Assembly (NCBI GenBank): GCA_041575955.1
Contig: JBFGLX010000001.1
Location: 1 to 42,569, forward strand
Source of the DNA: Thermoanaerobaculia bacterium
GTDB taxonomy: Bacteria; Acidobacteriota; Thermoanaerobaculia; Multivoradales; JAHEKO01
Length of the DNA: 42,569 bases
Direction: 5' to 3'
The position numbers and the translations under genes were made by a program. Under the pieces are notes generated by a model. That model ran no database searches, had not been told where the DNA came from, and saw only the letters and a program-made list of their open reading frames with translations. Shown in pieces: positions 1 through 42,569 of the stretch. Every line of letters starts with the position of its first letter. The stretch's first letter is position 1.

Positions 1-140
1 GTCGGGGGTGGGCAGCGCGATCCGGTTTCAGAAGGGGCGCGAGCCAGCCCCGGACGGGGGACTTGCCCACCCCCGACCCCCGGCCCTGGACCCGCCGATG
101 TCGCAGGGACTCGCCGGGCGATCCGCTCCCAGGTGGCTAG

Positions 141-719
141 CTACCCGCCGGAGGGCGTCTGCCAGCGCTCGAAGAGGTCCTCGGGGAGCTCGATACCCAC
201 CAGGTCGAGCACCCGGTTCACCGTCTGGTTGACGATGTCGTCGACGGTCGCGGGCCGGTGGTAGAACGCAGGCACCGGCGGCGCGATCACCGCCCCCATC
301 TCGATCGCCTGGCGCATCAGGCGAACGTGGCCCAGGTGCAGCGGCGTCTCGCGCAGCACCAGCACCAGCCGGCGCCGCTCCTTGAGGGTCACGTCCGCGG
401 CGCGCTGCAGCAGGTTGTCGGCGTAGCAGTTGGCCACTCCGGCGAGCGTCCGGATGGTCGCCGGGATCACCACCATGCCGGCGGTCTGGAAGGAGCCGGA
501 GGAGATCGAGGCGGCGATGTCGCCCGGCTGGTAGGACTGGTCGGCGAGCGCCACCACCTGGTCGACCGTGCGGTCGGTCTCGAGCAGCACGGTGCGCCTG
601 GCCGCCGGCGACATCACCAGGTGGGTCTCGACGCCCTCGACCCCGCGCAGCACCTCCAGCAGCCGGATGCCGTAGATGGCTCCGCTGGCTCCGGCCATTC
701 CGACGACGAGTCGCTTCAA
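141..719 (-). CDS. ubiX: Flavin prenyltransferase UbiX (UbiX/Pad1 family)
   Basis: The last 192 aa of the 141..2957 ORF (LKRLVVGMAGASGAIYGIRLLE ... SSGSFQTAGMVVIPATIRTLAGVANCYADNLLQRAADVTLKERRRLVLVLRETPLH ...) have the UbiX flavoprotein signature. I chose the TTG start at 719; an ATG at 698 is an alternative. The upstream 746 aa of that ORF is an antisense shadow of recQ. Confidence 0.9.
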   Translation of the reverse strand: MKRLVVGMAGASGAIYGIRLLEVLRGVEGVETHLVMSPAARRTVLLETDRTVDQVVALADQSYQPGDIAASISSGSFQTAGMVVIPATIRTLAGVANCYADNLLQRAADVTLKERRRLVLVLRETPLHLGHVRLMRQAIEMGAVIAPPVPAFYHRPATVDDIVNQTVNRVLDLVGIELPEDLFERWQTPSGG

Positions 720-884
720 TCCCGAACCCTCACGGCAGAGCCGGAATCCTACCGGATACGGCGGGCCAGCGGGCCGATTCCGGGCCTCCGGCGGTCGATC
801 GGGGAAGCCGGACGGCGAGATCCGCCGGCCACCTGCCGTCCCTATCCGTAGGGGCGCTCGAGCCCAGCCGTCTACAATCGCCCG

Positions 885-2711
885 ATGGAGACCGTCACCA
901 CGACCCCCTCGACGCCGCTCGAGGTGCTGCGCCAGGTCTTCGGGTACGACTCCTTTCGCGGCCGCCAGCGCGAGATCATCGAGCACGTCCTCGGCGGCCG
1001 GGACGCGCTGGTCCTGATGCCCACCGGCGGCGGCAAGAGCCTCTGCTATCAGATCCCGGCGATCCTGCGGCCGGGCGTCGCGGTGGTGATCTCGCCGCTG
1101 ATCTCGCTCATGCAGGACCAGGTCGAGGCCCTGCGCGAGGCCGGCGTCCGGGCAGCGTTCCTGAACTCGGCCCTGAGCCGCGAGCGGGCGTGGGCCGTCG
1201 AGCGCGACCTCGCCGCCGGCGCTCTCGACCTGGTCTACGTGGCGCCGGAGCGGCTCGCCACCGAGAGCTTCCTGGAGCTCATCGAGCGCTCGCCCCTGGC
1301 CCTGTTCGCCATCGACGAAGCCCACTGCGTGAGCCAGTGGGGCCACGATTTCCGGCCCGAATACCGCCAGCTCGATCTCCTCCACCGGCGTTTCCCGCGG
1401 GTACCGCGCATCGCGCTGACCGCCACCGCCGACGAGCCCACCCGGCGCGAGATCCTCGATCACCTCGACCTGCCCACGGCCGGCGTCTTCATCTCCGGAT
1501 TCGATCGCCCCAACATCCGCTACCAAGTGGTCGCCAAGTCGAACGCCCGCCGGCAGCTGCTCGCGTTCATCAGGGCGAGGCACCACGGCGAGAGCGGCAT
1601 CGTCTACTGCATGAGCCGCAAGAAGGTCGAGGGGACCGCCGACTTCCTCGCCGGCGAGGGGGTGGCCGCCCTGCCCTACCACGCCGGCCTCGACCAGAGC
1701 GTGCGGGCGGCCAACCAGCAGCGCTTCATCAACGAGGACGGCCGGGTGATGGTCGCGACGATCGCCTTCGGCATGGGCATCGACAAGCCGGACGTGCGGT
1801 TCGTCGCCCACCTCGATCTCCCCAAGAGCGTCGAGGCCTACTACCAGGAGACCGGGCGGGCGGGGCGCGACGGCCTGCCGGCCGACGCCTGGATGACCTA
1901 CGGCTACGGCGACGCCGTCTTCATCCGGCAGCTGGTCGAGCGCTCCGACGCGCCCGACGAGCGCAAGCGGATCGAGCAGCTCAAGCTCAACGCCCTGCTC
2001 GGCTTCTGCGAGACCGCCGAGTGCCGGCGGGCGGTGCTGCTGCGCTCGTTTGGCGAGGAGCACGCCGGTGGCTGCGGCAACTGCGACACCTGCGAGACTC
2101 CGGTCGAGACCTGGGACGGCACCACCACGGCGCAGAAGGCGCTGTCGAACGTCTACCGCACCGGCGAGCGGTTCGGCGCGGCCTACCTCGCCGACGTGCT
2201 GATCGGCGGCGGCGGCGAGCGCGTCGCCCGCAACGGCCACGCCACGATCTCGACCTTCGGCATCGGCGACGAGCTCGACCGCAACGGCTGGATGAGCGTC
2301 TACCGCCAGCTGGTCGCGGCCGGCATGCTGCGCGTCGATCCCGGGCACGGGGGCCTGTCGCTGACCGCGGCGGCCCGGCCGGCGCTGCGGGGCGAGCGCG
2401 AGGTGCGGCTGCGCCGAGACCCGGTGCCGGCGAGAGCGACGAGCCGGCGATCGCGCGGGCGCTCGCTCGACGGCATCCTCGAGTCGTCGCTCGACCGCGA
2501 GCTGTTCGAGGCGCTGCGGGAGAAGCGCCTGGAGATCGCCCGCGACAAGGGCGTGCCCCCCTACGTGATCTTCCACGACCGCACGCTGATCGAGATGGCG
2601 CGCGAGCGGCCGGCCTCGCCCGAGGCCCTGTCGACCCTGCCCGGAGTCGGCCGTACCAAGCTCGAGCGCTATGGTGATATATTCCTGCGCGTTATCGAGA
2701 CGTACGGCTGA
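885..2711 (+). CDS. recQ: ATP-dependent DNA helicase RecQ
   Basis: 608 aa. Carries [14 protein letters not shown], the Walker A motif [15 protein letters not shown], the DEAH box ([20 protein letters not shown]), the Zn-binding Cys cluster CRR..CGNCDTC, and a C-terminal HRDC domain ([17 protein letters not shown]). Divergent from ubiX. Confidence 0.95.
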
Positions 2712-2856
2712 CGGAGCCCGCCGGGGTCGGCCGCACAGAGGAAGGATCGACCGACGCCGCTCCGCCGGGGCGCGCCGGGTCGATCCGGACAGACGAGCAG
2801 GCGCAGGGCCTGTTCTCCGTCTACCAGCATCTGCGAGGGAAAAGGAAGGTTTCACC

Positions 2857-4350
2857 ATGACACGAATCAAGAGCGCTCTCATCGCCGCCGTGCTGCTGTC
2901 GATCGGCGCGAGCACCGCCGCCAGCGCCGGCTGGCTCCACTTTGCCAACGCGGTCATTCAAGCGGAGCGCGCGGTCCAGAAGCACCCGGTCAAGCTGACC
3001 CAGACGATCATCGTGCCCAAGGCCGCGGAGGCGCCGCTGGTCTGCACCGGCTACAGCAACAATCTGGCGCAGGACAGCAAGGGGAGAATCGTCACCAGCG
3101 TGCTGGCGGCGTACGCCGACGGCACCCAGGAGAGGAAGAAGCTGATCAGCAAGGTCAGGCGGGGCTTCTCGATCGCGTGCAAGAAGCTGGGCAAGGACCT
3201 CGCCTCCGGCGACGTGGTCATCTTCGAGCACGCCTTCAAGGGCTTTCCCCGGCTGAGGATCGAGGGCCGGCGCAGCAACTTCGCCGAGATCGCCTCGATC
3301 ATCTCGACCGCCGGAGTGCCGGGCCTGGCGCAGGACGCGCCGCTCGGCTTCGGACCGGCCAAGGGCAGCGCCCCCCTCAACCTCCTGCCCGAGAAGGGTC
3401 CCGGCTGGTACCACTCCTCGCGCTCGCTCTTCCAGGCCGACAGGGACGGCCAGAAGCACCCGCCGAGCCTGGAACGGACGGTCTTCATTCCGGACGATCG
3501 GGCCGACGTGCGCATCTGCGCCGGCTACAACAACATCGCCAGGCGGCCGAACCAGGGCCGAGTCGTGGCGGCGGCCCTGGTCAACCACGCCGACGGCACC
3601 CTCGAGAGGCTGAACTTCATCGGTGGCGTCAGGAGCAACCGCTTCCTGGTCTGCAAGCGACCGTCGAAAGACCTCGCCGCGGGGACGTTCGTCGAGTTCT
3701 TCTTCCTGCTCAAGGGCATGGACAAGCTCCAGATGGTCGGCCAGACCATCGGCTTCGCCGACATCGTCGGCGCGGTCTCCACCTCCGGCGACCCGATCTT
3801 CCGCGAGCCGCCGCCACCGGCCAACCCGAAGCCCGGGCCCGAGCCGCCCGCGCCGAATCCCCCGCCCCCGCCGCCGCCCCCGCCGGGTCCGAACCCGCCT
3901 CCGGGAGGCGGCGGCATCTCGTCGGCGGACGAGATCGCCGTGTCCACGCTGATGATCCTCAACAAGAAGGTCCAGCTCTGGCGGTCGAAGAACGACGAGC
4001 CGAGGAAGTGGACCGTGGTCGGGCCCAAGACCCGCGCGGTCCCGGGCACCAACCAGCTCATCGCGAGCACCGCGGGCTTCGGCGATACCCCGGCCGCCGC
4101 GCTGGCCGACTACGAGCGCAAGCAGGGCAGCCTGGGGCCGCGAGGGCCGCAGCTGAGTGCCGCCGATCGGGCCGGCCTGGTGTGGTACGCGAGCATGAGC
4201 TCGGCCGGCGGTCCGACCTCGGTCCGCCGCGACGGCTCCGGCAAGTACTACGGCGAGTACTACCGGCCGAGCCACGGCGCCCAGCACAAGGGGCCGCTGT
4301 CGTCGCTGTCGGCGGCCTTCAGCTGGCTCAAGTCGCGGCTGGGGGGCTAG
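2857..4350 (+). CDS. Secreted hypothetical protein: two about 117-aa internal repeats, a poly-Pro linker and a C-terminal domain
   Basis: ATG at 2857 is preceded by GGGAAAAGGAAGG. The signal peptide is MTRIKSALIAAVLLSIGASTAASA. High GC3. Two paralogous modules are visible (see findings). I do not recognise the family. Confidence 0.75.
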   Translation: MTRIKSALIAAVLLSIGASTAASAGWLHFANAVIQAERAVQKHPVKLTQTIIVPKAAEAPLVCTGYSNNLAQDSKGRIVTSVLAAYADGTQERKKLISKVRRGFSIACKKLGKDLASGDVVIFEHAFKGFPRLRIEGRRSNFAEIASIISTAGVPGLAQDAPLGFGPAKGSAPLNLLPEKGPGWYHSSRSLFQADRDGQKHPPSLERTVFIPDDRADVRICAGYNNIARRPNQGRVVAAALVNHADGTLERLNFIGGVRSNRFLVCKRPSKDLAAGTFVEFFFLLKGMDKLQMVGQTIGFADIVGAVSTSGDPIFREPPPPANPKPGPEPPAPNPPPPPPPPPGPNPPPGGGGISSADEIAVSTLMILNKKVQLWRSKNDEPRKWTVVGPKTRAVPGTNQLIASTAGFGDTPAAALADYERKQGSLGPRGPQLSAADRAGLVWYASMSSAGGPTSVRRDGSGKYYGEYYRPSHGAQHKGPLSSLSAAFSWLKSRLGG

Positions 4351-4365
4351 CCCGGGCTTCGGGCT
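4349..4365 (+). terminator. GC hairpin immediately after the stop of 2857..4350 (possible terminator)
   Basis: AGCCCG-GGCTT-CGGGCT overlaps the TAG stop. A second weak CCC-UUCG-GGG hairpin lies at 4375-4384. There is no T-tract, so the call is weak. Confidence 0.3.
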
Positions 4366-4885
4366 CGCCTCCCGCCCTTCGGGGTCTCCGGAGCACCGAG
4401 CTCGACGAGCTCAGTCGTTCCAGATGAAGGCCAGGAGCGTGTCCAGGAGGTCGAGGAGTAGTCCGGGCATTGCCTTTCTCTTTCCGTGTCCGGCGTCGAC
4501 AGCAGCGTCGCGACCGGGAATGGATAAGGCACTCCCCGTGCCAGCCGTTTTCATCCTCGCCAGGAACCGGGGCGGCCCTGGACTGATCCCGGCAAGTACT
4601 GGATTGAAACGAGATACCGGGCCGACCAGCCGAGCCGTCGACGGCGGCGGCAGCCGTCGGCAGTGAAAAGAAACGGCGGCCGCCAGCCGGAAAGATGGCG
4701 GCCGCCGGGCGCGCGCCACCGGATTCGTCGGCTGCCGCCCGCGCCGCTCGCGCAGTTGAAACTCCGCGGCGGGAGCTCCGGCCGCCCGCTTATACTCGCC
4801 GGCACGTCCGAACCGGACGCGCACCCGGAGGCGGGCCGGCGCCGCGGCGGGCGCTCGGCCGGCTCGAAGCCGCGCCCCGACGACC

Positions 4886-6346
4886 ATGAAGCCATCGACG
4901 CCGAGCCTGCCCGATCTCTCGCGTCTCGGCCCGGCCGCCTGGCTCGGGATCGCGGCGGCCACGGGAGTGGCCGCGGGCCTGTTGATCGGCAATGCGTCGC
5001 CCCTCGTGCTGCTGGCGCTGGTCGTCGGAGCGGCGGCGACGGCGGCGATCCTGGCCTCGCCCGAGCTCGGCCTGCTGGCGATCGTGCTGACCACCTATCT
5101 GAGCCTGTCGAATGTCCTGATCCTGTTCTACGGTGCGCCCTCGATCGCCAAGTTCCTGGCGCCGCTCGTGCTGCTCGCCGTGCTGCTGCGCTGGGCGCGC
5201 ACGGGCGAGCGGCCGCAGGGCTGGCGCCAGCCCCTGCTCCTGGCGTCGACCTACGGGCTCGCGTGCGTCCTGTCGCTGCTTGCGGCCACCGAACCGAGCG
5301 TCTCGCTGGAGAGTCTGGTCACGCTGGCCAAGAACGCCCTCCTGTTCACGCTCATCGCCATGCTCGTCCGCAGCGGCGCGACCCTGAGGCGCGTGGTCTG
5401 GACGCTGATCGCCGTCGGCCTCTTCCTGGGCACCATCGGCGTGCACCAGCAGCTGACCGGGAACTTCGGCTTCAGCTACTGGGGCTTCGGCCGGGCGCCC
5501 GAGGTGTTCGCGCTCGAGGGCGAGAGCACGGCCCGCCTCGGGGGCCCCATCGGCGACCCGAACTTCTTCGGCATGATGATGCTCGCGCTGGTACCGATGG
5601 CGCTCGATCGCGCTCTCGCCGAGCCGCGCTGGGAGCTGCGGCTCACGGCCTTGTGGGCCGCCCTGGTGACCGCCATGACCCTCGTCTTCACCTACTCGCG
5701 CAGCGCTCTGTTGAGCTTCGTGGCCACCATGCTGTTGTTCGTGGCGGTGCGCCGGCCGCGGCCGGCGCACCTGCTGGCGGCCGCCCTGGTCGCCCTGCTG
5801 CTGATGCCGCTGGTGCCGAGCACCTACGCCACCCGGGTCTCGGAGCTCGCGAGCTCGGTGATCGAGATCACCGAGCGGGGCACGACCCGCGAGATCTCGG
5901 TCCGCGGGCGATTGAGCGAGAACCTGGTCGCCCTCGAGATGTTCCTAGAGCATCCGCTGACCGGAGTCGGCCTGGCCAACTACCCCGTCCTTTATCAGGA
6001 GTACTCGCGCCGCATCGGCCTCGATCCGCGAGCCACGGACCGGCAGCCGCACAATCTCTACCTCGAGGTTCTCTCGGAGACCGGGCTGATCGGGTTCGCG
6101 GCCTTCGGGCTGCTGGTCTGGGTCGCACTACGCGGTGCCGTGGCGGCGCGCCGGAGCCTGCTCGGCGCCGGCCGGCGGGACCTCGCCCTGCTGGCGGAGG
6201 GTCTGACCCTCGGCTTCGTCGGCTACCTGGTCGCTTCGATCTTCCTGCACTCCTTCCACCCCCGCTACTTCTGGCTGCTCGCCGCGGTCACGCTCGCGCT
6301 GCCGCGGGTGGCGGCGTCGGAGCTGGCCGCCACCGAGCCGGATTGA
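4886..6346 (+). CDS. O-antigen ligase / Wzy-like polysaccharide polymerase family membrane protein
   Basis: 486 aa and polytopic. Has Wzy_C-type motifs (FTYSRSALLSF..., RQPHNLYLEVLSETGLIGFAAFGLLVW). High GC3. Confidence 0.8.
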   Translation: MKPSTPSLPDLSRLGPAAWLGIAAATGVAAGLLIGNASPLVLLALVVGAAATAAILASPELGLLAIVLTTYLSLSNVLILFYGAPSIAKFLAPLVLLAVLLRWARTGERPQGWRQPLLLASTYGLACVLSLLAATEPSVSLESLVTLAKNALLFTLIAMLVRSGATLRRVVWTLIAVGLFLGTIGVHQQLTGNFGFSYWGFGRAPEVFALEGESTARLGGPIGDPNFFGMMMLALVPMALDRALAEPRWELRLTALWAALVTAMTLVFTYSRSALLSFVATMLLFVAVRRPRPAHLLAAALVALLLMPLVPSTYATRVSELASSVIEITERGTTREISVRGRLSENLVALEMFLEHPLTGVGLANYPVLYQEYSRRIGLDPRATDRQPHNLYLEVLSETGLIGFAAFGLLVWVALRGAVAARRSLLGAGRRDLALLAEGLTLGFVGYLVASIFLHSFHPRYFWLLAAVTLALPRVAASELAATEPD

Positions 6347-6363
6347 AGAGCCACTCGCCTCAT

Positions 6364-6388
6364 GACTCGACATCTTTGCGCTCGAGTC
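6364..6388 (+). terminator. 7-bp stem hairpin downstream of the Wzy-like gene (candidate terminator)
   Basis: GACTCGA-(11 nt)-TCGAGTC lies 18 nt after the stop at 6346. There is no U-tract. Confidence 0.3.
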
Positions 6389-6475
6389 AAACCGTCTGCC
6401 GCTCCGATCCGGCCTCAGCCTTTCGCAGCGTGCGGTCCTCGCGGAGCAAGCTCAAGCGGCTCGCGGTCCCGACCC

Positions 6476-6543
6476 GAGCGAAACGCAGCAGATTCAGGTA
6501 GCTGCGGAATTGTGGACGGAGGTTGGTGAGAAGGTCGGGCTAG
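6476..6543. repeat. 68-nt intergenic repeat, copy A (ends on the stop codon of 6540..7145)
   Basis: GAGCGAAACGCAGCAGATTCAGGTAGCTGCGGAATTGTGGACGGAGGTTGGTGAGAAGGTCGGGCTAG matches copy B at 60 of 68 positions. Contains the hairpin CGCAGC-AGATTCAGGTA-GCTGCG. Confidence 0.85.
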
Positions 6544-7145
6544 CGCGCGTCGGCCGAGCGCTCGCGCTGGATGCGCCACCGGCCGTCTTCCCAGACCAGG
6601 TCGAGGGTCTTGCGGACGGTGTCGCTGTAGCCGTCGGAACGGTAGTACTGCAGGAACGTGGCCCGGGCGCTACCGCCGCCCAGGAGCTCGGTCTCGAGGC
6701 CGGTGATCGCCACCCGCACGAAGCGGGCCGATGACAGGCGCTCGCGGCGCTGGGCTTCCCAGAGCCGCCGGTTGGCGCCTCCCTCCGGCACGAAGGAGCG
6801 CGAATAGGAGGCGAGGTAGTCTTCGACCCGGCGCTCCGACCAGGCTCCGACCCACTCCTTGACCGACTCGACCAGGGCCCGCTCCGAGCCTCCGGCGGGC
6901 GGCGGCGGCGCGACGGCCCGCCGAGGCTTCGCGGCGGGCGGCGCGGCCTGCCCCGGCGCTCGAGCCGGTGGCGGCGGGGCGGCGGCGGCGCCCGGCGCGG
7001 CTTCGCCGGCCGGCGACGGCGGTCCGACGGCCGCGGCGGCCGGCGGCTCGAGATCCCCCTCGGCGGAACGTTGCCCGAGCCAGACGAGCAGCAGGACGAC
7101 CGCCGCGGCGATCATCAGAAAAGGCAGGGTGAGGCTTCGTCGCAC
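6540..7145 (-). CDS. Membrane-anchored Pro/Ala-rich protein with a C-terminal NTF2/SnoaL-like (Cds6-type) domain
   Basis: 201 aa. It has an N-terminal TM helix (LPFLMIAAAVVLLLVWL), then an about 70-aa P/A-rich linker, then VKEWVGAWSERRVEDYLASYSRSF...ATFLQYYRSDGYSDTVRKTLDLVWEDGRWRIQRE, which is typical of NTF2-like domains. Confidence 0.7.
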   Translation of the reverse strand: MRRSLTLPFLMIAAAVVLLLVWLGQRSAEGDLEPPAAAAVGPPSPAGEAAPGAAAAPPPPARAPGQAAPPAAKPRRAVAPPPPAGGSERALVESVKEWVGAWSERRVEDYLASYSRSFVPEGGANRRLWEAQRRERLSSARFVRVAITGLETELLGGGSARATFLQYYRSDGYSDTVRKTLDLVWEDGRWRIQRERSADAR

Positions 7146-7273
7146 GGCGCCGACCGCCCTAGCCTGACCTTCTCGCCAGCGTTCGATGCAGAAGGCCGCA
7201 AATGCCTGGAGATGCGAGGCTTGCGACCGAGAGCGACGCAGGCGTATGGAACATACGTCGAGGAGCTCGACGA

Positions 7274-7341
7274 GAGCGAAACGCGGCAGATTCAGGTAGT
7301 TGCGGCATTGTGGGCGAAGGTTGGCGAGATGGTCAGGCTAG
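7274..7341. repeat. 68-nt intergenic repeat, copy B (ends on the stop codon of 7338..8726)
   Basis: GAGCGAAACGCGGCAGATTCAGGTAGTTGCGGCATTGTGGGCGAAGGTTGGCGAGATGGTCAGGCTAG. The hairpin is CGCGGC-AGATTCAGGTA-GTTGCG, maintained with G-U pairs on the plus strand. Confidence 0.85.
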
Positions 7342-8726
7342 AGGGTTCCGATGCCCACCGCAGGCACCCCCGCTGCCTGTCTGTCCTTCATTTCCGCCAG
7401 GAACGCGACCAGCGTGCCGAGGACGAGGCCGAGCAGCGCGCCGACCAGCAGGCGGAGCTTCTTGTTCAGGGTGAGCGGATCGCTGCCGACGCGAACCTCC
7501 TGAATCAGGCTGATGTTGGAGATCTTCTCCCGGTCGAGCTGGTCGAGCAGCCGCGCCTCCTCGAGCTGGGCGGCGTAGGTGCGGTAGCTCTTTTCGTTCA
7601 TGTCCCGCTCCCGCACCAGCTCGCGGTACCTCTTGCTGCGCGTCGGCAGGGTGGCCAGCCGCCGTTCCAGCCACGCCATCTGCTCGGCGAGCCCTTCGGC
7701 CTTGGCCATCTCGAAGCTCAGCTCGGCCTCGAGAGCGGTCATCTGTTCGGCCAGCTGGTCGGCGGCGCCACCTCTGCCGATCAGCTCCTCCTGCTCCGCC
7801 AGGAAGCTCTCGATGGTCTTGATCTGCTCGCGCACGGCCGTCACCCGCCGGCTGTTTTCGCTGAAGCTGCCGAGCAGCCGCTTCTCCTCCACCTGCAGGT
7901 CGAGCAGATTCAACCGGGCGTTCTGGATGATCCGGCTCTCCCGGGCCTTGGCCGCGGCCAGGCCGTCGTAGGCGGCCAGCCGCTGCTGTTCGCCCAAGAA
8001 GGCGATCTGCTGCTTGAGCCCGGCAATCCGATTGCTGGACTGGTTGAACTCCGATTCGAGCCCCGCCCGCCGCTCGAGCAGGAGCCGGCCGTGCTCCTCC
8101 AGGTAGAGCGTCTCGTCGGCGAGCACGAAGACCTCCAGCTCTCCCTCGGACTGCTCCAGCCGGTCGCGGAAGTCCGCGACCTTCTCCTCCAGGAACGGCG
8201 GCACGCGCGGGTTGCCGAAGGTCTGGAGGTGCTTCTCCTGGAAGACGTCGACGGCGGTGCTCAGGGCCTGGCCCGCCATTTCGGGATCGGGATGCACGAA
8301 CGTGACCCGGATCACCGACGAGGTGGGCTGGATGCGCGCGGTGAAGGCGGCGGCGAACGCCTCGGCCGCTTCGAGCTGCTTTTCGCTCTCGGTGAGCGCG
8401 CTGTCGGCGAGCGCCGGGTAGAGGCTCTCGGGACCCAGCCTCGCGACCACCGCCTGAATCAGGTCCGAGCTGGTCAGGATGTACAGCTCGGTGTTCAGCG
8501 CCGCCTCGGGGTCCCGGTTGAGCACGGTCGGCCGATCGCCGACGCCCGGCTGGGACCTGTACTCGCGCCCGAGCTGGACCAGCAGGGTGGCCGAGGCCTC
8601 GTACTTCGACGTGCGCGTGAACAGGACGGCGGCGACCGCGAGCACCGTCGCGAGCAGCGTGACCGCGAACGCGAGCCGGTGTCTGAGGACGATTTCAAGG
8701 AGCTGCCTGGGATCGGTGATGGACAT
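7338..8726 (-). CDS. Polysaccharide co-polymerase / chain-length determinant (Wzz/GumC family, no kinase domain)
   Basis: 462 aa. It has an N-terminal TM helix plus the Wzz motif (LLEIVLRHRLAFAVTLLATVLAVAAVLF..YEASATLLV), a long coiled-coil periplasmic region, and a C-terminal TM helix (LRLLVGALLGLVLGTLVAFLAE). Confidence 0.85.
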   Translation of the reverse strand: MSITDPRQLLEIVLRHRLAFAVTLLATVLAVAAVLFTRTSKYEASATLLVQLGREYRSQPGVGDRPTVLNRDPEAALNTELYILTSSDLIQAVVARLGPESLYPALADSALTESEKQLEAAEAFAAAFTARIQPTSSVIRVTFVHPDPEMAGQALSTAVDVFQEKHLQTFGNPRVPPFLEEKVADFRDRLEQSEGELEVFVLADETLYLEEHGRLLLERRAGLESEFNQSSNRIAGLKQQIAFLGEQQRLAAYDGLAAAKARESRIIQNARLNLLDLQVEEKRLLGSFSENSRRVTAVREQIKTIESFLAEQEELIGRGGAADQLAEQMTALEAELSFEMAKAEGLAEQMAWLERRLATLPTRSKRYRELVRERDMNEKSYRTYAAQLEEARLLDQLDREKISNISLIQEVRVGSDPLTLNKKLRLLVGALLGLVLGTLVAFLAEMKDRQAAGVPAVGIGTL

Positions 8727-8879
8727 CGTTGCGCCTCCTACCGGGGTCGGTCAACCCTTGGCAGGGCCGGAGTCTGGATCCACGATTCCCGATCACTATA
8801 GCGAATCGGACAGCGCGCGTCCAAAGGTTCGAAACATTGCCATAAGCCACTTGCCAAAGCTGCTAAACTCTTACGTACC
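8727..8879. promoter_or_regulatory. Divergent promoter region between the co-polymerase (-) and exporter (+) genes
   Basis: 153-nt intergenic region that is noticeably AT-richer than its flanks. It contains a direct repeat TTGCCA-N8-TTGCCA (8837-8856) and a TAAACT -10-like hexamer (8864-8869). No promoter could be assigned with confidence. Confidence 0.4.
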
Positions 8880-9566
8880 ATGAAGATCAGACGAGTGCCC
8901 TCAATCCTCGTAGTCGCGCTCATCGCGCTGCCGGCGCTCCTGGCGACGAGGTCGGCGACGACCGCGAATCAGGACGGCGACGCCGAGCCGCGGCCCGAGT
9001 ACGTGATCCAGGACGGCGACGCGCTGGGCATCAAGTTCTTCCTCAATCCGGAGCTCAACGAAGAGGTCGTGGTGCGTCCGGACGGTCGCATCTCGCTGCA
9101 GCTGATCTCGGAGGTCGTCGCCGCCGGCCGCACGCCGAGAGAGCTCGGCCGACAGCTCGAGCAGCTCTACTCGAGCGAGCTCGACCGGCCGAGCGTCAGC
9201 GTGATCGTGCGCTCGTTCAGCTCGCAGAGGGTCTACGTGGACGGCGAGGTCAACCAGCCCGGCGAGCTGGAGGTCGTGGGCAGCCTGACCCTGCTGCAGG
9301 CGATCGCGCGCGCGGAGGGGTTCACCGAGCTCGCCAAGGTCCGTCAGCTGATCGTCATCCGGCGCGAGGCCGACGGCCAGCCGCGCACCATCCCGATCGA
9401 CGTTCGTGAGCTGCGCCGGGGCCGGGACCGCGACTTGGCGCTGAAGCCGTTCGACGTCGTCTACGTGCCGCGGACCCGGATCGCCAACGTCAACCAGTGG
9501 ATCGATCAGTACATTCGCAAGAGCATCCCGGTGTCGTTCGGGTTTCGCATCGACGTCGTCAACTGA
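8880..9566 (+). CDS. Polysaccharide export protein (Wza/EpsE-like; Poly_export + SLBB)
   Basis: 228 aa with a signal peptide. Carries YVIQDGDALGIKFF..PELNEEVVVRPDGRISLQLISEVVAAGRTPRELGRQLE and VYVDGEVNQPGELEVVGSLTLLQAIARAEGFTE. Confidence 0.85.
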   Translation: MKIRRVPSILVVALIALPALLATRSATTANQDGDAEPRPEYVIQDGDALGIKFFLNPELNEEVVVRPDGRISLQLISEVVAAGRTPRELGRQLEQLYSSELDRPSVSVIVRSFSSQRVYVDGEVNQPGELEVVGSLTLLQAIARAEGFTELAKVRQLIVIRREADGQPRTIPIDVRELRRGRDRDLALKPFDVVYVPRTRIANVNQWIDQYIRKSIPVSFGFRIDVVN

Positions 9567-9567
9567 T

Positions 9568-10722
9568 TTGACCTCGCTCCAACGCCCGCCGCGAGTGGTC
9601 GGCGTCCTCGCCGGCGACGTCGAGCGCGATGCGGCCGCCCGCATCAAGTACGGCCTGCTGTTCGCGGAGCTCGGCAAGCGCTTTCCCGGGCTCGGCGTCT
9701 TCGACGCCGACCTCAAGGGCGCGTCCCGCCTGCTGGTGGCCCTGCTCTCCTTCCGGCCCGATCGCCGCCGCTGGCGCGAGCTCTTCCACAAGAACCCCGT
9801 CGCCTTTCGCGGCCGGTCGCGGCGCGCCGCGGCCCACCTCGCGGCGCTCGACGGCGATCGGAACGTCGTCCTGCAGGTCGGCGCCCTGCTCGATGCGCGC
9901 CGGCGGGCGCCGTCGCCGCCGAGCGTGATCTACACCGACTACACCGCCCGCCTCTCCGCCCGCCATCCGGAGGCCGGCCGCTCGCCACTGGGGCCGCGCC
10001 GGCGCGAGCGTTGGTTCCGGCTCGAGGAGACGGCCTACCGCCGGGCGACCCACGTCTGCACGCGCAGCGACTTCGTGCGCGCCAACCTGATCGACGAGTA
10101 CGGCCTGGCGCCGGAGCGGATCTCGGTGGTCGGCGGCGGCGTCAATTTCGATCCGCTGCCGGCGACCGGCCGCCGGGCGGGCGGCAACGGCGCCGGCCCG
10201 ACGGCCCTGTTTATCGGCAAGGAGCTGCATCGCAAGGGCGGCGACCTGCTGCTGCAGGCGTTCGCCGAGACCCGGGGCAGCGTCCCCGACGCCCGCTTGC
10301 TGATCGTGACCGGCGATCCGATTCCGTCCGACCTGCCGCTCGCAGGCGTGACCGTCATGCCGCCGGTGTGGGAGCGCGACCGCCTGTCGGCGCTCTACCG
10401 CCAGGCCGACCTGTTCGTGCTGCCGTCGCGCCTGGAGACCTGGGGCGACGTGCTGCTCGAAGCGATGGCGCACGGCCTGCCGTGTCTCGGCGTCGCCGGC
10501 GAGGCGATGGACGAGATCATCGTCCGGGAGCGCACCGGACGGCTGGTGCCGCCCGCCGATCCGGCCGCGCTCGCCGCCGCGCTGATCGAGCTGCTGCCGG
10601 CCGCGGAGCGCCTGCGCAGCTGGGGCAGCGCGGGCCGCGAGCGGGTCGAGGCCGAGTTCACCTGGGCGAAGGTCGCCGACCGCCTGGCGCCGATTCTGGA
10701 GTCGGCGGTGGATTCGAGATGA
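9568..10722 (+). CDS. Glycosyltransferase family 4 (GT-B)
   Basis: 384 aa. Has the GT4 C-terminal signature (LFIGKELHRKGGDLLL..., LFVLPSRLETWGDVLLEAMAHGLPCLG...IVRERTGRLV). The TTG start directly follows the exporter stop. The stop overlaps the next start (ATGA). Confidence 0.85.
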   Translation: MTSLQRPPRVVGVLAGDVERDAAARIKYGLLFAELGKRFPGLGVFDADLKGASRLLVALLSFRPDRRRWRELFHKNPVAFRGRSRRAAAHLAALDGDRNVVLQVGALLDARRRAPSPPSVIYTDYTARLSARHPEAGRSPLGPRRRERWFRLEETAYRRATHVCTRSDFVRANLIDEYGLAPERISVVGGGVNFDPLPATGRRAGGNGAGPTALFIGKELHRKGGDLLLQAFAETRGSVPDARLLIVTGDPIPSDLPLAGVTVMPPVWERDRLSALYRQADLFVLPSRLETWGDVLLEAMAHGLPCLGVAGEAMDEIIVRERTGRLVPPADPAALAAALIELLPAAERLRSWGSAGRERVEAEFTWAKVADRLAPILESAVDSR

Positions 10723-12890
10723 CCAGGGAGCTCTGGTGCACCGTCGGCCCGGCCTCGCGGCTCCCCGGCGTGGTCGAACGTCTGGAGGACCTCGGCGTCT
10801 CGCTGTTCCGCATCAACCTCTCGCACACCGGCGTCGACGAGCTGCCCGGGCTGCTGCGATCGCTGGCCGCCCGAACCAAGGTGCCGCTCTGCCTCGACAC
10901 CGAGGGCGCGCAGGTGCGTACCGGCGACCTGATCGAGCCGACCGTCGAGCTCGAGGAGAACGCCAGCTGCGTGATCCGGTCGGGCGACGGCCCGGGGGAC
11001 GCGGCGAGCTTCTGCCTCAATCCGCACGACGTGGTCGAGCGCCTGGAGGTGGGCGATCTGCTGAGCATCGACTTCAACGCGGCGCTGGTCCAGGTGGTCG
11101 AGCGCGGCCCGGGGACGGCGACGCTGCGGGTGGTCAACGGCGGCCTCATGGGTCGCAACAAGGCGGTGACGCTCATGCGCGAGCTCGCCCTCCCCGCCCT
11201 GACCGTGAAGGACCGCGCCGCCCTGAAGATCGGCGCCGAGCTCGGCCTGCGCCACATCGCGCTGTCGTTCGCCAATCGGCCCGAGGACGTCGACGAGATT
11301 CGCGCGGTCTTCGGCCGGCCGGCGTTCGTGATCTCGAAGATCGAGTGCGTGCGGGCGTTGCGCAACCTGGACGCCATCATCAAGCGCTCCGACGCGATCG
11401 TCATCGACCGCGGCGACCTGTCGCGCGAGGTGCCGATCGAGCGCATCCCGAGGCTCCAGAAGCGCATCACGGCACGCGCCCGGGAGCTCGGCAGCAAGGT
11501 CTACGTCGCCACCAATCTGCTCGAGACGATGGTCACCTCGCCGCAGCCGACCCGCGCCGAGGTGAACGACGTGTTCAACACCCTGGCCGACGGCGCCGAC
11601 GGCCTGGTCCTGGCGGCGGAGACCGCCGTCGGCGAGTTTCCGATCCAGTGCGCCAGCATGATCCGGGCGCTCATGTACGAGTTCGAGTCGGAGAATGGAG
11701 CGAGCGGCTCGCCGGGCGTTTCGGACGATCCGTTCTCGCTCCTGGTGGAGCCGCACGGCGGGCGCCTGGTGCAGCGGCAGCTCGCGCCCGAAGCGCTCGA
11801 CGACCTCGACCGGCTCCCCCGGCTGGCGGTCGGGCTGCTCGACCTGCTCGAGGTCGAGCAGATCGCGACCGGCACCTACTCGCCGATCGCCGGATTCATG
11901 ACCCGAGCGACCCTGGAAAGCGTTCTGGCCGGCAACCGGCTGCCGGACGGAACCCTCTGGACCATGCCGATCGTCCTTCAGGTCGGGGCCCGCGAGGCCG
12001 GCCGCCTCGCCGCCGGCGACCGGGTCGGCCTGACCGGCGAGGACGGCACGCTGCACGCGCTGCTCGACGTCGCCGAGGTCTACCGGGTCGACCTGGAGCA
12101 GGCGGCGAGACAGTGGTTCGGCACCACCAGCCGCGCCCATCCCGGAGTCGCGCGCCTGATCGATCGCGGCGACACCTTCGTCGGCGGTGGGGTCACGCTC
12201 GTTCAGCGCCTACCGTCGCCCTATCGCCTGTTCACGCTCACGCCGGCCCAGACGCGCCTGGTCTTCGCCCACAAGGGGTGGAGCCGCGTGCTCGGCTTCC
12301 ACACCCGCAACGTCTGCCACCGGGTGCACGAGTTCATCCAGCTCCGGGCGCTCGCCGAGACGCACTCCGACGGCCTGTTCATCAGCCCGGTGATCGGGCC
12401 CAAGAAGGAGGGCGACTTCCTGCCCGGGCCGATCATGCGCAGCTACGAGGTGCTGCTGGGCGGCGGCGACGTCTACCCGCCGGGCAAGGTGGTGCTCGGC
12501 AGCTTCGCCACGTTCTCCCGCTACGCCGGTCCGCGCGAGGCGGTGTTCACCGCCCTCTGCCGCAAGAACATGGGCTGCAGCCACTTCATCCTCGGCCGCG
12601 ATCACACCGGCGTCGGCGACTTCTACCCCGCCGACGCGAACCGCCGGCTGTTCGAGCAGCTTGGCGATCTCGGGATCACGCCCGTCTTCAGCGAAGCGGT
12701 CGGCTACCACCCGCCGAGCCGCAGCTACCGGACGCTCGGCAGCGCCGGCACGCTCGAGCCGATCAGCGGCACCCGGATGCGCCAGGCGCTGCGCAACGGC
12801 GACGAGCTGCCCGACTGGTTCATCCGCACCTCCATCCAGGAGATGCTGCGCGCCGAGATCGCGGCCGGCCGGCCGGTCTTCGTCTCCTGA
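10719..12890 (+). CDS. Fusion protein: pyruvate-kinase-like A/B barrel (N-terminal) + ATP sulfurylase / sulfate adenylyltransferase (C-terminal)
   Basis: 723 aa from the ATG at 10719 (ATGA overlap with the upstream gene). PK motifs: RINLSHTG, LDTEGAQVRTG, ISKIE, DRGDLSREV, ATNLLETMV..PTRAEVNDV..GADGLVLAAETAVG. ATP sulfurylase motifs: EPHGGRL, YSPIAGFM, FHTRNVCHRVHE, GRDHTGVG. The 708-nt 5' extension in the track (10011..) is Arg-rich shadow sequence. Confidence 0.85.
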   Translation: MTRELWCTVGPASRLPGVVERLEDLGVSLFRINLSHTGVDELPGLLRSLAARTKVPLCLDTEGAQVRTGDLIEPTVELEENASCVIRSGDGPGDAASFCLNPHDVVERLEVGDLLSIDFNAALVQVVERGPGTATLRVVNGGLMGRNKAVTLMRELALPALTVKDRAALKIGAELGLRHIALSFANRPEDVDEIRAVFGRPAFVISKIECVRALRNLDAIIKRSDAIVIDRGDLSREVPIERIPRLQKRITARARELGSKVYVATNLLETMVTSPQPTRAEVNDVFNTLADGADGLVLAAETAVGEFPIQCASMIRALMYEFESENGASGSPGVSDDPFSLLVEPHGGRLVQRQLAPEALDDLDRLPRLAVGLLDLLEVEQIATGTYSPIAGFMTRATLESVLAGNRLPDGTLWTMPIVLQVGAREAGRLAAGDRVGLTGEDGTLHALLDVAEVYRVDLEQAARQWFGTTSRAHPGVARLIDRGDTFVGGGVTLVQRLPSPYRLFTLTPAQTRLVFAHKGWSRVLGFHTRNVCHRVHEFIQLRALAETHSDGLFISPVIGPKKEGDFLPGPIMRSYEVLLGGGDVYPPGKVVLGSFATFSRYAGPREAVFTALCRKNMGCSHFILGRDHTGVGDFYPADANRRLFEQLGDLGITPVFSEAVGYHPPSRSYRTLGSAGTLEPISGTRMRQALRNGDELPDWFIRTSIQEMLRAEIAAGRPVFVS

Positions 12891-12906
12891 CGGGCGCCGC
12901 TCGACC

Positions 12907-14412
12907 ATGCCCGCCAGCAAGCAGGAGATCGCGCACGCGACGGTCAGCGGGGTGGCCTGGATCTACCTCGCCTTCGCCCTGGGCAAGGGCCTGGTGTTCG
13001 TCAGCACGATCATCCTGGCCCGGCTGCTGGTGCCGGCCGATTTCGGGCTGCTGGCGCTCGGGCTCCTGGCGGTGGGAATTCTGGACGGCCTGCGGGGACT
13101 GGGCGTCGGCGCGGCGCTGATCTACCGCAAGGAGGATCCCGAGCGCGCCGCCTCGGTCGCCTTCTTCATCAGCCTCGCCGTGGGAGGGGCGCTGACCCTC
13201 GCCGTCCTGCTCGGGGCGCCCCTGGCCGGCTCCTTCTTCCAGGAGCCGCGGGTCGTGCCGGTGCTGCGCGCGCTGTCGGTGAGCTTCCTGTTGTCGGCCC
13301 TGACCAGCGTGCCCGCCGCCCTGATCAGGAAGCAGCTCGCCTTCCGGCGCCGCATCGTCCCGGAGCTCGGCAAGACCGCCGCCAAGGGCCTGGTCTCGGT
13401 GCTGCTGGCGCTCGCCGGCTTCGGGGTGTGGAGCCTGGTCGGCGGTCAGCTCGCCGGCGCCGCCGCCTCGACGCTCCTCTACTGGCGGGTCTGCCGTTGG
13501 CGGCCGCGGCTCGGGTTCGATCGCGGCATCGCGCGCGAGCTGCTCGGCTACGGCGGCCAGATCGTGCTGATCGCCGTCCTCGGCCTGGTGCTCAAGAACG
13601 TCGACTACCTGATGATCGGACGCCGCCTGGAAGCGAGCCAGCTCGGCTACTACACGATCGCCTTCCGGATACCCGACCTGTTCATCGTCAGCCTCTGCGC
13701 GATCGTCAGCCAGGCCCTCTTCCCGGCCTTCGCCAAGCTGCGCGACGACGTCGCGGCCCTGCGCCGGGGCTTCCTCGCGGCCGAGCGCTACACCGCGCTG
13801 ATCACGCTCCCGGTGGGCCTCGGCACGGCGATCGTCGCGCCCTACTTCGTCGAGGTCTTCTACACCATCCGCTGGGCGCCGGCCATCCCGGTCATGCAAT
13901 CGCTCGCCATCTACTCGCTCCTCCAATCGCTGAGCTACAACGCCGGCGACGTCTACAAGGCGATCGGCCGGCCGGGGTTCCTCAACTACTTTGGCAGCAT
14001 CAGGCTCGCGGTCACCCTGCCGGTGCTGTGGATCGCCGCCGGCGAGGGCATCCACTGGGTCGCGCTGGGGCAGGTCGCGATCGCGCTCGCGTTCAGCGCC
14101 GCTCAGCTGGTCATGGTCTGCCGGCTGCTGGGCGTCCGCGCGGCGGCGCTCCTGAACAGCCTGCGCCCGGCCGCGGTCGCGGCGGCGGTCATGGCCGCGG
14201 CCACGCTCGGGCTCGACCGGGTCCTGACCCTCGGACCCGCCCCGAGGCTGGCGGCGATCTCGCTTGCCGGCGCCCTGGTCTACGTCCTCACGCTGCAGCT
14301 CACGCATCCCGAGGCGATCGCGGATGCGGTCGCCCTGCTTCGCCGCCGGAAGGAGCGGCGCGAAGACGATCTCGAGAAAGACCTGGCGCCGGACGAGGAC
14401 TCCTACCACTAG
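12907..14412 (+). CDS. Polysaccharide flippase (Wzx / MOP superfamily)
   Basis: 501 aa from the ATG at 12907. It begins MPASKQEIAHATVSGVAWIYLAFALGKGLVFVSTIILARLLVPADFG, the typical Wzx N-terminus. About 12 TM segments. High GC3. Confidence 0.8.
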   Translation: MPASKQEIAHATVSGVAWIYLAFALGKGLVFVSTIILARLLVPADFGLLALGLLAVGILDGLRGLGVGAALIYRKEDPERAASVAFFISLAVGGALTLAVLLGAPLAGSFFQEPRVVPVLRALSVSFLLSALTSVPAALIRKQLAFRRRIVPELGKTAAKGLVSVLLALAGFGVWSLVGGQLAGAAASTLLYWRVCRWRPRLGFDRGIARELLGYGGQIVLIAVLGLVLKNVDYLMIGRRLEASQLGYYTIAFRIPDLFIVSLCAIVSQALFPAFAKLRDDVAALRRGFLAAERYTALITLPVGLGTAIVAPYFVEVFYTIRWAPAIPVMQSLAIYSLLQSLSYNAGDVYKAIGRPGFLNYFGSIRLAVTLPVLWIAAGEGIHWVALGQVAIALAFSAAQLVMVCRLLGVRAAALLNSLRPAAVAAAVMAAATLGLDRVLTLGPAPRLAAISLAGALVYVLTLQLTHPEAIADAVALLRRRKERREDDLEKDLAPDEDSYH

Positions 14413-15388
14413 CCTGACCGCTGGTGCCGCCGGTGGCGACGTAGCGCTCGTCGAGCCGCGCCTGGAGGGCGCCGCACAGCTCGGCGATCCTCGGGTCGGC
14501 CCCCGGCCACGGGTGGCGGCCGACCGAGGTGGCGAAGATCTGCCCGATCACCTCGGGATGGTAGGGGAAGCCGAGGAAATCGAGCACCCGGCGAAACGCC
14601 GCCTCGGAGTTGAGGACCGCGTCCTCGTACTGCAGCAACAGCACGCGCGGATCGCGGTCGAGGCCGAGCTCGAAGTAGATCGAGTTGCGCAGGTACCAAT
14701 AGAGGCAGCCGCCGTCCTCGTTCGTGAGATCCTCTCGGAAGAGCTCGCCGAAGAGACGGCGGCTGTCGGCGCTGACGCCCTCGGCGCGCGGGCCGAGGGG
14801 GGCCAGATCGCCGCTGGCCACGGCGCGCGCCAGGTCCTTCTGATGCGCGCCCCAGCGGCGGACCGAGGAGCTCGCGGCGTCCTCGCAACGCCGGTACACC
14901 CAGATCGCCCTGGCGCCGTCGAAGCGCGCCAGCAGTCGATCGCAGCGCTGCGAATCGAGAATGCAGCCGAAGCTCACGATCGGCGCCGGGGCGAGGCGGA
15001 TCAGCCGCTCGATGAAGCGGTCGGGCCGCAGGTAGAAGCCGTCGAACGCGACGCTGCTCCCCTCCCAGTAGTCCCAACCGTGCGGGGAGTCCCCCAGGGC
15101 CCGGCACACCATCTGCGACCCGGAGCGGTTGGAGCCATGGATGAAGACCGGAAACCTCGTGGTGCTCGGGTGCACGGCCAGCCGGCGGGCGAGCCCCTTG
15201 CGGCGCCGCGCCAGGAAGCGGCGGCCGTGGCGCAGCAGGCGCCGGAAACTGAACCGCTCGAGACGCCGCAGCCAGATGCCCGCGATCGAAGCGATCTCCC
15301 CAGCCGTCGCGCGCACCGGGCGCCTGACCTGGCGGCTCAGGACCCTGCCGCCGCGGCCGCCGAGACGCCGTCGGACGGGCCCGGGCAC
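14300..15388 (-). CDS. Sulfotransferase family protein
   Basis: Has a PAPS 5'-phosphosulfate-binding-loop-like motif (FIHGSNRSGSQMV) and a C-terminal RVLLLQYEDAVLNSEAAFRRVLDFLGFPYHPEV. The start is uncertain: ATG 15388 overlaps the upstream gene, and GTG 15316 is an alternative. The last about 35 codons overlap the 3' end of the flippase gene. Confidence 0.7.
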   Translation of the reverse strand: MPGPVRRRLGGRGGRVLSRQVRRPVRATAGEIASIAGIWLRRLERFSFRRLLRHGRRFLARRRKGLARRLAVHPSTTRFPVFIHGSNRSGSQMVCRALGDSPHGWDYWEGSSVAFDGFYLRPDRFIERLIRLAPAPIVSFGCILDSQRCDRLLARFDGARAIWVYRRCEDAASSSVRRWGAHQKDLARAVASGDLAPLGPRAEGVSADSRRLFGELFREDLTNEDGGCLYWYLRNSIYFELGLDRDPRVLLLQYEDAVLNSEAAFRRVLDFLGFPYHPEVIGQIFATSVGRHPWPGADPRIAELCGALQARLDERYVATGGTSGQASGRSPRPAPGLSRDRLRAAPSGGEAGRPHPRSPRDA

Positions 15389-16740
15389 GGCCCGCTGGCG
15401 CGCCGGCGCTCGACCTTGGCGGCCATGCAGTGGAGGAGCTCCTCCAGGTTGGTGTAGCCGTCGCCGTCGTCGTCGTCCGCCGGCCTCGCGGGCAGCTGCA
15501 GCGGCCGCCGGGTCGGCCGGACCTCACCGAGTCCGCCGACCTCCGCCGGAGAATCGATCATCCCGCCCTGGCCCCGGCGGACGTTTGCGACGATGCGCCG
15601 GTCGACGCGGTCGCGGTCCGCGGGGCGGGCGCCCGAAGTCCTCAGCACCTGGCGCTTCGCCTTGCGGGCGCTGACGATCGTGAGCGGCCAGAGCTCGACC
15701 GGTGGCGTCTCGCTCCGGATGTTCTTCCCGGGCCGATTGTCGACCACCGACCAGGGGTCGCGGGTCTGGTACGGGCCGGTGTTGTCGGCGACGTAGAGAC
15801 GCGTCGCGGGGTCGGCGTTGGTGACCACCACCGTCTTGATGTCGGATCGCGAGTCGCGGCCCGGCAGGTAGACGTTGCCGATGGCGGTCAGCCAGCTCGG
15901 TCCCTCGTCGCCTCCCATGTCGACGGCGCGGTGCCGAACGTTGTAGATCAGGTTGTTCACCACCAGGCCGCTGGAGTCCGCGGAGAAGCGTGGATTGCGG
16001 GCGCCGTTGTGGGCAAACAGGTTGCGCACCACCGCGATCCGCCGGGAGTGCTTTCCCGCCAGCATGCCCATCGAGTGATCGCCCTGGGGATGCAGCGAAT
16101 CGTCCAGACCTTCGGCGATGATGCCGCGGCTCATGGTGACGTCGTAGACGTTGTCGAACCAGATGCTCACGTTCTCGTCGATCGCCCAGCTCACCGAGCA
16201 GTGATCGAAGAAGACGTTGAACGTGTCGAAGCTCCCGCGCCGGTTCGTCGCCGCCCCGAGACCATCCCGGTACTCGGGCTCGCTGTTGGCGCGGCCGTCG
16301 CCGACCCGCACGCGCACGTGCTGGAGCAGGACGTCGTGCGTCTTGATCCGGAGCGTATCGCCGGCCAGGGTGATCCCGGGAGTCGGGGCGGTCTGACCCG
16401 CCACGGTAAGAAACGGCTCCGCGACCTCGATGTTGTCGCGCAGGCGGATCACGCCGCCGACCTCGAAGATGACCGTGCGCGGCCCGCGCGACCCGAGCGC
16501 CGCCCGCAGCGAGCCCGGTCCCGAGTCGTCGAGATTGGTGACCCGTAGAATCCGGCCGCCGCGACCCGCGGCGGTCAGGCTCCCGAAGCCCTCCGCCCCG
16601 GGAAAGACCGGCAGCCCGCCGCGGTAGTCACGCACGGAGTCTTCGAGCGGCGGACCGGCTGCGGCCGGCGGCGCCCCGACCGCGGCCAGGGCGACGCCGA
16701 GCATCCACACGAGGCGTATCGCTGCACGGAGCTGCCGCAT
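15337..16740 (-). CDS. Secreted pectate-lyase-fold (PL1-like right-handed beta-helix) polysaccharide lyase
   Basis: 467 aa with a signal peptide. Carries GFGSLTAAGRGGRILRVTNLDDSGPGSLRAAL, TVAGQTAPTPGITL, HCSVSWAIDENVS, FAHNGARNPRF, and a C-terminal DDDDGDGYTNLEELL Ca-binding-type motif. Confidence 0.8.
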   Translation of the reverse strand: MRQLRAAIRLVWMLGVALAAVGAPPAAAGPPLEDSVRDYRGGLPVFPGAEGFGSLTAAGRGGRILRVTNLDDSGPGSLRAALGSRGPRTVIFEVGGVIRLRDNIEVAEPFLTVAGQTAPTPGITLAGDTLRIKTHDVLLQHVRVRVGDGRANSEPEYRDGLGAATNRRGSFDTFNVFFDHCSVSWAIDENVSIWFDNVYDVTMSRGIIAEGLDDSLHPQGDHSMGMLAGKHSRRIAVVRNLFAHNGARNPRFSADSSGLVVNNLIYNVRHRAVDMGGDEGPSWLTAIGNVYLPGRDSRSDIKTVVVTNADPATRLYVADNTGPYQTRDPWSVVDNRPGKNIRSETPPVELWPLTIVSARKAKRQVLRTSGARPADRDRVDRRIVANVRRGQGGMIDSPAEVGGLGEVRPTRRPLQLPARPADDDDGDGYTNLEELLHCMAAKVERRRASGPCPGPSDGVSAAAAAGS

Positions 16741-16756
16741 GACGTCGGTTTTCAGT

Positions 16757-17899
16757 CTACGCCAGGTTCGCTCCGGCCGCTTGCCGCAGGAGCAGGCTTT
16801 CCCATTCGTCGATCATCCGCTCGATCGTGAATGCCGCCTCGACGCGCTCCCTGGCGGCGGCCCCGACACGGGCCCGGAGATCTTCGTCGCCGAGCAGGCG
16901 AGCGACCTGCTCGGCCAGCGCCTCGAGGTCGCCGGCTTCGACCAGAAAACCGCTCACGCCGTGCTCGATCGCTTCGCCGACGCCATCCACCGCGGTCGCC
17001 ACCACGGCGCGTCCCGAGGCCATGGCCTCGAGGATTGCCACCGGCAGGCCTTCCCAGTAGGAGGTCGAGACATAGACGTCGAACGCGGCGAGCATCGCCG
17101 GCACGTCGGACTGCCAGGGTGCGGCGATCAAGCTGCCGCCGAGGTCCAGCTTCGCGGCCAGGGCGCGCACCTCGGACTCCAGCGGCCCTTCACCCGCCAT
17201 GAAGACCTGCACCCCGGGGGCGGCCCGCACGACCCGCTCCGCGACGCGCAGGAAGTCGAAGGGCGCCTTCTGTCGATTGAGGCGCCCCGCCCACCCGACC
17301 ACCGGCCGCCCGGGCTCGAGCCCGAGGGCCCGGCACGCCGCGGCCCTGTCCATCGGCCGATCGAAGCCGCTCAGATCGAGGCCGGTGTGAATCATCGATA
17401 TCCTGGATGCGGGCGCGATCCGATTCCTCCGCAGCTCCTCGCGCATCGAGTGGGCGGTCGCGACGATATGGCCCCCGACCCAGGCGCCGATCCGCTCCAG
17501 CTGGCGGTAGAGCGACGCCCGCCGGCCCTGGACGCGCTCCAGGAAGGGCATGGAGTGCAAGGCGTAGACCGTCGGCGTGCCGGTCAGCCGGCCCACCAGC
17601 CGCGTCACCAGGCCGGCCTTCGCCCCGTGAGCGAGGATCAGATCGGGGCGCTCCTTGCGGACGTGGCGCAAGAGCCTGGCGACAAGACCGAGATCGGAGA
17701 GCGGAGCGATCGAATAGCGCTCCATCTCCATGCGCACGGTTTGGATGCCGCTCTCTTCCAGCGCCCGGGCGTAGGCCTCGTTGCCCTGGGACAGGCAGAC
17801 CACGCTCACCGCGTGACCCCGGGCGCTCAACTGCTCGCACAGGCTGCGGTTGATCGCCGCCACCCCGCCGGTGGACTTGGTCACGCTCATCAGACGCAT
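16757..17899 (-). CDS. Glycosyltransferase family 4
   Basis: 380 aa from the ATG at 17899 (MRLMSVTKSTGGVAAINRSL...). Carries the ...STSYWEGLPVAILEAMASGRAVVATAVDGVGEAIEHGVSGFLV signature. Confidence 0.85.
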   Translation of the reverse strand: MRLMSVTKSTGGVAAINRSLCEQLSARGHAVSVVCLSQGNEAYARALEESGIQTVRMEMERYSIAPLSDLGLVARLLRHVRKERPDLILAHGAKAGLVTRLVGRLTGTPTVYALHSMPFLERVQGRRASLYRQLERIGAWVGGHIVATAHSMREELRRNRIAPASRISMIHTGLDLSGFDRPMDRAAACRALGLEPGRPVVGWAGRLNRQKAPFDFLRVAERVVRAAPGVQVFMAGEGPLESEVRALAAKLDLGGSLIAAPWQSDVPAMLAAFDVYVSTSYWEGLPVAILEAMASGRAVVATAVDGVGEAIEHGVSGFLVEAGDLEALAEQVARLLGDEDLRARVGAAARERVEAAFTIERMIDEWESLLLRQAAGANLA

Positions 17900-19014
17900 T
17901 CGCGCGCCTCTCCGGTTTGAAGACTCCGGTAGACGTCCAGGATCCGCTCGTGCATCGTCTCTTCGCTGTAGCTCTCGCGCACGGTCGCGGCCGCCCGGGC
18001 CCCGAGCCGGGCGGCCTCTCGCGGGTCGCCCAGGAGCCTCAGCAGACCCCGGCTCAGCGCCTCCGGGTCGCCCGGAGCGACCACCACTCCGGTGCGCCCG
18101 TCCTCGAGCAGGCTCCGGACCCCGCCGACCGCGGTGCAGACGAGAGGCTTGGCCATGGCCATCGCCTCCAGCAAGGTCAGGGGCAGGCCCTCCCACAACG
18201 AGGACGAGACGACCACATCGAGCGCCGCCAGAGTCGCGGGGACATCGCGCGAGATGCCGGCGAACACGACGTGCTCCTCGAGCCCCAGACGTGCCCGCTG
18301 GGCCTCGAGCTCGGGCCGCAGCGGGCCGTCGCCCACGATCACGAAGCGCGCCCCGGGCATCTCCCGCACGACGATCGCCGCCGCCTCGAGCAGTACGTGA
18401 TGGCCCTTCTGCGGCTCGAGGCGGCCGACGATGCCGATGGCCGGGTCGCCGGGCTCCAGCCCCCAGAGGGTCGTCTTGTCCGCCGGCACGACCCGCTCCG
18501 GGTCGAACCTCTCCAGGTCGATGCCGTTGTCGATCGAGACGATCTTCTCCGCCGGGTAGGTGCCGGTCTCGACCAGAAACTCCCCGGCCTCGCGCGAGAC
18601 CGCGATCACCTTCTGGCACCGGCGGGTGCAGACCCGGTGAATGAGGGTCAGCAGCTTGTTCCGCCGCCAGGGGTCTTCGTTGTGGATCGAGGAGACCCGC
18701 ACCCGGGTGCCCGCGATCGCGGCCGCCGGTTGGCCCAGCAGATCGCTCTTGCGCAGGTGGGTGTGAACGACCTCGGGGCGTTCCCGCCTGAGGAGGGCGA
18801 GCAGGCGGAAGAGGGCCCGGGGATCCGCCAGACCCCGCCGGCTGATGCGATGCACCGGCACCCCGAGCTCCGTCAGCTCGTCGTGGAGCGGGCCCTCAGA
18901 GAAGTACGCCACCTGGATCTGATGATCCAGCCGGAGATACCTCCGCACCATGGCCAGGAGTAGCATCTCGGCGCCCCCGATCTTGAGGCTGTCTATGACG
19001 TAGAAGATCCGCAT
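17890..19014 (-). CDS. Glycosyltransferase family 4
   Basis: 374 aa from the ATG at 19014 (MRIFYVIDSLKIGGAEMLLL...). Carries SSSLWEGLPLTLLEAMAMAKPLVCTAVGGVRSLLEDGRTGVVV. Overlaps the downstream GT4 by 10 nt. Confidence 0.85.
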   Translation of the reverse strand: MRIFYVIDSLKIGGAEMLLLAMVRRYLRLDHQIQVAYFSEGPLHDELTELGVPVHRISRRGLADPRALFRLLALLRRERPEVVHTHLRKSDLLGQPAAAIAGTRVRVSSIHNEDPWRRNKLLTLIHRVCTRRCQKVIAVSREAGEFLVETGTYPAEKIVSIDNGIDLERFDPERVVPADKTTLWGLEPGDPAIGIVGRLEPQKGHHVLLEAAAIVVREMPGARFVIVGDGPLRPELEAQRARLGLEEHVVFAGISRDVPATLAALDVVVSSSLWEGLPLTLLEAMAMAKPLVCTAVGGVRSLLEDGRTGVVVAPGDPEALSRGLLRLLGDPREAARLGARAAATVRESYSEETMHERILDVYRSLQTGEARECV

Positions 19015-20192
19015 GTCCGGCCCGGCGCGGCCACGATAACCTGTCGGTAGAGTTCCGGAAAGCGGGCCGCCACGACCGGCAGAGAGTAGCGCGACGCGAC
19101 CCGCTCGCGGGCCCGAAGGCCGACCGCGGCCCTCCGTTGCGGCTCGTTCAGGGCCGCCAGGACAGCCCGTCTCAGCGCCTCCGGCTCGCCCGCGGGAATC
19201 AGCCAGCCATTCTCGCCCGGATCGATCAGCTCGGGACCCGCGCCCACGGCGGTAGCCACGCACGCCAGCCCCGCGGACATCGCTTCGAGGAGCGCGTTCG
19301 AAAGGCCCTCGGCGGACGAGGGCAGCACGAACAGGTCTGCGGCCTGCAGGTAGGGGGCCACATCGAGCACCGGGCCGGGCAGAGACACTCCCTCGCCGGC
19401 GGCCCGAGCCAGGCTGGCCGCCTGGTCACCCGAGCCGACCAGCACGAGCTGCGCTCCCGGGCAGCCGGCGCGCACCGCCGGCCAGATGCCGACCAGGTCG
19501 TGCAGCCGCTTCTCCGGTGCCAGCCGTCCCGTGTAGACCACGATCGGGCCCTCGGGCAGATCGAGAGCGCTCCGGAGCGCGGCCTTGCGATCGGGCGCCA
19601 GCGGGGCGAAACGCCCGGTGTCCACCGCGTTGGGGATCGAGATCCGCCGCTCCGGCGGCACGCCTGCGGCGTCGAGCTCGGCATCGATCTCGCGACTGAT
19701 GACGACGAACCTGTCCACGCCCCGGCGCAGCCACGCGATCCGGCGGTGGCCGAGGAACCTGCCGCGCAGCCTCGCGAGGTCGCCCAGATGGCCGCCGCGC
19801 GGCACCTTGACGACCACCGGGGTGCCGAAGATCCGCTTCGCCACCAGCGCCGTGGTCGACGGGGAATAGAGATCGTGGGCATGCAGCACGTCCGGCCGCA
19901 ACCGCCTCAACAGGCGCAAGGCGGCCACCGTGAAGGTGAGCGACTTGACGGCTTTGGGCCCGGTGGCGGGCAGGCGGTGAACCGAGACGCCCTCGATGTT
20001 CTCCTGGGGCGCGAGGCCGGGGAAGCGCCGGGTCAGGACGTCGACCCTCAGACCCCGGGCCACGAGCGCCGGCGCCACTGCCGCCAGCTGACGCTCGGCC
20101 CCACCGACCACCGGGTAGTATCCGTTGATCAGCATCGCGACCCGGATCGGCTCGCCACCGGACGGCCGCTCGGCCCGGGCGTCGCCGGTCAC
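18993..20192 (-). CDS. Glycosyltransferase family 4
   Basis: 399 aa from the GTG at 20192 (GTGA overlap with the upstream stop). Carries IRVAMLINGYYPVVGGAERQL and LFVLPSSAEGLSNALLEAMSAGLACVATAVGAGPELIDPGENGWLI. A later start near VAMLING is possible. Confidence 0.8.
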   Translation of the reverse strand: MTGDARAERPSGGEPIRVAMLINGYYPVVGGAERQLAAVAPALVARGLRVDVLTRRFPGLAPQENIEGVSVHRLPATGPKAVKSLTFTVAALRLLRRLRPDVLHAHDLYSPSTTALVAKRIFGTPVVVKVPRGGHLGDLARLRGRFLGHRRIAWLRRGVDRFVVISREIDAELDAAGVPPERRISIPNAVDTGRFAPLAPDRKAALRSALDLPEGPIVVYTGRLAPEKRLHDLVGIWPAVRAGCPGAQLVLVGSGDQAASLARAAGEGVSLPGPVLDVAPYLQAADLFVLPSSAEGLSNALLEAMSAGLACVATAVGAGPELIDPGENGWLIPAGEPEALRRAVLAALNEPQRRAAVGLRARERVASRYSLPVVAARFPELYRQVIVAAPGRTCGSSTS

Positions 20193-21325
20193 CCTGGTCC
20201 ACTCCGCCGCTCGGACCGCCGGCCGCCGCCGCACGCGACCTCCCGGGCCAGCTCGAGCAGCCGGTCGGCCCATCTGTCGGGACCGTAGTTGCGGGCCACG
20301 TGGCGCCGCGCCGCGGCGCCCATCGCCACCGCTCCCGCCCGATCGTCGAGCACCGATCGCAGGGCTTCGGCCAGGGCGCGGGGCCGCCCCGGCTCGACCA
20401 GCAGACCGGTACCCTCCGCCACCACCTGCGGCAGATCGCCGACGGCGGTTGCCACCACCGGCAGCCCGGCCGCCATCCCCTCGAGAACGCTGAGCGGCAG
20501 CCCCTCCCAGAGGGAGCTGCTGACGTAGACGTCGACCGCCGCCAGCAGCCTGGGCACGTCACCGCGGACCCCCAGAAGATGGGCGTGACCGGCCAGGCCG
20601 GAGGCTTCGATCTGCGCCGCGAGCTCGCCGGCCCGGGGGCCACCACCGGCGATCACGAGCGCCGCGCCGGGGTGGGTCAGGCGGAGCTCGCCGAAGGCCG
20701 TCAGCAGATCGTCGAACGCCTTCTGACGCCGCAGCATGCCGGTGGACATGACAATGAAGTCCTTGCCGTCGCCCGCCAGCTCGCGGCGGATCGAGCACCG
20801 CTCGGCCTCGGCCAAAAGCGGGATCGGCGCCACCGGATTCGGGATCTCGATCGGGCGCCTGCCGCCGAGGCGCTCCTGATGCGCCTCGGCGACCGCACGT
20901 CCGACGGCCACCACCCGGCGCGACAGACGCCGCAGCGTCCAGGACTCGAGCGCGCCGCGCAATCGGTTGGGCGGCGGAGCCTCGCTGTGCAGGGTCGAGA
21001 TCGCCGGCGTGCCGGCGAGGGCCGCGGCGATCGGCCCCAGGATGTTGGCCGTCGACAGGTGCGTGAACAGGACGTCGAAGCGCTCCCGGCGCAAGAGCCG
21101 GACCAGACTGACCAGCTGCCGCGGATCGGACAGGCTGGCGCTCCCAAGGGTCACCAGCCGGGCGTCGAGCGCCGCCAGCTCGCGGAAGATCTCCGGGTAC
21201 CGGGGCGGCTTCAGACCCACGATCGTCACCTCCACGCCGCGCTCCCGGGCCGCGCGGGCGAAGAGCACTTGCAGCTTCTCGGCGCCGCCTACGGTCAGGG
21301 AGTCGATCAGCTGGACGATGCGCAT
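20189..21325 (-). CDS. Glycosyltransferase family 4
   Basis: 378 aa from the ATG at 21325 (MRIVQLIDSLTVGGAEKLQVLF...). Carries SSSLWEGLPLSVLEGMAAGLPVVATAVGDLPQVVAEGTGLLV. Confidence 0.85.
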   Translation of the reverse strand: MRIVQLIDSLTVGGAEKLQVLFARAARERGVEVTIVGLKPPRYPEIFRELAALDARLVTLGSASLSDPRQLVSLVRLLRRERFDVLFTHLSTANILGPIAAALAGTPAISTLHSEAPPPNRLRGALESWTLRRLSRRVVAVGRAVAEAHQERLGGRRPIEIPNPVAPIPLLAEAERCSIRRELAGDGKDFIVMSTGMLRRQKAFDDLLTAFGELRLTHPGAALVIAGGGPRAGELAAQIEASGLAGHAHLLGVRGDVPRLLAAVDVYVSSSLWEGLPLSVLEGMAAGLPVVATAVGDLPQVVAEGTGLLVEPGRPRALAEALRSVLDDRAGAVAMGAAARRHVARNYGPDRWADRLLELAREVACGGGRRSERRSGPG

Positions 21326-21432
21326 CGAGGCGTAGGCGCCGGAAACCACGGGTCCGGGCGCCCCGCTCGAGAGCATAGCCGGCGCCGGGACGCGACGCCG
21401 TTAGAGACGCCGCTGCGCGCCGCCGGGTCGGA

Positions 21433-22827
21433 TCAGCAGCCTCCCTTACGGCCCAGCACCACGCTCGCGGTGCGGTAGAGGATCCACATGTCCAGAAACA
21501 GGTTGCGCCGCTCGATGTAGGAGATGTCGATACGCGCCCGCTGCTCGAAGTCCGACGAGCCGCGACCATTGATCTGCCACAGGCCGGTGAGGCCGGGCGG
21601 CACCGTCAGGCGCGCCTTCTGCCACAAGGTGTAGGTCTCGTCGGAGAAGGATGTGGGGCGAGGCCCGACCAGGCTCATCTCGCCGCGCACGACGTTCAGC
21701 AGCTGCGGCAGCTCGTCGAGGCTGGTCTCGCGCAGGAAGCGGCCTACGCGGGTGACGCGCGGATCCTCCTTCAGCTTGAAGTCGGGCCACGGCATCTCGC
21801 TCTGCGGGCGCAGCTCGGCCTTGAGCTCCTCGGCCTCCGGCACCATGGTCCTGAACTTGAACAACTGAAAGCGCCGTCCCCACCTGCCGACGCGAGTCTG
21901 CTGGAACAGAACCGGCCCACCGGGCGAGCTCACCTTGATGGCGATCGCGATCAGCGCGAAGACGGCGAGCCACAGGGGCGCGAACAGACCGACCACGAGC
22001 AGGTCGAACGCCCGCTTCGCTACCCAGCCGGCGCGCTCGTTGAGCGACGGCTCCGCCAGCGCGCTCGGGTCCCAGGCGACGCTGCCGCCGGTGAGCCGCG
22101 GGCCGCGGTGCGGCCGCGAGCGCTTTACCTCGGCCTCGATCGAGCGCCGCCTCGCGGACGCCTTCTCGAGCTCGGTGAACGGCATCTCCAGCTGACCGGT
22201 CTCGCCGAGGCGCTCGGGCGGCATCAGGCTCGACTCGGCGAGCTGCACCAACTGTCGCAGGCTGAGGGCCTGGTCGGGGAACGTCGCCACCCCGAGCTGG
22301 GCCTCGATGCCGAGCTGGCGGCTCAGCGCCAGGGCGATCTTCTTCGCCACTCTGACGGCGTTCTTCCAGCCGGTTTCCGGGCAGAGCAGAATCAGCCTGT
22401 GGGGCTCTTCGCCGGCGATCGTCAGGTCGCTGCGCCGGGTCGAGTCGGCGGCCACCTTCGCCGCCCAGCTCAGGGCGTAGGAGCCCAGGTACCGGCGGCT
22501 GGTCTCGAGCCTCACCTCTTTGAGCTGCGCCGCGAGCGACTCTTCGTCGATCTCGACGACGATGCAGCTCAGCGGGCGCTCGTGACGGGAGGCGAGGAGG
22601 AACTGCTGCGCGGCCGGGTCGACAGCCGGAGGCGCCGCCGCGGCTCCGAGGCCCCGCACTCGATTCCCGTGATGCGCCGGCTGCACCGCGCCCGCGAGCC
22701 GCACCAGGCGCAGCGACGCATCCGACTCGTCAGTCGTCCGTCGATCGACTGGCGAGCGCCGATCCATTCCGGTCCGGAAGAGCAAATCCACTGAAACGAG
22801 GTTAAGGAGCGTCGCGATTCCTGTCAA
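21433..22827 (-). CDS. Priming polyprenyl-phosphate sugar-phosphate transferase (bacterial sugar transferase, WbaP/EpsB-like) with an N-terminal degenerate GGDEF-like module
   Basis: The C-terminal 200 aa read [95 protein letters not shown]. The start is uncertain: TTG 22827 in the track, or ATG 22767. Confidence 0.85.
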
Positions 22828-22871
22828 TCCTATTCACAAGGTTCGATGAACGACGTCAGCGGGAGGACCGA

Positions 22872-24980
22872 GTGGCTTCGGCTATAGTGGCTCCTTCGGC
22901 GCCTCGAGGCGAATCGGTGGAGGCCAAACGGTCCACAGGAGTCTGGTTGCTGACGGGCATCGTGGTGCTCGGGTTGGGGCTCCGCCTCTATCGCCTGGAC
23001 GCGCTGGGTTTCGCCGGCAACGAAGACTATCTGGTCATCGCGGTTCGCGGCGTCCTCGCCACGGGCGCTCCGGAGTTCCCGTCGGGCATCGTCTATCCGA
23101 GGGCGCCGCCCTTGACTTATCTGGCCGCCGCCACGGCGGCCCTCCTCGGACCGAGCGAGCTCGCCCTGCGCTTGCCGAGCGTGCTCTTCTCGACGCTGTC
23201 GATCGTCCTCGTCTACCTCCTCGCCGCGCGCTGGATCTCGGTCCGGGTGGCGCTGCTCGCCGCTCTCTTGATGGCGATCTCGGACTGGGAGATTCAAGTC
23301 GGGCGCACCGCCCGGATGTACTCGATGCTGTCGGCGACCTGCCTGCTCTCGGTATGGCTGCTCGATCGAGCCCTGGTCGCGCGCGGGCGCTGGCCGGGCG
23401 CGGCCGCCGCGCTCTCGACCGCGCTCGCCTGCTGGACGCACCAGCTCGGCCTCGCGGTGGGCGTGATGTACGCGTGCTTTCCCACGCACTTCGGGCTCGA
23501 CCGCCGGCAGCTCCGGCTGATCGGCTCCTGCCTGCTGGTCGCCGTGGTCAGCGCCGGCGCCTACCGCCTCGTCAGCAGCCGCCAGTACGACCGGTGGGAT
23601 GCCGCGGTCGAGAGCGCGCGGGGTAGCGTCTGGGAGGAGGCGCCGGACGTCCGCGGCGACCTGCGCGAAGAGATCTCGAGCCGCTACCTCGGACCCTGGC
23701 GGGCGCTGCGGAGTGCCGGTGGCGGCCTTTTCACCGGCCTGACGGCGCTGGCGCTGGGCGCCCTCGGGGCGCTGGCGTTCGCCGCCTGGCGCTACCCGCG
23801 AGAGCGCCTGCTGGTAGCGGCCGCGGCGCTCCTCGTCGGCACGCTCTACCTGCAACAGCTGGCCCTGGCGGCGATCGTGATCGCCGTCTACGCCGCGCTC
23901 GGGCGGCAGCTCCAGCCGGAGGGCTACCGGATTCGGGCGCTCGTGCTCGGGTCGGTTCTGGCGGCGGCCGGCCTCGGCTGGCTGCTGTTCGCCCTGCTGG
24001 TCCCCGCCGGGCCGGCAGCCGCCGGCGACCCGGCGGGCGCCGCGGGCGCCCTCAAGAGCGCCCTGAAGGCGCTGCTCGGCTACCCGCCCAACTTCTTCAA
24101 GCTCTTCGCCGAGCGCTATCCGGCGATGAGCGCCCTCGCTTTCTGCGCGCTGGTGGTGGCGGCCGCGCGCTACCTCTCCAGCGGCCGGGTCGGGCGGCTC
24201 GGCCTGCTGGCGCTGCTGTTCGTCGCCCCGGCCCTGGCTCTCGGCTTCCACCCCCGGTCGATCGGGCGAACCCTCGAGAGATACGTCTTCTTCCTCGACC
24301 CGTTCTTTCTCATGCTGGCCGCCTTCGGCGCCGTCTGGCTCGGCGAAAGGCTGTGGGTGCGGATGTCGGGTCGCGGGCCGCTGCGCGGCCTGGCGGTGAG
24401 CGCGTACGTCGTCCTGCTGGTCGTCGCCACCGGCTTCGCCAACCTACGCGCCGCCGTCGCCTGCGTCACCGCCGGGTACGGCTCGAATGGGGGCGTCCGC
24501 GACCTCGAGGACGCCGGATCCTTCTACCCCGATCTCGCCGGCCCGGCGCTGTTCGTCAAGGCAAAGCTGCGCCCGGACGACGTTGTAGCGGCGATGGACG
24601 TCCTGGGCAGCTTCGCCTATCTGCCGCGGATCGACTATCAAGTGAGCCTGTTCGGCAAGCCCGACGCCGAAGGGTGGCTCGGCGCCCGCTCGCTGGCCAG
24701 CGCCGGCGAGCTGGCCGCGGCGCTCGAGCGACATCGGGGCCGGCGGGTCTGGGTCGTGCTGTCCGCGACCCACCTGCGGAAGTTCGACGGCGACCCCCGG
24801 ATGGACGCCATCTTGCGCCTGGTCGAGGAGCGCGCCGGCGAGCCGCGCTACCGCGGGCGCGACGGGCTCTCGGATGTGTATCTGATCGCCCCCCGAATCC
24901 CTCTCCCACCCAACACGGTGGGAGAGGGACGCCGGCGCCCGGCACCCGCTCGGTTGAAGCTGTCGAGCCTCCCTCGGTAG
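22872..24980 (+). CDS. GT-C fold membrane glycosyltransferase (ArnT / PMT_2, GT39/GT83-like) with a C-terminal soluble domain
   Basis: 702 aa. N-terminus: VWLLTGIVVLGLGLRLYRLDALGFAGNEDYLVIAVRGVL..G.P..PSG..Y.RAPPLTYL...LRLPSVLFSTLSIVLVYLLA. More than 10 TM segments. High GC3 through about 24895. The start is GTG 22872 or GTG 22917. Confidence 0.75.
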   Translation: MASAIVAPSAPRGESVEAKRSTGVWLLTGIVVLGLGLRLYRLDALGFAGNEDYLVIAVRGVLATGAPEFPSGIVYPRAPPLTYLAAATAALLGPSELALRLPSVLFSTLSIVLVYLLAARWISVRVALLAALLMAISDWEIQVGRTARMYSMLSATCLLSVWLLDRALVARGRWPGAAAALSTALACWTHQLGLAVGVMYACFPTHFGLDRRQLRLIGSCLLVAVVSAGAYRLVSSRQYDRWDAAVESARGSVWEEAPDVRGDLREEISSRYLGPWRALRSAGGGLFTGLTALALGALGALAFAAWRYPRERLLVAAAALLVGTLYLQQLALAAIVIAVYAALGRQLQPEGYRIRALVLGSVLAAAGLGWLLFALLVPAGPAAAGDPAGAAGALKSALKALLGYPPNFFKLFAERYPAMSALAFCALVVAAARYLSSGRVGRLGLLALLFVAPALALGFHPRSIGRTLERYVFFLDPFFLMLAAFGAVWLGERLWVRMSGRGPLRGLAVSAYVVLLVVATGFANLRAAVACVTAGYGSNGGVRDLEDAGSFYPDLAGPALFVKAKLRPDDVVAAMDVLGSFAYLPRIDYQVSLFGKPDAEGWLGARSLASAGELAAALERHRGRRVWVVLSATHLRKFDGDPRMDAILRLVEERAGEPRYRGRDGLSDVYLIAPRIPLPPNTVGEGRRRPAPARLKLSSLPR

Positions 24981-25727
24981 CGCGGCGGGGTGATCGGATC
25001 CGCCCCGGCGCGCTGACGGAGGCCCGGAGCGCGTGTGGTGGAGGCCGAGCACCATCGTCCCCGCCGCCAGGCAGAGGGTCGCCAGGACCTCGGCCGCCTC
25101 CTCGATGGGCAGGGTCAGGACGTCCGCCACCGCCGACAGCACGAAGCCGAGCATGCCGAGGCCGAACAGTAGAGCCGCGCCGCGCGACGCCAGCAGCACC
25201 GAGCGGAACGCGATCAAGAAGAGCGCCGCCGGCAGCGCGAAGAGCACCACCACCGCGTCGTCGGGCCGCTTGATCAGCGGCAAGGCTTTCAAGAACTGCA
25301 GGTTGTGGCCGATCGTCTCGTGGATGCCGAGGGTCTCGTCGGCCACCAGGTAGCTGGCGCCGACGAAGGCGGCCACGAAGCACCAGAACCTGGTGCCGCG
25401 CGGGCCTCCGCCCGCGGCCGCCACGATCACGCCGAAGGTCAGCGACATGAACGCGACCCCGGTCAGGAGATAGGCGTTCAGGAGGTCGAGGCTCGGGCGC
25501 TGCTCGGGCTCGACATAGAGGGTCAGCCAACCGCCGAAGCGGACCTTGTAGACCTTGCCCTCGGTGTAGGGGAGCAGCTGACCCTTCTCCAGCACCTGGT
25601 AGTCGGAGGCGAACGCGTAGAGCAGGGCGCCGGCGGCGACGACGAGCAGCAGGAGCCCCCCGACCAGCAGCCAGCTCGATCGACTGGCGAAGCGCCGCGC
25701 TCCGGGCCGGCGGCCGGCCGGGCTCAC
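24444..25727 (-). CDS. Polytopic membrane protein, unknown function (3' tail overlaps the convergent GT-C gene)
   Basis: GTG 25727 overlaps the TGA of the upstream TolB-like gene (GTGA). About 6 hydrophobic helices lie at aa 15-250, with near-100% GC3. There is no minus-strand stop in any frame between about 25060 and 24851, so the ORF runs to 24444 through shadow sequence. Confidence 0.6.
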   Translation of the reverse strand: MSPAGRRPGARRFASRSSWLLVGGLLLLVVAAGALLYAFASDYQVLEKGQLLPYTEGKVYKVRFGGWLTLYVEPEQRPSLDLLNAYLLTGVAFMSLTFGVIVAAAGGGPRGTRFWCFVAAFVGASYLVADETLGIHETIGHNLQFLKALPLIKRPDDAVVVLFALPAALFLIAFRSVLLASRGAALLFGLGMLGFVLSAVADVLTLPIEEAAEVLATLCLAAGTMVLGLHHTRSGPPSARRGGSDHPAALPREARQLQPSGCRAPASLSHRVGWERDSGGDQIHIREPVAPAVARLAGALLDQAQDGVHPGVAVELPQVGRGQHDPDPPAPMSLERRGQLAGAGQRAGAEPPFGVGLAEQAHLIVDPRQIGEAAQDVHRRYNVVRAQLCLDEQRRAGEIGVEGSGVLEVADAPIRAVPGGDAGDGGA

Positions 25728-27148
25728 GGCGCCCCCGGCGGCGCGAGCGGCACCCAGACCGGCGCCTGCTCGCTGCCCTCCGCGTCGGACACCCGCGTCG
25801 GCTCGCTGCCGTCCGACCGCATGACGAACAGGTCGATGCCACCGTGGCGATCGGAGTCGAACGCGATCCAGCGGCCGTCCGGAGACCACGAGGGATAGCC
25901 GTCGTCGGCCAGGTGCTCGGTCAGCCGGCGGACGTCGCTGCCGTCGATGGCCATCGAATAGACGTCGAAATCGCTGCCGTCGCGGATCGACATCCAGACG
26001 ATGCGCCGGCCGTCGGGCGACACCCGGGGCGGGCCCTCGCCTCCGTAGCGGTGCCCGGGCACCGAGTCGTTGCCGGCGAAGCGGGTCAGCTGACGGGCCT
26101 CGCCACCGGCGACCGGCATCGCCCAGATCTCGGCGCTGCCGCCGCGATTCGACCAGAAGACCACGGTCTCGCCATCGGGCGTCACGTCCGGCTGGCAGTC
26201 GTCGGCGTCGTTGTCGGTCAGCCGGCGCTCGACGGCGCCGTCGGGCGCGAGCAGAAACAGCTCCTTGTCGCCGGCCTCGTGCCCGCAGACCACCAGTCCA
26301 CCGCCGGGGAGCACGCCGAGCCACGAGTCGGCCACCGGGCGATCGGAGAGGCGGTCCAGCTCGCCGGTCGCCGGATCGAGCCGATAGAGGCGGTAGCCGG
26401 GCTCGGCGCCGGCCGGTCGGTCGGAGACGACAACCACCTCGCGCCCGCCGGCGTAGGCCCACTCCGTGCCCGGAGCGGCAGTCAGGTTCCGCTCTTCGCC
26501 GGTGCGCAGATCGCGCCGGTAGACCTCGTAGTCGCCGTCGCGGTTCGTGCTGAAGACCAGGTCCCAGCGCTCGGCCCACTCGCCGCCGATCCGCGCCGGG
26601 CGCAGGCCGAAGCTCTCGTAGGAGACCGACATGAAGGGCTCCCAGGCCGCGCCGACCCGCCGCTCGCTGACCATCGTGAAGTGGTTTGCGTCGGGTAGCT
26701 CGATCCAGCTGCGAATGGTGGCGCTGCGCGAGTCGTCGCCGTAGCTCTCGTCGAAGCGGACCCGGCCCTCCTGCTCGGTCATCGTGCCCGAGCTGACGCC
26801 ACCGAGGCTGTTGAAGTACCAGAACCTCACCGCGCCGGCGCCGGCGTCCCAGCCGTACCACGTCTCGCCCGAGTAGGCCTCCTGGCCACCGATCACGCGG
26901 TGGCTGTCGCGCAGGAAGCGCTCCCCGAGCGCCCACTCCCAGCAGCGCAGGTCGCGCGCGTCGGAGCCTTCGAAGCGCCCGCTCCAGCACCTGCCCGCTA
27001 GCTGCGCGAGCGATCCGAAGCGCGCCTTCCAGGCCGCCGCATCGTCGGTCTCGGCGGCGGCCGCACCACCGGCGAGGCCGAGCGCCAGCACCGCGAAGAT
27101 CGCCGCCACGGCGGCAGGTCCTGAACGGTTGTCCGGTGGCACGGTCAT
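25724..27148 (-). CDS. Secreted TolB-like beta-propeller protein (PD40/WD40-like repeats) with an about 170-aa N-terminal domain of unknown function
   Basis: 474 aa with a signal peptide/anchor. Repeated PD40-type units are present (DVTPDGETVVFWSNRGGSAEIWAM, PRVSPDGRRIVWMSIRDGSDFDVYSM, YPSWSPDGRWIAFDSDRHGGIDLFVM). Confidence 0.8.
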   Translation of the reverse strand: MTVPPDNRSGPAAVAAIFAVLALGLAGGAAAAETDDAAAWKARFGSLAQLAGRCWSGRFEGSDARDLRCWEWALGERFLRDSHRVIGGQEAYSGETWYGWDAGAGAVRFWYFNSLGGVSSGTMTEQEGRVRFDESYGDDSRSATIRSWIELPDANHFTMVSERRVGAAWEPFMSVSYESFGLRPARIGGEWAERWDLVFSTNRDGDYEVYRRDLRTGEERNLTAAPGTEWAYAGGREVVVVSDRPAGAEPGYRLYRLDPATGELDRLSDRPVADSWLGVLPGGGLVVCGHEAGDKELFLLAPDGAVERRLTDNDADDCQPDVTPDGETVVFWSNRGGSAEIWAMPVAGGEARQLTRFAGNDSVPGHRYGGEGPPRVSPDGRRIVWMSIRDGSDFDVYSMAIDGSDVRRLTEHLADDGYPSWSPDGRWIAFDSDRHGGIDLFVMRSDGSEPTRVSDAEGSEQAPVWVPLAPPGAP

Positions 27149-27414
27149 CGGCAGCCGCGATCATATCCAGGTCGAGCGAGCGCGCACGATCTGTGAGCCG
27201 GTTCATAGTCCGCTCGACCGCCGGCGGGTACCTTAGCTCCAGGAGCTTCCGTCTTGCGCTCGGGAATCCGCCCAGCCCTCACCCTGACTCCGACCGGTGC
27301 TCGCACCGTCGAGGGGCGGAGCGTCGCCGGCCGTCCGGTTAGCAGCAGCCCCGCGAGGCTGCTGGCTTTGCCGGCGCCCGCTGTTCCTCTACCCTGGCTG
27401 ACCGGAGGAGGCCC

Positions 27415-27996
27415 GTGACCGGCGATCGCTCGACGCTCAAGCTAGTGCGCATCGGACGGCCGCTCGATCCCGAGGCGGTCGATACGGTGGGCCGCCGGAT
27501 CCTCGACGCGCTCGGCCAGGTCATCCGCGAGCTTCGGATCCTCCAGTACGAGCCGCCGGCGGTGGAGCGAATCGAAGCCAGCCTGCTGTCGCAGGCGCTC
27601 GACCAGGGCCTCGGCGGCCACATCCTGGGAATCACCGACATCGACCTGCTGGACAGCTCGGGCCCCGACTTCTTCAAGTTTCTCTTCGGCTGCAAGGACA
27701 GCAGAAACGACGTCGCCATGGTGTCGACCCGCCGGCTCAAGAGCCGAGAGCCCGGCCGCTCGCTGAGCCGGCTGGTCAAGGTGGCCCTCCACGAGCTGGG
27801 GCACAACTTCGGCCTCGTCCACCACTACTCCTTTCAGCCCGCCGGCAACAACGGCTGCTGCCCGATGACCAAGGGCACCTACAACCGCCACGGCGAGCGC
27901 AGCTACGTGCGCTCGGTGATCGACTCCCGGGGGCTCGTCTTCTGCGACGACTGTCGCGGGTTCCTCGAGCGCGTCCACGGCGCGGCGCGGGCGTAG
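27415..27996 (+). CDS. Archaemetzincin-like zinc metalloprotease (peptidase M54)
   Basis: 193 aa. GTG start preceded by GGAGGAGG. Carries HELGHNFGLVHH plus Cys pairs (GCCPM, CDDC), as in archaemetzincins. Confidence 0.75.
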   Translation: MTGDRSTLKLVRIGRPLDPEAVDTVGRRILDALGQVIRELRILQYEPPAVERIEASLLSQALDQGLGGHILGITDIDLLDSSGPDFFKFLFGCKDSRNDVAMVSTRRLKSREPGRSLSRLVKVALHELGHNFGLVHHYSFQPAGNNGCCPMTKGTYNRHGERSYVRSVIDSRGLVFCDDCRGFLERVHGAARA

Positions 27997-28168
27997 CAGA
28001 GCCGCCGCGGCAAAATAGCGTACAATCAACGAACATCCTGGTATCGTTCGCTCTAGCCTGAGCTGTCCGTCGACCCAGACGACGCCAGGCGCCTTTGGGG
28101 GGTTTGATGCAATCTACCGGGGCTTGGCTCTTGGAATCCTCGGTGCAAGTTCAATGAAGGAGCAGAAG

Positions 28169-29020
28169 ATGAACGGACTCAACAGAAGCGCTTGGCTGTC
28201 TCTCCTGGCGGTGGCCGCCCTGGCGACCGCTTGCGCGACGCTGCCGCCGGCGGCATCGGGCCCGAAGGAGACGATCACTTTCGAGGAGTTCCCTCTCGGG
28301 CAGATCCTGAGCGAAGTGGCCCGGCCCTCCGGCAAGGTCGTGCGGGTCCTGGGCGAGAACCCGTCGTACCGCGCCAATGGCGCGGTGATCTTCGATTCCG
28401 CGAACTGGACCGACGACGACCAGGACCTGGCGACCCCGCATCGGGATTTCGAGATCGAGCTCCCGGACGGCACCAAGGTGCCCGGCCCGGGCATCGGGGT
28501 CGGCGGCCGCCGAGGCAGCCTGTGCGAGAACGACAAGCCGCTCGGGAAGCTGCTGATCGTCGACGAGGACCTGCAGCCCCTGACCGCGGACGGCAGGGTC
28601 GCGGAGCCCGACGACGAGGGCCAGATCGGAGCCAAGCTGTTTCTCGACTTCACCAGCATGGGCTCAGTGACCATCCACGACATCACCTTCGTCGACGTCG
28701 AGGAGGTCCCCGGCCGGGTAGCGTTCTTCAAGGTCGGGCTCGACGACAAGGAGAAGCGCGACAAGCCCCGGAACCTGCTGGCGAGCTACCAGTTCCGGAC
28801 GCTCGACAACGGCGTGGTGAGGCTCTTCCGCGAGGAGCTGCGCACCGCCTCCGAAGAGGGCTGCTACGTCCGGCTGAACTTCCGGCGGCACGGCAAGGTG
28901 CTGACGCCGCTCAGCAACGTGCGCCTGGTCGAGGTCGATTTCGCCGGCTCGGGGGCGATCGACAACATCGTCTACTCGGTCGAGACCCGGAAGCGGCGCG
29001 CCCGAGCGCCGGTGCAGTAG
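28169..29020 (+). CDS. Hypothetical lipoprotein
   Basis: ATG 28169 lies 6 nt after AAGGAG. The signal peptide has the lipobox LATAC. 283 aa. I do not recognise a domain. Confidence 0.7.
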   Translation: MNGLNRSAWLSLLAVAALATACATLPPAASGPKETITFEEFPLGQILSEVARPSGKVVRVLGENPSYRANGAVIFDSANWTDDDQDLATPHRDFEIELPDGTKVPGPGIGVGGRRGSLCENDKPLGKLLIVDEDLQPLTADGRVAEPDDEGQIGAKLFLDFTSMGSVTIHDITFVDVEEVPGRVAFFKVGLDDKEKRDKPRNLLASYQFRTLDNGVVRLFREELRTASEEGCYVRLNFRRHGKVLTPLSNVRLVEVDFAGSGAIDNIVYSVETRKRRARAPVQ

Positions 29021-29033
29021 AGCTCGCCGAGAG

Positions 29034-29561
29034 ATGCTGCAGCGGCCCGAACCGGACGAGTACGACGGCTACTACGACCTCTACGTCCGGCAGGTACCCG
29101 ACGGCGACGTGCTCGAGACCCTGTCGCGGCAGATCGAGCTGACCGGAGAGACGGTCGCCAGGGTGCCGCCCGACCTGGAGGGCTTCCGCTACCAGAGCGG
29201 CAAGTGGTCGGTGCGCGAGGTCGTCGGGCACATGCTGGACGTCGAGCGGACGTTCGGCTACCGGGCGCTCTGGTTCGCCCGCGCCAGCCCGGCGCCCCTG
29301 CCGGGGATCGACCAGGATCCCTGGGCCGAGGTCTCCAACGCCGGCAAGCGCGCGCTGGCCGAGATCTACGGCGAGCTCGCCCTCACCCGCATGTCGCACG
29401 TGGCGATGTTCCGCGGCTTCGACGAGGCGGCCTGGCTGCGCCGGGGCGTGGCCAGTGGCTGCGAGTTCACGGTCCGCTCGCTGCCGTTCATCCTCGCCGG
29501 CCACGAGATCCACCACCGGCGGGTGCTCGAGGAGCGCTACCTGGCTCTCGGAGCCTCCTGA
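29034..29561 (+). CDS. DinB/YfiT-family (DinB_2) metal-dependent protein
   Basis: 175 aa. Carries GKWSVREVVGHMLDVERTFGYR and ILAGHEIHHRRVLEERY, giving the His triad spacing typical of the DinB four-helix bundle. Confidence 0.85.
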   Translation: MLQRPEPDEYDGYYDLYVRQVPDGDVLETLSRQIELTGETVARVPPDLEGFRYQSGKWSVREVVGHMLDVERTFGYRALWFARASPAPLPGIDQDPWAEVSNAGKRALAEIYGELALTRMSHVAMFRGFDEAAWLRRGVASGCEFTVRSLPFILAGHEIHHRRVLEERYLALGAS

Positions 29562-29699
29562 CCTCGCCGAGCTCGTCCTCGCCGGCCCCGAGGGCCGACC
29601 CACAGCGACCCGCCCTGGGATAGAATTCCGACACGGATCAAGGGAGTGCGGCCATCGGCACCGGGTGCCTGGCATAGGCAGCCTCAGTTGTTCGATCGC

Positions 29700-30434
29700 A
29701 TGAACCAGCCCGAGCGGAAGACGAGACAGGACGCCGGGGGGCGCATTGGGGCCGTCGACGACCCGATAGGGGATCGGGACAAGCTGCGCGCCCTGGCCGC
29801 CGAGCTGGCCATCGCCGAGGAGCGGGAGCGGCGCCGGATCGCCGGCGGGCTCCACGATCAGGTCGGCCAGCTCCTGGGAATCGCCAAGGTCAAGCTCGGC
29901 GAGGCCCTCGACGCCGCCTCGGCCGCGGAGGCCGAGGAGCCGCTGTCCAAGGCCCGCTCGCTCGTCGACCAGGCGATCCGGGAGATCCGCACCCTGACCT
30001 TCGAGCTGAGCTCGCCGGTGCTCCAGGAGCTGGGCCTGGAAGCGGCCCTCGAGGGTCTGGCCGAACGGATGGCGACGCGCCACGGCATCCCCTGTCGTTT
30101 CGAGCGCGGCCGGCGGCAGCCGGCGCTCTCCGAGGAGACGGCGGTGCTGCTGCTGTCGATCGTGCGCGAGCTCTTGTGGAACGTCGCCAAGCACTCGCGG
30201 GCCCGCGAGGCGAAGCTGGCGATCGGCGCCGAGGGTGCTCGCTTGCGGATCGTGGTCGAGGACGACGGCGTCGGATTCGACGCCACGCTCGCCGGCGATC
30301 CGGTGAGCGACGGCGGCGGCCTGGGCCTGTTCGGCGCCCGCGAGCGCCTCGCCTACCTGGGCGGAACCCTCGCCGTCGACTCGACCCCCGGTCGCGGCTC
30401 GCGGGTCGTCCTGACGGTGCCGAACGCCCCATGA
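29700..30434 (+). CDS. Cytoplasmic histidine kinase (HisKA_3 + HATPase_c, NarX/DegS-type), no sensor or TM domain
   Basis: Has the H-box ERERRRIAGGLHDQVGQLL, the N-box LLWNVAKHS, and the G-boxes DDGVGFD and GGLGLFGARERL. The start is ATG 29700 or GTG 29646. The stop overlaps the response-regulator start (ATGA). Confidence 0.8.
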   Translation: MNQPERKTRQDAGGRIGAVDDPIGDRDKLRALAAELAIAEERERRRIAGGLHDQVGQLLGIAKVKLGEALDAASAAEAEEPLSKARSLVDQAIREIRTLTFELSSPVLQELGLEAALEGLAERMATRHGIPCRFERGRRQPALSEETAVLLLSIVRELLWNVAKHSRAREAKLAIGAEGARLRIVVEDDGVGFDATLAGDPVSDGGGLGLFGARERLAYLGGTLAVDSTPGRGSRVVLTVPNAP

Positions 30435-31096
30435 GCTTGCGCGTCCTCCTGGCCGACGACCATCGGATCGTCCGCGAGGGGCTCGCTGCCCTGATCGGCC
30501 GGGAGCCCGACATAGAGGTCGTCGGCACGGCTTCGGATGGCCGTGAGGCGGTGCGGCTCGCTCGAGAGGCCGCGCCCGACGTGGTGCTGATGGACGTCGC
30601 GATGCCGGGGATGAGCGGGGTCGAGGCGACGCGACAGATCGTCGCCGAGCTGCCGGCGGTCCGGGTGCTCTGCCTGTCGATGCACGTCGAGAGGAAGTTC
30701 GTCTCGGCCGTCCTCGAAGCCGGCGCCGCGGGCTATCTGCTCAAGGACTGCGCCCACGAGGAGCTGGTCGAGGCCATCCGCCAGGTGACCGCGGGCCGCG
30801 CCTACCTGAGCCCCTCGGTGGCCGCCACCGTGGTCGACGACTACGCGGCCCGCCTGTCGGGCGAGACGGCGCCGGACGCCTCGCCGCTTTCCGGCCGCGA
30901 GCGCGAGGTGCTCCAGCTGCTCGCCGAAGGCCGCTCCACCCGCGAGGTCGCCGAGCGCCTCCACCTCAGCCCCAAGACCGTCGGTAGCCACCGCGAGCGG
31001 ATCATGCGCAAGCTCGGCATCGACAGCATCGCCGGGCTGACCAAGTACGCGATCCGCCACGGCCTGACCACGGCGGATCGCAACTCGCCCCCGTAG
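30431..31096 (+). CDS. NarL/FixJ-family response regulator (REC + LuxR-type HTH)
   Basis: 221 aa. REC domain: LRVLLADDH...DVVLMDVAMPGMSG...GAAGYLLKD. HTH domain: LSGREREVLQLLAEGRSTREVAERLHLSPKTVGSHRERIMRKLG. Confidence 0.9.
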   Translation: MSLRVLLADDHRIVREGLAALIGREPDIEVVGTASDGREAVRLAREAAPDVVLMDVAMPGMSGVEATRQIVAELPAVRVLCLSMHVERKFVSAVLEAGAAGYLLKDCAHEELVEAIRQVTAGRAYLSPSVAATVVDDYAARLSGETAPDASPLSGREREVLQLLAEGRSTREVAERLHLSPKTVGSHRERIMRKLGIDSIAGLTKYAIRHGLTTADRNSPP

Positions 31097-31225
31097 GCCA
31101 CACCGGCGCGCGGCTCTGGCTCGGGAGCTTCCGGCTCCGATTTGGGGATTCCGGCCTCGCGGAATCAGTCATCGGCTGGTTGTGCCGGCCGGCCCCTTGT
31201 GCGCTTAATAGCATGAGAACCTCGC

Positions 31226-31648
31226 ATGGATACCATCAGCGTCCTGCTCGCCGACGACCACGACCTGGCGCGGCAGGCCTTGCGGGCGCTGATCGACGCC
31301 GCCGACGGGCTGCGGGTCGTCGCCGAGGCAGCGGACGGCCGCACCGCCGCCCGCCTCGCCCGCGAGCTCGAGCCCGACGTCGTGCTGATGGACGTGGTGA
31401 TGCCGGAGCTCTCCGGCGTCGAGGCGACCCGGCGGCTCACCGCCGAGCTGCCGGGCGTGCGTGTGCTGGCGATCTCGATGCACGGCGACCGGCGGTTCGT
31501 CGAGGCGATGCTGGAGGCCGGGGCGGCGGGTTATCTGCTCAAGGACGGCGCCGCCGAGGAGCTGGTCGGCGCGCTCCGGGCGGTGGCGGCGGGCAAGACC
31601 TACCTGAGCGGCGGGCTCGATCGCGCGCCTACGGACCCGAGGCCGTAA
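31226..31648 (+). CDS. Stand-alone receiver (REC-only) paralogue of the adjacent NarL-type regulator
   Basis: 140 aa. ISVLLADDH..DVVLMDVVMPELSGVEATRRL..GAAGYLLKD aligns along the full REC domain of 30431..31096. No HTH follows in any frame. Confidence 0.8.
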   Translation: MDTISVLLADDHDLARQALRALIDAADGLRVVAEAADGRTAARLARELEPDVVLMDVVMPELSGVEATRRLTAELPGVRVLAISMHGDRRFVEAMLEAGAAGYLLKDGAAEELVGALRAVAAGKTYLSGGLDRAPTDPRP

Positions 31649-32021
31649 GGCCGTCGCGAGCGCGCGGCGGCGCTGCGGTCCGGCCGCTGACGCCCGCCCT
31701 CGGAGTGAGCACTCTGCCCAACCGGCGTCAGTCGATTCCGCATCGGTTTTCCGGTCGATCGCCCCCCGAAAAGCAGGGACGCGCCGATTTCTCCCTCCCG
31801 GTCGGCCAGCTAGCATCGAACCCTACTCCGACAGAGCTGCCGCCGGGTGCACGCCGTGCGACAGCCCGACAAACAAATCCTCGAAGGAGGCCGTCCACGA
31901 TGACTTCGGTGCCTGAAGCCGGGATGCGACTCGGGTCGGCAGGAGTCGACCGACGGATCCGCGATCTCACCCGGCTGCTGCCGCGTTCAAGCAACTCATC
32001 GAACTCGAGAGGAACCTGACT

Positions 32022-33737
32022 ATGTCGAAGAGCATGCGCACGGTGCTACTCCTGGCCCTGGCCCTGGCCGCGGTCCTGGTCCTTGGGGACTTCGCCAGAA
32101 AGGCCGCCGAGGCCCAAGCCGTTCCTCAGCCGCGCCAACCCGCGCTCCCCGAGACGCCGGAGACGGCCGAAGAGGGCGACTGGGAGGCCGAAGACTCGGA
32201 CTCGGATTCGTCCGAGGACCAGGAGTGGTCCGGCGAGGACGACGAAGGAGAGTCCGCGCCTCGCGCCGCGGGCGCACCGGCCGGCGACTGCCGGCCAATC
32301 GACCCCAAGGCCGACTACACCGACGATCCCGATCAGCTGGCCAACAGGCTGCGGCAGGATGGCGCCTGGCCGCCCTGTGATCGGGGAGGCCTGGACAAGA
32401 GCGGCGGAAGCACCGGCCTCGACCAGATCCAGGCCGCCTTCGACATCTTTGCCTGGGACACGTTCGTCGCCCTCAACTGGCCGGCGAGCTCGCCGGGGGA
32501 GCCCGACCCGTCACGGGTGATCGGCGACGGCAAGAACGGCGACAACGAGACCGTCTGGGAGAGCTGGAAGGAGAGCTTCGAGATCTTCCTGCCCAACGGC
32601 GCAGCGCCTTCGGCCTGGGGCGATCCACGAGTGCCGCCCGCCGTCTGCCCCACCACCGATGGCCGGACCCGCCGGGTCCTGACGCAGCTCGGCAAGGCGC
32701 CGCTCGACTTCGTCCACCGGGGACCCGACGGCAACGTCCTCGACGAGTTCTCCAATCCGTTCAAGAGCGGTCCGATCATCGACCAGATGGGCCGTTTCGC
32801 GCGCTTCGAGATCGCGGTGAACGAGACGATGTTCGACCACATCGTCACCAACGTCTTGTACAGCAGGGCGGGCCAGCGGCAGTACGCCCTGGAAGCGGCA
32901 AAGCCGGGCAGCCAGCTGCCCAAGCACAGGGGCAAGCCGGCCGTGCAGTTCCCGTACGGGCGCATCGCCAAGCAAGATCCGGACGATCCCAGCGCCGGGG
33001 TCGGCTCGATCATGATCAAAGCGGGCTGGATGGACCTCACGGGCTACGACGAGGAGGTCGTGAGGACCTTCCACACCAAGACGGGTTTCGTCTACACCCC
33101 GGCGGAAAAGGAGTCGGGGATCGAGGAGCGGTGCGAGCTGAAGACGATGGGCCTGGTGGGCCTCCACATCGCCCACAAGACCTGCTTCGCTCCGCAGTGG
33201 GTCTGGGCCACCTTCGAGCACGTTGACAACGTGCCCACGCTCGATGACGTGATGCTCGACAACTTGAAAGACCGGTACAACTTCTACAAGCCGCACTGCA
33301 CGGACTGCGAGCCGGTCAACCAACCGCCCGCCGACCGGCCCTGGAACCCGAACAAGGGAGCCAAGCCCTCCCAGATCGTGCGCATCGACTCGATCCCCAA
33401 ACTGGATCCCAACGCCGAGCGCCTGAACGAGCTTTACCACCAAGCGCTCGCACGCTTGAGCCCCGATTCAGTCTGGCGGCACTACGAGCTGATCAGCGCC
33501 CAATGGCCCACCAGGACGAACCGAGACGAGTGCACGACCCTGAGATCCAACCCCGGTGGCGATCCGGCCCCCAACTTCCTCGCCAACACCACTCTCGAAA
33601 CCTACATCCAGGGGCACACGCCGCGGGTGTCGTCGAACTGCACCGACTGCCACGGCGACGCGACGACGACGGCGACCGGGACCAAGCAGAACGTGCTGCA
33701 TGCGGATTTCACCTTCCTGCTCGAGAGAGCCAACTAG
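32022..33737 (+). CDS. Secreted 571-aa protein with an acidic low-complexity N-terminal region and a single C-terminal CxxCH (putative mono-haem c)
   Basis: ATG preceded by GAGAGGA. Signal peptide: MSKSMRTVLLLALALAAVLVLG...AEAQA. An acidic tract (EEGDWEAEDSDSDSSEDQEWSGEDDEGE) follows. NCTDCH lies at nt 33639-33653, followed by DFTFLLERAN at the C-terminus. Confidence 0.75.
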   Translation: MSKSMRTVLLLALALAAVLVLGDFARKAAEAQAVPQPRQPALPETPETAEEGDWEAEDSDSDSSEDQEWSGEDDEGESAPRAAGAPAGDCRPIDPKADYTDDPDQLANRLRQDGAWPPCDRGGLDKSGGSTGLDQIQAAFDIFAWDTFVALNWPASSPGEPDPSRVIGDGKNGDNETVWESWKESFEIFLPNGAAPSAWGDPRVPPAVCPTTDGRTRRVLTQLGKAPLDFVHRGPDGNVLDEFSNPFKSGPIIDQMGRFARFEIAVNETMFDHIVTNVLYSRAGQRQYALEAAKPGSQLPKHRGKPAVQFPYGRIAKQDPDDPSAGVGSIMIKAGWMDLTGYDEEVVRTFHTKTGFVYTPAEKESGIEERCELKTMGLVGLHIAHKTCFAPQWVWATFEHVDNVPTLDDVMLDNLKDRYNFYKPHCTDCEPVNQPPADRPWNPNKGAKPSQIVRIDSIPKLDPNAERLNELYHQALARLSPDSVWRHYELISAQWPTRTNRDECTTLRSNPGGDPAPNFLANTTLETYIQGHTPRVSSNCTDCHGDATTTATGTKQNVLHADFTFLLERAN

Positions 33738-33757
33738 AAAGCGCCGGAGGAGAGGAT

Positions 33758-34450
33758 ATGAGCGACGCCGAGCTGACACGAGAGGATCTCTTCGTGGGCC
33801 TGTCATCGATACTGACCGGCCTGCCACCGGGTGAGTTGAAGCCGTTTGCCGACAAAGACATGTTGAGCCAGATCTTCTGCGACAAGGTCATCAGCGAGGT
33901 GGGCGAAGACAAGCTCGACCACCTCCTCGAGCGCTTCGCCAACCGGTTCCACGAGCTGGTCCTGGCGATCGAGGGGCAGGACTCCGACCCGGGACTCGCA
34001 GCCCTGCGCCAGGAGTTCAAGAAGCTGGAAGCCAGGAGAAGCAGGTCGCTCCACTTTTCCGAGCAGGTGACCCTCGTCCTTCAGGAAGCCAAGCGACAGG
34101 GTGACGCCGCCTGGTGGATGGGCGCCTTCGCCGGCATCCTGAGCCCCGGCGTGAACGCCCCGCGGGAGGAGCAGGAGCAGGCCGGCATCGCGGCCTCGAT
34201 CATCAAGATGTGGTACCTGGGGTCCTGGTACGCGCCGGAGCCCAAGAACGACGGGGAGCGTTACTTCGGCGGCAAGGTCGTCCCGACGCCCGCCGCCCCG
34301 GGCATGGCCTACGTCAAGGGCTGGGTCTGGAGGGTAGCGCAGACGCACCCCATGGGAGTGGCCGGACACTTCGGCGCCCTGGGGGGAGAACACGGCGACT
34401 GGGGCGACCAGCCGCGCGCATCGCTCGACGACATGGTGGAGGGCAAGTGA
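33758..34450 (+). CDS. Homologue of the small subunit of membrane-bound FAD-dependent sugar dehydrogenases (FAD-SLDH/gamma-subunit family), lacking a Tat signal
   Basis: 230 aa. ATG preceded by GGAGGAGAGGA. The N-terminal LFVGLSSILTGL matches the F..LS..LTG motif. IIKMWYLGSWY ... WVWRVAQTHPMGV ... GDWGDQP resembles the conserved WYLG / W..pP C-terminal region of the family. Confidence 0.65.
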   Translation: MSDAELTREDLFVGLSSILTGLPPGELKPFADKDMLSQIFCDKVISEVGEDKLDHLLERFANRFHELVLAIEGQDSDPGLAALRQEFKKLEARRSRSLHFSEQVTLVLQEAKRQGDAAWWMGAFAGILSPGVNAPREEQEQAGIAASIIKMWYLGSWYAPEPKNDGERYFGGKVVPTPAAPGMAYVKGWVWRVAQTHPMGVAGHFGALGGEHGDWGDQPRASLDDMVEGK

Positions 34451-34453
34451 ACC

Positions 34454-36535
34454 ATGAGTGACATGCGTGATCCGAAGCACGAGGAGTACGACGTGGTGAT
34501 CGTGGGCGCCGGCATCGCCGGCGGGCTGGTGGCGCTGGAGCTGGCCCGGAACGGCAAGCGCGTGCTCATCCTGGAGGCCGGTCGGTACGGCTATGAAGGC
34601 AAGACGCGGCGGGCGGAGGACGCCAAGCTCCCGCTGCCCCCCGATCGCGCGGAGTACATGGAGAACTTCTTCATGGCGACCGCCAAGACTCCGAACGCGC
34701 CCTATCCGCCGCTGCCCTCGCCGGAGCCGCTGGACCCCCAGCCCGATCCGGCGCACGAGCACGTCCCGAGGGCGACGAATCTCGCGAGCAACGATTCCGT
34801 GTTCCGACACAAGGACCAGAGCTATCTGACCTACGAATACGGCTCGAGGCCCTACAAGAGCGGCTACGAGCGCGTCGGCGGGGGCACCACCTGGCATTGG
34901 TCGGCCACGGCCGTCAGGCTGTTCCCCAACGACTTCCGGATGCAGGACGAGTACGGCGACGAGGGGCGCTTTTCCGACGGCATGGAGAACTGGCCGGTCG
35001 GCTATGACGACGTGCTGCCTTTCTACAACCGGGCCAACCGCCTGATCGGCGTGGCGGGCAGCCGCGAGGTGGACGAGGAGCTGGGCCTGCCGTTCGACGA
35101 GGACTACCCCATGCCGCCGGTTCCGAAGACGCTGGTGGACCAGGCCTTCGAGGCGGCGAACGGCCTGGAGATCGACGGCGACGGCGAGGTGAGGGTCACG
35201 ATCACGCCCCAGGGCCGCAACACGATCCACTACCCCGACCCCAAGCTCGCCAAGGGCGATCCGGCCCTCGAGCGGGACCTGATCGGAGTGGAGCGCCGGG
35301 TGTGCGCGGGCAATACGAACTGCATTCCCATCTGCCCGATCCAGGCCAAGTACGACGCCACGGTGACGCTCAACGACGCCCTGGACACCACCAACTCCAG
35401 CGGCGAGAGCATGGTCGAGATCCTGCCCCAGAGCGTTGCCGAGAAGGTGCTCGTCGACCCCAACGGCAGGGTCGAAGGCATCCAGTACCTCCAGTGGGAG
35501 AAGGAGCCGGGGGACGCGCCCCGCGTGCCCAAGGTGGCCAAGGGAAAGATCTACGTGCTGGCGGCCCACGCCATCGAGAATCCGAAGCTGCTGCTCAACT
35601 CGGCGTCGGACGCGCTTCCGCAAGGCGTCGCCAACAGCGGTGGGAAAAGCCACGACAACGTCGGCCGGTACCTGATGGACCACGTGATGTACCTGACCTG
35701 GGCCCTCACCAGGGACCCGGTGTGGCCCTTCCGCGGGCCGGTCGCCACCTCCGGCATCGAGACCCTGCGCGACGGACCCTTCCGTCGCCACCGTTCCGCC
35801 TGGCGTATCGAGATCGGCAACGAGGGCTGGCAGTGGGCGAAGGGCGACCCCTACACGTCGGTCATCGACTTCGTCGACGGGCTGAACTCAACCGGCATCA
35901 ACGCCGAGAACGCGCGCAACCACCGCCGCCTGTTCGGCCACGACCTCTACCAGAAGCTCAACCACGATCTCACCCGCCAGGTGCGCATGGGGTTCCTGCT
36001 CGAGCAAGACCCGGTCAGAGACATGCGCGTGATGCTCGACCCCGACGACCGCGTGGTCGACGGGCTGGGCATTCGCCGGCCGATGATCTCGGGCTACGGC
36101 ATCTCCGAGTACACCAAGCGGGGCTTTCTGTCGGCGGAGGCGGCGTCGAAGGCGATCTGGGAGCGGATGGGAGCGACGCACTATCCCGAGGAGGGCCTTC
36201 CCGACAAGCCGAACTTCGGCAGGGAGGAGTACGACAGGATGAACGCAGATGCGGGCGGTGTTGGCGGCGCCTGCTTCGAGGTCAAGGTCGGCGACGAGAC
36301 CCGCTACTTCCCCTACTACGGGGCAGGTCACATCATGGGGACCCACCGCATGGGAACCGACCCGCGAACGTCGGTGTTGAACCATCGGCAGCAGAGCTGG
36401 GATCACGACAACCTGTTCATGGTGGGGAGCGGCGTCTTCCCGACGACGGCCACGGCCAACCCGACGCTCACCATCGCCGCCCTGGCGCTGATGGCGGCCG
36501 AGAACGTCCTGCACGATCTCGCCGAGCTGGGCTGA
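34454..36535 (+). CDS. GMC-family FAD-dependent oxidoreductase (catalytic subunit type of FAD-GDH/FDH/SLDH complexes)
   Basis: 693 aa. Carries YDVVIVGAGIAGGLVALELARNGKRVLILEAG, a Cys motif CAGNTNCIPICPIQAKYD (nt 35303-35335) like the 3Fe-4S site of Burkholderia FAD-GDH alpha, and a C-terminal GTHRMGTDP...VGSGVFPTTATANPTLTIAALAL. Confidence 0.9.
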   Translation: MSDMRDPKHEEYDVVIVGAGIAGGLVALELARNGKRVLILEAGRYGYEGKTRRAEDAKLPLPPDRAEYMENFFMATAKTPNAPYPPLPSPEPLDPQPDPAHEHVPRATNLASNDSVFRHKDQSYLTYEYGSRPYKSGYERVGGGTTWHWSATAVRLFPNDFRMQDEYGDEGRFSDGMENWPVGYDDVLPFYNRANRLIGVAGSREVDEELGLPFDEDYPMPPVPKTLVDQAFEAANGLEIDGDGEVRVTITPQGRNTIHYPDPKLAKGDPALERDLIGVERRVCAGNTNCIPICPIQAKYDATVTLNDALDTTNSSGESMVEILPQSVAEKVLVDPNGRVEGIQYLQWEKEPGDAPRVPKVAKGKIYVLAAHAIENPKLLLNSASDALPQGVANSGGKSHDNVGRYLMDHVMYLTWALTRDPVWPFRGPVATSGIETLRDGPFRRHRSAWRIEIGNEGWQWAKGDPYTSVIDFVDGLNSTGINAENARNHRRLFGHDLYQKLNHDLTRQVRMGFLLEQDPVRDMRVMLDPDDRVVDGLGIRRPMISGYGISEYTKRGFLSAEAASKAIWERMGATHYPEEGLPDKPNFGREEYDRMNADAGGVGGACFEVKVGDETRYFPYYGAGHIMGTHRMGTDPRTSVLNHRQQSWDHDNLFMVGSGVFPTTATANPTLTIAALALMAAENVLHDLAELG

Positions 36536-36551
36536 GAGGAAGGAGAGCTGG

Positions 36552-37469
36552 ATGCGATTGGATCGACGCACGAATCAGAGCTTCGCCACCCGGATTCTCG
36601 GGCTGATCACCTGCGGCGTGGTCCTGCTCGGCGGCTGGGCGGGCACGCGCGGGGCGGCGCTGGCGGCGGAGCCGGCGCCCGCCGGTGACGTCTGCCCCTT
36701 GTCCACGCCACCGGTCGACTACGAACCGGAGCCGGTGGAGCAGGAACAGGACCGCATCTTCATGCTGCTCGCCTACGCCGTGGTGTACAAGGACTGGCAG
36801 ACCGAGAGCTGGCCGCCGAGAGGCTCGGACGGGCCGCGCGCGCGCGGCTACAACATCGGATCGGTGCTGGTAAACGCCGAGACCAAACGGCCCGTCTGCT
36901 GGGCGCGCAACAACGTCATCCGCCTGCTCAACGGCACCCAGCACGGCGAGGTCCGCCTGATCACGAACTACCTGCACAACAACCGACATACGACCAAGGT
37001 GGGCGGCCACAGCGGCAGCTACAAGCTCTACACCTCGCTCGAGCCGTGCGTGATGTGCAGCGGGATGATGACCATGCAGCAGCTGGCGGTCACCATCTAC
37101 GGCCAGACCGATCCGAGCTTCGGCAAGGCCCTCGAGCGGCTCGAGGTCAACACCAAGACCGCTCTGCCCCACGGCTACTGTCCCTATCCCTGGCCGGTGC
37201 GCTCCATCCTGTCGGACGTCGACTACGCCAAGCGTCTCGACGAAACCTACGACCAGCTGCGCGCGCACCACGTGAACCTCACGACCTTCCTGAAGATGGA
37301 AGAGGCTCGGCAGATCTACGCAGCGGCCACCGCCGAGCTCGAGAGCTACCAGTTGCGCTTTCCCGAGGAGAACGCGGAGGTGCTGCTGGCCGCCCAGAGG
37401 TACCTCGAGGCGGTGCCGGACCATTTTGTCAATCTCCCGTATTCCGAGGCCTGCCCGGGCGGCAGCTGA
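36552..37469 (+). CDS. Signal-peptide-bearing cytidine/deoxycytidylate-deaminase-fold zinc protein (TadA/guanine-deaminase-like core + about 130-aa C-terminal extension)
   Basis: 305 aa. N-terminus MRLDRRTNQSFATRILGLITCGVVLLGGWAGTRGAALA-AE. Zn-site motifs HGEVRL (H131/E133) and TSLEPCVMCSGMM (C166/C169), at nt 36942-37058. Confidence 0.75.
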   Translation: MRLDRRTNQSFATRILGLITCGVVLLGGWAGTRGAALAAEPAPAGDVCPLSTPPVDYEPEPVEQEQDRIFMLLAYAVVYKDWQTESWPPRGSDGPRARGYNIGSVLVNAETKRPVCWARNNVIRLLNGTQHGEVRLITNYLHNNRHTTKVGGHSGSYKLYTSLEPCVMCSGMMTMQQLAVTIYGQTDPSFGKALERLEVNTKTALPHGYCPYPWPVRSILSDVDYAKRLDETYDQLRAHHVNLTTFLKMEEARQIYAAATAELESYQLRFPEENAEVLLAAQRYLEAVPDHFVNLPYSEACPGGS

Positions 37470-37624
37470 TGGCGCCGGTCCCGTGATCACCGCGCTCACG
37501 CGGGACGGCTGACCCGAGGACCGGTCCGGATTCCCGCCGCGAGCGGCTCGAAGCTCCCCGGCCGGCGTCGCGGCTCCCTGACGGAGCCCGGCCGGCGTCG
37601 CGTCAGTTGGTATCCTGGGATCTC

Positions 37625-39244
37625 ATGACCGAAAGAGAGAAACGCTGGCTGCCGCCGCTCTCGGGCCGCGGCAGGATCGCGGGATGGATCACCTGGGCTC
37701 TGCTCCTGACGGTGCTCGGGGCCATCGTCTGGCTGCAGACCGGCGACCCGTTCGGCGACCGCGGCAGCGCCAACGCCATGACGATGATTACGACGGCGCT
37801 CCTCGTCGTGATCTGGCTGGTCTGGTTCCTGCTCGGCAGCGGCCAGGTCTGGTGGCTGCGGCTCGTGCCGCTGGTCCTGGTCGTCGCCGGGGGCTGGGCG
37901 TTCTCCACCTTCTTTCGCTTCGAGGAGGTTTCGGGCGACTTCCGGCCCCGCTTCGTGCCGCGCGCGGCGGAGAAGCCCGACCGCCGGCTGGAGCCGCCGG
38001 CCGCGACCGGCGCTGCCGGCGTCGACCTCGCGAGCACCGGCGGGCACGACTTCCCGCAGTTCCTGGGGCCGGGGCGCGACCTGGTGGTCGACGGCGTCGA
38101 GCTGGCCCGCGACTGGCGCGCGCGGCCTCCGGAGCCGCTCTGGCGGCAGCCGATCGGCGCCGGCTGGTCGGGCTTCGCGGTGGTCAACGGCTACGCGTTG
38201 ACCATGGAGCAGCGCGGCGACCACGAGCTGGTCACCTGCTACGACGCCGAGACCGGAGCGCTCCGCTGGGCGCATGCCACCGAGACCCGCTTCGACATGC
38301 CGGTCCCCGGCGCCGGTCCGCGCGCGACCCCTACCGTCGACGACGGACTGGTCTACGCGCAGGGCGCGACCGGCCGGCTGCTGGCGCTCGACGGCGCCAC
38401 CGGCGCGGTGGTGTGGGAGCGGGATCTGCTGGCCGAGTTCGGCATGAGCGCCGAGCAGGAGGCCGCGCAGCTCCCCTATGGGCGCTCGGGCTCGCCGCTG
38501 GTCGTCGACGACCTGGTGATCGTCCCGGGTGGCGGCCCGAGCGCCGAGCGGCGCGCGTCGCTGGTCGCCTACCACAAGAGGACCGGCGAGAAGGTCTGGG
38601 AAGGGGGGCGCGAGCAGATCAGCTGCAGCTCGCCGGCGGTCGCCACGCTCGGGGGCGTGCGCCAGGTGCTGATCGTCAACGAGTCGAGCGCCAGCGGCCA
38701 CGACGTCGAGACCGGCCGGGTGCTCTGGAGCTTCCCCCGCAAGGGGCGCTCGAACGCCGACGCCAACGTCTCCCAGGCGGTGCCGGTGCCGCCGGACAAG
38801 GTGTTCCTGTCCAAGGGCTACGCGGTCGGCGCCGCGCTCGTCCAGCTCGTCCCGAACGGCGACGGCACCTTCGAGGCCGAGGAGCTCTGGCAAGACTCCC
38901 GCGTGATGCGCACCAAGTTCACCAACGTCGCCATCCGCGACGGCTACGTCTACGGCCTCTCGGACGGGATTCTCGAGTCGATCGAGCTCGCCACCGGCGA
39001 GCGCATGTGGAAGGGCGGCCGCTACAAGCACGGCCAGGTGCTGCTGGTCGGAGACCTGCTCCTGGTGCTGTCCGAGTCGGGCGAGCTGTTCCTGGTCGAG
39101 GCGACGCCGGAGCGCCCGAACAGCGTCCTGGCCAGCTTCCAGGCCCTCGACGGCAAGACCTGGAACACCTTCGCCCTCTACGGCTCCCGCCTGCTGGTGC
39201 GCAACGGCCAGGAAGCTGCCTGCTACGAGCTGCCGCTGGTCTGA
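37625..39244 (+). CDS. Membrane-anchored PQQ-like (BamB/PQQ_2) beta-propeller repeat protein
   Basis: About 3 N-terminal TM helices are followed by repeated units: ETGALRWAH, DGLVYAQGATGRLLALDGATGAVVWE, TGEKVWE, ETGRVLWSF, DGYVYGLSDGILESIELATGERMWK. ATG 37625 chosen; TTG 37607 is possible. Confidence 0.8.
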   Translation: MTEREKRWLPPLSGRGRIAGWITWALLLTVLGAIVWLQTGDPFGDRGSANAMTMITTALLVVIWLVWFLLGSGQVWWLRLVPLVLVVAGGWAFSTFFRFEEVSGDFRPRFVPRAAEKPDRRLEPPAATGAAGVDLASTGGHDFPQFLGPGRDLVVDGVELARDWRARPPEPLWRQPIGAGWSGFAVVNGYALTMEQRGDHELVTCYDAETGALRWAHATETRFDMPVPGAGPRATPTVDDGLVYAQGATGRLLALDGATGAVVWERDLLAEFGMSAEQEAAQLPYGRSGSPLVVDDLVIVPGGGPSAERRASLVAYHKRTGEKVWEGGREQISCSSPAVATLGGVRQVLIVNESSASGHDVETGRVLWSFPRKGRSNADANVSQAVPVPPDKVFLSKGYAVGAALVQLVPNGDGTFEAEELWQDSRVMRTKFTNVAIRDGYVYGLSDGILESIELATGERMWKGGRYKHGQVLLVGDLLLVLSESGELFLVEATPERPNSVLASFQALDGKTWNTFALYGSRLLVRNGQEAACYELPLV

Positions 39245-39325
39245 CCTTCTCGAAAGGGGACGGGCCCAGGGGGTTGACGGCGGCCGGTTTGACGCTACGA
39301 TGGCGCCCCTGTTGCGGGAGCCGCC

Positions 39326-40048
39326 TTGGTCGTCAAGAAGATCGCAGCGTTCGATTTCGATCCCGGCGTCATCGTGGCCGGCAAGTACGAGATCGTCAGC
39401 CGGCTGGGGACCGGCTGGGAGGGTGAATCGTACCTGCTGCGCGAGCGCTCGACCCGCATCGAGCGGGCGGGAAAGTTCTTCTTTCCGCACCGCAATCCCG
39501 GCGACAGCTCGGCGCGGCGCTACGCCCGCAAGCTCCACAAGCTCGGGCGCTGTCCGATCATCATCGGGTACCACACGCGCGAGCGGGTCCGCTTCGACGG
39601 CGCGCTGGTCACCCTGCTGGTCTCCGAGTATGTAAGCGGCGAGCCGCTCGGCGCCTTCCTCGAGCGGCAGCCCGGCGGCCGGCTGCCGCCGTTCCAGGCG
39701 CTGCACCTGCTCCACGCCCTGGCCGCGGGCATGCAGTGCGTCCACCACCGCCGCGAGTACCACGGCGACCTGCACGAAGACAACATCATGGTCGACCGGT
39801 TCGGGCTCACGTTCGAGCTCAAGATCCTCGATCTCTTCAACCGCGGCCCGTTCAGCCGGGAGCGCGCCCAGGACGACCTGTGCGACCTGATCCGGCTCTT
39901 CTACGACGCCCTCGGCGGCCAGCGCCACTACGCCGCGCAGCCCCCGGCGGTCAAGGCGATCTGCCGCGGGCTCAAGCGCACGCTGATCCTGACGCGCTTC
40001 CCCTCCGTCGCCCGCCTGCTCGAGCACCTCGAGAGCCTGAGCTTCTGA
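39326..40048 (+). CDS. Small protein-kinase-like fold protein (atypical; Kdo/WaaP- or RIO-like size)
   Basis: 240 aa. Has a Gly loop (LGTGWEGESYL), a Lys (RAGKFF), the catalytic loop HGDLHEDNIMV, and ILDLF in place of DFG. TTG start. Confidence 0.65.
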   Translation: MVVKKIAAFDFDPGVIVAGKYEIVSRLGTGWEGESYLLRERSTRIERAGKFFFPHRNPGDSSARRYARKLHKLGRCPIIIGYHTRERVRFDGALVTLLVSEYVSGEPLGAFLERQPGGRLPPFQALHLLHALAAGMQCVHHRREYHGDLHEDNIMVDRFGLTFELKILDLFNRGPFSRERAQDDLCDLIRLFYDALGGQRHYAAQPPAVKAICRGLKRTLILTRFPSVARLLEHLESLSF

Positions 40049-40064
40049 GCCCTACTTGTCCCCC

Positions 40065-40925
40065 TTATTCGCGGGGCCACTTCATGAGCTCGCCCGGGCG
40101 GTCGATCTCGCCTTCGTAGGTGAGCGCCGGCGCGAGCAGCGGGTCGTCGAGCAGCTCGAGCACCGGACGCGGGCTGCCGTCGACCCAGGCCGTCGCCCAG
40201 ACCAGGCGCAGGCCGTGGCTGTAGTCGGCGTAGCGCGCGCCGTGGATGGTGCTCAGCGGCTGGATCGCATCGCCGGTCTCGCGATGCCAGCCGTAGATGG
40301 CGATCCGGTCGGGCCGCGTGCGCAGCCGGTTCGACAGCACGACGTCCTTCTTGTGGCCGGCGACGAGCCCGCCGCGGGGCAGGCCCGCGAGCTGCTCCTC
40401 GATGATTCGCTGGTGCTGCATGTAGTAGGCGCTCGAGCGCATCCTGGGCCCCGGGGGCAGCGGCCGGGGGTCGAGCTTGACGGCCGCCCGCTCGTAGATC
40501 TCGTCGACCAGCTTGCGGGTCGGCAAGACGAAGCCGAAGCGCCGGGCGATGGTGACCGCCGACGGCTGGGTCAACGGAATCCGCAGGAAGTCGTCCTCGG
40601 AGCCGATCGCCAGGTAGTCGGGCATCACCCAGAGGTCGATCTCCCGGACGCCCGCGCCGGTCTCGAACCGCAGGCGGACCGGCTGGAGCCGGCGCAGGAA
40701 GTCGGGCAGGTTGCCGCCGGTGAGCTCCTCCAGCGCCCTCGTCTGGCGCTCGCGCCCGGGCATTCCCGTGGTGCGGCGGGCGAACTCCGAGCCGCTGATC
40801 GCGCCTTCCGGGCGCGGCGGAATCGCCACCGGTGCCGGTGGCGGCCCGAGCTCGGCGGCCCGACCGGCGGCCGCCGGCAGCGCGAGGAGGACGGCGCAGA
40901 GCGCTGCGAGAGCACGCCGCTTCAT
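40065..40925 (-). CDS. Secreted hypothetical protein
   Basis: 286 aa from ATG 40925 (ATGA overlap with the upstream stop). Signal peptide: MKRRALAALCAVLLALPAAAG. High GC3. I do not recognise a domain. Confidence 0.7.
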   Translation of the reverse strand: MKRRALAALCAVLLALPAAAGRAAELGPPPAPVAIPPRPEGAISGSEFARRTTGMPGRERQTRALEELTGGNLPDFLRRLQPVRLRFETGAGVREIDLWVMPDYLAIGSEDDFLRIPLTQPSAVTIARRFGFVLPTRKLVDEIYERAAVKLDPRPLPPGPRMRSSAYYMQHQRIIEEQLAGLPRGGLVAGHKKDVVLSNRLRTRPDRIAIYGWHRETGDAIQPLSTIHGARYADYSHGLRLVWATAWVDGSPRPVLELLDDPLLAPALTYEGEIDRPGELMKWPRE

Positions 40926-41998
40926 CGGGGCTCCTCCCCCGCAGATCCGGCTTCGCAGGCGGGCTCGCCGGGGAGAGCCGAGACCGCCTGCGCAGCGATC
41001 GTCTTGCAGCAGCGGAAGCCGAGGTGGTAGTTGTGGTGGCTTTCGCGGTCCATCACCCGGCTGCCGTGCCAGTAGGGTGCCCGCCAACGGCACCAGTCCT
41101 CGTGGGCGCGGTACTTGTCCCAGATGAACCAGCTCCCTTTCATCTCGGTGTAGCCGTACTCGCGGCTGCCCCGGCTGGCCATCTGGCTCTCGGCCAGCGG
41201 CAGGTTCATGTGCTCGGCGGCGTTGCCGTTCAGGTCGTAGACCTCGAGCCGGCTGCGGCACTGCGGGAAGGAGCCCGCCGGATAGGTGTTCGAGCCGCAC
41301 TGTGTCCAGCTCCCGCCCTGGCAGTCCGGGCTCTTGGTGCTGTTGGCCGCGCACCGCCCGGCGGTCCACTCGGGGCCGTAGCTCCACGACTTGGTGGGCT
41401 CGTAGCGGCGGTTGTGCTCGGCGCGCATCGCCGCCACCGCCGCCGACGGGCTCGCGCCGCGCGCCAGATCGAAGCGGTAGTCGGGCGGCGTCAGGCTGCC
41501 GGCGCAGGCGCCCTCCCATTCGTGGGCGTCGCACAGCCGCTTGCCCAGCGCCTCGCAGATCTCGACCGCCTCGCGCGTCCGCACCCAGACCACCGGGTAG
41601 GTGCAAGGAATGTTCGGGAACTCGAACTGATCGATGCAGGCGGCCGCCTCCTCCGGCGTCTGGCTGGCCGGGTCGTAGAGCGGCGCCATGTAGCGGTCGC
41701 CGCAGATGCGCTCGAAGCGCGGGTTGTCGTAGCGAACGCCGCCGCGCTCGAGATTCGCCCGGCACTCCGCGGGCGTCTGCGGGTGCCGGGTGATCGCGGG
41801 ATTGCCCTGGGAGATGTAGCGCGAGCCCTGGAAGACCTGGCGCACCGCGGCGAGCTCGCCGGCGGTGAGCGAGTGAACCGTCGCCAGCTCCTCGAACAGG
41901 GCCTGGTTCTGCTCTTCGACCGACGCCGCGGCCACCGGTACGGCGCCGGCCACGCACAGCGCGGCCGCCAGAGCCGCCGGATAGCGACTCACTGTCAT
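40922..41998 (-). CDS. Secreted formylglycine-generating-enzyme-fold protein (FGE-sulfatase / SUMF1 / PvdO family)
   Basis: 358 aa with a signal peptide. Carries CIDQFEFPN..YPVVWVRTREAVEICEALGKRLCDAHEWEGACAG, LEVYDLNGNAAEHM, KGSWF and HLGFRCC. Confidence 0.85.
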   Translation of the reverse strand: MTVSRYPAALAAALCVAGAVPVAAASVEEQNQALFEELATVHSLTAGELAAVRQVFQGSRYISQGNPAITRHPQTPAECRANLERGGVRYDNPRFERICGDRYMAPLYDPASQTPEEAAACIDQFEFPNIPCTYPVVWVRTREAVEICEALGKRLCDAHEWEGACAGSLTPPDYRFDLARGASPSAAVAAMRAEHNRRYEPTKSWSYGPEWTAGRCAANSTKSPDCQGGSWTQCGSNTYPAGSFPQCRSRLEVYDLNGNAAEHMNLPLAESQMASRGSREYGYTEMKGSWFIWDKYRAHEDWCRWRAPYWHGSRVMDRESHHNYHLGFRCCKTIAAQAVSALPGEPACEAGSAGEEPR

Positions 41999-42569
41999 GG
42001 GTCCCTCCTTCGGGTGAGGTAGAAGAAGTCACGATTGTCGGCGAAGCCGACGAAGCGGGGCAGGTCCTGGCCCCCTTCGGATTTGTCGAGCACGACCATC
42101 TCGTCGATCAGGTGCTGGGTGAGGAACTCTCCGTTCCGCACCCGATAAAGCGCCAGGTAGGTGTGCTCGAGGGCGTTCATGTCCAGCATGAGGGCGTAAT
42201 CGCAGCCGTAGGCGAGGAAGACCGTCGCCATCGCGGATGGGGTGGCGCCCGAGAAGTAGCCGTAGATCAGGAACCGCCCGGTGTCGCGCTCCTGCAGGCA
42301 GAGCCCGGCGCGCAGGGTCCGGAGCCGCTGCTCCTGCGATCCGGACCAGTTGCCGTGCGCCCACCTGGGCACCATCGCACCCGGCCGCGGCTCGCCGCTC
42401 TCCGGATCGGGCTCCACCAGCGGCAGGCCGTTCTGCCGCGCGTGCTTGACGCGCCAGAGGTCCTCGTCGTCCGCAGCGCTCCAGGTCTTGAGCTCCACCA
42501 GCTCGCCGCGGTAGACGACCACGGTCGCGAGACCCGGCAGCAGCTTGCTGAGCAGGGTGCCGTGCTCGA
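41995..42569 (-). CDS. Hypothetical protein, 5'-truncated by the window edge
   Basis: The frame stays open to the window end (..EHGTLLSKLLPGLATVVVYRGELVELK..). High GC3. The stop overlaps the start of the FGE-like gene (ATGA). I do not recognise the family. Confidence 0.6.
   Translation of the reverse strand, partial: EHGTLLSKLLPGLATVVVYRGELVELKTWSAADDEDLWRVKHARQNGLPLVEPDPESGEPRPGAMVPRWAHGNWSGSQEQRLRTLRAGLCLQERDTGRFLIYGYFSGATPSAMATVFLAYGCDYALMLDMNALEHTYLALYRVRNGEFLTQHLIDEMVVLDKSEGGQDLPRFVGFADNRDFFYLTRRRDP

Follow-up and report, generated by a model that had tools for sequence, protein, structure and literature searches.

A pyruvate kinase barrel fused to ATP sulfurylase in an exopolysaccharide locus represents a widespread family with a possible role in PEP-supported sulfate activation

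An exopolysaccharide (EPS) locus in the window, by which we mean the whole 42.5-kb stretch of DNA analyzed here, encodes a single polypeptide that joins the barrel of a pyruvate kinase (PK) to a complete ATP sulfurylase (ATPS). The fusion is a real member of a large, old and widespread family that has apparently gone unstudied. With moderate confidence, we propose that it activates sulfate for the sulfation of a Wzx/Wzy-type exopolysaccharide, the PK barrel most likely rephosphorylating ADP from PEP.

Sulfate activation is the thermodynamically weakest link in sulfation and sulfate-assimilation pathways. Cells are known to overcome this by hydrolyzing GTP, as CysDN does, or through fusions with APS kinase, as in PAPS synthases, or with a pyrophosphatase. 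A PK barrel placed on ATPS, on APS kinase or on both would be a further solution, one that ties PAPS output to PEP, a central carbon-status metabolite.

Results

A single open reading frame joins a pyruvate kinase barrel to ATP sulfurylase

The fusion gene and the segments of its product lie at the following positions:
10719..12890, + strand: fusion gene for a 723-aa PK-barrel / PUA_2 / ATP-sulfurylase protein (uninterrupted ORF, Pfam domains, GC3 0.95)
10731..11648, + strand: PK A/B barrel (aa 5-310), without the C-terminal allosteric domain (Pfam PF00224, E 1.2e-59)
11697..11762, + strand: inter-module linker (aa 327-348), predicted disordered (AF2 pLDDT <50; pTM 0.68)
11748..12209, + strand: PUA-like N-domain of ATP sulfurylase (aa 344-497; Pfam PF14306, E 1.7e-40)
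12231..12854, + strand: ATP-sulfurylase catalytic domain (aa 505-712; Pfam PF01747, E 1.1e-59)

Translation of positions 10719-12890 (+) gives 723 residues and a stop, with no internal stops. A first-pass annotation had described a single unbroken ORF of two complete modules; translation and Pfam agree with it, the motifs that it quoted are all found in the translation, and the domain borders that it wished to see checked by HMM fall in Pfam at residues 5-310 (PK), 344-497 (PUA_2) and 505-712 (ATP-sulfurylase). The GC contents at the three codon positions, 0.71/0.47/0.95, are typical for real genes in this window (71% GC), and the ATG of the fusion gene shares the tetranucleotide ATGA (10719-10722) with the stop of the upstream GT4 glycosyltransferase gene.

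An independently assembled NCBI MAG contig (GCA_041576855.1) encodes the identical fusion protein, GCA_041612995.1 carries a version with 87% identity between the same neighboring genes, and the three domains lie end to end in all of >120 further clusters (90% identity). A merger of two adjacent genes through sequencing error or faulty annotation, be it a frameshift, a chimera or a missed stop at the junction, has in its favor just the general possibility inherent in any MAG; because the ORF recurs in the two other assemblies and in these clusters, and the architecture is present in finished chromosomes and plasmids too, such an artifact, which the first-pass annotation had wanted excluded, is refuted for practical purposes.

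The barrel retains the pyruvate kinase active site

The Pfam match of the barrel spans profile positions 6-326 of 328, and both the (β/α)8 barrel of the A-domain and the inserted B-domain lid are present, as judged by Pfam and by superposition of the AF2 model on PKM. The closest PDB sequence match is 7oo1, the second PK isozyme of Pseudomonas aeruginosa (E 1.3e-57, aligned over residues 5-325); a Foldseek comparison of the AF2 model with PKM2/M1 returned an rmsd of 2.2-3.0 Å over ~341 columns. With these enzymes and their rabbit and human M1/M2 counterparts, the fusion shares the A (TIM barrel) and B (lid) domains and all catalytic, metal and nucleotide ligands, at ~30-40% identity to PDB PKs. 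Residues R31, N33, S35, H36, D60, R67, K148, K207, E209, D233, T265 and E301 (R72, N74, S76, H77, D112, R119, K206, K269, E271, D295, T327 and E363 in rabbit numbering), which belong to the sites for the phosphoryl group, PEP, metal and nucleotide, show no variation among 81 family members; the PK catalytic residues are equally fixed in PK-APSK proteins and where the ATPS part has decayed. The retention of catalytic residues reported in the first-pass annotation thus holds on proper alignment, and the barrel is probably a catalytically competent pyruvate kinase.

Unlike pyruvate kinases, the fusion protein has no Pfam match to the C-terminal α/β domain (PK_C, PF02887) responsible for allostery and for the C-C tetramer interface, an absence noted already from the sequence; the ATPS module follows directly after the linker. 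A family signature, E for K114, Q for E117, N for Q328 and A for S361 (rabbit numbering), is invariant and lies near the active site. At the monovalent-cation site, the family carries T(S)61/E62/Q65/T68 (numbering of the window protein), and neither E62 nor Q65 varies. K+-dependent PKs carry T113/K114/E117/T120 and K+-independent PKs L113/Q114/K117/(L,I,V)120; the T/E/Q/T of the family fits neither of these two signatures (PMC8835810). Judged from sequence, the substitutions could reflect an altered substrate or mechanism. None of the NCBIfam PK models reaches its cutoff for the window protein, the PK equivalog TIGR01064 scoring 242.2 bits against a cutoff of 306.4.

The ATP sulfurylase module is complete

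The second module is a complete ATP sulfurylase, as had been claimed, with matches to both PF14306 and PF01747. Over the full length of its PUA-like and catalytic domains, it aligns with the Sat-type enzymes of Methanothermococcus thermolithotrophicus (8A8D; E 6.5e-77, Foldseek TM 0.90) and Thermus thermophilus (1V47; E 1.1e-70, TM 0.85). The motif residues HTRN, H534xxH537 and GRDHTG are conserved in the family; R530 and N531 of the QxRN motif are kept, whereas its Gln is replaced by a His (His528) in 80 of the 81 members. Relative to Sat-type ATPS, the fusion further differs in its N-terminal 330-aa PK barrel and in falling below the NCBIfam cutoffs for sulfate adenylyltransferase (NF003166, 337.5 bits against 387; TIGR00339, 295 against 322.95). 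Across curated NCBIfam, the window protein passes no family cutoff.

The columns of the inter-module linker are variable in the family consensus, and AF2 placed no confidence in the inter-domain interface. Because the linker is modeled as disordered and the pTM is 0.68, the model provides no reliable inter-domain geometry.

The fusion gene resides in an EPS locus

The genes around the fusion are arranged as follows:
4886-6346, + strand: Wzy polymerase
6540-7115, − strand: unrelated small gene
7338-8726, − strand: Wzz chain-length protein
8880-9566, + strand: Wza-like exporter
9568..10722, + strand: GT4 glycosyltransferase (Glyco_trans_1_4, E 3e-25), upstream and in the same operon via the ATGA overlap
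12907..14412, + strand: Wzx-type polysaccharide flippase (Polysacc_synt_3, E 1.3e-72), 17 bp downstream of the fusion gene
14300..15388, − strand: sulfotransferase-like gene, presumed PAPS consumer (Sulfotransfer_3, E 2.2e-8, weak partial match)
15337..22704, − strand: remaining EPS locus, with a PelZ-like lyase, four GT4 glycosyltransferases and a priming Bac_transf sugar transferase

The fusion, GT4 and Wzx genes form one operon beside the sulfotransferase-like gene, and the Pfam calls on the neighbors (Wzy, Wzz, Wza-like, Wzx, five GT4, a priming transferase and the weakly matching Sulfotransfer_3-like gene) confirm the earlier placement of the fusion within an EPS locus. The sulfotransferase had been placed 1.4 kb downstream; that position stands, its stop lying ~1.4 kb beyond the fusion stop, and the assignment is by the weak Sulfotransfer_3 match. 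A 5'-PSB-like loop, GSNRSGSQ, occurs in its translation, and a profile of family-linked sulfotransferases matched the protein at E 3.6e-4. The genes for activation, for assembly and export and, by weak match, for a sulfotransferase that mark a locus for PAPS-dependent polysaccharide sulfation are all found here.

APS kinase is absent from the window and adjoins or is fused to relatives

The first-pass annotation had seen no APS kinase, and for this window the statement is correct. Pfam found no APS kinase domain in any of the 35 genes called, and a six-frame translation of the window gave no match to a profile made from 30-odd CysC neighbors. Walker-A motifs are missing from the called genes as well, and these searches give no sign of a hidden cysC in the window. 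Pfam likewise detected no APS kinase domain (PF01583) in the fusion polypeptide itself.

The statement does not extend to the relatives as a whole. Among 80 related loci, 31 have a canonical APS kinase gene immediately downstream of the fusion and another 5 have one no more than 6 kb away; in 22 others the fusion adjoins a Sulfotransfer_3 gene, and canonical cysC is missing from the available flanks (up to 10 kb) in 44. In a relative with 64% identity, the operon runs from the fusion through APS_kinase to Sulfotransfer_3 within a polysaccharide cluster. Kinase and barrel are also found in cis: as PK-PUA_2-ATPS-APSK triple fusions (P0145, P0148 and P0160), in the order APSK-PK-ATPS (P0293) and as PK-APSK fusions (5 clusters), so that this PK subfamily has been joined to APS kinase in three independent layouts. 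Because APS kinase adjoins or is fused to PK/ATPS in relatives, the barrel is likely a third component beside ATPS and APS kinase rather than a replacement for the kinase. No alignment column was found to divide cysC-linked from cysC-less members, and there is therefore no sign of a kinase-replacing subfamily.

Some neighbors labeled 'APS_kinase' belong to a MeOPN-like cassette and not to sulfate activation. Two conserved P-loop neighbors, c16 (dTMP-kinase-like) and c10, were considered as candidates for an alternative APS kinase; they resemble it around the P-loop only (hhalign, 46 and 34 columns) and returned no PDB or Pfam matches.

The architecture is widespread

The architecture had been described as not a standard one, but the database searches show that it is no peculiarity of this locus: PK-ATPS fusions occur in 504 species genomes from many phyla and form at least 50 full-length clusters when grouped at 50% identity, with full-length relatives reaching down to ~36% identity. 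The first-pass annotation had raised the possibility of a common enzyme class already characterized; the class is common, but a literature search for the fusion found no paper, its matches describing PK used as a coupling enzyme. Variant architectures include a PK-CBS protein (P0221) and a relative that keeps PK_C (P0173). Some PK-barrel proteins retain no more than a degenerate ATPS remnant and still lie beside a sulfotransferase, which hints at a role for the barrel more specific than generic ATP supply. Full-length plasmid matches were found in Sinorhizobium chiapasense pA and Ensifer adhaerens; PLSDB tables hold no annotated feature beneath either match, and the Ensifer adhaerens record is without any annotated feature across a 26-kb region.

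Discussion

Taken together, a model for PEP-supported sulfate activation can be proposed. The Sat-type C-terminal module would convert ATP and sulfate to APS, which a separately encoded APS kinase, located outside the 42.5-kb window and adjacent or fused in many relatives, would convert to PAPS for use by the sulfotransferase of the EPS locus. The N-terminal PK barrel, freed of the allosteric and tetramerization C-domain, would transfer phosphate from PEP to the ADP released by APS kinase, so that the enzymes of sulfate activation work at a high ATP and a low ADP level; overall, sulfate + ATP + PEP would yield PAPS + PPi + pyruvate. To our knowledge, PK, ATPS and APS kinase have no metabolites in common other than ATP and ADP. 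Of the two readings put forward in the first-pass annotation, PEP-driven ATP supply with ADP recycling is in our estimate the better fit and accommodates all data, with ADP as the probable acceptor of the PK barrel and a presumed physical coupling of the PK and ATPS modules. Several considerations temper the model: i) ATP sulfurylase makes no ADP, and a PK tethered to ATPS instead of to the kinase is a non-obvious design for ADP recycling, and ii) cytoplasmic ATP is normally not limiting, which makes a selective advantage hard to see. The invariant substitutions near the active site, the barrels kept with an ATPS remnant, the lack of a confident inter-domain interface in the AF2 model and the 'APS_kinase' neighbors of the MeOPN-like cassette weigh against it as well.

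A non-catalytic barrel through which bound PEP, pyruvate or nucleotide would gate the sulfurylase by carbon status, or which would provide an oligomerization interface, is less probable, though it has a precedent in fungal ATPS (Penicillium 1I2D and yeast 1G8F, both among the PDB matches), where the ATPS core also carries a kinase-derived accessory domain; in Penicillium, a catalytically silent APS-kinase-like C-domain regulates the enzyme. The loss of the allosteric PK domain and the regulatory context suggested by the PK-CBS variant also point in this direction. The fungal accessory domain, however, is a dead, C-terminal P-loop domain, whereas that of the fusion is an N-terminal TIM barrel with an intact active site. 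All its catalytic residues are invariant in every architecture and in members down to ~40% identity, among them K269 and the general acid T327, neither of which mere ligand binding would require; pseudo-enzymes usually lose some catalytic residues.

Comparably tentative is a reading in which the barrel would be no generic ATP regenerator but a dedicated third catalytic part of a previously unrecognized PEP-coupled sulfate activation, one that drives APS formation as an analogue of CysN and perhaps phosphorylates APS itself where cysC is missing. If so, a new enzyme specificity would be marked by the signature E114/Q117/N328/A361 and by the fact that the barrel is kept next to sulfotransferases even where the ATPS part has decayed. 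Somewhat more doubtful is another PEP-dependent sulfur-nucleotide reaction, either PEP cleavage coupled to APS formation (compare CysN) or the use of a nucleotide other than ADP. In its favor, the ATPS equilibrium is very unfavorable, and other lineages deal with it by CysN, pyrophosphatase or APS-kinase fusions; the signature differs from those of known PKs, and the barrel is kept with a dead ATPS remnant beside a sulfotransferase. Against this, we know of no chemical precedent for PEP cleavage coupled to APS formation, the flexible, low-confidence linker speaks against tight conformational coupling, and the ADP-binding residues are unaltered.

The other reading offered in the first-pass annotation, that the barrel was recruited as an APS 3'-kinase with PEP or ATP as donor such that the fusion alone makes PAPS and CysC is not needed, appears quite improbable. 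The lack of APS kinase or any P-loop kinase in the window, the 44 cysC-less loci and the family-specific substitutions near the active site would agree with it, but cysC may sit elsewhere in the source genome, and a barrel with this activity would be redundant where canonical APS kinase is adjacent or fused, as in the 31 downstream cases, the triple fusions and the PK-APSK proteins. Members with and without linked cysC are, moreover, not separable in the alignment, and the nucleotide-phosphate ligands R72, R119 and K206, whose geometry sets the terminal phosphate and not the ribose 3'-OH beside PEP, are unchanged.

The fusion can be compared with other systems that gather sulfate-activation functions. 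PAPS synthases (Aquifex aeolicus 2GKS, human PAPSS1/2) are likewise fusions of sulfate-activation enzymes, and the triple-fusion relatives are ATPS-APSK proteins with a PK barrel in front; the window protein differs in having no APS kinase domain and in its partner, a PEP-dependent-type kinase barrel for which the literature search gave no paper. CysDN and NodPQ, the latter serving sulfation and not assimilation in rhizobia, also join a second nucleotide- or energy-handling module to sulfate activation, but their folds bear no relation to those of the fusion (a PP-loop ATPase in CysD, an EF-Tu-like GTPase in CysN), and homology to it was not detected.

Characterization of the family would aid the prediction of sulfated-polysaccharide makers among bacteria, and a compact PEP-driven PAPS-generating enzyme could find use in biocatalytic sulfation. 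It would also correct current annotations, since annotation pipelines call the family just 'pyruvate kinase' or 'sulfate adenylyltransferase'. Culturable carriers include Mesorhizobium, Ensifer/Sinorhizobium and Methyloversatilis.

A fused gene in an exopolysaccharide locus

The gene at 10719-12890 (+) encodes 723 residues in a frame that no stop interrupts before the final one, confirming the original observation of a pyruvate kinase (PK)-ATP sulfurylase (ATPS) fusion. Its codon-position GC (0.71/0.47/0.95, in a window of 71% GC) matches that of real genes, unlike that of shadow ORFs in other frames. The start ATG shares bases with the stop of the upstream GT4 glycosyltransferase gene (ATGA), and the start residue is the same in homologues. 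An identical protein (100%) is encoded on an independent MAG contig (GCA_041576855.1), and GCA_041612995.1 carries an 87%-identical fusion with the same neighbours; the PK-ATPS junction is thus not a sequencing artefact. The single uninterrupted ORF described in the first-pass annotation therefore stands, and the stop or frameshift that it had named as grounds for refutation is, for practical purposes, ruled out by these independent assemblies.

The fusion gene sits within a Wzx/Wzy-type exopolysaccharide (EPS) locus, which also holds four further GT4 genes:

4886-6346, Wzy-like polymerase
7338-8726 (-), Wzz
8880-9566, Wza-like exporter
9568-10722, GT4 glycosyltransferase directly upstream of the fusion gene
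12907-14412, Wzx flippase
14300-15388 (-), sulfotransferase-like gene (weak Sulfotransfer_3 match, E 2.2e-8)
15337-16710 (-), PelZ-like pectate lyase (NCBIfam NF041900, E 8.5e-82, 275 bits, far under the 840-bit cutoff)
21433-22704 (-), priming sugar transferase

The PelZ-like protein probably serves the locus as its own polysaccharide lyase. The remark that no APS kinase is in sight proved right for these 42.5 kb: PF01583 matched none of the 35 called genes, a profile built from the CysC neighbours of homologues found no match in the six-frame translation, and the Walker-A motif is absent from every called protein of the window. Upstream of the Wzy gene and adjoining recQ, 2890-4350 (+) encodes a 486-aa protein without a family match, in which two internal repeats of ~170 aa, each beginning near "...QKHP...", precede a proline-rich stretch of ~40 aa. 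The gene calls at 22947-24980 (+) and 24444-25727 (-) overlap on opposite strands by ~540 bp, and a start or end is probably misplaced in one of them; the minus-strand product matches no family significantly.

Domain organization and active sites

Pfam delimits three domains:

residues 5-310, PK barrel (E 1.2e-59, profile positions 6-326 of 328)
residues 344-497, PUA_2 (E 1.7e-40)
residues 505-712, ATP-sulfurylase (E 1.1e-59)

There is no Pfam match to PK_C, in keeping with the earlier description of two modules lacking the PK C-terminal domain. The linker (residues 327-348) is predicted to be disordered and the AF2 model has a pTM of 0.68, so the modules cannot be assigned a fixed arrangement. 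The fusion scores under the curated cutoff of every NCBIfam model for PK or sulfate adenylyltransferase; no curated family covers the protein.

The PK module aligns from end to end with domains A and B of pyruvate kinase structures, the best match being the Pseudomonas aeruginosa enzyme (7oo1, E 1.3e-57), and the AF2-predicted module superposes on PKM at 2.2-3.0 Å. The retention of PK catalytic residues, asserted from the sequence at first, extends across the family: R72, N74, S76, H77, D112, R119, K206, K269, E271, D295, T327 and E363 (rabbit numbering) are invariant in 81 aligned members, and comprise all known binders of the phosphoryl group, PEP or oxalate, Mg2+, K+ and the nucleotide phosphates. 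The family also has invariant substitutions of its own close to the active site, namely K114→E, E117→Q, Q328→N and S361→A. According to PMC8835810, position 117 and its companions set the K+ dependence of pyruvate kinases, with T113/K114/E117/T120 in K+-dependent and L113/Q114/K117/(LIV)120 in K+-independent enzymes; the T/E/Q/T of the fusion family fits neither class.

The ATPS module is nearest to the enzymes of M. thermolithotrophicus (E 6.5e-77, TM 0.90) and Thermus (E 1.1e-70, TM 0.85), and retains HxxH, GRDHxG and the RN of QxRN, a motif in which His replaces Gln in 80 of the 81 aligned members. The ATPS active-site motifs vary across the family, as seen in P0073, a Methyloversatilis homologue with HGRN and GRNHAG versus HTRN and GRDHTG in the window protein (alignment A2).

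Distribution and genomic neighbourhoods

The three-domain layout is present in all of the best 120 clusters (90% identity), and an exhaustive search of 50%-identity representatives recovered full-length members down to ~36% identity. A scan with one genome per species placed the fusion in 504 genomes, including Mesorhizobium, Ensifer/Sinorhizobium (on megaplasmids), Methyloversatilis and many Rhodospirillales; further carriers belong to Caldilineaceae, Acidimicrobiia, Gemmatimonadota, Planctomycetota, Verrucomicrobiota, Omnitrophota and other groups. Pipelines annotate it as "pyruvate kinase", "sulfate adenylyltransferase" or "ATP sulfurylase". Targeted full-text searches returned no paper describing such a fusion, the matches merely using PK as a coupling enzyme. 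The fusion is a variation on the sulfate-activation/PAPS-synthase theme, both widespread and uncharacterised.

We clustered all ORFs of 80 fetched fusion loci and annotated the conserved neighbours. A canonical APS kinase gene begins no more than a few bases from the fusion stop in 31 of them (representative PF01583 match, E 8.6e-41), and in another 5 it is at most 6 kb away. A Sulfotransfer_3 gene directly adjoins the fusion in 22/80 loci, mostly cysC-less; of the 22, only L068 also has a linked cysC. In P0007, 64% identical to the window protein, fusion, APS_kinase and Sulfotransfer_3 genes form an operon in that order within a polysaccharide cluster. These linkages tie the family firmly to PAPS-dependent sulfation, and the fusion protein very probably serves sulfate activation for polysaccharide sulfation.

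Other neighbourhoods differ in content. A conserved ~510-aa protein, c16 (e.g. L027:13557-15086 +), carries a dTMP-kinase-like P-loop domain at its C-terminus, matches nothing in Pfam or PDB, and resembles APS kinase in the P-loop only. It occurs in 14/80 loci (L007, L015, L022, L025, L027, L038, L043, L048, L055, L064, L067, L071, L078 and L080) and in none of the 36 that carry cysC, and might supply the pathway with a non-orthologous kinase. In Mesorhizobium and Ensifer/Sinorhizobium (L028, L033, L035-L037, L050, L051, L054, L057, L060, L063 and L073), fusion and cysC lie in a conserved block at ~6.4-16.4 kb in locus coordinates, together with genes for an O-antigen-ligase-like membrane protein, c10 (an unannotated P-loop protein), a beta-helix protein, a Na+/H+ exchanger, a PqqD/HPr-kinase-like protein and an NTP_transf_5 nucleotidyltransferase; Sulfotransfer_3 genes were not found in these loci. 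Pfam APS_kinase matches are not always CysC: in L090 and L091 (marine lineage, 15190-21227), the homologue belongs to a cassette downstream of the fusion, with PPDK_N/PEP-utilizers, GATase, NTP_transferase and a sulfatase-family protein, which we take to resemble the Campylobacter jejuni O-methyl-phosphoramidate genes Cj1415-Cj1418.

Role of the PK barrel

Canonical APS kinase is found with the PK barrel both next to it in operons and fused to it in three different orders. PK-PUA_2-ATPS-APS_kinase triple fusions (P0145, P0148 and P0160; 904-930 aa) fall into three separate 50% clusters, P0293 has the order APSK-PK-ATPS, and PK-APS_kinase proteins form five 90% clusters, the two examined ones lying in polysaccharide loci. 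The subfamily further includes an ATPS joined to a complete PK that keeps PK_C (P0173), a phosphodiesterase-PK-ATPS protein (P0199), a PK-CBS protein (P0221) and stand-alone barrels of 330-360 aa. PK signature motifs are the same in five aligned architectures and in P0293. This co-occurrence marks the barrel as an addition to ATPS and APS kinase and not as a replacement for the latter.

PK, ATPS and APS kinase share no metabolites other than ATP and ADP, which makes PEP-driven ATP supply with ADP removal the most economical mechanism. The barrel would supply the ATP used by both enzymes and take up the ADP set free by APS kinase, for a net conversion of sulfate + ATP + PEP to PAPS + PPi + pyruvate. 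The first-pass suggestion of PEP-driven ATP regeneration, or pulling of the sulfurylase step, is plausible; judged from sequence, we give the supply-and-removal mechanism an even chance, since ATPS itself releases no ADP. Room for a more specific role is left by the family-specific substitutions near the active site and by barrels kept beside a dead ATPS: in P0206 (L089:8001-9584) and P0219, a barrel with intact signature motifs precedes a decayed remnant that has lost PUA_2, HTRN/HxxH and GRDH, and the P0206 gene is immediately upstream of a Sulfotransfer_3 gene. That the barrel is a regulatory or scaffold module seems unlikely, and that it catalyses some other PEP-dependent reaction, or couples the modules energetically, somewhat less likely still. 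Least probable is the earlier proposal that the barrel replaces APS kinase as the APS 3'-kinase, disfavoured by the canonical enzyme beside it in operons and fusions and by the lack of any alignment column separating cysC-linked from cysC-less members.

ATP supply with ADP removal would also suit an Omnitrophota MAG locus (L086:599-10288), in which a PK-APS_kinase gene lies among GAPDH-like, 2-hydroxyacid dehydrogenase, HAD phosphatase, CTP_transf_3 and CDP-alcohol phosphotransferase genes; within 8 kb there is neither an ATP sulfurylase nor a sulfotransferase gene. A CDP-linked compound may be the substrate of the APS-kinase-like domain there; as an APS-kinase-type enzyme is an ATP-consuming, ADP-releasing 3'-kinase, the ADP-recycling logic would hold there too.

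Follow-up and report, generated by a model that had tools for sequence, protein, structure and literature searches.

A widespread bacterial operon for a GMC flavoenzyme, a predicted small subunit and a new kind of single-haem protein: a possible gene set for nucleoside oxidase

Introduction

The closest described systems to the operon studied here are the bacterial FAD-dependent dehydrogenase complexes, of which we compared the FAD-glucose dehydrogenase of Burkholderia cepacia (BcGDH; 6a2u, 8hdd), the fructose dehydrogenase of Gluconobacter (FDH; 7w2j), FAD-sorbitol dehydrogenase, and the gluconate and 2-ketogluconate dehydrogenases. The haem partner of these complexes is a tri-haem membrane cytochrome c of about 450 amino acids (aa). 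The acetol dehydrogenase of Methylacidiphilum fumariolicum (AceDH) is made of a GMC alpha subunit and a small beta subunit, and its surface iron-sulfur cluster passes electrons to a separate soluble c-type cytochrome, not to a tri-haem subunit (bioRxiv 10.64898/2026.06.11.731722).

The operon was compared with these systems in a window of 42,569 nucleotides (the whole stretch of DNA analysed) from contig JBFGLX010000001.1 of a Thermoanaerobaculia bacterium. Its features, numbered on the window, are the following.

32022..33737, plus strand: ORF1, 571 aa, exported mono-CxxCH protein, proposed haem subunit
33018..33020, plus strand: Lys333 of ORF1, family-invariant, aligned with the haem cross-link lysine of cytochrome P460
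33639..33653, plus strand: CTDCH of ORF1 (aa 540-544), its sole haem c attachment motif
33758..34450, plus strand: ORF2, 230 aa, predicted SLDH-type, PF12318-like small subunit
34454..36535, plus strand: ORF3, 693 aa, 76.9 kDa, GMC flavoenzyme, predicted catalytic subunit
35303..35338, plus strand: CAGNTNCIPICP of ORF3 (aa 284-295) with C284, C290 and C294, predicted 3Fe-4S binding loop
36552..37469, plus strand: ORF4, 305 aa, exported zinc deaminase of the CDA fold, lineage-specific accessory

Organization and conservation of the operon

The four genes are co-directional, with intergenic gaps of 20, 3 and 16 nt; the start of ORF2 was set at an internal methionine ('MSDAELT'). Purine-rich sequences resembling ribosome-binding sites precede ORF2 (GGAGGAGAGG) and ORF4 (GAGGAAGGAGAG), and a scan of the plus strand between the four genes found no terminator-like site. 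Genes, gaps and motifs were all as an earlier note on this DNA had described them. The histidine kinase, response regulator and REC-only module that it placed upstream was also seen, in the precomputed annotation of near-identical contigs, as a HisKA_3/HATPase_c kinase, a REC-GerE regulator and a REC-only protein; this module was not conserved alongside homologues of ORF1-ORF3.

Examination of independently fetched loci from 80 sampled species representatives showed that the order ORF1-ORF2-ORF3 (hereafter the module) is kept, with tight spacing, in 79 of them, and that the hosts belong to at least six phyla (Pseudomonadota, Acidobacteriota, Verrucomicrobiota, Bacteroidota, Myxococcota and Gemmatimonadota). 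In the Pseudomonas module the coding regions overlap. Such recurrence makes the gene order more than a matter of chance, and ORF1-ORF3 constitute a widespread, uncharacterised operon. The arrangement had been called atypical, which holds in relation to the characterised complexes and fails as a statement of rarity. The earlier note had held that its reading would fail if the four genes were not co-conserved; co-conservation was found for the first three only, since none of the 80 loci contained a homologue of ORF4, nor did one adjoin the closest relative (59% identical). In the module neighbourhoods surveyed, we found neither a tri-haem cytochrome gene beside the module nor any further neighbour conserved across phyla.

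The GMC flavoenzyme and its small subunit

ORF3 matched GMC_oxred_N and GMC_oxred_C of Pfam and contains a GxGxxG motif. Its best sequence matches in the PDB, and its closest solved relatives, were the catalytic subunits of the class to which it had been assigned, namely FAD-GDH alpha (8hdd, 6a2u; E ~1e-61) and the FDH large subunit (7w2j; E = 5e-50). Alignment placed H148 on the covalent-FAD His105 of BcGDH, H626/N669 on His476/Asn519, and CAGNTNCIPICP, residue for residue as expected of a 3Fe-4S-type GMC enzyme, on CCGNNNCMPICP, where the ligands are Cys212, Cys218 and Cys222. As judged by these alignments, ORF3 keeps the covalent-FAD histidine, the 3Fe-4S cysteine triad and the catalytic His/Asn pair of the Burkholderia enzyme. 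The pattern C-x5-C-x3-CP was present in 76/76 full-length module GMCs, and a second cysteine equivalent to the inter-subunit disulfide Cys213 of BcGDH was kept in none of the 76.

ORF2 itself scored below the Pfam threshold for PF12318, the FAD-SLDH small-subunit family, which was found in its homologues. It has FVGLSSILTG at aa 12, MWYLGSWY at aa 151 and the family-invariant motifs LTG, MWYLGxWY, AQTHPMG and GxW, in agreement with its earlier assignment as an SLDH-type small subunit. ORF2 also contains some 75 aa of inserted helical sequence, and its model gave no fold match to the solved gamma subunit of BcGDH. By its motifs and homologues, ORF2 is a predicted, divergent SLDH-type small subunit.

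The module shares with the FAD-dependent dehydrogenase complexes a GMC enzyme with the covalent-FAD histidine, the C-x5-C-x3-C loop and the His/Asn pair, a small subunit gene directly 5' of the catalytic subunit gene, and a haem protein gene in the operon. It differs from them in that the haem protein gene comes first, the small subunit mostly lacks a Tat signal, the GMC enzyme lacks the cysteine for the inter-subunit disulfide, and the catalytic subunit exceeds theirs by 80-200 aa. ORF1 is unrelated to their cytochrome: it has a single CxxCH, folds in its own way and is not anchored. With AceDH, the module has in common a GMC enzyme and small subunit whose predicted iron-sulfur relay leads to a separate c-type haem protein, whereas AceDH has a four-cysteine motif (CDQCGFCFQGC) binding a [Cu-4Fe-4S] cluster, a Tat signal on its small subunit, an acceptor encoded elsewhere and an alpha subunit of 526 aa compared to 693 aa for ORF3 (bioRxiv 10.64898/2026.06.11.731722).

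The single-haem protein ORF1

The hydrophobic signal peptide of ORF1 is followed by an acidic disordered linker of 97 aa, confined to the source lineage, and then, at residues 133-571, by a conserved core of some 440 aa; the protein has no membrane anchor. The core has 15 invariant residues, both outside and inside the haem motif. There is exactly one CxxCH, at aa 540-544; neither family alignment (A1, A2) shows any variation at C540, C543, H544 or Lys333, and H382 is likewise invariant in the family. The motif was kept in all ORF1 homologues of the 80 loci except one frameshifted copy. Members of the family occur in 574 or more species representatives, and clustering at 50% identity divides it into 5,275 clusters. 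ORF1 matched nothing in Pfam, NCBIfam or the PDB sequences, and Foldseek found no solved PDB structure similar to its AF2 model, which is a confident one (pTM 0.79). The 571-aa protein is therefore, as had been claimed, unrelated to the tri-haem cytochrome, and the profile searches gave no known family, contrary to the possibility raised earlier that it might be a known enzyme. The ORF1 family is a new kind of single-haem protein that has no Pfam model and no known relatives. Fusions of di-haem cytochrome c domains to some of its members show that the ORF1 domain works in electron transfer.

Several signals, weak but in agreement with one another, link ORF1 to cytochrome P460. The only recurrent Pfam match among ORF1 members was Cytochrome_P460 (9/94, best E = 1e-4, all scores below the gathering threshold), a search of the PDB sequences with the family profile at E up to 10 returned two matches only, both P460 (E ~0.7-0.9), and hhalign of the family against P460 proteins gave P = 1.8e-4 with a probability of only 48%. 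The family-profile search aligned Lys333 with Lys78 of M. capsulatus P460 (McP460; 6hiu), hhalign paired it with the lysine of the VK..W motif in six P460 proteins encoded on plasmids, and the CxxCH was aligned with Cys140, Cys143 and His144 of McP460. Lys78 is the haem cross-link residue of McP460 (PMC12352625). Like members of the cytochrome P460/cytochrome c'-beta superfamily (PF16694; 6hiu, 9hrk), ORF1 is exported and rich in beta-sheet, has its single CxxCH near the C-terminus, and bears the aligned lysine on a G-x-I-x-V-K-x-x-W strand. However, P460 proteins have about 150 aa as against the core of ORF1, in which some 145 extra residues separate the lysine from the CxxCH; Foldseek gave no P460 match for the ORF1 model, and coupling to a flavoenzyme is not reported for P460 proteins.

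These likenesses could mean that ORF1 is itself a P460-type catalyst whose substrate is hydroxylamine, NO or some related small nitrogen compound, with the flavin/iron-sulfur pair as its electron acceptor or donor. Hydroxylamine is oxidised by known P460 enzymes (PMC11928373), and five genes near modules encode cNMP-binding (Crp/Fnr-type) proteins. We regard this as very improbable, given that the complete GMC active site of ORF3 implies an alcohol substrate of its own, that nitrogen-cycle genes are absent from the module neighbourhoods, and that homology between ORF1 and P460 is itself unproven.

Cellular location

In 74 of 79 modules, including the source operon, the small subunit and the GMC enzyme had no signal peptide and ORF1 was exported. 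Neither a Tat signal on ORF2 nor an export signal on ORF3 was present, and ORF2 begins directly at a conserved motif of the mature domain, so that a signal peptide would not fit. Only five modules, all alpha- and betaproteobacterial, had a small subunit with a Tat signal. A complex needs a single compartment, so that an exported ORF1 beside signal-less ORF2 and ORF3 counts against one; this is the main caveat to our proposal, and the 'periplasmic or membrane' location suggested earlier is not established for ORF2 and ORF3.

It could be, instead, that no physical complex is formed, that ORF2 and ORF3 are a cytoplasmic, possibly membrane-associated, dehydrogenase and that ORF1 (with ORF4) acts on the same compound in the periplasm, ahead of its uptake or following its export, in which case the operon would encode successive steps of one pathway. 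Such a division agrees with the signals in the 74 modules and with the Sec or lipoprotein signals of ORF1 homologues, with the export of ORF4 and its family, and with the large separate group that Tat-less PF12318 small subunits form. We nevertheless consider it quite unlikely: the Tat signals of the five divergent modules place the alpha and gamma subunits in the periplasm with ORF1, the 3Fe-4S relay present in 76/76 GMCs exists to hand electrons to another protein, no redox protein but ORF1 accompanies the module in every case, and both the order of the genes and their translational coupling are kept extremely strictly.

Deaminases and the substrate of the module

The fourth gene encodes, as the earlier note had it, an exported CDA-fold zinc protein: besides its signal peptide, ORF4 shows the motifs HGE (aa 131) and PCVMC (aa 165), and it matched Pfam dCMP_cyt_deam_1 (E = 2e-8). 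Its closest PDB relatives were ADAT2 and TadA (E = 1e-5). The H-x-E and PCxxC zinc site and the Pfam match are shared with TadA, ADAT2 and the guanine and cytosine deaminases of the CDA superfamily, from which ORF4 differs in being exported, in having conserved terminal cysteines and in reaching about 100 aa further at its C-terminus; its score of 26.8 bits is far below the TadA equivalog cut-off of 150 bits. The ORF4 family consists of proteins of about 265-320 aa with Sec or lipoprotein signal peptides, and the homologues found in other genomes lie in unrelated gene contexts. ORF4 is a lineage-specific local add-on to the operon.

A two-domain Cdd-type cytidine deaminase, unrelated to ORF4, was found behind the module, in the same operon, in three classes of Acidobacteriota (Blastocatellia, Thermoanaerobaculia and Acidobacteriaceae), which hints at a nucleoside substrate and lends independent support to the previous guess of a nucleobase-bearing one. 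Two unrelated CDA-superfamily deaminases have joined the operon independently, and a deaminase linkage occurs in two lineages only. The neighbourhood survey showed no enrichment of nucleoside transporters, hydrolases or phosphorylases, and no nucleoside genes lie near the Pseudomonas module locus.

The absence of nucleoside genes at that locus is one reason to consider a periplasmic dehydrogenase of the ordinary kind, for sugars, polyols or glycosides, that feeds the respiratory chain and in which ORF1 would be a six-coordinate carrier to soluble cytochrome c, azurin or a terminal oxidase and the deaminase would be incidental. The closest characterised relatives of ORF3 oxidise glucose, fructose and sorbitol, the invariant H382 could be the sixth haem ligand, and the di-haem fusions of ORF1 family members, like the separate soluble acceptor of AceDH (bioRxiv 10.64898/2026.06.11.731722), suit a carrier. 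We find this explanation rather unlikely, because the core of ORF1 has invariant residues also outside the haem motif and is much larger than expected of a simple carrier with one haem, ORF1 has no membrane anchor and a quinone-reactive subunit is absent, two lineages recruited deaminases independently, and neither sugar transporters nor sugar kinases are enriched near the module.

Discussion

We think it somewhat probable that ORF1-ORF3 form one three-component redox enzyme, a dehydrogenase or oxidase with flavin, iron-sulfur and haem that departs in some parts from the known bacterial FAD-dependent dehydrogenase complexes. Nucleosides are the substrate class that we favour, as a tentative assignment. 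We infer a physical complex in which ORF3 would oxidise an alcohol group of the substrate at its His-linked FAD by means of the His626/Asn669 pair, and its surface 3Fe-4S cluster (Cys284, Cys290, Cys294) would receive the electrons singly. ORF2 would bind and stabilise ORF3. ORF1 (about 45 kDa, exported, with a single c-type haem) would replace the usual membrane-bound tri-haem cytochrome c; its distinct fold is probably an enlarged beta-sheet core like that of cytochrome P460, cross-link lysine included. ORF1 would accept the electrons and most likely pass them directly to O2 at an open-coordination haem, not to the quinone pool. ORF4, a lineage-specific addition, would be exported and would deaminate nucleosides or nucleobases among the same substrates or products.

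The nucleoside oxidase of Pseudomonas/Stenotrophomonas maltophilia LB-86 (EC 1.1.3.28) is reported to have subunits of 76, 33, 18 and 14 kDa. It is reportedly a soluble enzyme that reduces O2 to water, and its cofactors are one haem, non-haem Fe/S and covalent FAD. Another nucleoside oxidase, EC 1.1.3.39, is that of Flavobacterium/Elizabethkingia meningosepticum, and we know of no gene assigned to either EC number. The predicted cofactors of the module (haem, iron-sulfur and covalent FAD) are the same as those reported for the enzyme, and its genomic link to nucleoside deaminases fits as well. The calculated masses of the GMC enzyme (76.9 kDa), the Pseudomonas small subunit (18.5 kDa) and mature Pseudomonas ORF1 (46.4 kDa) fit the four subunits if ORF1 is assumed to be split into two chains of about 33 and 14 kDa. 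No Stenotrophomonas proteins were among the named matches listed; related genera (Lysobacter, Dyella, Luteibacter, Tahibacter) often carry the module, and Flavobacteriia also contain it. The genes of bacterial nucleoside oxidase, long missing, may be ORF1-ORF3: if the nucleoside reading is true, the module would be that of the orphan enzymes EC 1.1.3.28 and EC 1.1.3.39.

Organisation of the operon

The four tightly packed genes described in the earlier note were reproduced at the same coordinates in the window, and all of the motifs that it had quoted were found in the translated ORFs. The genes are co-directional and are separated by gaps of 20, 3 and 16 nt.

Features of the operon and of the two genes that follow it (coordinates in the window, strand, description)
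32022-33737, + strand, ORF1, exported protein with one CxxCH, 571 aa
33758-34450, + strand, ORF2, putative small subunit of the SLDH type, 230 aa when read from an internal Met
34454-36535, + strand, ORF3, GMC flavoenzyme, 693 aa
36552-37469, + strand, ORF4, putative exported deaminase, 305 aa
37607-39244, + strand, membrane-anchored PQQ_2 (BamB-like) beta-propeller, 137 nt 3' of ORF4
39326-40048, + strand, protein-kinase-domain protein, next after the beta-propeller gene

No terminator-like site splitting the operon was found. The mechanical ORF of ORF2 extends further in the 5' direction; the added part lies over ORF1 in another frame and contains nothing resembling a signal. The same genes, together with the upstream HisKA_3 kinase, REC-GerE regulator and REC-only protein, are present on near-identical contigs of other assemblies.

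ORF2 and ORF3 share a reading frame, with only TGA-ACC before the ATG between them (34448-34456), and readthrough of this TGA would yield a fusion of the small subunit to the flavoenzyme. Readthrough was also considered for the junctions of ORF1 and ORF2, which at many loci are in the same frame and separated by a single stop, and this idea was dropped because such junctions are about as frequent as expected by chance. The PQQ_2 beta-propeller was rejected as a conserved partner of the ORF1-ORF2-ORF3 module, with one distant match in 80 loci; it shares 23% identity, a generic resemblance only, with the PQQ_2 proteins located beside acidobacterial fusions of ORF1 relatives to cytochromes. The genes located 5' of the operon (18993-20273, 21433-22827 and 141-2957, all on the - strand) encode polysaccharide synthesis proteins (a group-1 glycosyltransferase and a Bac_transf sugar transferase) and include a long ORF ending in a Flavoprotein (PF02441) domain; they appear unrelated to the operon.

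Conservation of the module

In a survey of one genome per GTDB species, at least 574 species were found to encode a relative of ORF1, and the 80 best loci from this set were searched with the window proteins. The genes for ORF1, the small subunit and the GMC enzyme followed each other in this order, directly adjacent and on the same strand, in 79 of the 80 loci, which span Pseudomonadota, Acidobacteriota, Verrucomicrobiota, Bacteroidota, Myxococcota and Gemmatimonadota. In Pseudomonas taetrolens, the coding regions of the triad share overlaps of 4 nt. No tri-haem cytochrome associated with the module was found, and the census of neighbours across phyla revealed neither a further conserved neighbour nor an enrichment of transporter or nucleoside genes near the module.

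The co-conservation of all four genes that the earlier note had implied did not hold: ORF4 was missing from all 80 loci, and the conserved triad consists of ORF1 to ORF3 only. ORF4 was rejected as a conserved fourth subunit and is considered an accessory gene, since it is also missing from the closest relative of the module (59% identity).

The genes added to the module are lineage-specific and differ among the Acidobacteriota, the Verrucomicrobiota and the window, where the addition is ORF4. In Acidobacteriota, a BBE/FAD_binding_4 oxidase is encoded 5' and a tandem-ABM protein 3' of the module, both in its orientation.

Lineage-specific neighbours of the module (L numbers designate loci with ORF1 relatives in other genomes)
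BBE/FAD_binding_4 oxidase, 5' of ORF1, Acidobacteriota: L024, L026, L030, L031, L032, L036, L044, L047
Tandem-ABM protein, 3' of the GMC gene, Acidobacteriota: L026-L052
Protein P2, Verrucomicrobiota: L016 6307-7455, L028 6268-7494, L065 6366-7526, L072 6427-7566, L049 12380-13780 (- strand)

The tandem-ABM gene is followed by a gene for a two-domain Cdd-type cytidine deaminase (Cdd) in three classes of Acidobacteriota (3 loci by direct search), and the BBE oxidase, the module, the ABM protein and Cdd make up a five- or six-gene cluster in this phylum. The verrucomicrobial P2, encoded directly 5' of the module in the same orientation, is an exported protein of ~510 aa that has a single CxxCH and matches no Pfam family. 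Some of its strands look P460-like (GTVIFKLLF, GWLFGTF); its assignment as a paralogue of ORF1 was unsupported, with an hhalign probability of 23%.

The putative catalytic subunit

ORF3 matched the Pfam families GMC_oxred_C (E = 2.7e-16) and GMC_oxred_N (E = 6.4e-6), both exceeding the Pfam cut-offs, and its FAD-binding GxGxxG motif reads VIVGAGIAGG. Its top matches among PDB sequences were the catalytic subunits of the Burkholderia cepacia FAD-glucose dehydrogenase (BcGDH; 8hdd and 6a2u, E ~1e-61) and of the Gluconobacter fructose dehydrogenase (7w2j, E = 5e-50). We read the alignment of these matches against the structure paper of BcGDH, in which Cys212, Cys218 and Cys222 are the ligands of the 3Fe-4S cluster and His105 is the residue that binds FAD covalently (PMC6719666). 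In this alignment, H148 of ORF3 corresponds to His105, H626 and N669 to the catalytic pair His476 and Asn519, and C284, C290 and C294 to Cys212, Cys218 and Cys222, respectively, column for column. These three cysteines are predicted to form a 3Fe-4S site, and the triad is kept in 76 of 76 full-length GMCs of the module. The central claim of the earlier note, that the Cys cluster of ORF3 resembles the 3Fe-4S site of the Burkholderia enzyme, holds because the cysteines align with the BcGDH ligands.

In BcGDH, Cys213 forms a disulfide to the gamma (small) subunit, and this disulfide is not essential (PMC6719666). The corresponding residue of ORF3 is Ala285, and each of the 76 relatives has A, H, Q, V or G there. 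As far as its sequence tells, ORF3 has the features of an alpha (catalytic) subunit of the FAD-dependent dehydrogenase complexes. The module GMCs of Pseudomonas have a C-terminal extension of ~130 aa (L001, a locus of this set, 11700-12114, GMC aa 610-747); a lectin domain was considered for this extension and rejected, as it had no Pfam match.

The putative small subunit and the export signals

ORF2 itself gave no significant match in Pfam (E up to 0.1), NCBIfam or PDB sequences. Its database homologues (E 1e-11 to 1e-5) carry PF12318, described as the 'membrane-bound FAD-containing D-sorbitol dehydrogenase' small subunit (Pfam), and all of the invariant motifs and positions of this family were found in ORF2, together with a helical insertion of ~75 aa. 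The AF2 model of ORF2 is all-helical (pTM 0.69), with low confidence in the C-terminal third, and a Foldseek search of this partly low-confidence model against the PDB at E up to 0.001 returned no match, BcGDH gamma included.

In the canonical complexes, the Tat signal of the gamma subunit exports the folded alpha subunit (PMC6719666). This signal is absent from ORF2, which starts at the motif of the mature domain and has no plausible 5' extension. PF12318 proteins occur in a Tat-bearing form of ~190-230 aa and in a Tat-less form of ~165-180 aa. Among the 79 modules, 74 had no signal on the small subunit or the GMC enzyme, and the Tat signal of the small subunit was kept only in the loci L077 and L084-L087. 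Pseudomonas is among the hosts with a Tat-less small subunit, and Caballeronia among those that have the signal. The putative small subunit thus agrees with those of the canonical complexes in homology and departs from them in the Tat signal. The homologues of ORF1 carry Sec or lipoprotein signals. An exported ORF1 combined with signal-less alpha and gamma subunits would mean either that another export route is used or that the parts act in separate compartments, and our confidence in a physical complex is lower because the export signals of ORF1 disagree with those of ORF2 and ORF3.

The putative haem protein

The earlier note had claimed that the tri-haem partner of the known complexes is absent, and this was borne out: ORF1 has a single CxxCH rather than the three expected of a tri-haem cytochrome c subunit, and it has no Cytochrom_C or Cytochrome_CBB3 Pfam match. 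No significant match to ORF1 was found in Pfam, NCBIfam or PDB sequences. Its family consists of proteins of ~450 aa from Pseudomonas, Lysobacter, Dyella, Acidobacteriota and other taxa, of which the few named ones are labelled 'cytochrome C' or 'hypothetical', and C-terminal di-haem cytochrome c domains are fused to some of them. In Pyrinomonadaceae (locus L003, 8001-11995), such di-haem fusions of ORF1-like proteins adjoin a PQQ_2 protein and not a GMC gene. When 1.84 billion representative proteins were searched with the ORF1 profile, 5,275 clusters at 50% identity were retrieved with an E cut-off of 1e-3, and 1,804 with a cut-off of 1e-30.

The family alignment contains 15 invariant residues, among them K333, H382 and C540/C543/H544. 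The core of the AF2 model of ORF1 is confident (pTM 0.79). The signal peptide is followed by an acidic proline-rich linker of 97 aa with 27 Asp/Glu (32121-32411, aa 34-130), which is missing from all aligned homologues and lineage-specific; the model is disordered over residues 33-130. Foldseek of the model against the PDB gave no usable relative (best E = 0.7, TM below 0.1), and entries of P460 or c'-beta proteins were absent from its results up to E = 10, a comparison in which large insertions could mask a partial match.

The ORF1 of the window did not match PF16694 (Cytochrome_P460). Cytochrome_P460 was the sole recurrent Pfam match among the relatives (9 of 94; best E = 1e-4, 23 bits against a cut-off of 27), the family profile retrieved only two PDB sequences at E up to 10, both of them P460 (E ~0.7), and hhalign of the family against six plasmid-borne P460 proteins gave a probability of 48% (P = 1.8e-4). 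These three weak signals agree in direction and hint at a relationship to cytochrome P460. By alignment only, the invariant K333 corresponds to Lys78 and C540/C543/H544 to Cys140/Cys143/His144 of the cytochrome P460 of M. capsulatus (6hiu), in which Lys78 is the haem cross-link residue (PMC12352625), and K333 is a candidate for the same function. We consider a P460-like core in ORF1 plausible, at slightly better than an even chance.

The deaminase

ORF4 matched dCMP_cyt_deam_1 of Pfam (E = 2e-8, exceeding the cut-off), and its zinc and catalytic motifs, H-x-E and PCxxC, are intact (HGE at aa 131, PCVMC at aa 165), which identifies it by sequence as a CDA-fold zinc deaminase. The tRNA adenosine deaminase TadA, a cytoplasmic protein of ~150-170 aa, was rejected as its identity: ORF4 scored 26.8 bits against the cut-off of 150 of the TadA NCBIfam equivalog and is a 305-aa protein with a signal peptide. 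The family of ORF4 is widespread (~265-320 aa); its members have Sec or lipoprotein signals as well as conserved cysteines at the termini, in agreement with export. In other genomes, they are encoded singly and in unrelated surroundings.

Proposed electron path and substrate

Both the conservation of the cofactor residues and the obligatory triad of genes speak for a single enzyme. In such an enzyme, the substrate would be oxidised at the FAD of ORF3, and the electrons would pass through the 3Fe-4S cluster of ORF3 to the haem of ORF1. O2 or another small molecule is favoured as the final acceptor over the quinone pool, because ORF1 lacks a membrane anchor and may offer an open coordination site at its haem. 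Two unrelated deaminases of the CDA superfamily were added to the operon in independent events, an indication of nucleosides as the substrate.

Nucleoside oxidase (EC 1.1.3.28) oxidises the 5'-hydroxyl of nucleosides, and the Flavobacterium enzyme EC 1.1.3.39 has been described as a haem-containing flavoprotein. The EC 1.1.3.28 enzyme of Pseudomonas maltophilia LB-86, studied by Isono, Sudo and Hoshino in 1989, reportedly has chains of 76, 33, 18 and 14 kDa and is said to contain covalent FAD, non-haem iron and sulfide, and one haem, and to reduce O2 to water. The calculated masses are 76.9 kDa for ORF3, 18.5 kDa for the Pseudomonas small subunit and 46.4 kDa for the mature Pseudomonas ORF1, the last being near 33 + 14. 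The predicted cofactors and masses of the module would be compatible with this make-up. The literature searched contained no paper assigning genes to nucleoside oxidase and no report of a GMC enzyme paired with a P460 protein.

We propose only tentatively, and with some doubt, that the module is nucleoside oxidase. A wider reading, unlikely in its entirety, is that the ORF1 family is an expanded branch of cytochrome P460 with a lysine-cross-linked, open-coordination haem, docked via the 3Fe-4S cluster on the GMC enzyme to give a self-contained O2-to-water oxidase; the triad would then be the genes of nucleoside oxidase (EC 1.1.3.28 and 1.1.3.39) and, with the exported deaminase, would form an extracytoplasmic nucleoside-modifying pathway in this metagenome-assembled genome.

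Significance

FAD-dependent dehydrogenase complexes underlie direct-electron-transfer biosensors, and their architecture is held to be an alpha subunit, a gamma subunit and a tri-haem cytochrome. The module would represent a second, very widespread design of these complexes, in which the haem partner differs. No characterisation of it was found in the literature searched, and the family of its partner is without a known structural relative. The acetol dehydrogenase of Methylacidiphilum fumariolicum differs from the module in its Cys motif and in that its acceptor is encoded elsewhere, and it illustrates that both the cluster and the acceptor vary within this enzyme class (bioRxiv 10.64898/2026.06.11.731722).

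The Tat-less small subunits raise the question of how, or whether, the cofactor-loaded flavoenzyme meets its periplasmic haem partner. If the identity with nucleoside oxidase is true, an EC number orphaned since 1989 would gain genes and the enzyme would be open to expression and engineering. Nucleoside oxidase is used in making nucleoside 5'-carboxylic acids and in diagnostics. The ORF1 family, which numbers several thousand clusters at 50% identity and lacks both a Pfam model and a solved relative, may carry the P460 cofactor beyond the enzymes of the nitrogen cycle.

Follow-up and report, generated by a model that had tools for sequence, protein, structure and literature searches.

A predicted Sec-exported, TadA-like zinc deaminase from Thermoanaerobaculia and its apparently undescribed bacterial family

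What would a deaminase of the cytidine deaminase (CDA) fold be doing behind an export signal, at the end of a run of sugar-type dehydrogenase genes? To our knowledge, the CDA-fold deaminases that have been studied in depth, whether of the TadA, cytosine or guanine type, are all cytoplasmic, and the bacterial deaminases we know to leave the cell are essentially toxin heads. The question is raised by one gene in a stretch of 42,569 nucleotides from a Thermoanaerobaculia bacterium (contig JBFGLX010000001.1), the whole of which is hereafter called the window. A preliminary description of this DNA had reported an exported protein with an intact zinc-deaminase core. It had also speculated, from the position of the gene next to one for a GMC oxidoreductase, that the two proteins share a pathway. 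The open reading frame was found as reported (Table 1), and gene calls on 12 other contigs give a near-identical protein (P0001). The source genome is a marine metagenome-assembled genome, and the window sequence was matched only by the DNA runs of a marine metagenome. A Pfam scan of ten long open reading frames elsewhere in the window was uninformative.

Table 1. Coordinates, in the window, of the deaminase gene, its elements and the genes upstream.
Feature	Position	Strand	Basis
Whole ORF, predicted 305-aa exported TadA-like zinc deaminase	36552..37469, incl. stop codon	+	ORF read
Shine-Dalgarno-like AGGAAGGAG	36537..36545	+	Read from sequence; 6 nt 5' of ATG
Predicted Sec signal peptide (aa 1-38) or uncleaved signal anchor, possible cleavage ALA|AE	36552..36665	+	n/h/c layout in sequence
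C48, one of four non-catalytic cysteines (C48, C116, C210, C301)	36693..36695	+	Co-occurrence table
Deaminase core, aa about 61-220: helix 1, beta 1-5, zinc-binding helices	36732..37211	+	AF2 model, pLDDT 92.4
H131-G132-E133, zinc-ligand His and catalytic Glu	36942..36950	+	Invariant in 113-sequence alignment
P165-C166-V-M-C169, two zinc-ligand cysteines	37044..37058	+	C166 and C169 in 113/113 sequences
Family-specific helical C-terminal subdomain, aa 221-305, PYxxAC tail at end	37212..37466	+	AF2 helices aa 224-237, 250-264, 271-287
Upstream three-gene module, judged functionally untied to deaminase	32022..36535	+	
Exported 571-aa protein, conserved C-terminal CxxCH	32022..33737	+	
230-aa protein (small subunit)	33758..34450	+	
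GMC flavoprotein	34454..36535	+	

Any claim of export depends on the start codon. The strong Shine-Dalgarno-like sequence at the first ATG supports the annotated start, and hence the presence of the signal peptide. In-frame GTG or TTG codons at positions 23, 50 and 62 do offer an alternative, in which the protein is a cytoplasmic TadA-like paralogue with a true start downstream and an apparent signal peptide that is never translated. Such an annotation artefact is extremely improbable and was rejected. A strong Shine-Dalgarno sequence precedes the first ATG only, and the downstream candidates either fall in the hydrophobic h-region or cost the conserved C48 and the helix-1 residues E65 and D67. 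Furthermore, N-termini with a signal or a lipobox occur independently in homologues from many phyla. The NCBIfam equivalog model for TadA (NF008113) gives the protein 26.8 bits, far short of its cut-off of 150, and matches aa 158-201 only, which places the protein outside TadA; other family members reach 30-47 bits. The preliminary description had allowed that orthology to a known cytoplasmic deaminase, combined with a wrong start, would overturn its reading. The ribosome-binding site, the family-wide signals and the low equivalog score all point the other way.

The N-terminus has the layout of a signal peptide or anchor, as first described. Arginines at R2, R5, R6 and R14 form the n-region, the h-region extends from I15 to G31 with a 10-residue Kyte-Doolittle maximum of 2.5, and A36-L37-A38 lie directly before A39-E40. 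A hydrophobic N-terminal segment is present in 184 of 202 complete homologues (~91%), and about half of them (106 of 202) have a lipobox; LITC at aa 18-21 of the window protein makes a poor one. The window protein is a CDA-fold enzyme with an intact zinc site for which export is supported. Tat export from the arginine pair was considered and set aside, since the pair lies nine residues ahead of the h-region, the S/T-R-R-x-F-L-K pattern is absent and most homologues have short signals of the Sec/SPII type. The Sec route is the more likely one. With a pI of 5.5 and a net charge of about -7.5, the mature protein is acidic, which disfavors tight binding of a polyanion yet is compatible with small substrates.

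The catalytic core places the protein in the superfamily of CDA-fold zinc deaminases. Pfam PF00383 matches at 34.5 bits (cut-off 25, E = 2e-8), and the HxE and PCxxC motifs and the alpha/beta/alpha fold are all present. The AF2 model has a five-stranded core, in which PCxxC is followed by beta-4, a long loop and beta-5. The motifs HGE (aa 131-133) and PCVMCSG (aa 165-171) had been read correctly and are invariant across 113 homologues, with glycine at the middle HxE position in 73% of the family. The replacement of the usual H(A/C)E by HGE, singled out in the preliminary description, is indeed present; it is not unprecedented, as yeast cytosine deaminase (PDB 1uaq) also has HGE. Foldseek matches the model to TadA, ADAT2, guanosine deaminase and yeast cytosine deaminase with TM-scores of 0.7-0.79 normalized to the target, and a family profile finds TadA/ADAT2 in the PDB at E = 2e-14. 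Assigning the substrate base by motif was tried and abandoned because the signs conflict: the HGE triad is that of yeast cytosine deaminase, whereas EPCxMC and YG..DP..G are TadA-like. In addition, W214 of the window protein replaces an arginine that 97% of the family has in a PYPR motif, and the specificity of the protein may therefore differ.

Comparison with characterized relatives defines what is distinctive. The best profile and fold matches are TadA and ADAT2 (PDB 1wwr, 2b3j, 1z3a, 3dh1, 7nz7), which in alignments share with the window protein LEPC(A/V)MC, a strand-2 asparagine (N120) and YG..D(P)..G after beta-4. However, TadA is a cytoplasmic protein of about 150-170 aa with HAE and a single terminal RNA-binding helix, whereas the window protein, at 305 aa, begins with a predicted signal peptide, has HGE and additional cysteines, and is extended by about 85 aa with three main helices. 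The compact core of the CDA fold is also found in yeast cytosine deaminase Fcy1 (PDB 1uaq, 1p6o) and in plant guanosine deaminase (PDB 7dbf), with Foldseek E-values of about 1e-7 to 1e-6. Fcy1 shares the H-G-E triad, and the substrates of the two enzymes, a free base or a nucleoside, are of the kind suggested for the window protein. Both are nevertheless cytoplasmic and close the active site with a C-terminal helix or tail; a signal peptide and an equivalent of the C-terminal subdomain are absent from both, and the TadA-like D187-P188 motif is absent from Fcy1. A weak Pfam lead to the Bd3614-like deaminases (PF14439; 14.2 bits against a cut-off of 38.5) was also followed. Although these and the window family both count as offshoots of the TadA/Tad2 clade, the identity was rejected on architecture and motif: Bd3614-like proteins have HAExN and start with a globular domain (Iyer et al. 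2011, PMC3239186), and the window protein has HGEVR and only about 20 aa between signal peptide and helix 1.

Two further features set the family apart. The preliminary description had counted a C-terminal extension of about 130 aa; in the AF2 model beta-4, the loop and beta-5 belong to the core, which reduces the truly extra part to about 85 aa. These three main helices and the tail are conserved across the family, and PDB matches span the core only (TM-score about 0.45 normalized to the query). A profile of the 85-aa subdomain returned no match at E <= 0.001 from a set of 5.8 billion proteins; family members were missed as well, because the domain is too short for a database of such size. 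The other feature is the set of four non-catalytic cysteines, C48, C116, C210 and C301, which are present or absent together across homologues. This pattern suggests that they form two disulfide bonds, with C48-C301 and C116-C210 as candidate pairs, which would fit an oxidizing compartment.

At E <= 1e-30 the family comprises about 186 clusters at 50% identity from many phyla, with members in Acidobacteriota, Proteobacteria, Desulfobacterota, Chlorobi, Bacteroidota and Planctomycetota and in Helicobacter and Pseudomonas. Among the culturable carriers are Pseudomonas corrugata DSM 7228 (L057), Zobellia amurskyensis (L030), Hymenobacter gummosus (L028) and Desulfobacter vibrioformis (L016). Identity among its sequences is 40-55% across phyla, and in the tree the window protein groups with members from Acidobacteriota and Gammaproteobacteria. 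Neither NCBIfam nor PADLOC has a model covering the family, and a literature search for exported or periplasmic deaminases, and for a link between STING and deaminases, yielded no description of it. Judged from sequence, the window protein appears to belong to a small, undescribed bacterial family that adds an exported variant to the deaminase superfamily, and not to be a mis-started TadA.

Does the genomic position reveal the function? The deaminase ATG lies only 16 nt past the stop codon of the GMC gene, and this gap suggests that the two are co-transcribed in the window genome. A consensus promoter and terminator scan gave background levels. It is on such grounds that the deaminase could be taken as a periplasmic small-molecule step in the GMC pathway, acting for instance on an amino-sugar, pterin or aminoglycoside-like compound oxidized by the flavoprotein: the two genes share a strand and no terminator is evident between them, the arrangement is retained on all contigs of the window organism, and the 571-aa partner of the GMC protein is exported. 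The surroundings of the relatives speak against it. By tblastn, the GMC protein, the 571-aa partner, the PQQ gene and the downstream genes are absent from all 80 loci of deaminase relatives. All three genes of the trio are missing near the closest homologue (54% identity, locus L081), and the trio is conserved without any deaminase in other genomes (L086, L087). The juxtaposition is therefore specific to the window lineage, and the shared pathway previously suggested from co-operonic position is not supported. In addition, neither the GMC protein nor the small subunit has an export signal, so a compartment common to them and the deaminase is not indicated, and the conserved pocket and associations of the deaminase family point to nucleobase substrates. 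A role in the GMC pathway is thus very unlikely.

Those associations come from fusions and neighbors across the family. Family members are fused to an S1/P1 nuclease (P0177), a Lamin-tail domain (P0248, P0252), a ComEC-type MBL (P0122) and RIP N-glycosidase-like domains (P0168, P0173, P0191). Of these seven fusion proteins, the five with assessed N-termini (P0177, P0248, P0122, P0168 and P0173) all have N-terminal signals. Within the clade of the window protein, the deaminase gene has an ExeM/NucH-like secreted nuclease as neighbor (L005, L007) and, in L002, a nucleoside 2-deoxyribosyltransferase-like gene 46 nt downstream. Elsewhere in the family, the neighbors include an adenosine deaminase (L047) and an NTPDase of the CD39 type that has an export signal (L073). 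Together, the fusions and neighbors point to substrates derived from nucleic acid rather than a dehydrogenase intermediate. They are single or few events, some of them in distant clades; the neighbors at most family loci are uninformative, and among 42 same-strand neighbors outside the STING-linked clade discussed below no Pfam family was found twice. Some family members also have weak matches to the SNAD4 Pfam model. Functional analogues exist in animals, where secreted AID/APOBEC-like deaminases (SNADs) and extracellular adenosine deaminases (ADGF/ADA2) have signal peptides and act outside the cell. Both are eukaryotic; SNADs belong to the AID/APOBEC branch and ADA2 has an amidohydrolase (TIM-barrel) fold, and we know of no homology between either and the window family beyond the superfamily level.

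An exported nucleic-acid deaminase inevitably recalls the polymorphic toxins. The deaminases of these systems (MafB19, DddA, SsdA and other clades) leave the producing cell, as the window protein may, and Sec-dependent examples without immunity genes, some released through Sec/T2SS, have been described (Iyer et al. 2011, PMC3239186). The window protein could be a toxin, released through Sec/T2SS, that edits or mutates DNA or RNA in bacterial competitors or in eukaryotic grazers, with co-translational export sparing the producer and making an immunity protein unneeded. Its TadA-like core is of the nucleic-acid-editing type, most of the exported deaminases known are toxins, and in some family members the deaminase is joined to a domain of toxin type (RIP or Fic). 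In most respects, however, the family does not resemble such toxins, in which the deaminase forms the C-terminus of a large delivery protein that diverges rapidly and usually has an adjacent immunity gene. Its members are stand-alone small enzymes or, in half of the family, membrane-tethered lipoproteins, and their sequences are well conserved across phyla rather than hypervariable. Pfam finds no second domain in the window protein, where the signal peptide alone precedes the deaminase domain; translocation, receptor-binding and pre-toxin domains are absent from a mature protein of about 230-265 aa. There is no small open reading frame between the deaminase stop codon and the next gene in the window, and no recurrent small neighbor in the 80 loci, so that the earlier statement that delivery domain and immunity gene are both lacking is borne out. 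Plasmids and phages yielded no match to the mature protein by tblastn at 1e-8, which leaves a mobile toxin or defense cargo unsupported, and the acidity of the protein is a further argument against this reading. A secreted toxin is accordingly unlikely.

A different kind of conflict is suggested by one branch of the family. STING genes, encoding TIR-STING or TM-STING, adjoin the deaminase in 16 of 80 loci, with a lipoprotein deaminase within about 35 nt. These loci, 14 of which were placed in the tree, form essentially one Bacteroidota clade. A full CBASS operon surrounds the deaminase in L048, where the genes encode CD-NTase, E2, a 146-aa membrane protein, the deaminase and TIR-STING, and several STING-linked loci are in defense islands that also contain type III CRISPR, PDC-S01 or IetA. 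From this setting one may envisage an envelope arm of nucleotide immunity, in which periplasmic modification of nucleotide signals or foreign nucleic acid, such as deamination of exogenous cyclic dinucleotides, prevents STING from being triggered, the window gene being a stand-alone copy. For the window gene itself this is quite unlikely. Its protein falls in a different clade, and the window has no STING, TIR, cyclase, TM146 or PDC-M50A-like gene, the neighbors being metabolic or regulatory. PADLOC lacks a model for the deaminase, and a periplasmic enzyme would need to be coupled to a cytoplasmic STING. A bolder proposal covers the whole family. Its members would be an unrecognized class of extracytoplasmic nucleobase-editing enzymes that work with secreted nucleases on nucleic acid or nucleotide signals in the periplasm or outside the cell. 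The Bacteroidota members would be wired into STING/CBASS operons as envelope-side immunity, where they might, for instance, inactivate exogenous cyclic dinucleotides or tag foreign DNA ahead of its entry into the cytoplasm, and the window gene would be a stand-alone representative. Taken as a whole, this proposal is speculative and improbable.

The explanation that fits best, and that is held with slightly more confidence than doubt, is that the window protein is a Sec-exported zinc deaminase of an undescribed family, about half of which has a lipobox, and that it acts on extracellular substrates derived from nucleic acid beside secreted nucleases. Its catalytic core would be nearest to the TadA/ADAT2 branch of the CDA fold, with the addition of a helical C-terminal subdomain of its own. 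The mature enzyme would begin at about A39, reside in the periplasm or on the cell surface and probably be stabilized by two disulfide bonds. Its chemistry is expected to be canonical, with a zinc ion held by H131, C166 and C169 activating water and E133 shuttling the proton, so that the exocyclic amine of a nucleobase would be hydrolyzed and ammonia released. The likeliest substrates are bases, nucleosides, nucleotides or single-stranded polymer from extracellular nucleic acid. Alongside secreted nucleases and phosphatases, such an enzyme may serve salvage and nitrogen gain, or may alter foreign nucleic acid or nucleotide signals. The place of its gene behind those of the GMC dehydrogenase would be incidental.

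A compact, probably disulfide-stabilized TadA-like enzyme that is routinely exported would open a new compartment for nucleobase metabolism. Possible roles include the processing of environmental DNA or RNA, the recovery of nitrogen and the modification of nucleotide signals, and the spread of the family over many phyla lends them weight. Adenine base editors are built from TadA relatives, and a secreted TadA-like scaffold that is stable by nature and has an additional subdomain facing the substrate could be of practical interest in that field. That one clade is so tightly linked to bacterial STING effectors was not expected and may provide a testable entry to the interface between CBASS-type immunity and the cell envelope.

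The 305-aa protein encoded downstream of the GMC flavoprotein gene is very probably an exported, active zinc deaminase of a distinct family. Its open reading frame is exactly that of the preliminary description, and the ATG lies 16 nt beyond the GMC stop codon. The N-terminus is organised like a Sec signal, with a positive n-region (R2, R5, R6, R14), a hydrophobic h-region of 17 residues (I15-G31; maximum 10-residue hydropathy 2.5) and a c-region carrying A-L-A at 36-38 followed by A39-E40. The signal-like N-terminus originally claimed is thus present, and export signals are also family-wide. Since other in-frame starts fall inside the h-region or delete conserved residues, a mis-called start is very unlikely and, as an alternative account of this N-terminus, essentially excluded.

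The zinc-deaminase core is intact, as had been claimed: HGE occupies aa 131-133 and PCVMCSG aa 165-171, and Pfam PF00383 scores 34.5 bits (E = 2e-8) against a curated threshold of 25. An AlphaFold2 model of the mature part, for which 113 homologues served as input, is confident (pLDDT 92.4, pTM 0.92). In it, beta-5 of a five-stranded deaminase core is followed at aa 221-305 by three main helices, one short helix and a tail. The helical C-terminal extension described earlier is therefore real in the model, but its size is not about 130 aa: the extra part starts only past beta-5, which leaves a family-specific extension of about 85 aa. Nor is HGE unique, as yeast cytosine deaminase (PDB 1uaq) has the same triad; the likeness to TadA lies instead in the motifs LEPC(A/V)MC and YG..DP..G. 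Across the family, the middle residue of HxE is most commonly G (179, with A in 56).

In the homologue alignment, H131, G132, E133, C166 and C169 are invariant, and a family-specific invariant set includes E65, W82-Q83, G99, N101, N120, R135 and D187. Four arginines (R98, R135, R196 and R214) are invariant or near-invariant in a protein that is otherwise often acidic, a sequence pattern that would fit the binding of a phosphate-bearing substrate. Position 214 is R in 97% of family members and W in the window protein; together with a mature pI of 5.5, this substitution may mean that the substrate specificity of the window protein is shifted.

Sequence, profile and fold searches agree on the closest relatives of the core. 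The placement by profile searches that had been proposed puts TadA and ADAT2 nearest among solved structures (profile E about 2e-14), followed by mycoplasma tRNA deaminase, plant guanosine deaminase, yeast cytosine deaminase and guanine deaminase. Yet the window protein is not TadA, as it scores 26.8 bits with the NCBIfam TadA equivalog model, whose cut-off is 150. PDB matches are limited to the 150-aa core (TM-score 0.7-0.79 by target, about 0.45 by query), and structure searches gave no PDB counterpart of the C-terminal subdomain. The NCBIfam and PADLOC collections contain no model that fits the family, and when the literature was searched in full text for exported or periplasmic deaminases, nothing relevant emerged. 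A weak Pfam match to Bd3614 was a false lead: Iyer et al. 2011 (PMC3239186) describe Bd3614 proteins as having HAExN, a globular domain at the N-terminus and an rRNA methylase encoded nearby, and the window protein differs from them in motif and architecture.

The family is small but real. Among 5.8 billion proteins searched, 214 relatives of 260-320 aa were found with nearly full-length coverage and 40-59% identity, annotated, where at all, as 'nucleoside deaminase' or 'TadA'; among 1.84 billion cluster representatives, searching with a profile gave 186 clusters at E <= 1e-30. Scanning one genome per GTDB species yielded 80 loci, from Gammaproteobacteria, Acidobacteriota, Desulfobacterota, Chlorobi, Bacteroidota, Planctomycetota, Myxococcota, Verrucomicrobiota, Helicobacter, Pseudomonas and others. 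A hydrophobic N-terminal segment is present in 184 of the 202 members with a complete N-terminus (91%) and a lipobox-like L-x-[GAS]-C in 106 of the 202; several of the exceptions look like mis-called starts or Tat signals. C48, C116, C210 and C301 are all present in about half of the family and all absent in the rest, the simplest reading of which is two putative disulfide bonds, as expected for a protein folding outside the cytoplasm.

The preliminary description had speculatively placed the enzyme in a GMC oxidoreductase pathway as a periplasmic small-molecule deamination step, a reading for which local gene order is the sole support. In the source organism, a marine-metagenome MAG, the order is constant: a 571-aa exported protein, a 230-aa small subunit, the GMC flavoprotein and the deaminase. 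However, none of the 80 deaminase loci gave a tblastn match to the 571-aa protein, the GMC protein, the PQQ-propeller protein or the kinase. P0002, the closest homologue (54% identity), is encoded by a lone gene with opposite-strand genes on either side, and none of the trio genes, small subunit included, was found at its locus by tblastn. In most other genomes the deaminase gene looks monocistronic, with gaps >100 nt or opposite-strand neighbours. The trio also occurs without the deaminase, followed by unrelated genes, in a Thermoanaerobaculia MAG and a Tara Oceans contig, where identity is 41-46% for the 571-aa and GMC proteins and 27-30% for the small subunit. In all three trio loci, no signal peptide was found on the GMC protein or the small subunit, which gives no support to a shared compartment either. 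Such a pathway is improbable, and the GMC link of the deaminase is most likely incidental.

As for the trio itself, the product of its first gene is exported, is about 460-570 aa long and has a conserved CxxCH in its C-terminal part, possibly a haem-c site; the second gene encodes about 180-230 aa without Pfam matches, and the third a GMC flavoprotein without signal peptide. About 90 nt past the deaminase stop codon, a GGCTCC-CTGAC-GGAGCC hairpin lies inside a repeat pair (37557-37602); it may serve as a terminator lacking a T-tract, or as a regulatory site ahead of the PQQ-propeller gene. The upstream flank encodes a HisKA_3 histidine kinase, a LuxR-type response regulator and a stand-alone receiver domain, and the downstream flank a membrane-anchored PQQ_2/BamB-like beta-propeller and a small Ser/Thr-kinase-like protein; these flanking genes might regulate the cluster.

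Features of the deaminase gene, its surroundings and related loci
Feature	Location	Strand	Details
Deaminase ORF	36552..37469	+	305 aa
Shine-Dalgarno, strong, AGGAAGGAG	36537-36545	+	5' of deaminase ATG
Trp at codon 214	37191-37193		PYPR motif, between beta-4 and beta-5
Trio module	window 32022-36535; L086:3988-7860; L087:4138-7977		conserved in three loci
16-nt direct repeat CCCGGCCGGCGTCGCG	37557-37572 and 37587-37602		flanks hairpin
Flanking genes of cluster	29646-31648 (upstream); 37625-40048 (downstream)
Nucleoside 2-deoxyribosyltransferase-family gene	L002:10733-11179	+	Marinacidobacterales; 46 nt downstream of deaminase; window protein's clade
ExeM/NucH-like extracellular nuclease	L005:7907-9694; L007:7883-9667	-	Acidobacteriota; window protein's clade
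Psychroserpens locus L048	L048:7903-12044		CD-NTase, E2, 146-aa membrane protein (PDC-M50A), deaminase, TIR-STING
STING-adjacent loci			L029, L044, L045, L048, L052-L055, L059, L066, L067, L069, L070, L074, L075, L080

Fusions and neighbours offer clues to the substrate. An S1/P1 nuclease is fused to the deaminase in P0177, which has a signal peptide; P0248 and P0252 carry a Lamin-tail domain, typical of secreted bacterial nucleases; and the lipoprotein deaminase P0122 is joined to a ComEC/Rec2-type metallo-beta-lactamase domain. P0168, P0173 and P0191 combine a RIP N-glycosidase-like domain with the deaminase (signal peptides read in P0168 and P0173), and P0214 joins the deaminase to Fic, without signal. 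N-terminal signals occur in five of the eight multidomain members, in the sequences read. Among the neighbours, the ExeM/NucH-like nucleases are signal-bearing (NCBIfam E = 2e-41) and encoded divergently from the deaminase, a CD39-type NTPDase with export signal lies near the deaminase in L073, and an adenosine deaminase gene in L047. The 42 same-strand neighbours outside the STING-linked clade have no Pfam family in common, and each informative fusion or neighbour stems from one event or a few; taken as a whole, these fusions and neighbours consistently indicate extracytoplasmic nucleic acid and its breakdown products.

At 16 of the 80 loci, mostly Bacteroidota with one Puniceicoccaceae, a TIR-STING or membrane-anchored STING gene (recognised by Pfam PF10137 and PF20300) lies within about 35 nt of the deaminase on the same strand, upstream at some and downstream at others. 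Of these deaminases, 14 were placed in a neighbour-joining tree, where they make up essentially a single clade; N-termini were read for 14, and 10 of those carry a lipoprotein signal. Five of the loci add a 146-aa membrane protein matching the PADLOC candidate PDC-M50A. The deaminase of L048 lies within a complete CBASS operon, a cyclase gene is also present in L055, and other loci adjoin type III CRISPR, PDC-S01 or IetA genes. Literature searches found no paper describing this STING-deaminase linkage.

The reading modestly favoured here is that of an exported deaminase acting on a nucleic-acid-derived substrate. The window protein would be exported via Sec and then cleaved near A38/A39, or retained by its N-terminal anchor; it would fold with two putative disulfides, bind zinc in the periplasm and hydrolytically deaminate a base (adenine, cytosine or guanine) in a free base, nucleoside or nucleotide, possibly also in a single-stranded polymer or cyclic dinucleotide. 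The basis for this is a CDA-fold zinc deaminase whose catalytic residues are all present, family-wide export signals and a conserved extra subdomain, a GMC link that is not conserved, and repeated association with secreted nucleases and nucleotide enzymes. The RIP and Fic fusions would also be compatible with a Sec-released toxin, of which there are precedents (PMC3239186), but lipoprotein tethering, well-conserved sequences, missing delivery domains and immunity genes, and the failure to find plasmid or phage copies make this unlikely. Similarly, the STING-linked clade suggests a defence-related role in the envelope, but the window locus gives no such hint: there are no STING, TIR or cyclase genes in the window and its protein falls outside that clade, so such a role is quite unlikely.

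The fold and chemistry of the window protein are already known. No description was found, in the literature and profile libraries searched, of a family that joins routine export (in most cases as lipoproteins), HGE within a TadA-like core and a conserved C-terminal subdomain with nuclease and STING associations. There is a small chance that the family would represent a class of extracytoplasmic nucleobase-editing enzymes with a second role as an envelope-side part of STING-based immunity.
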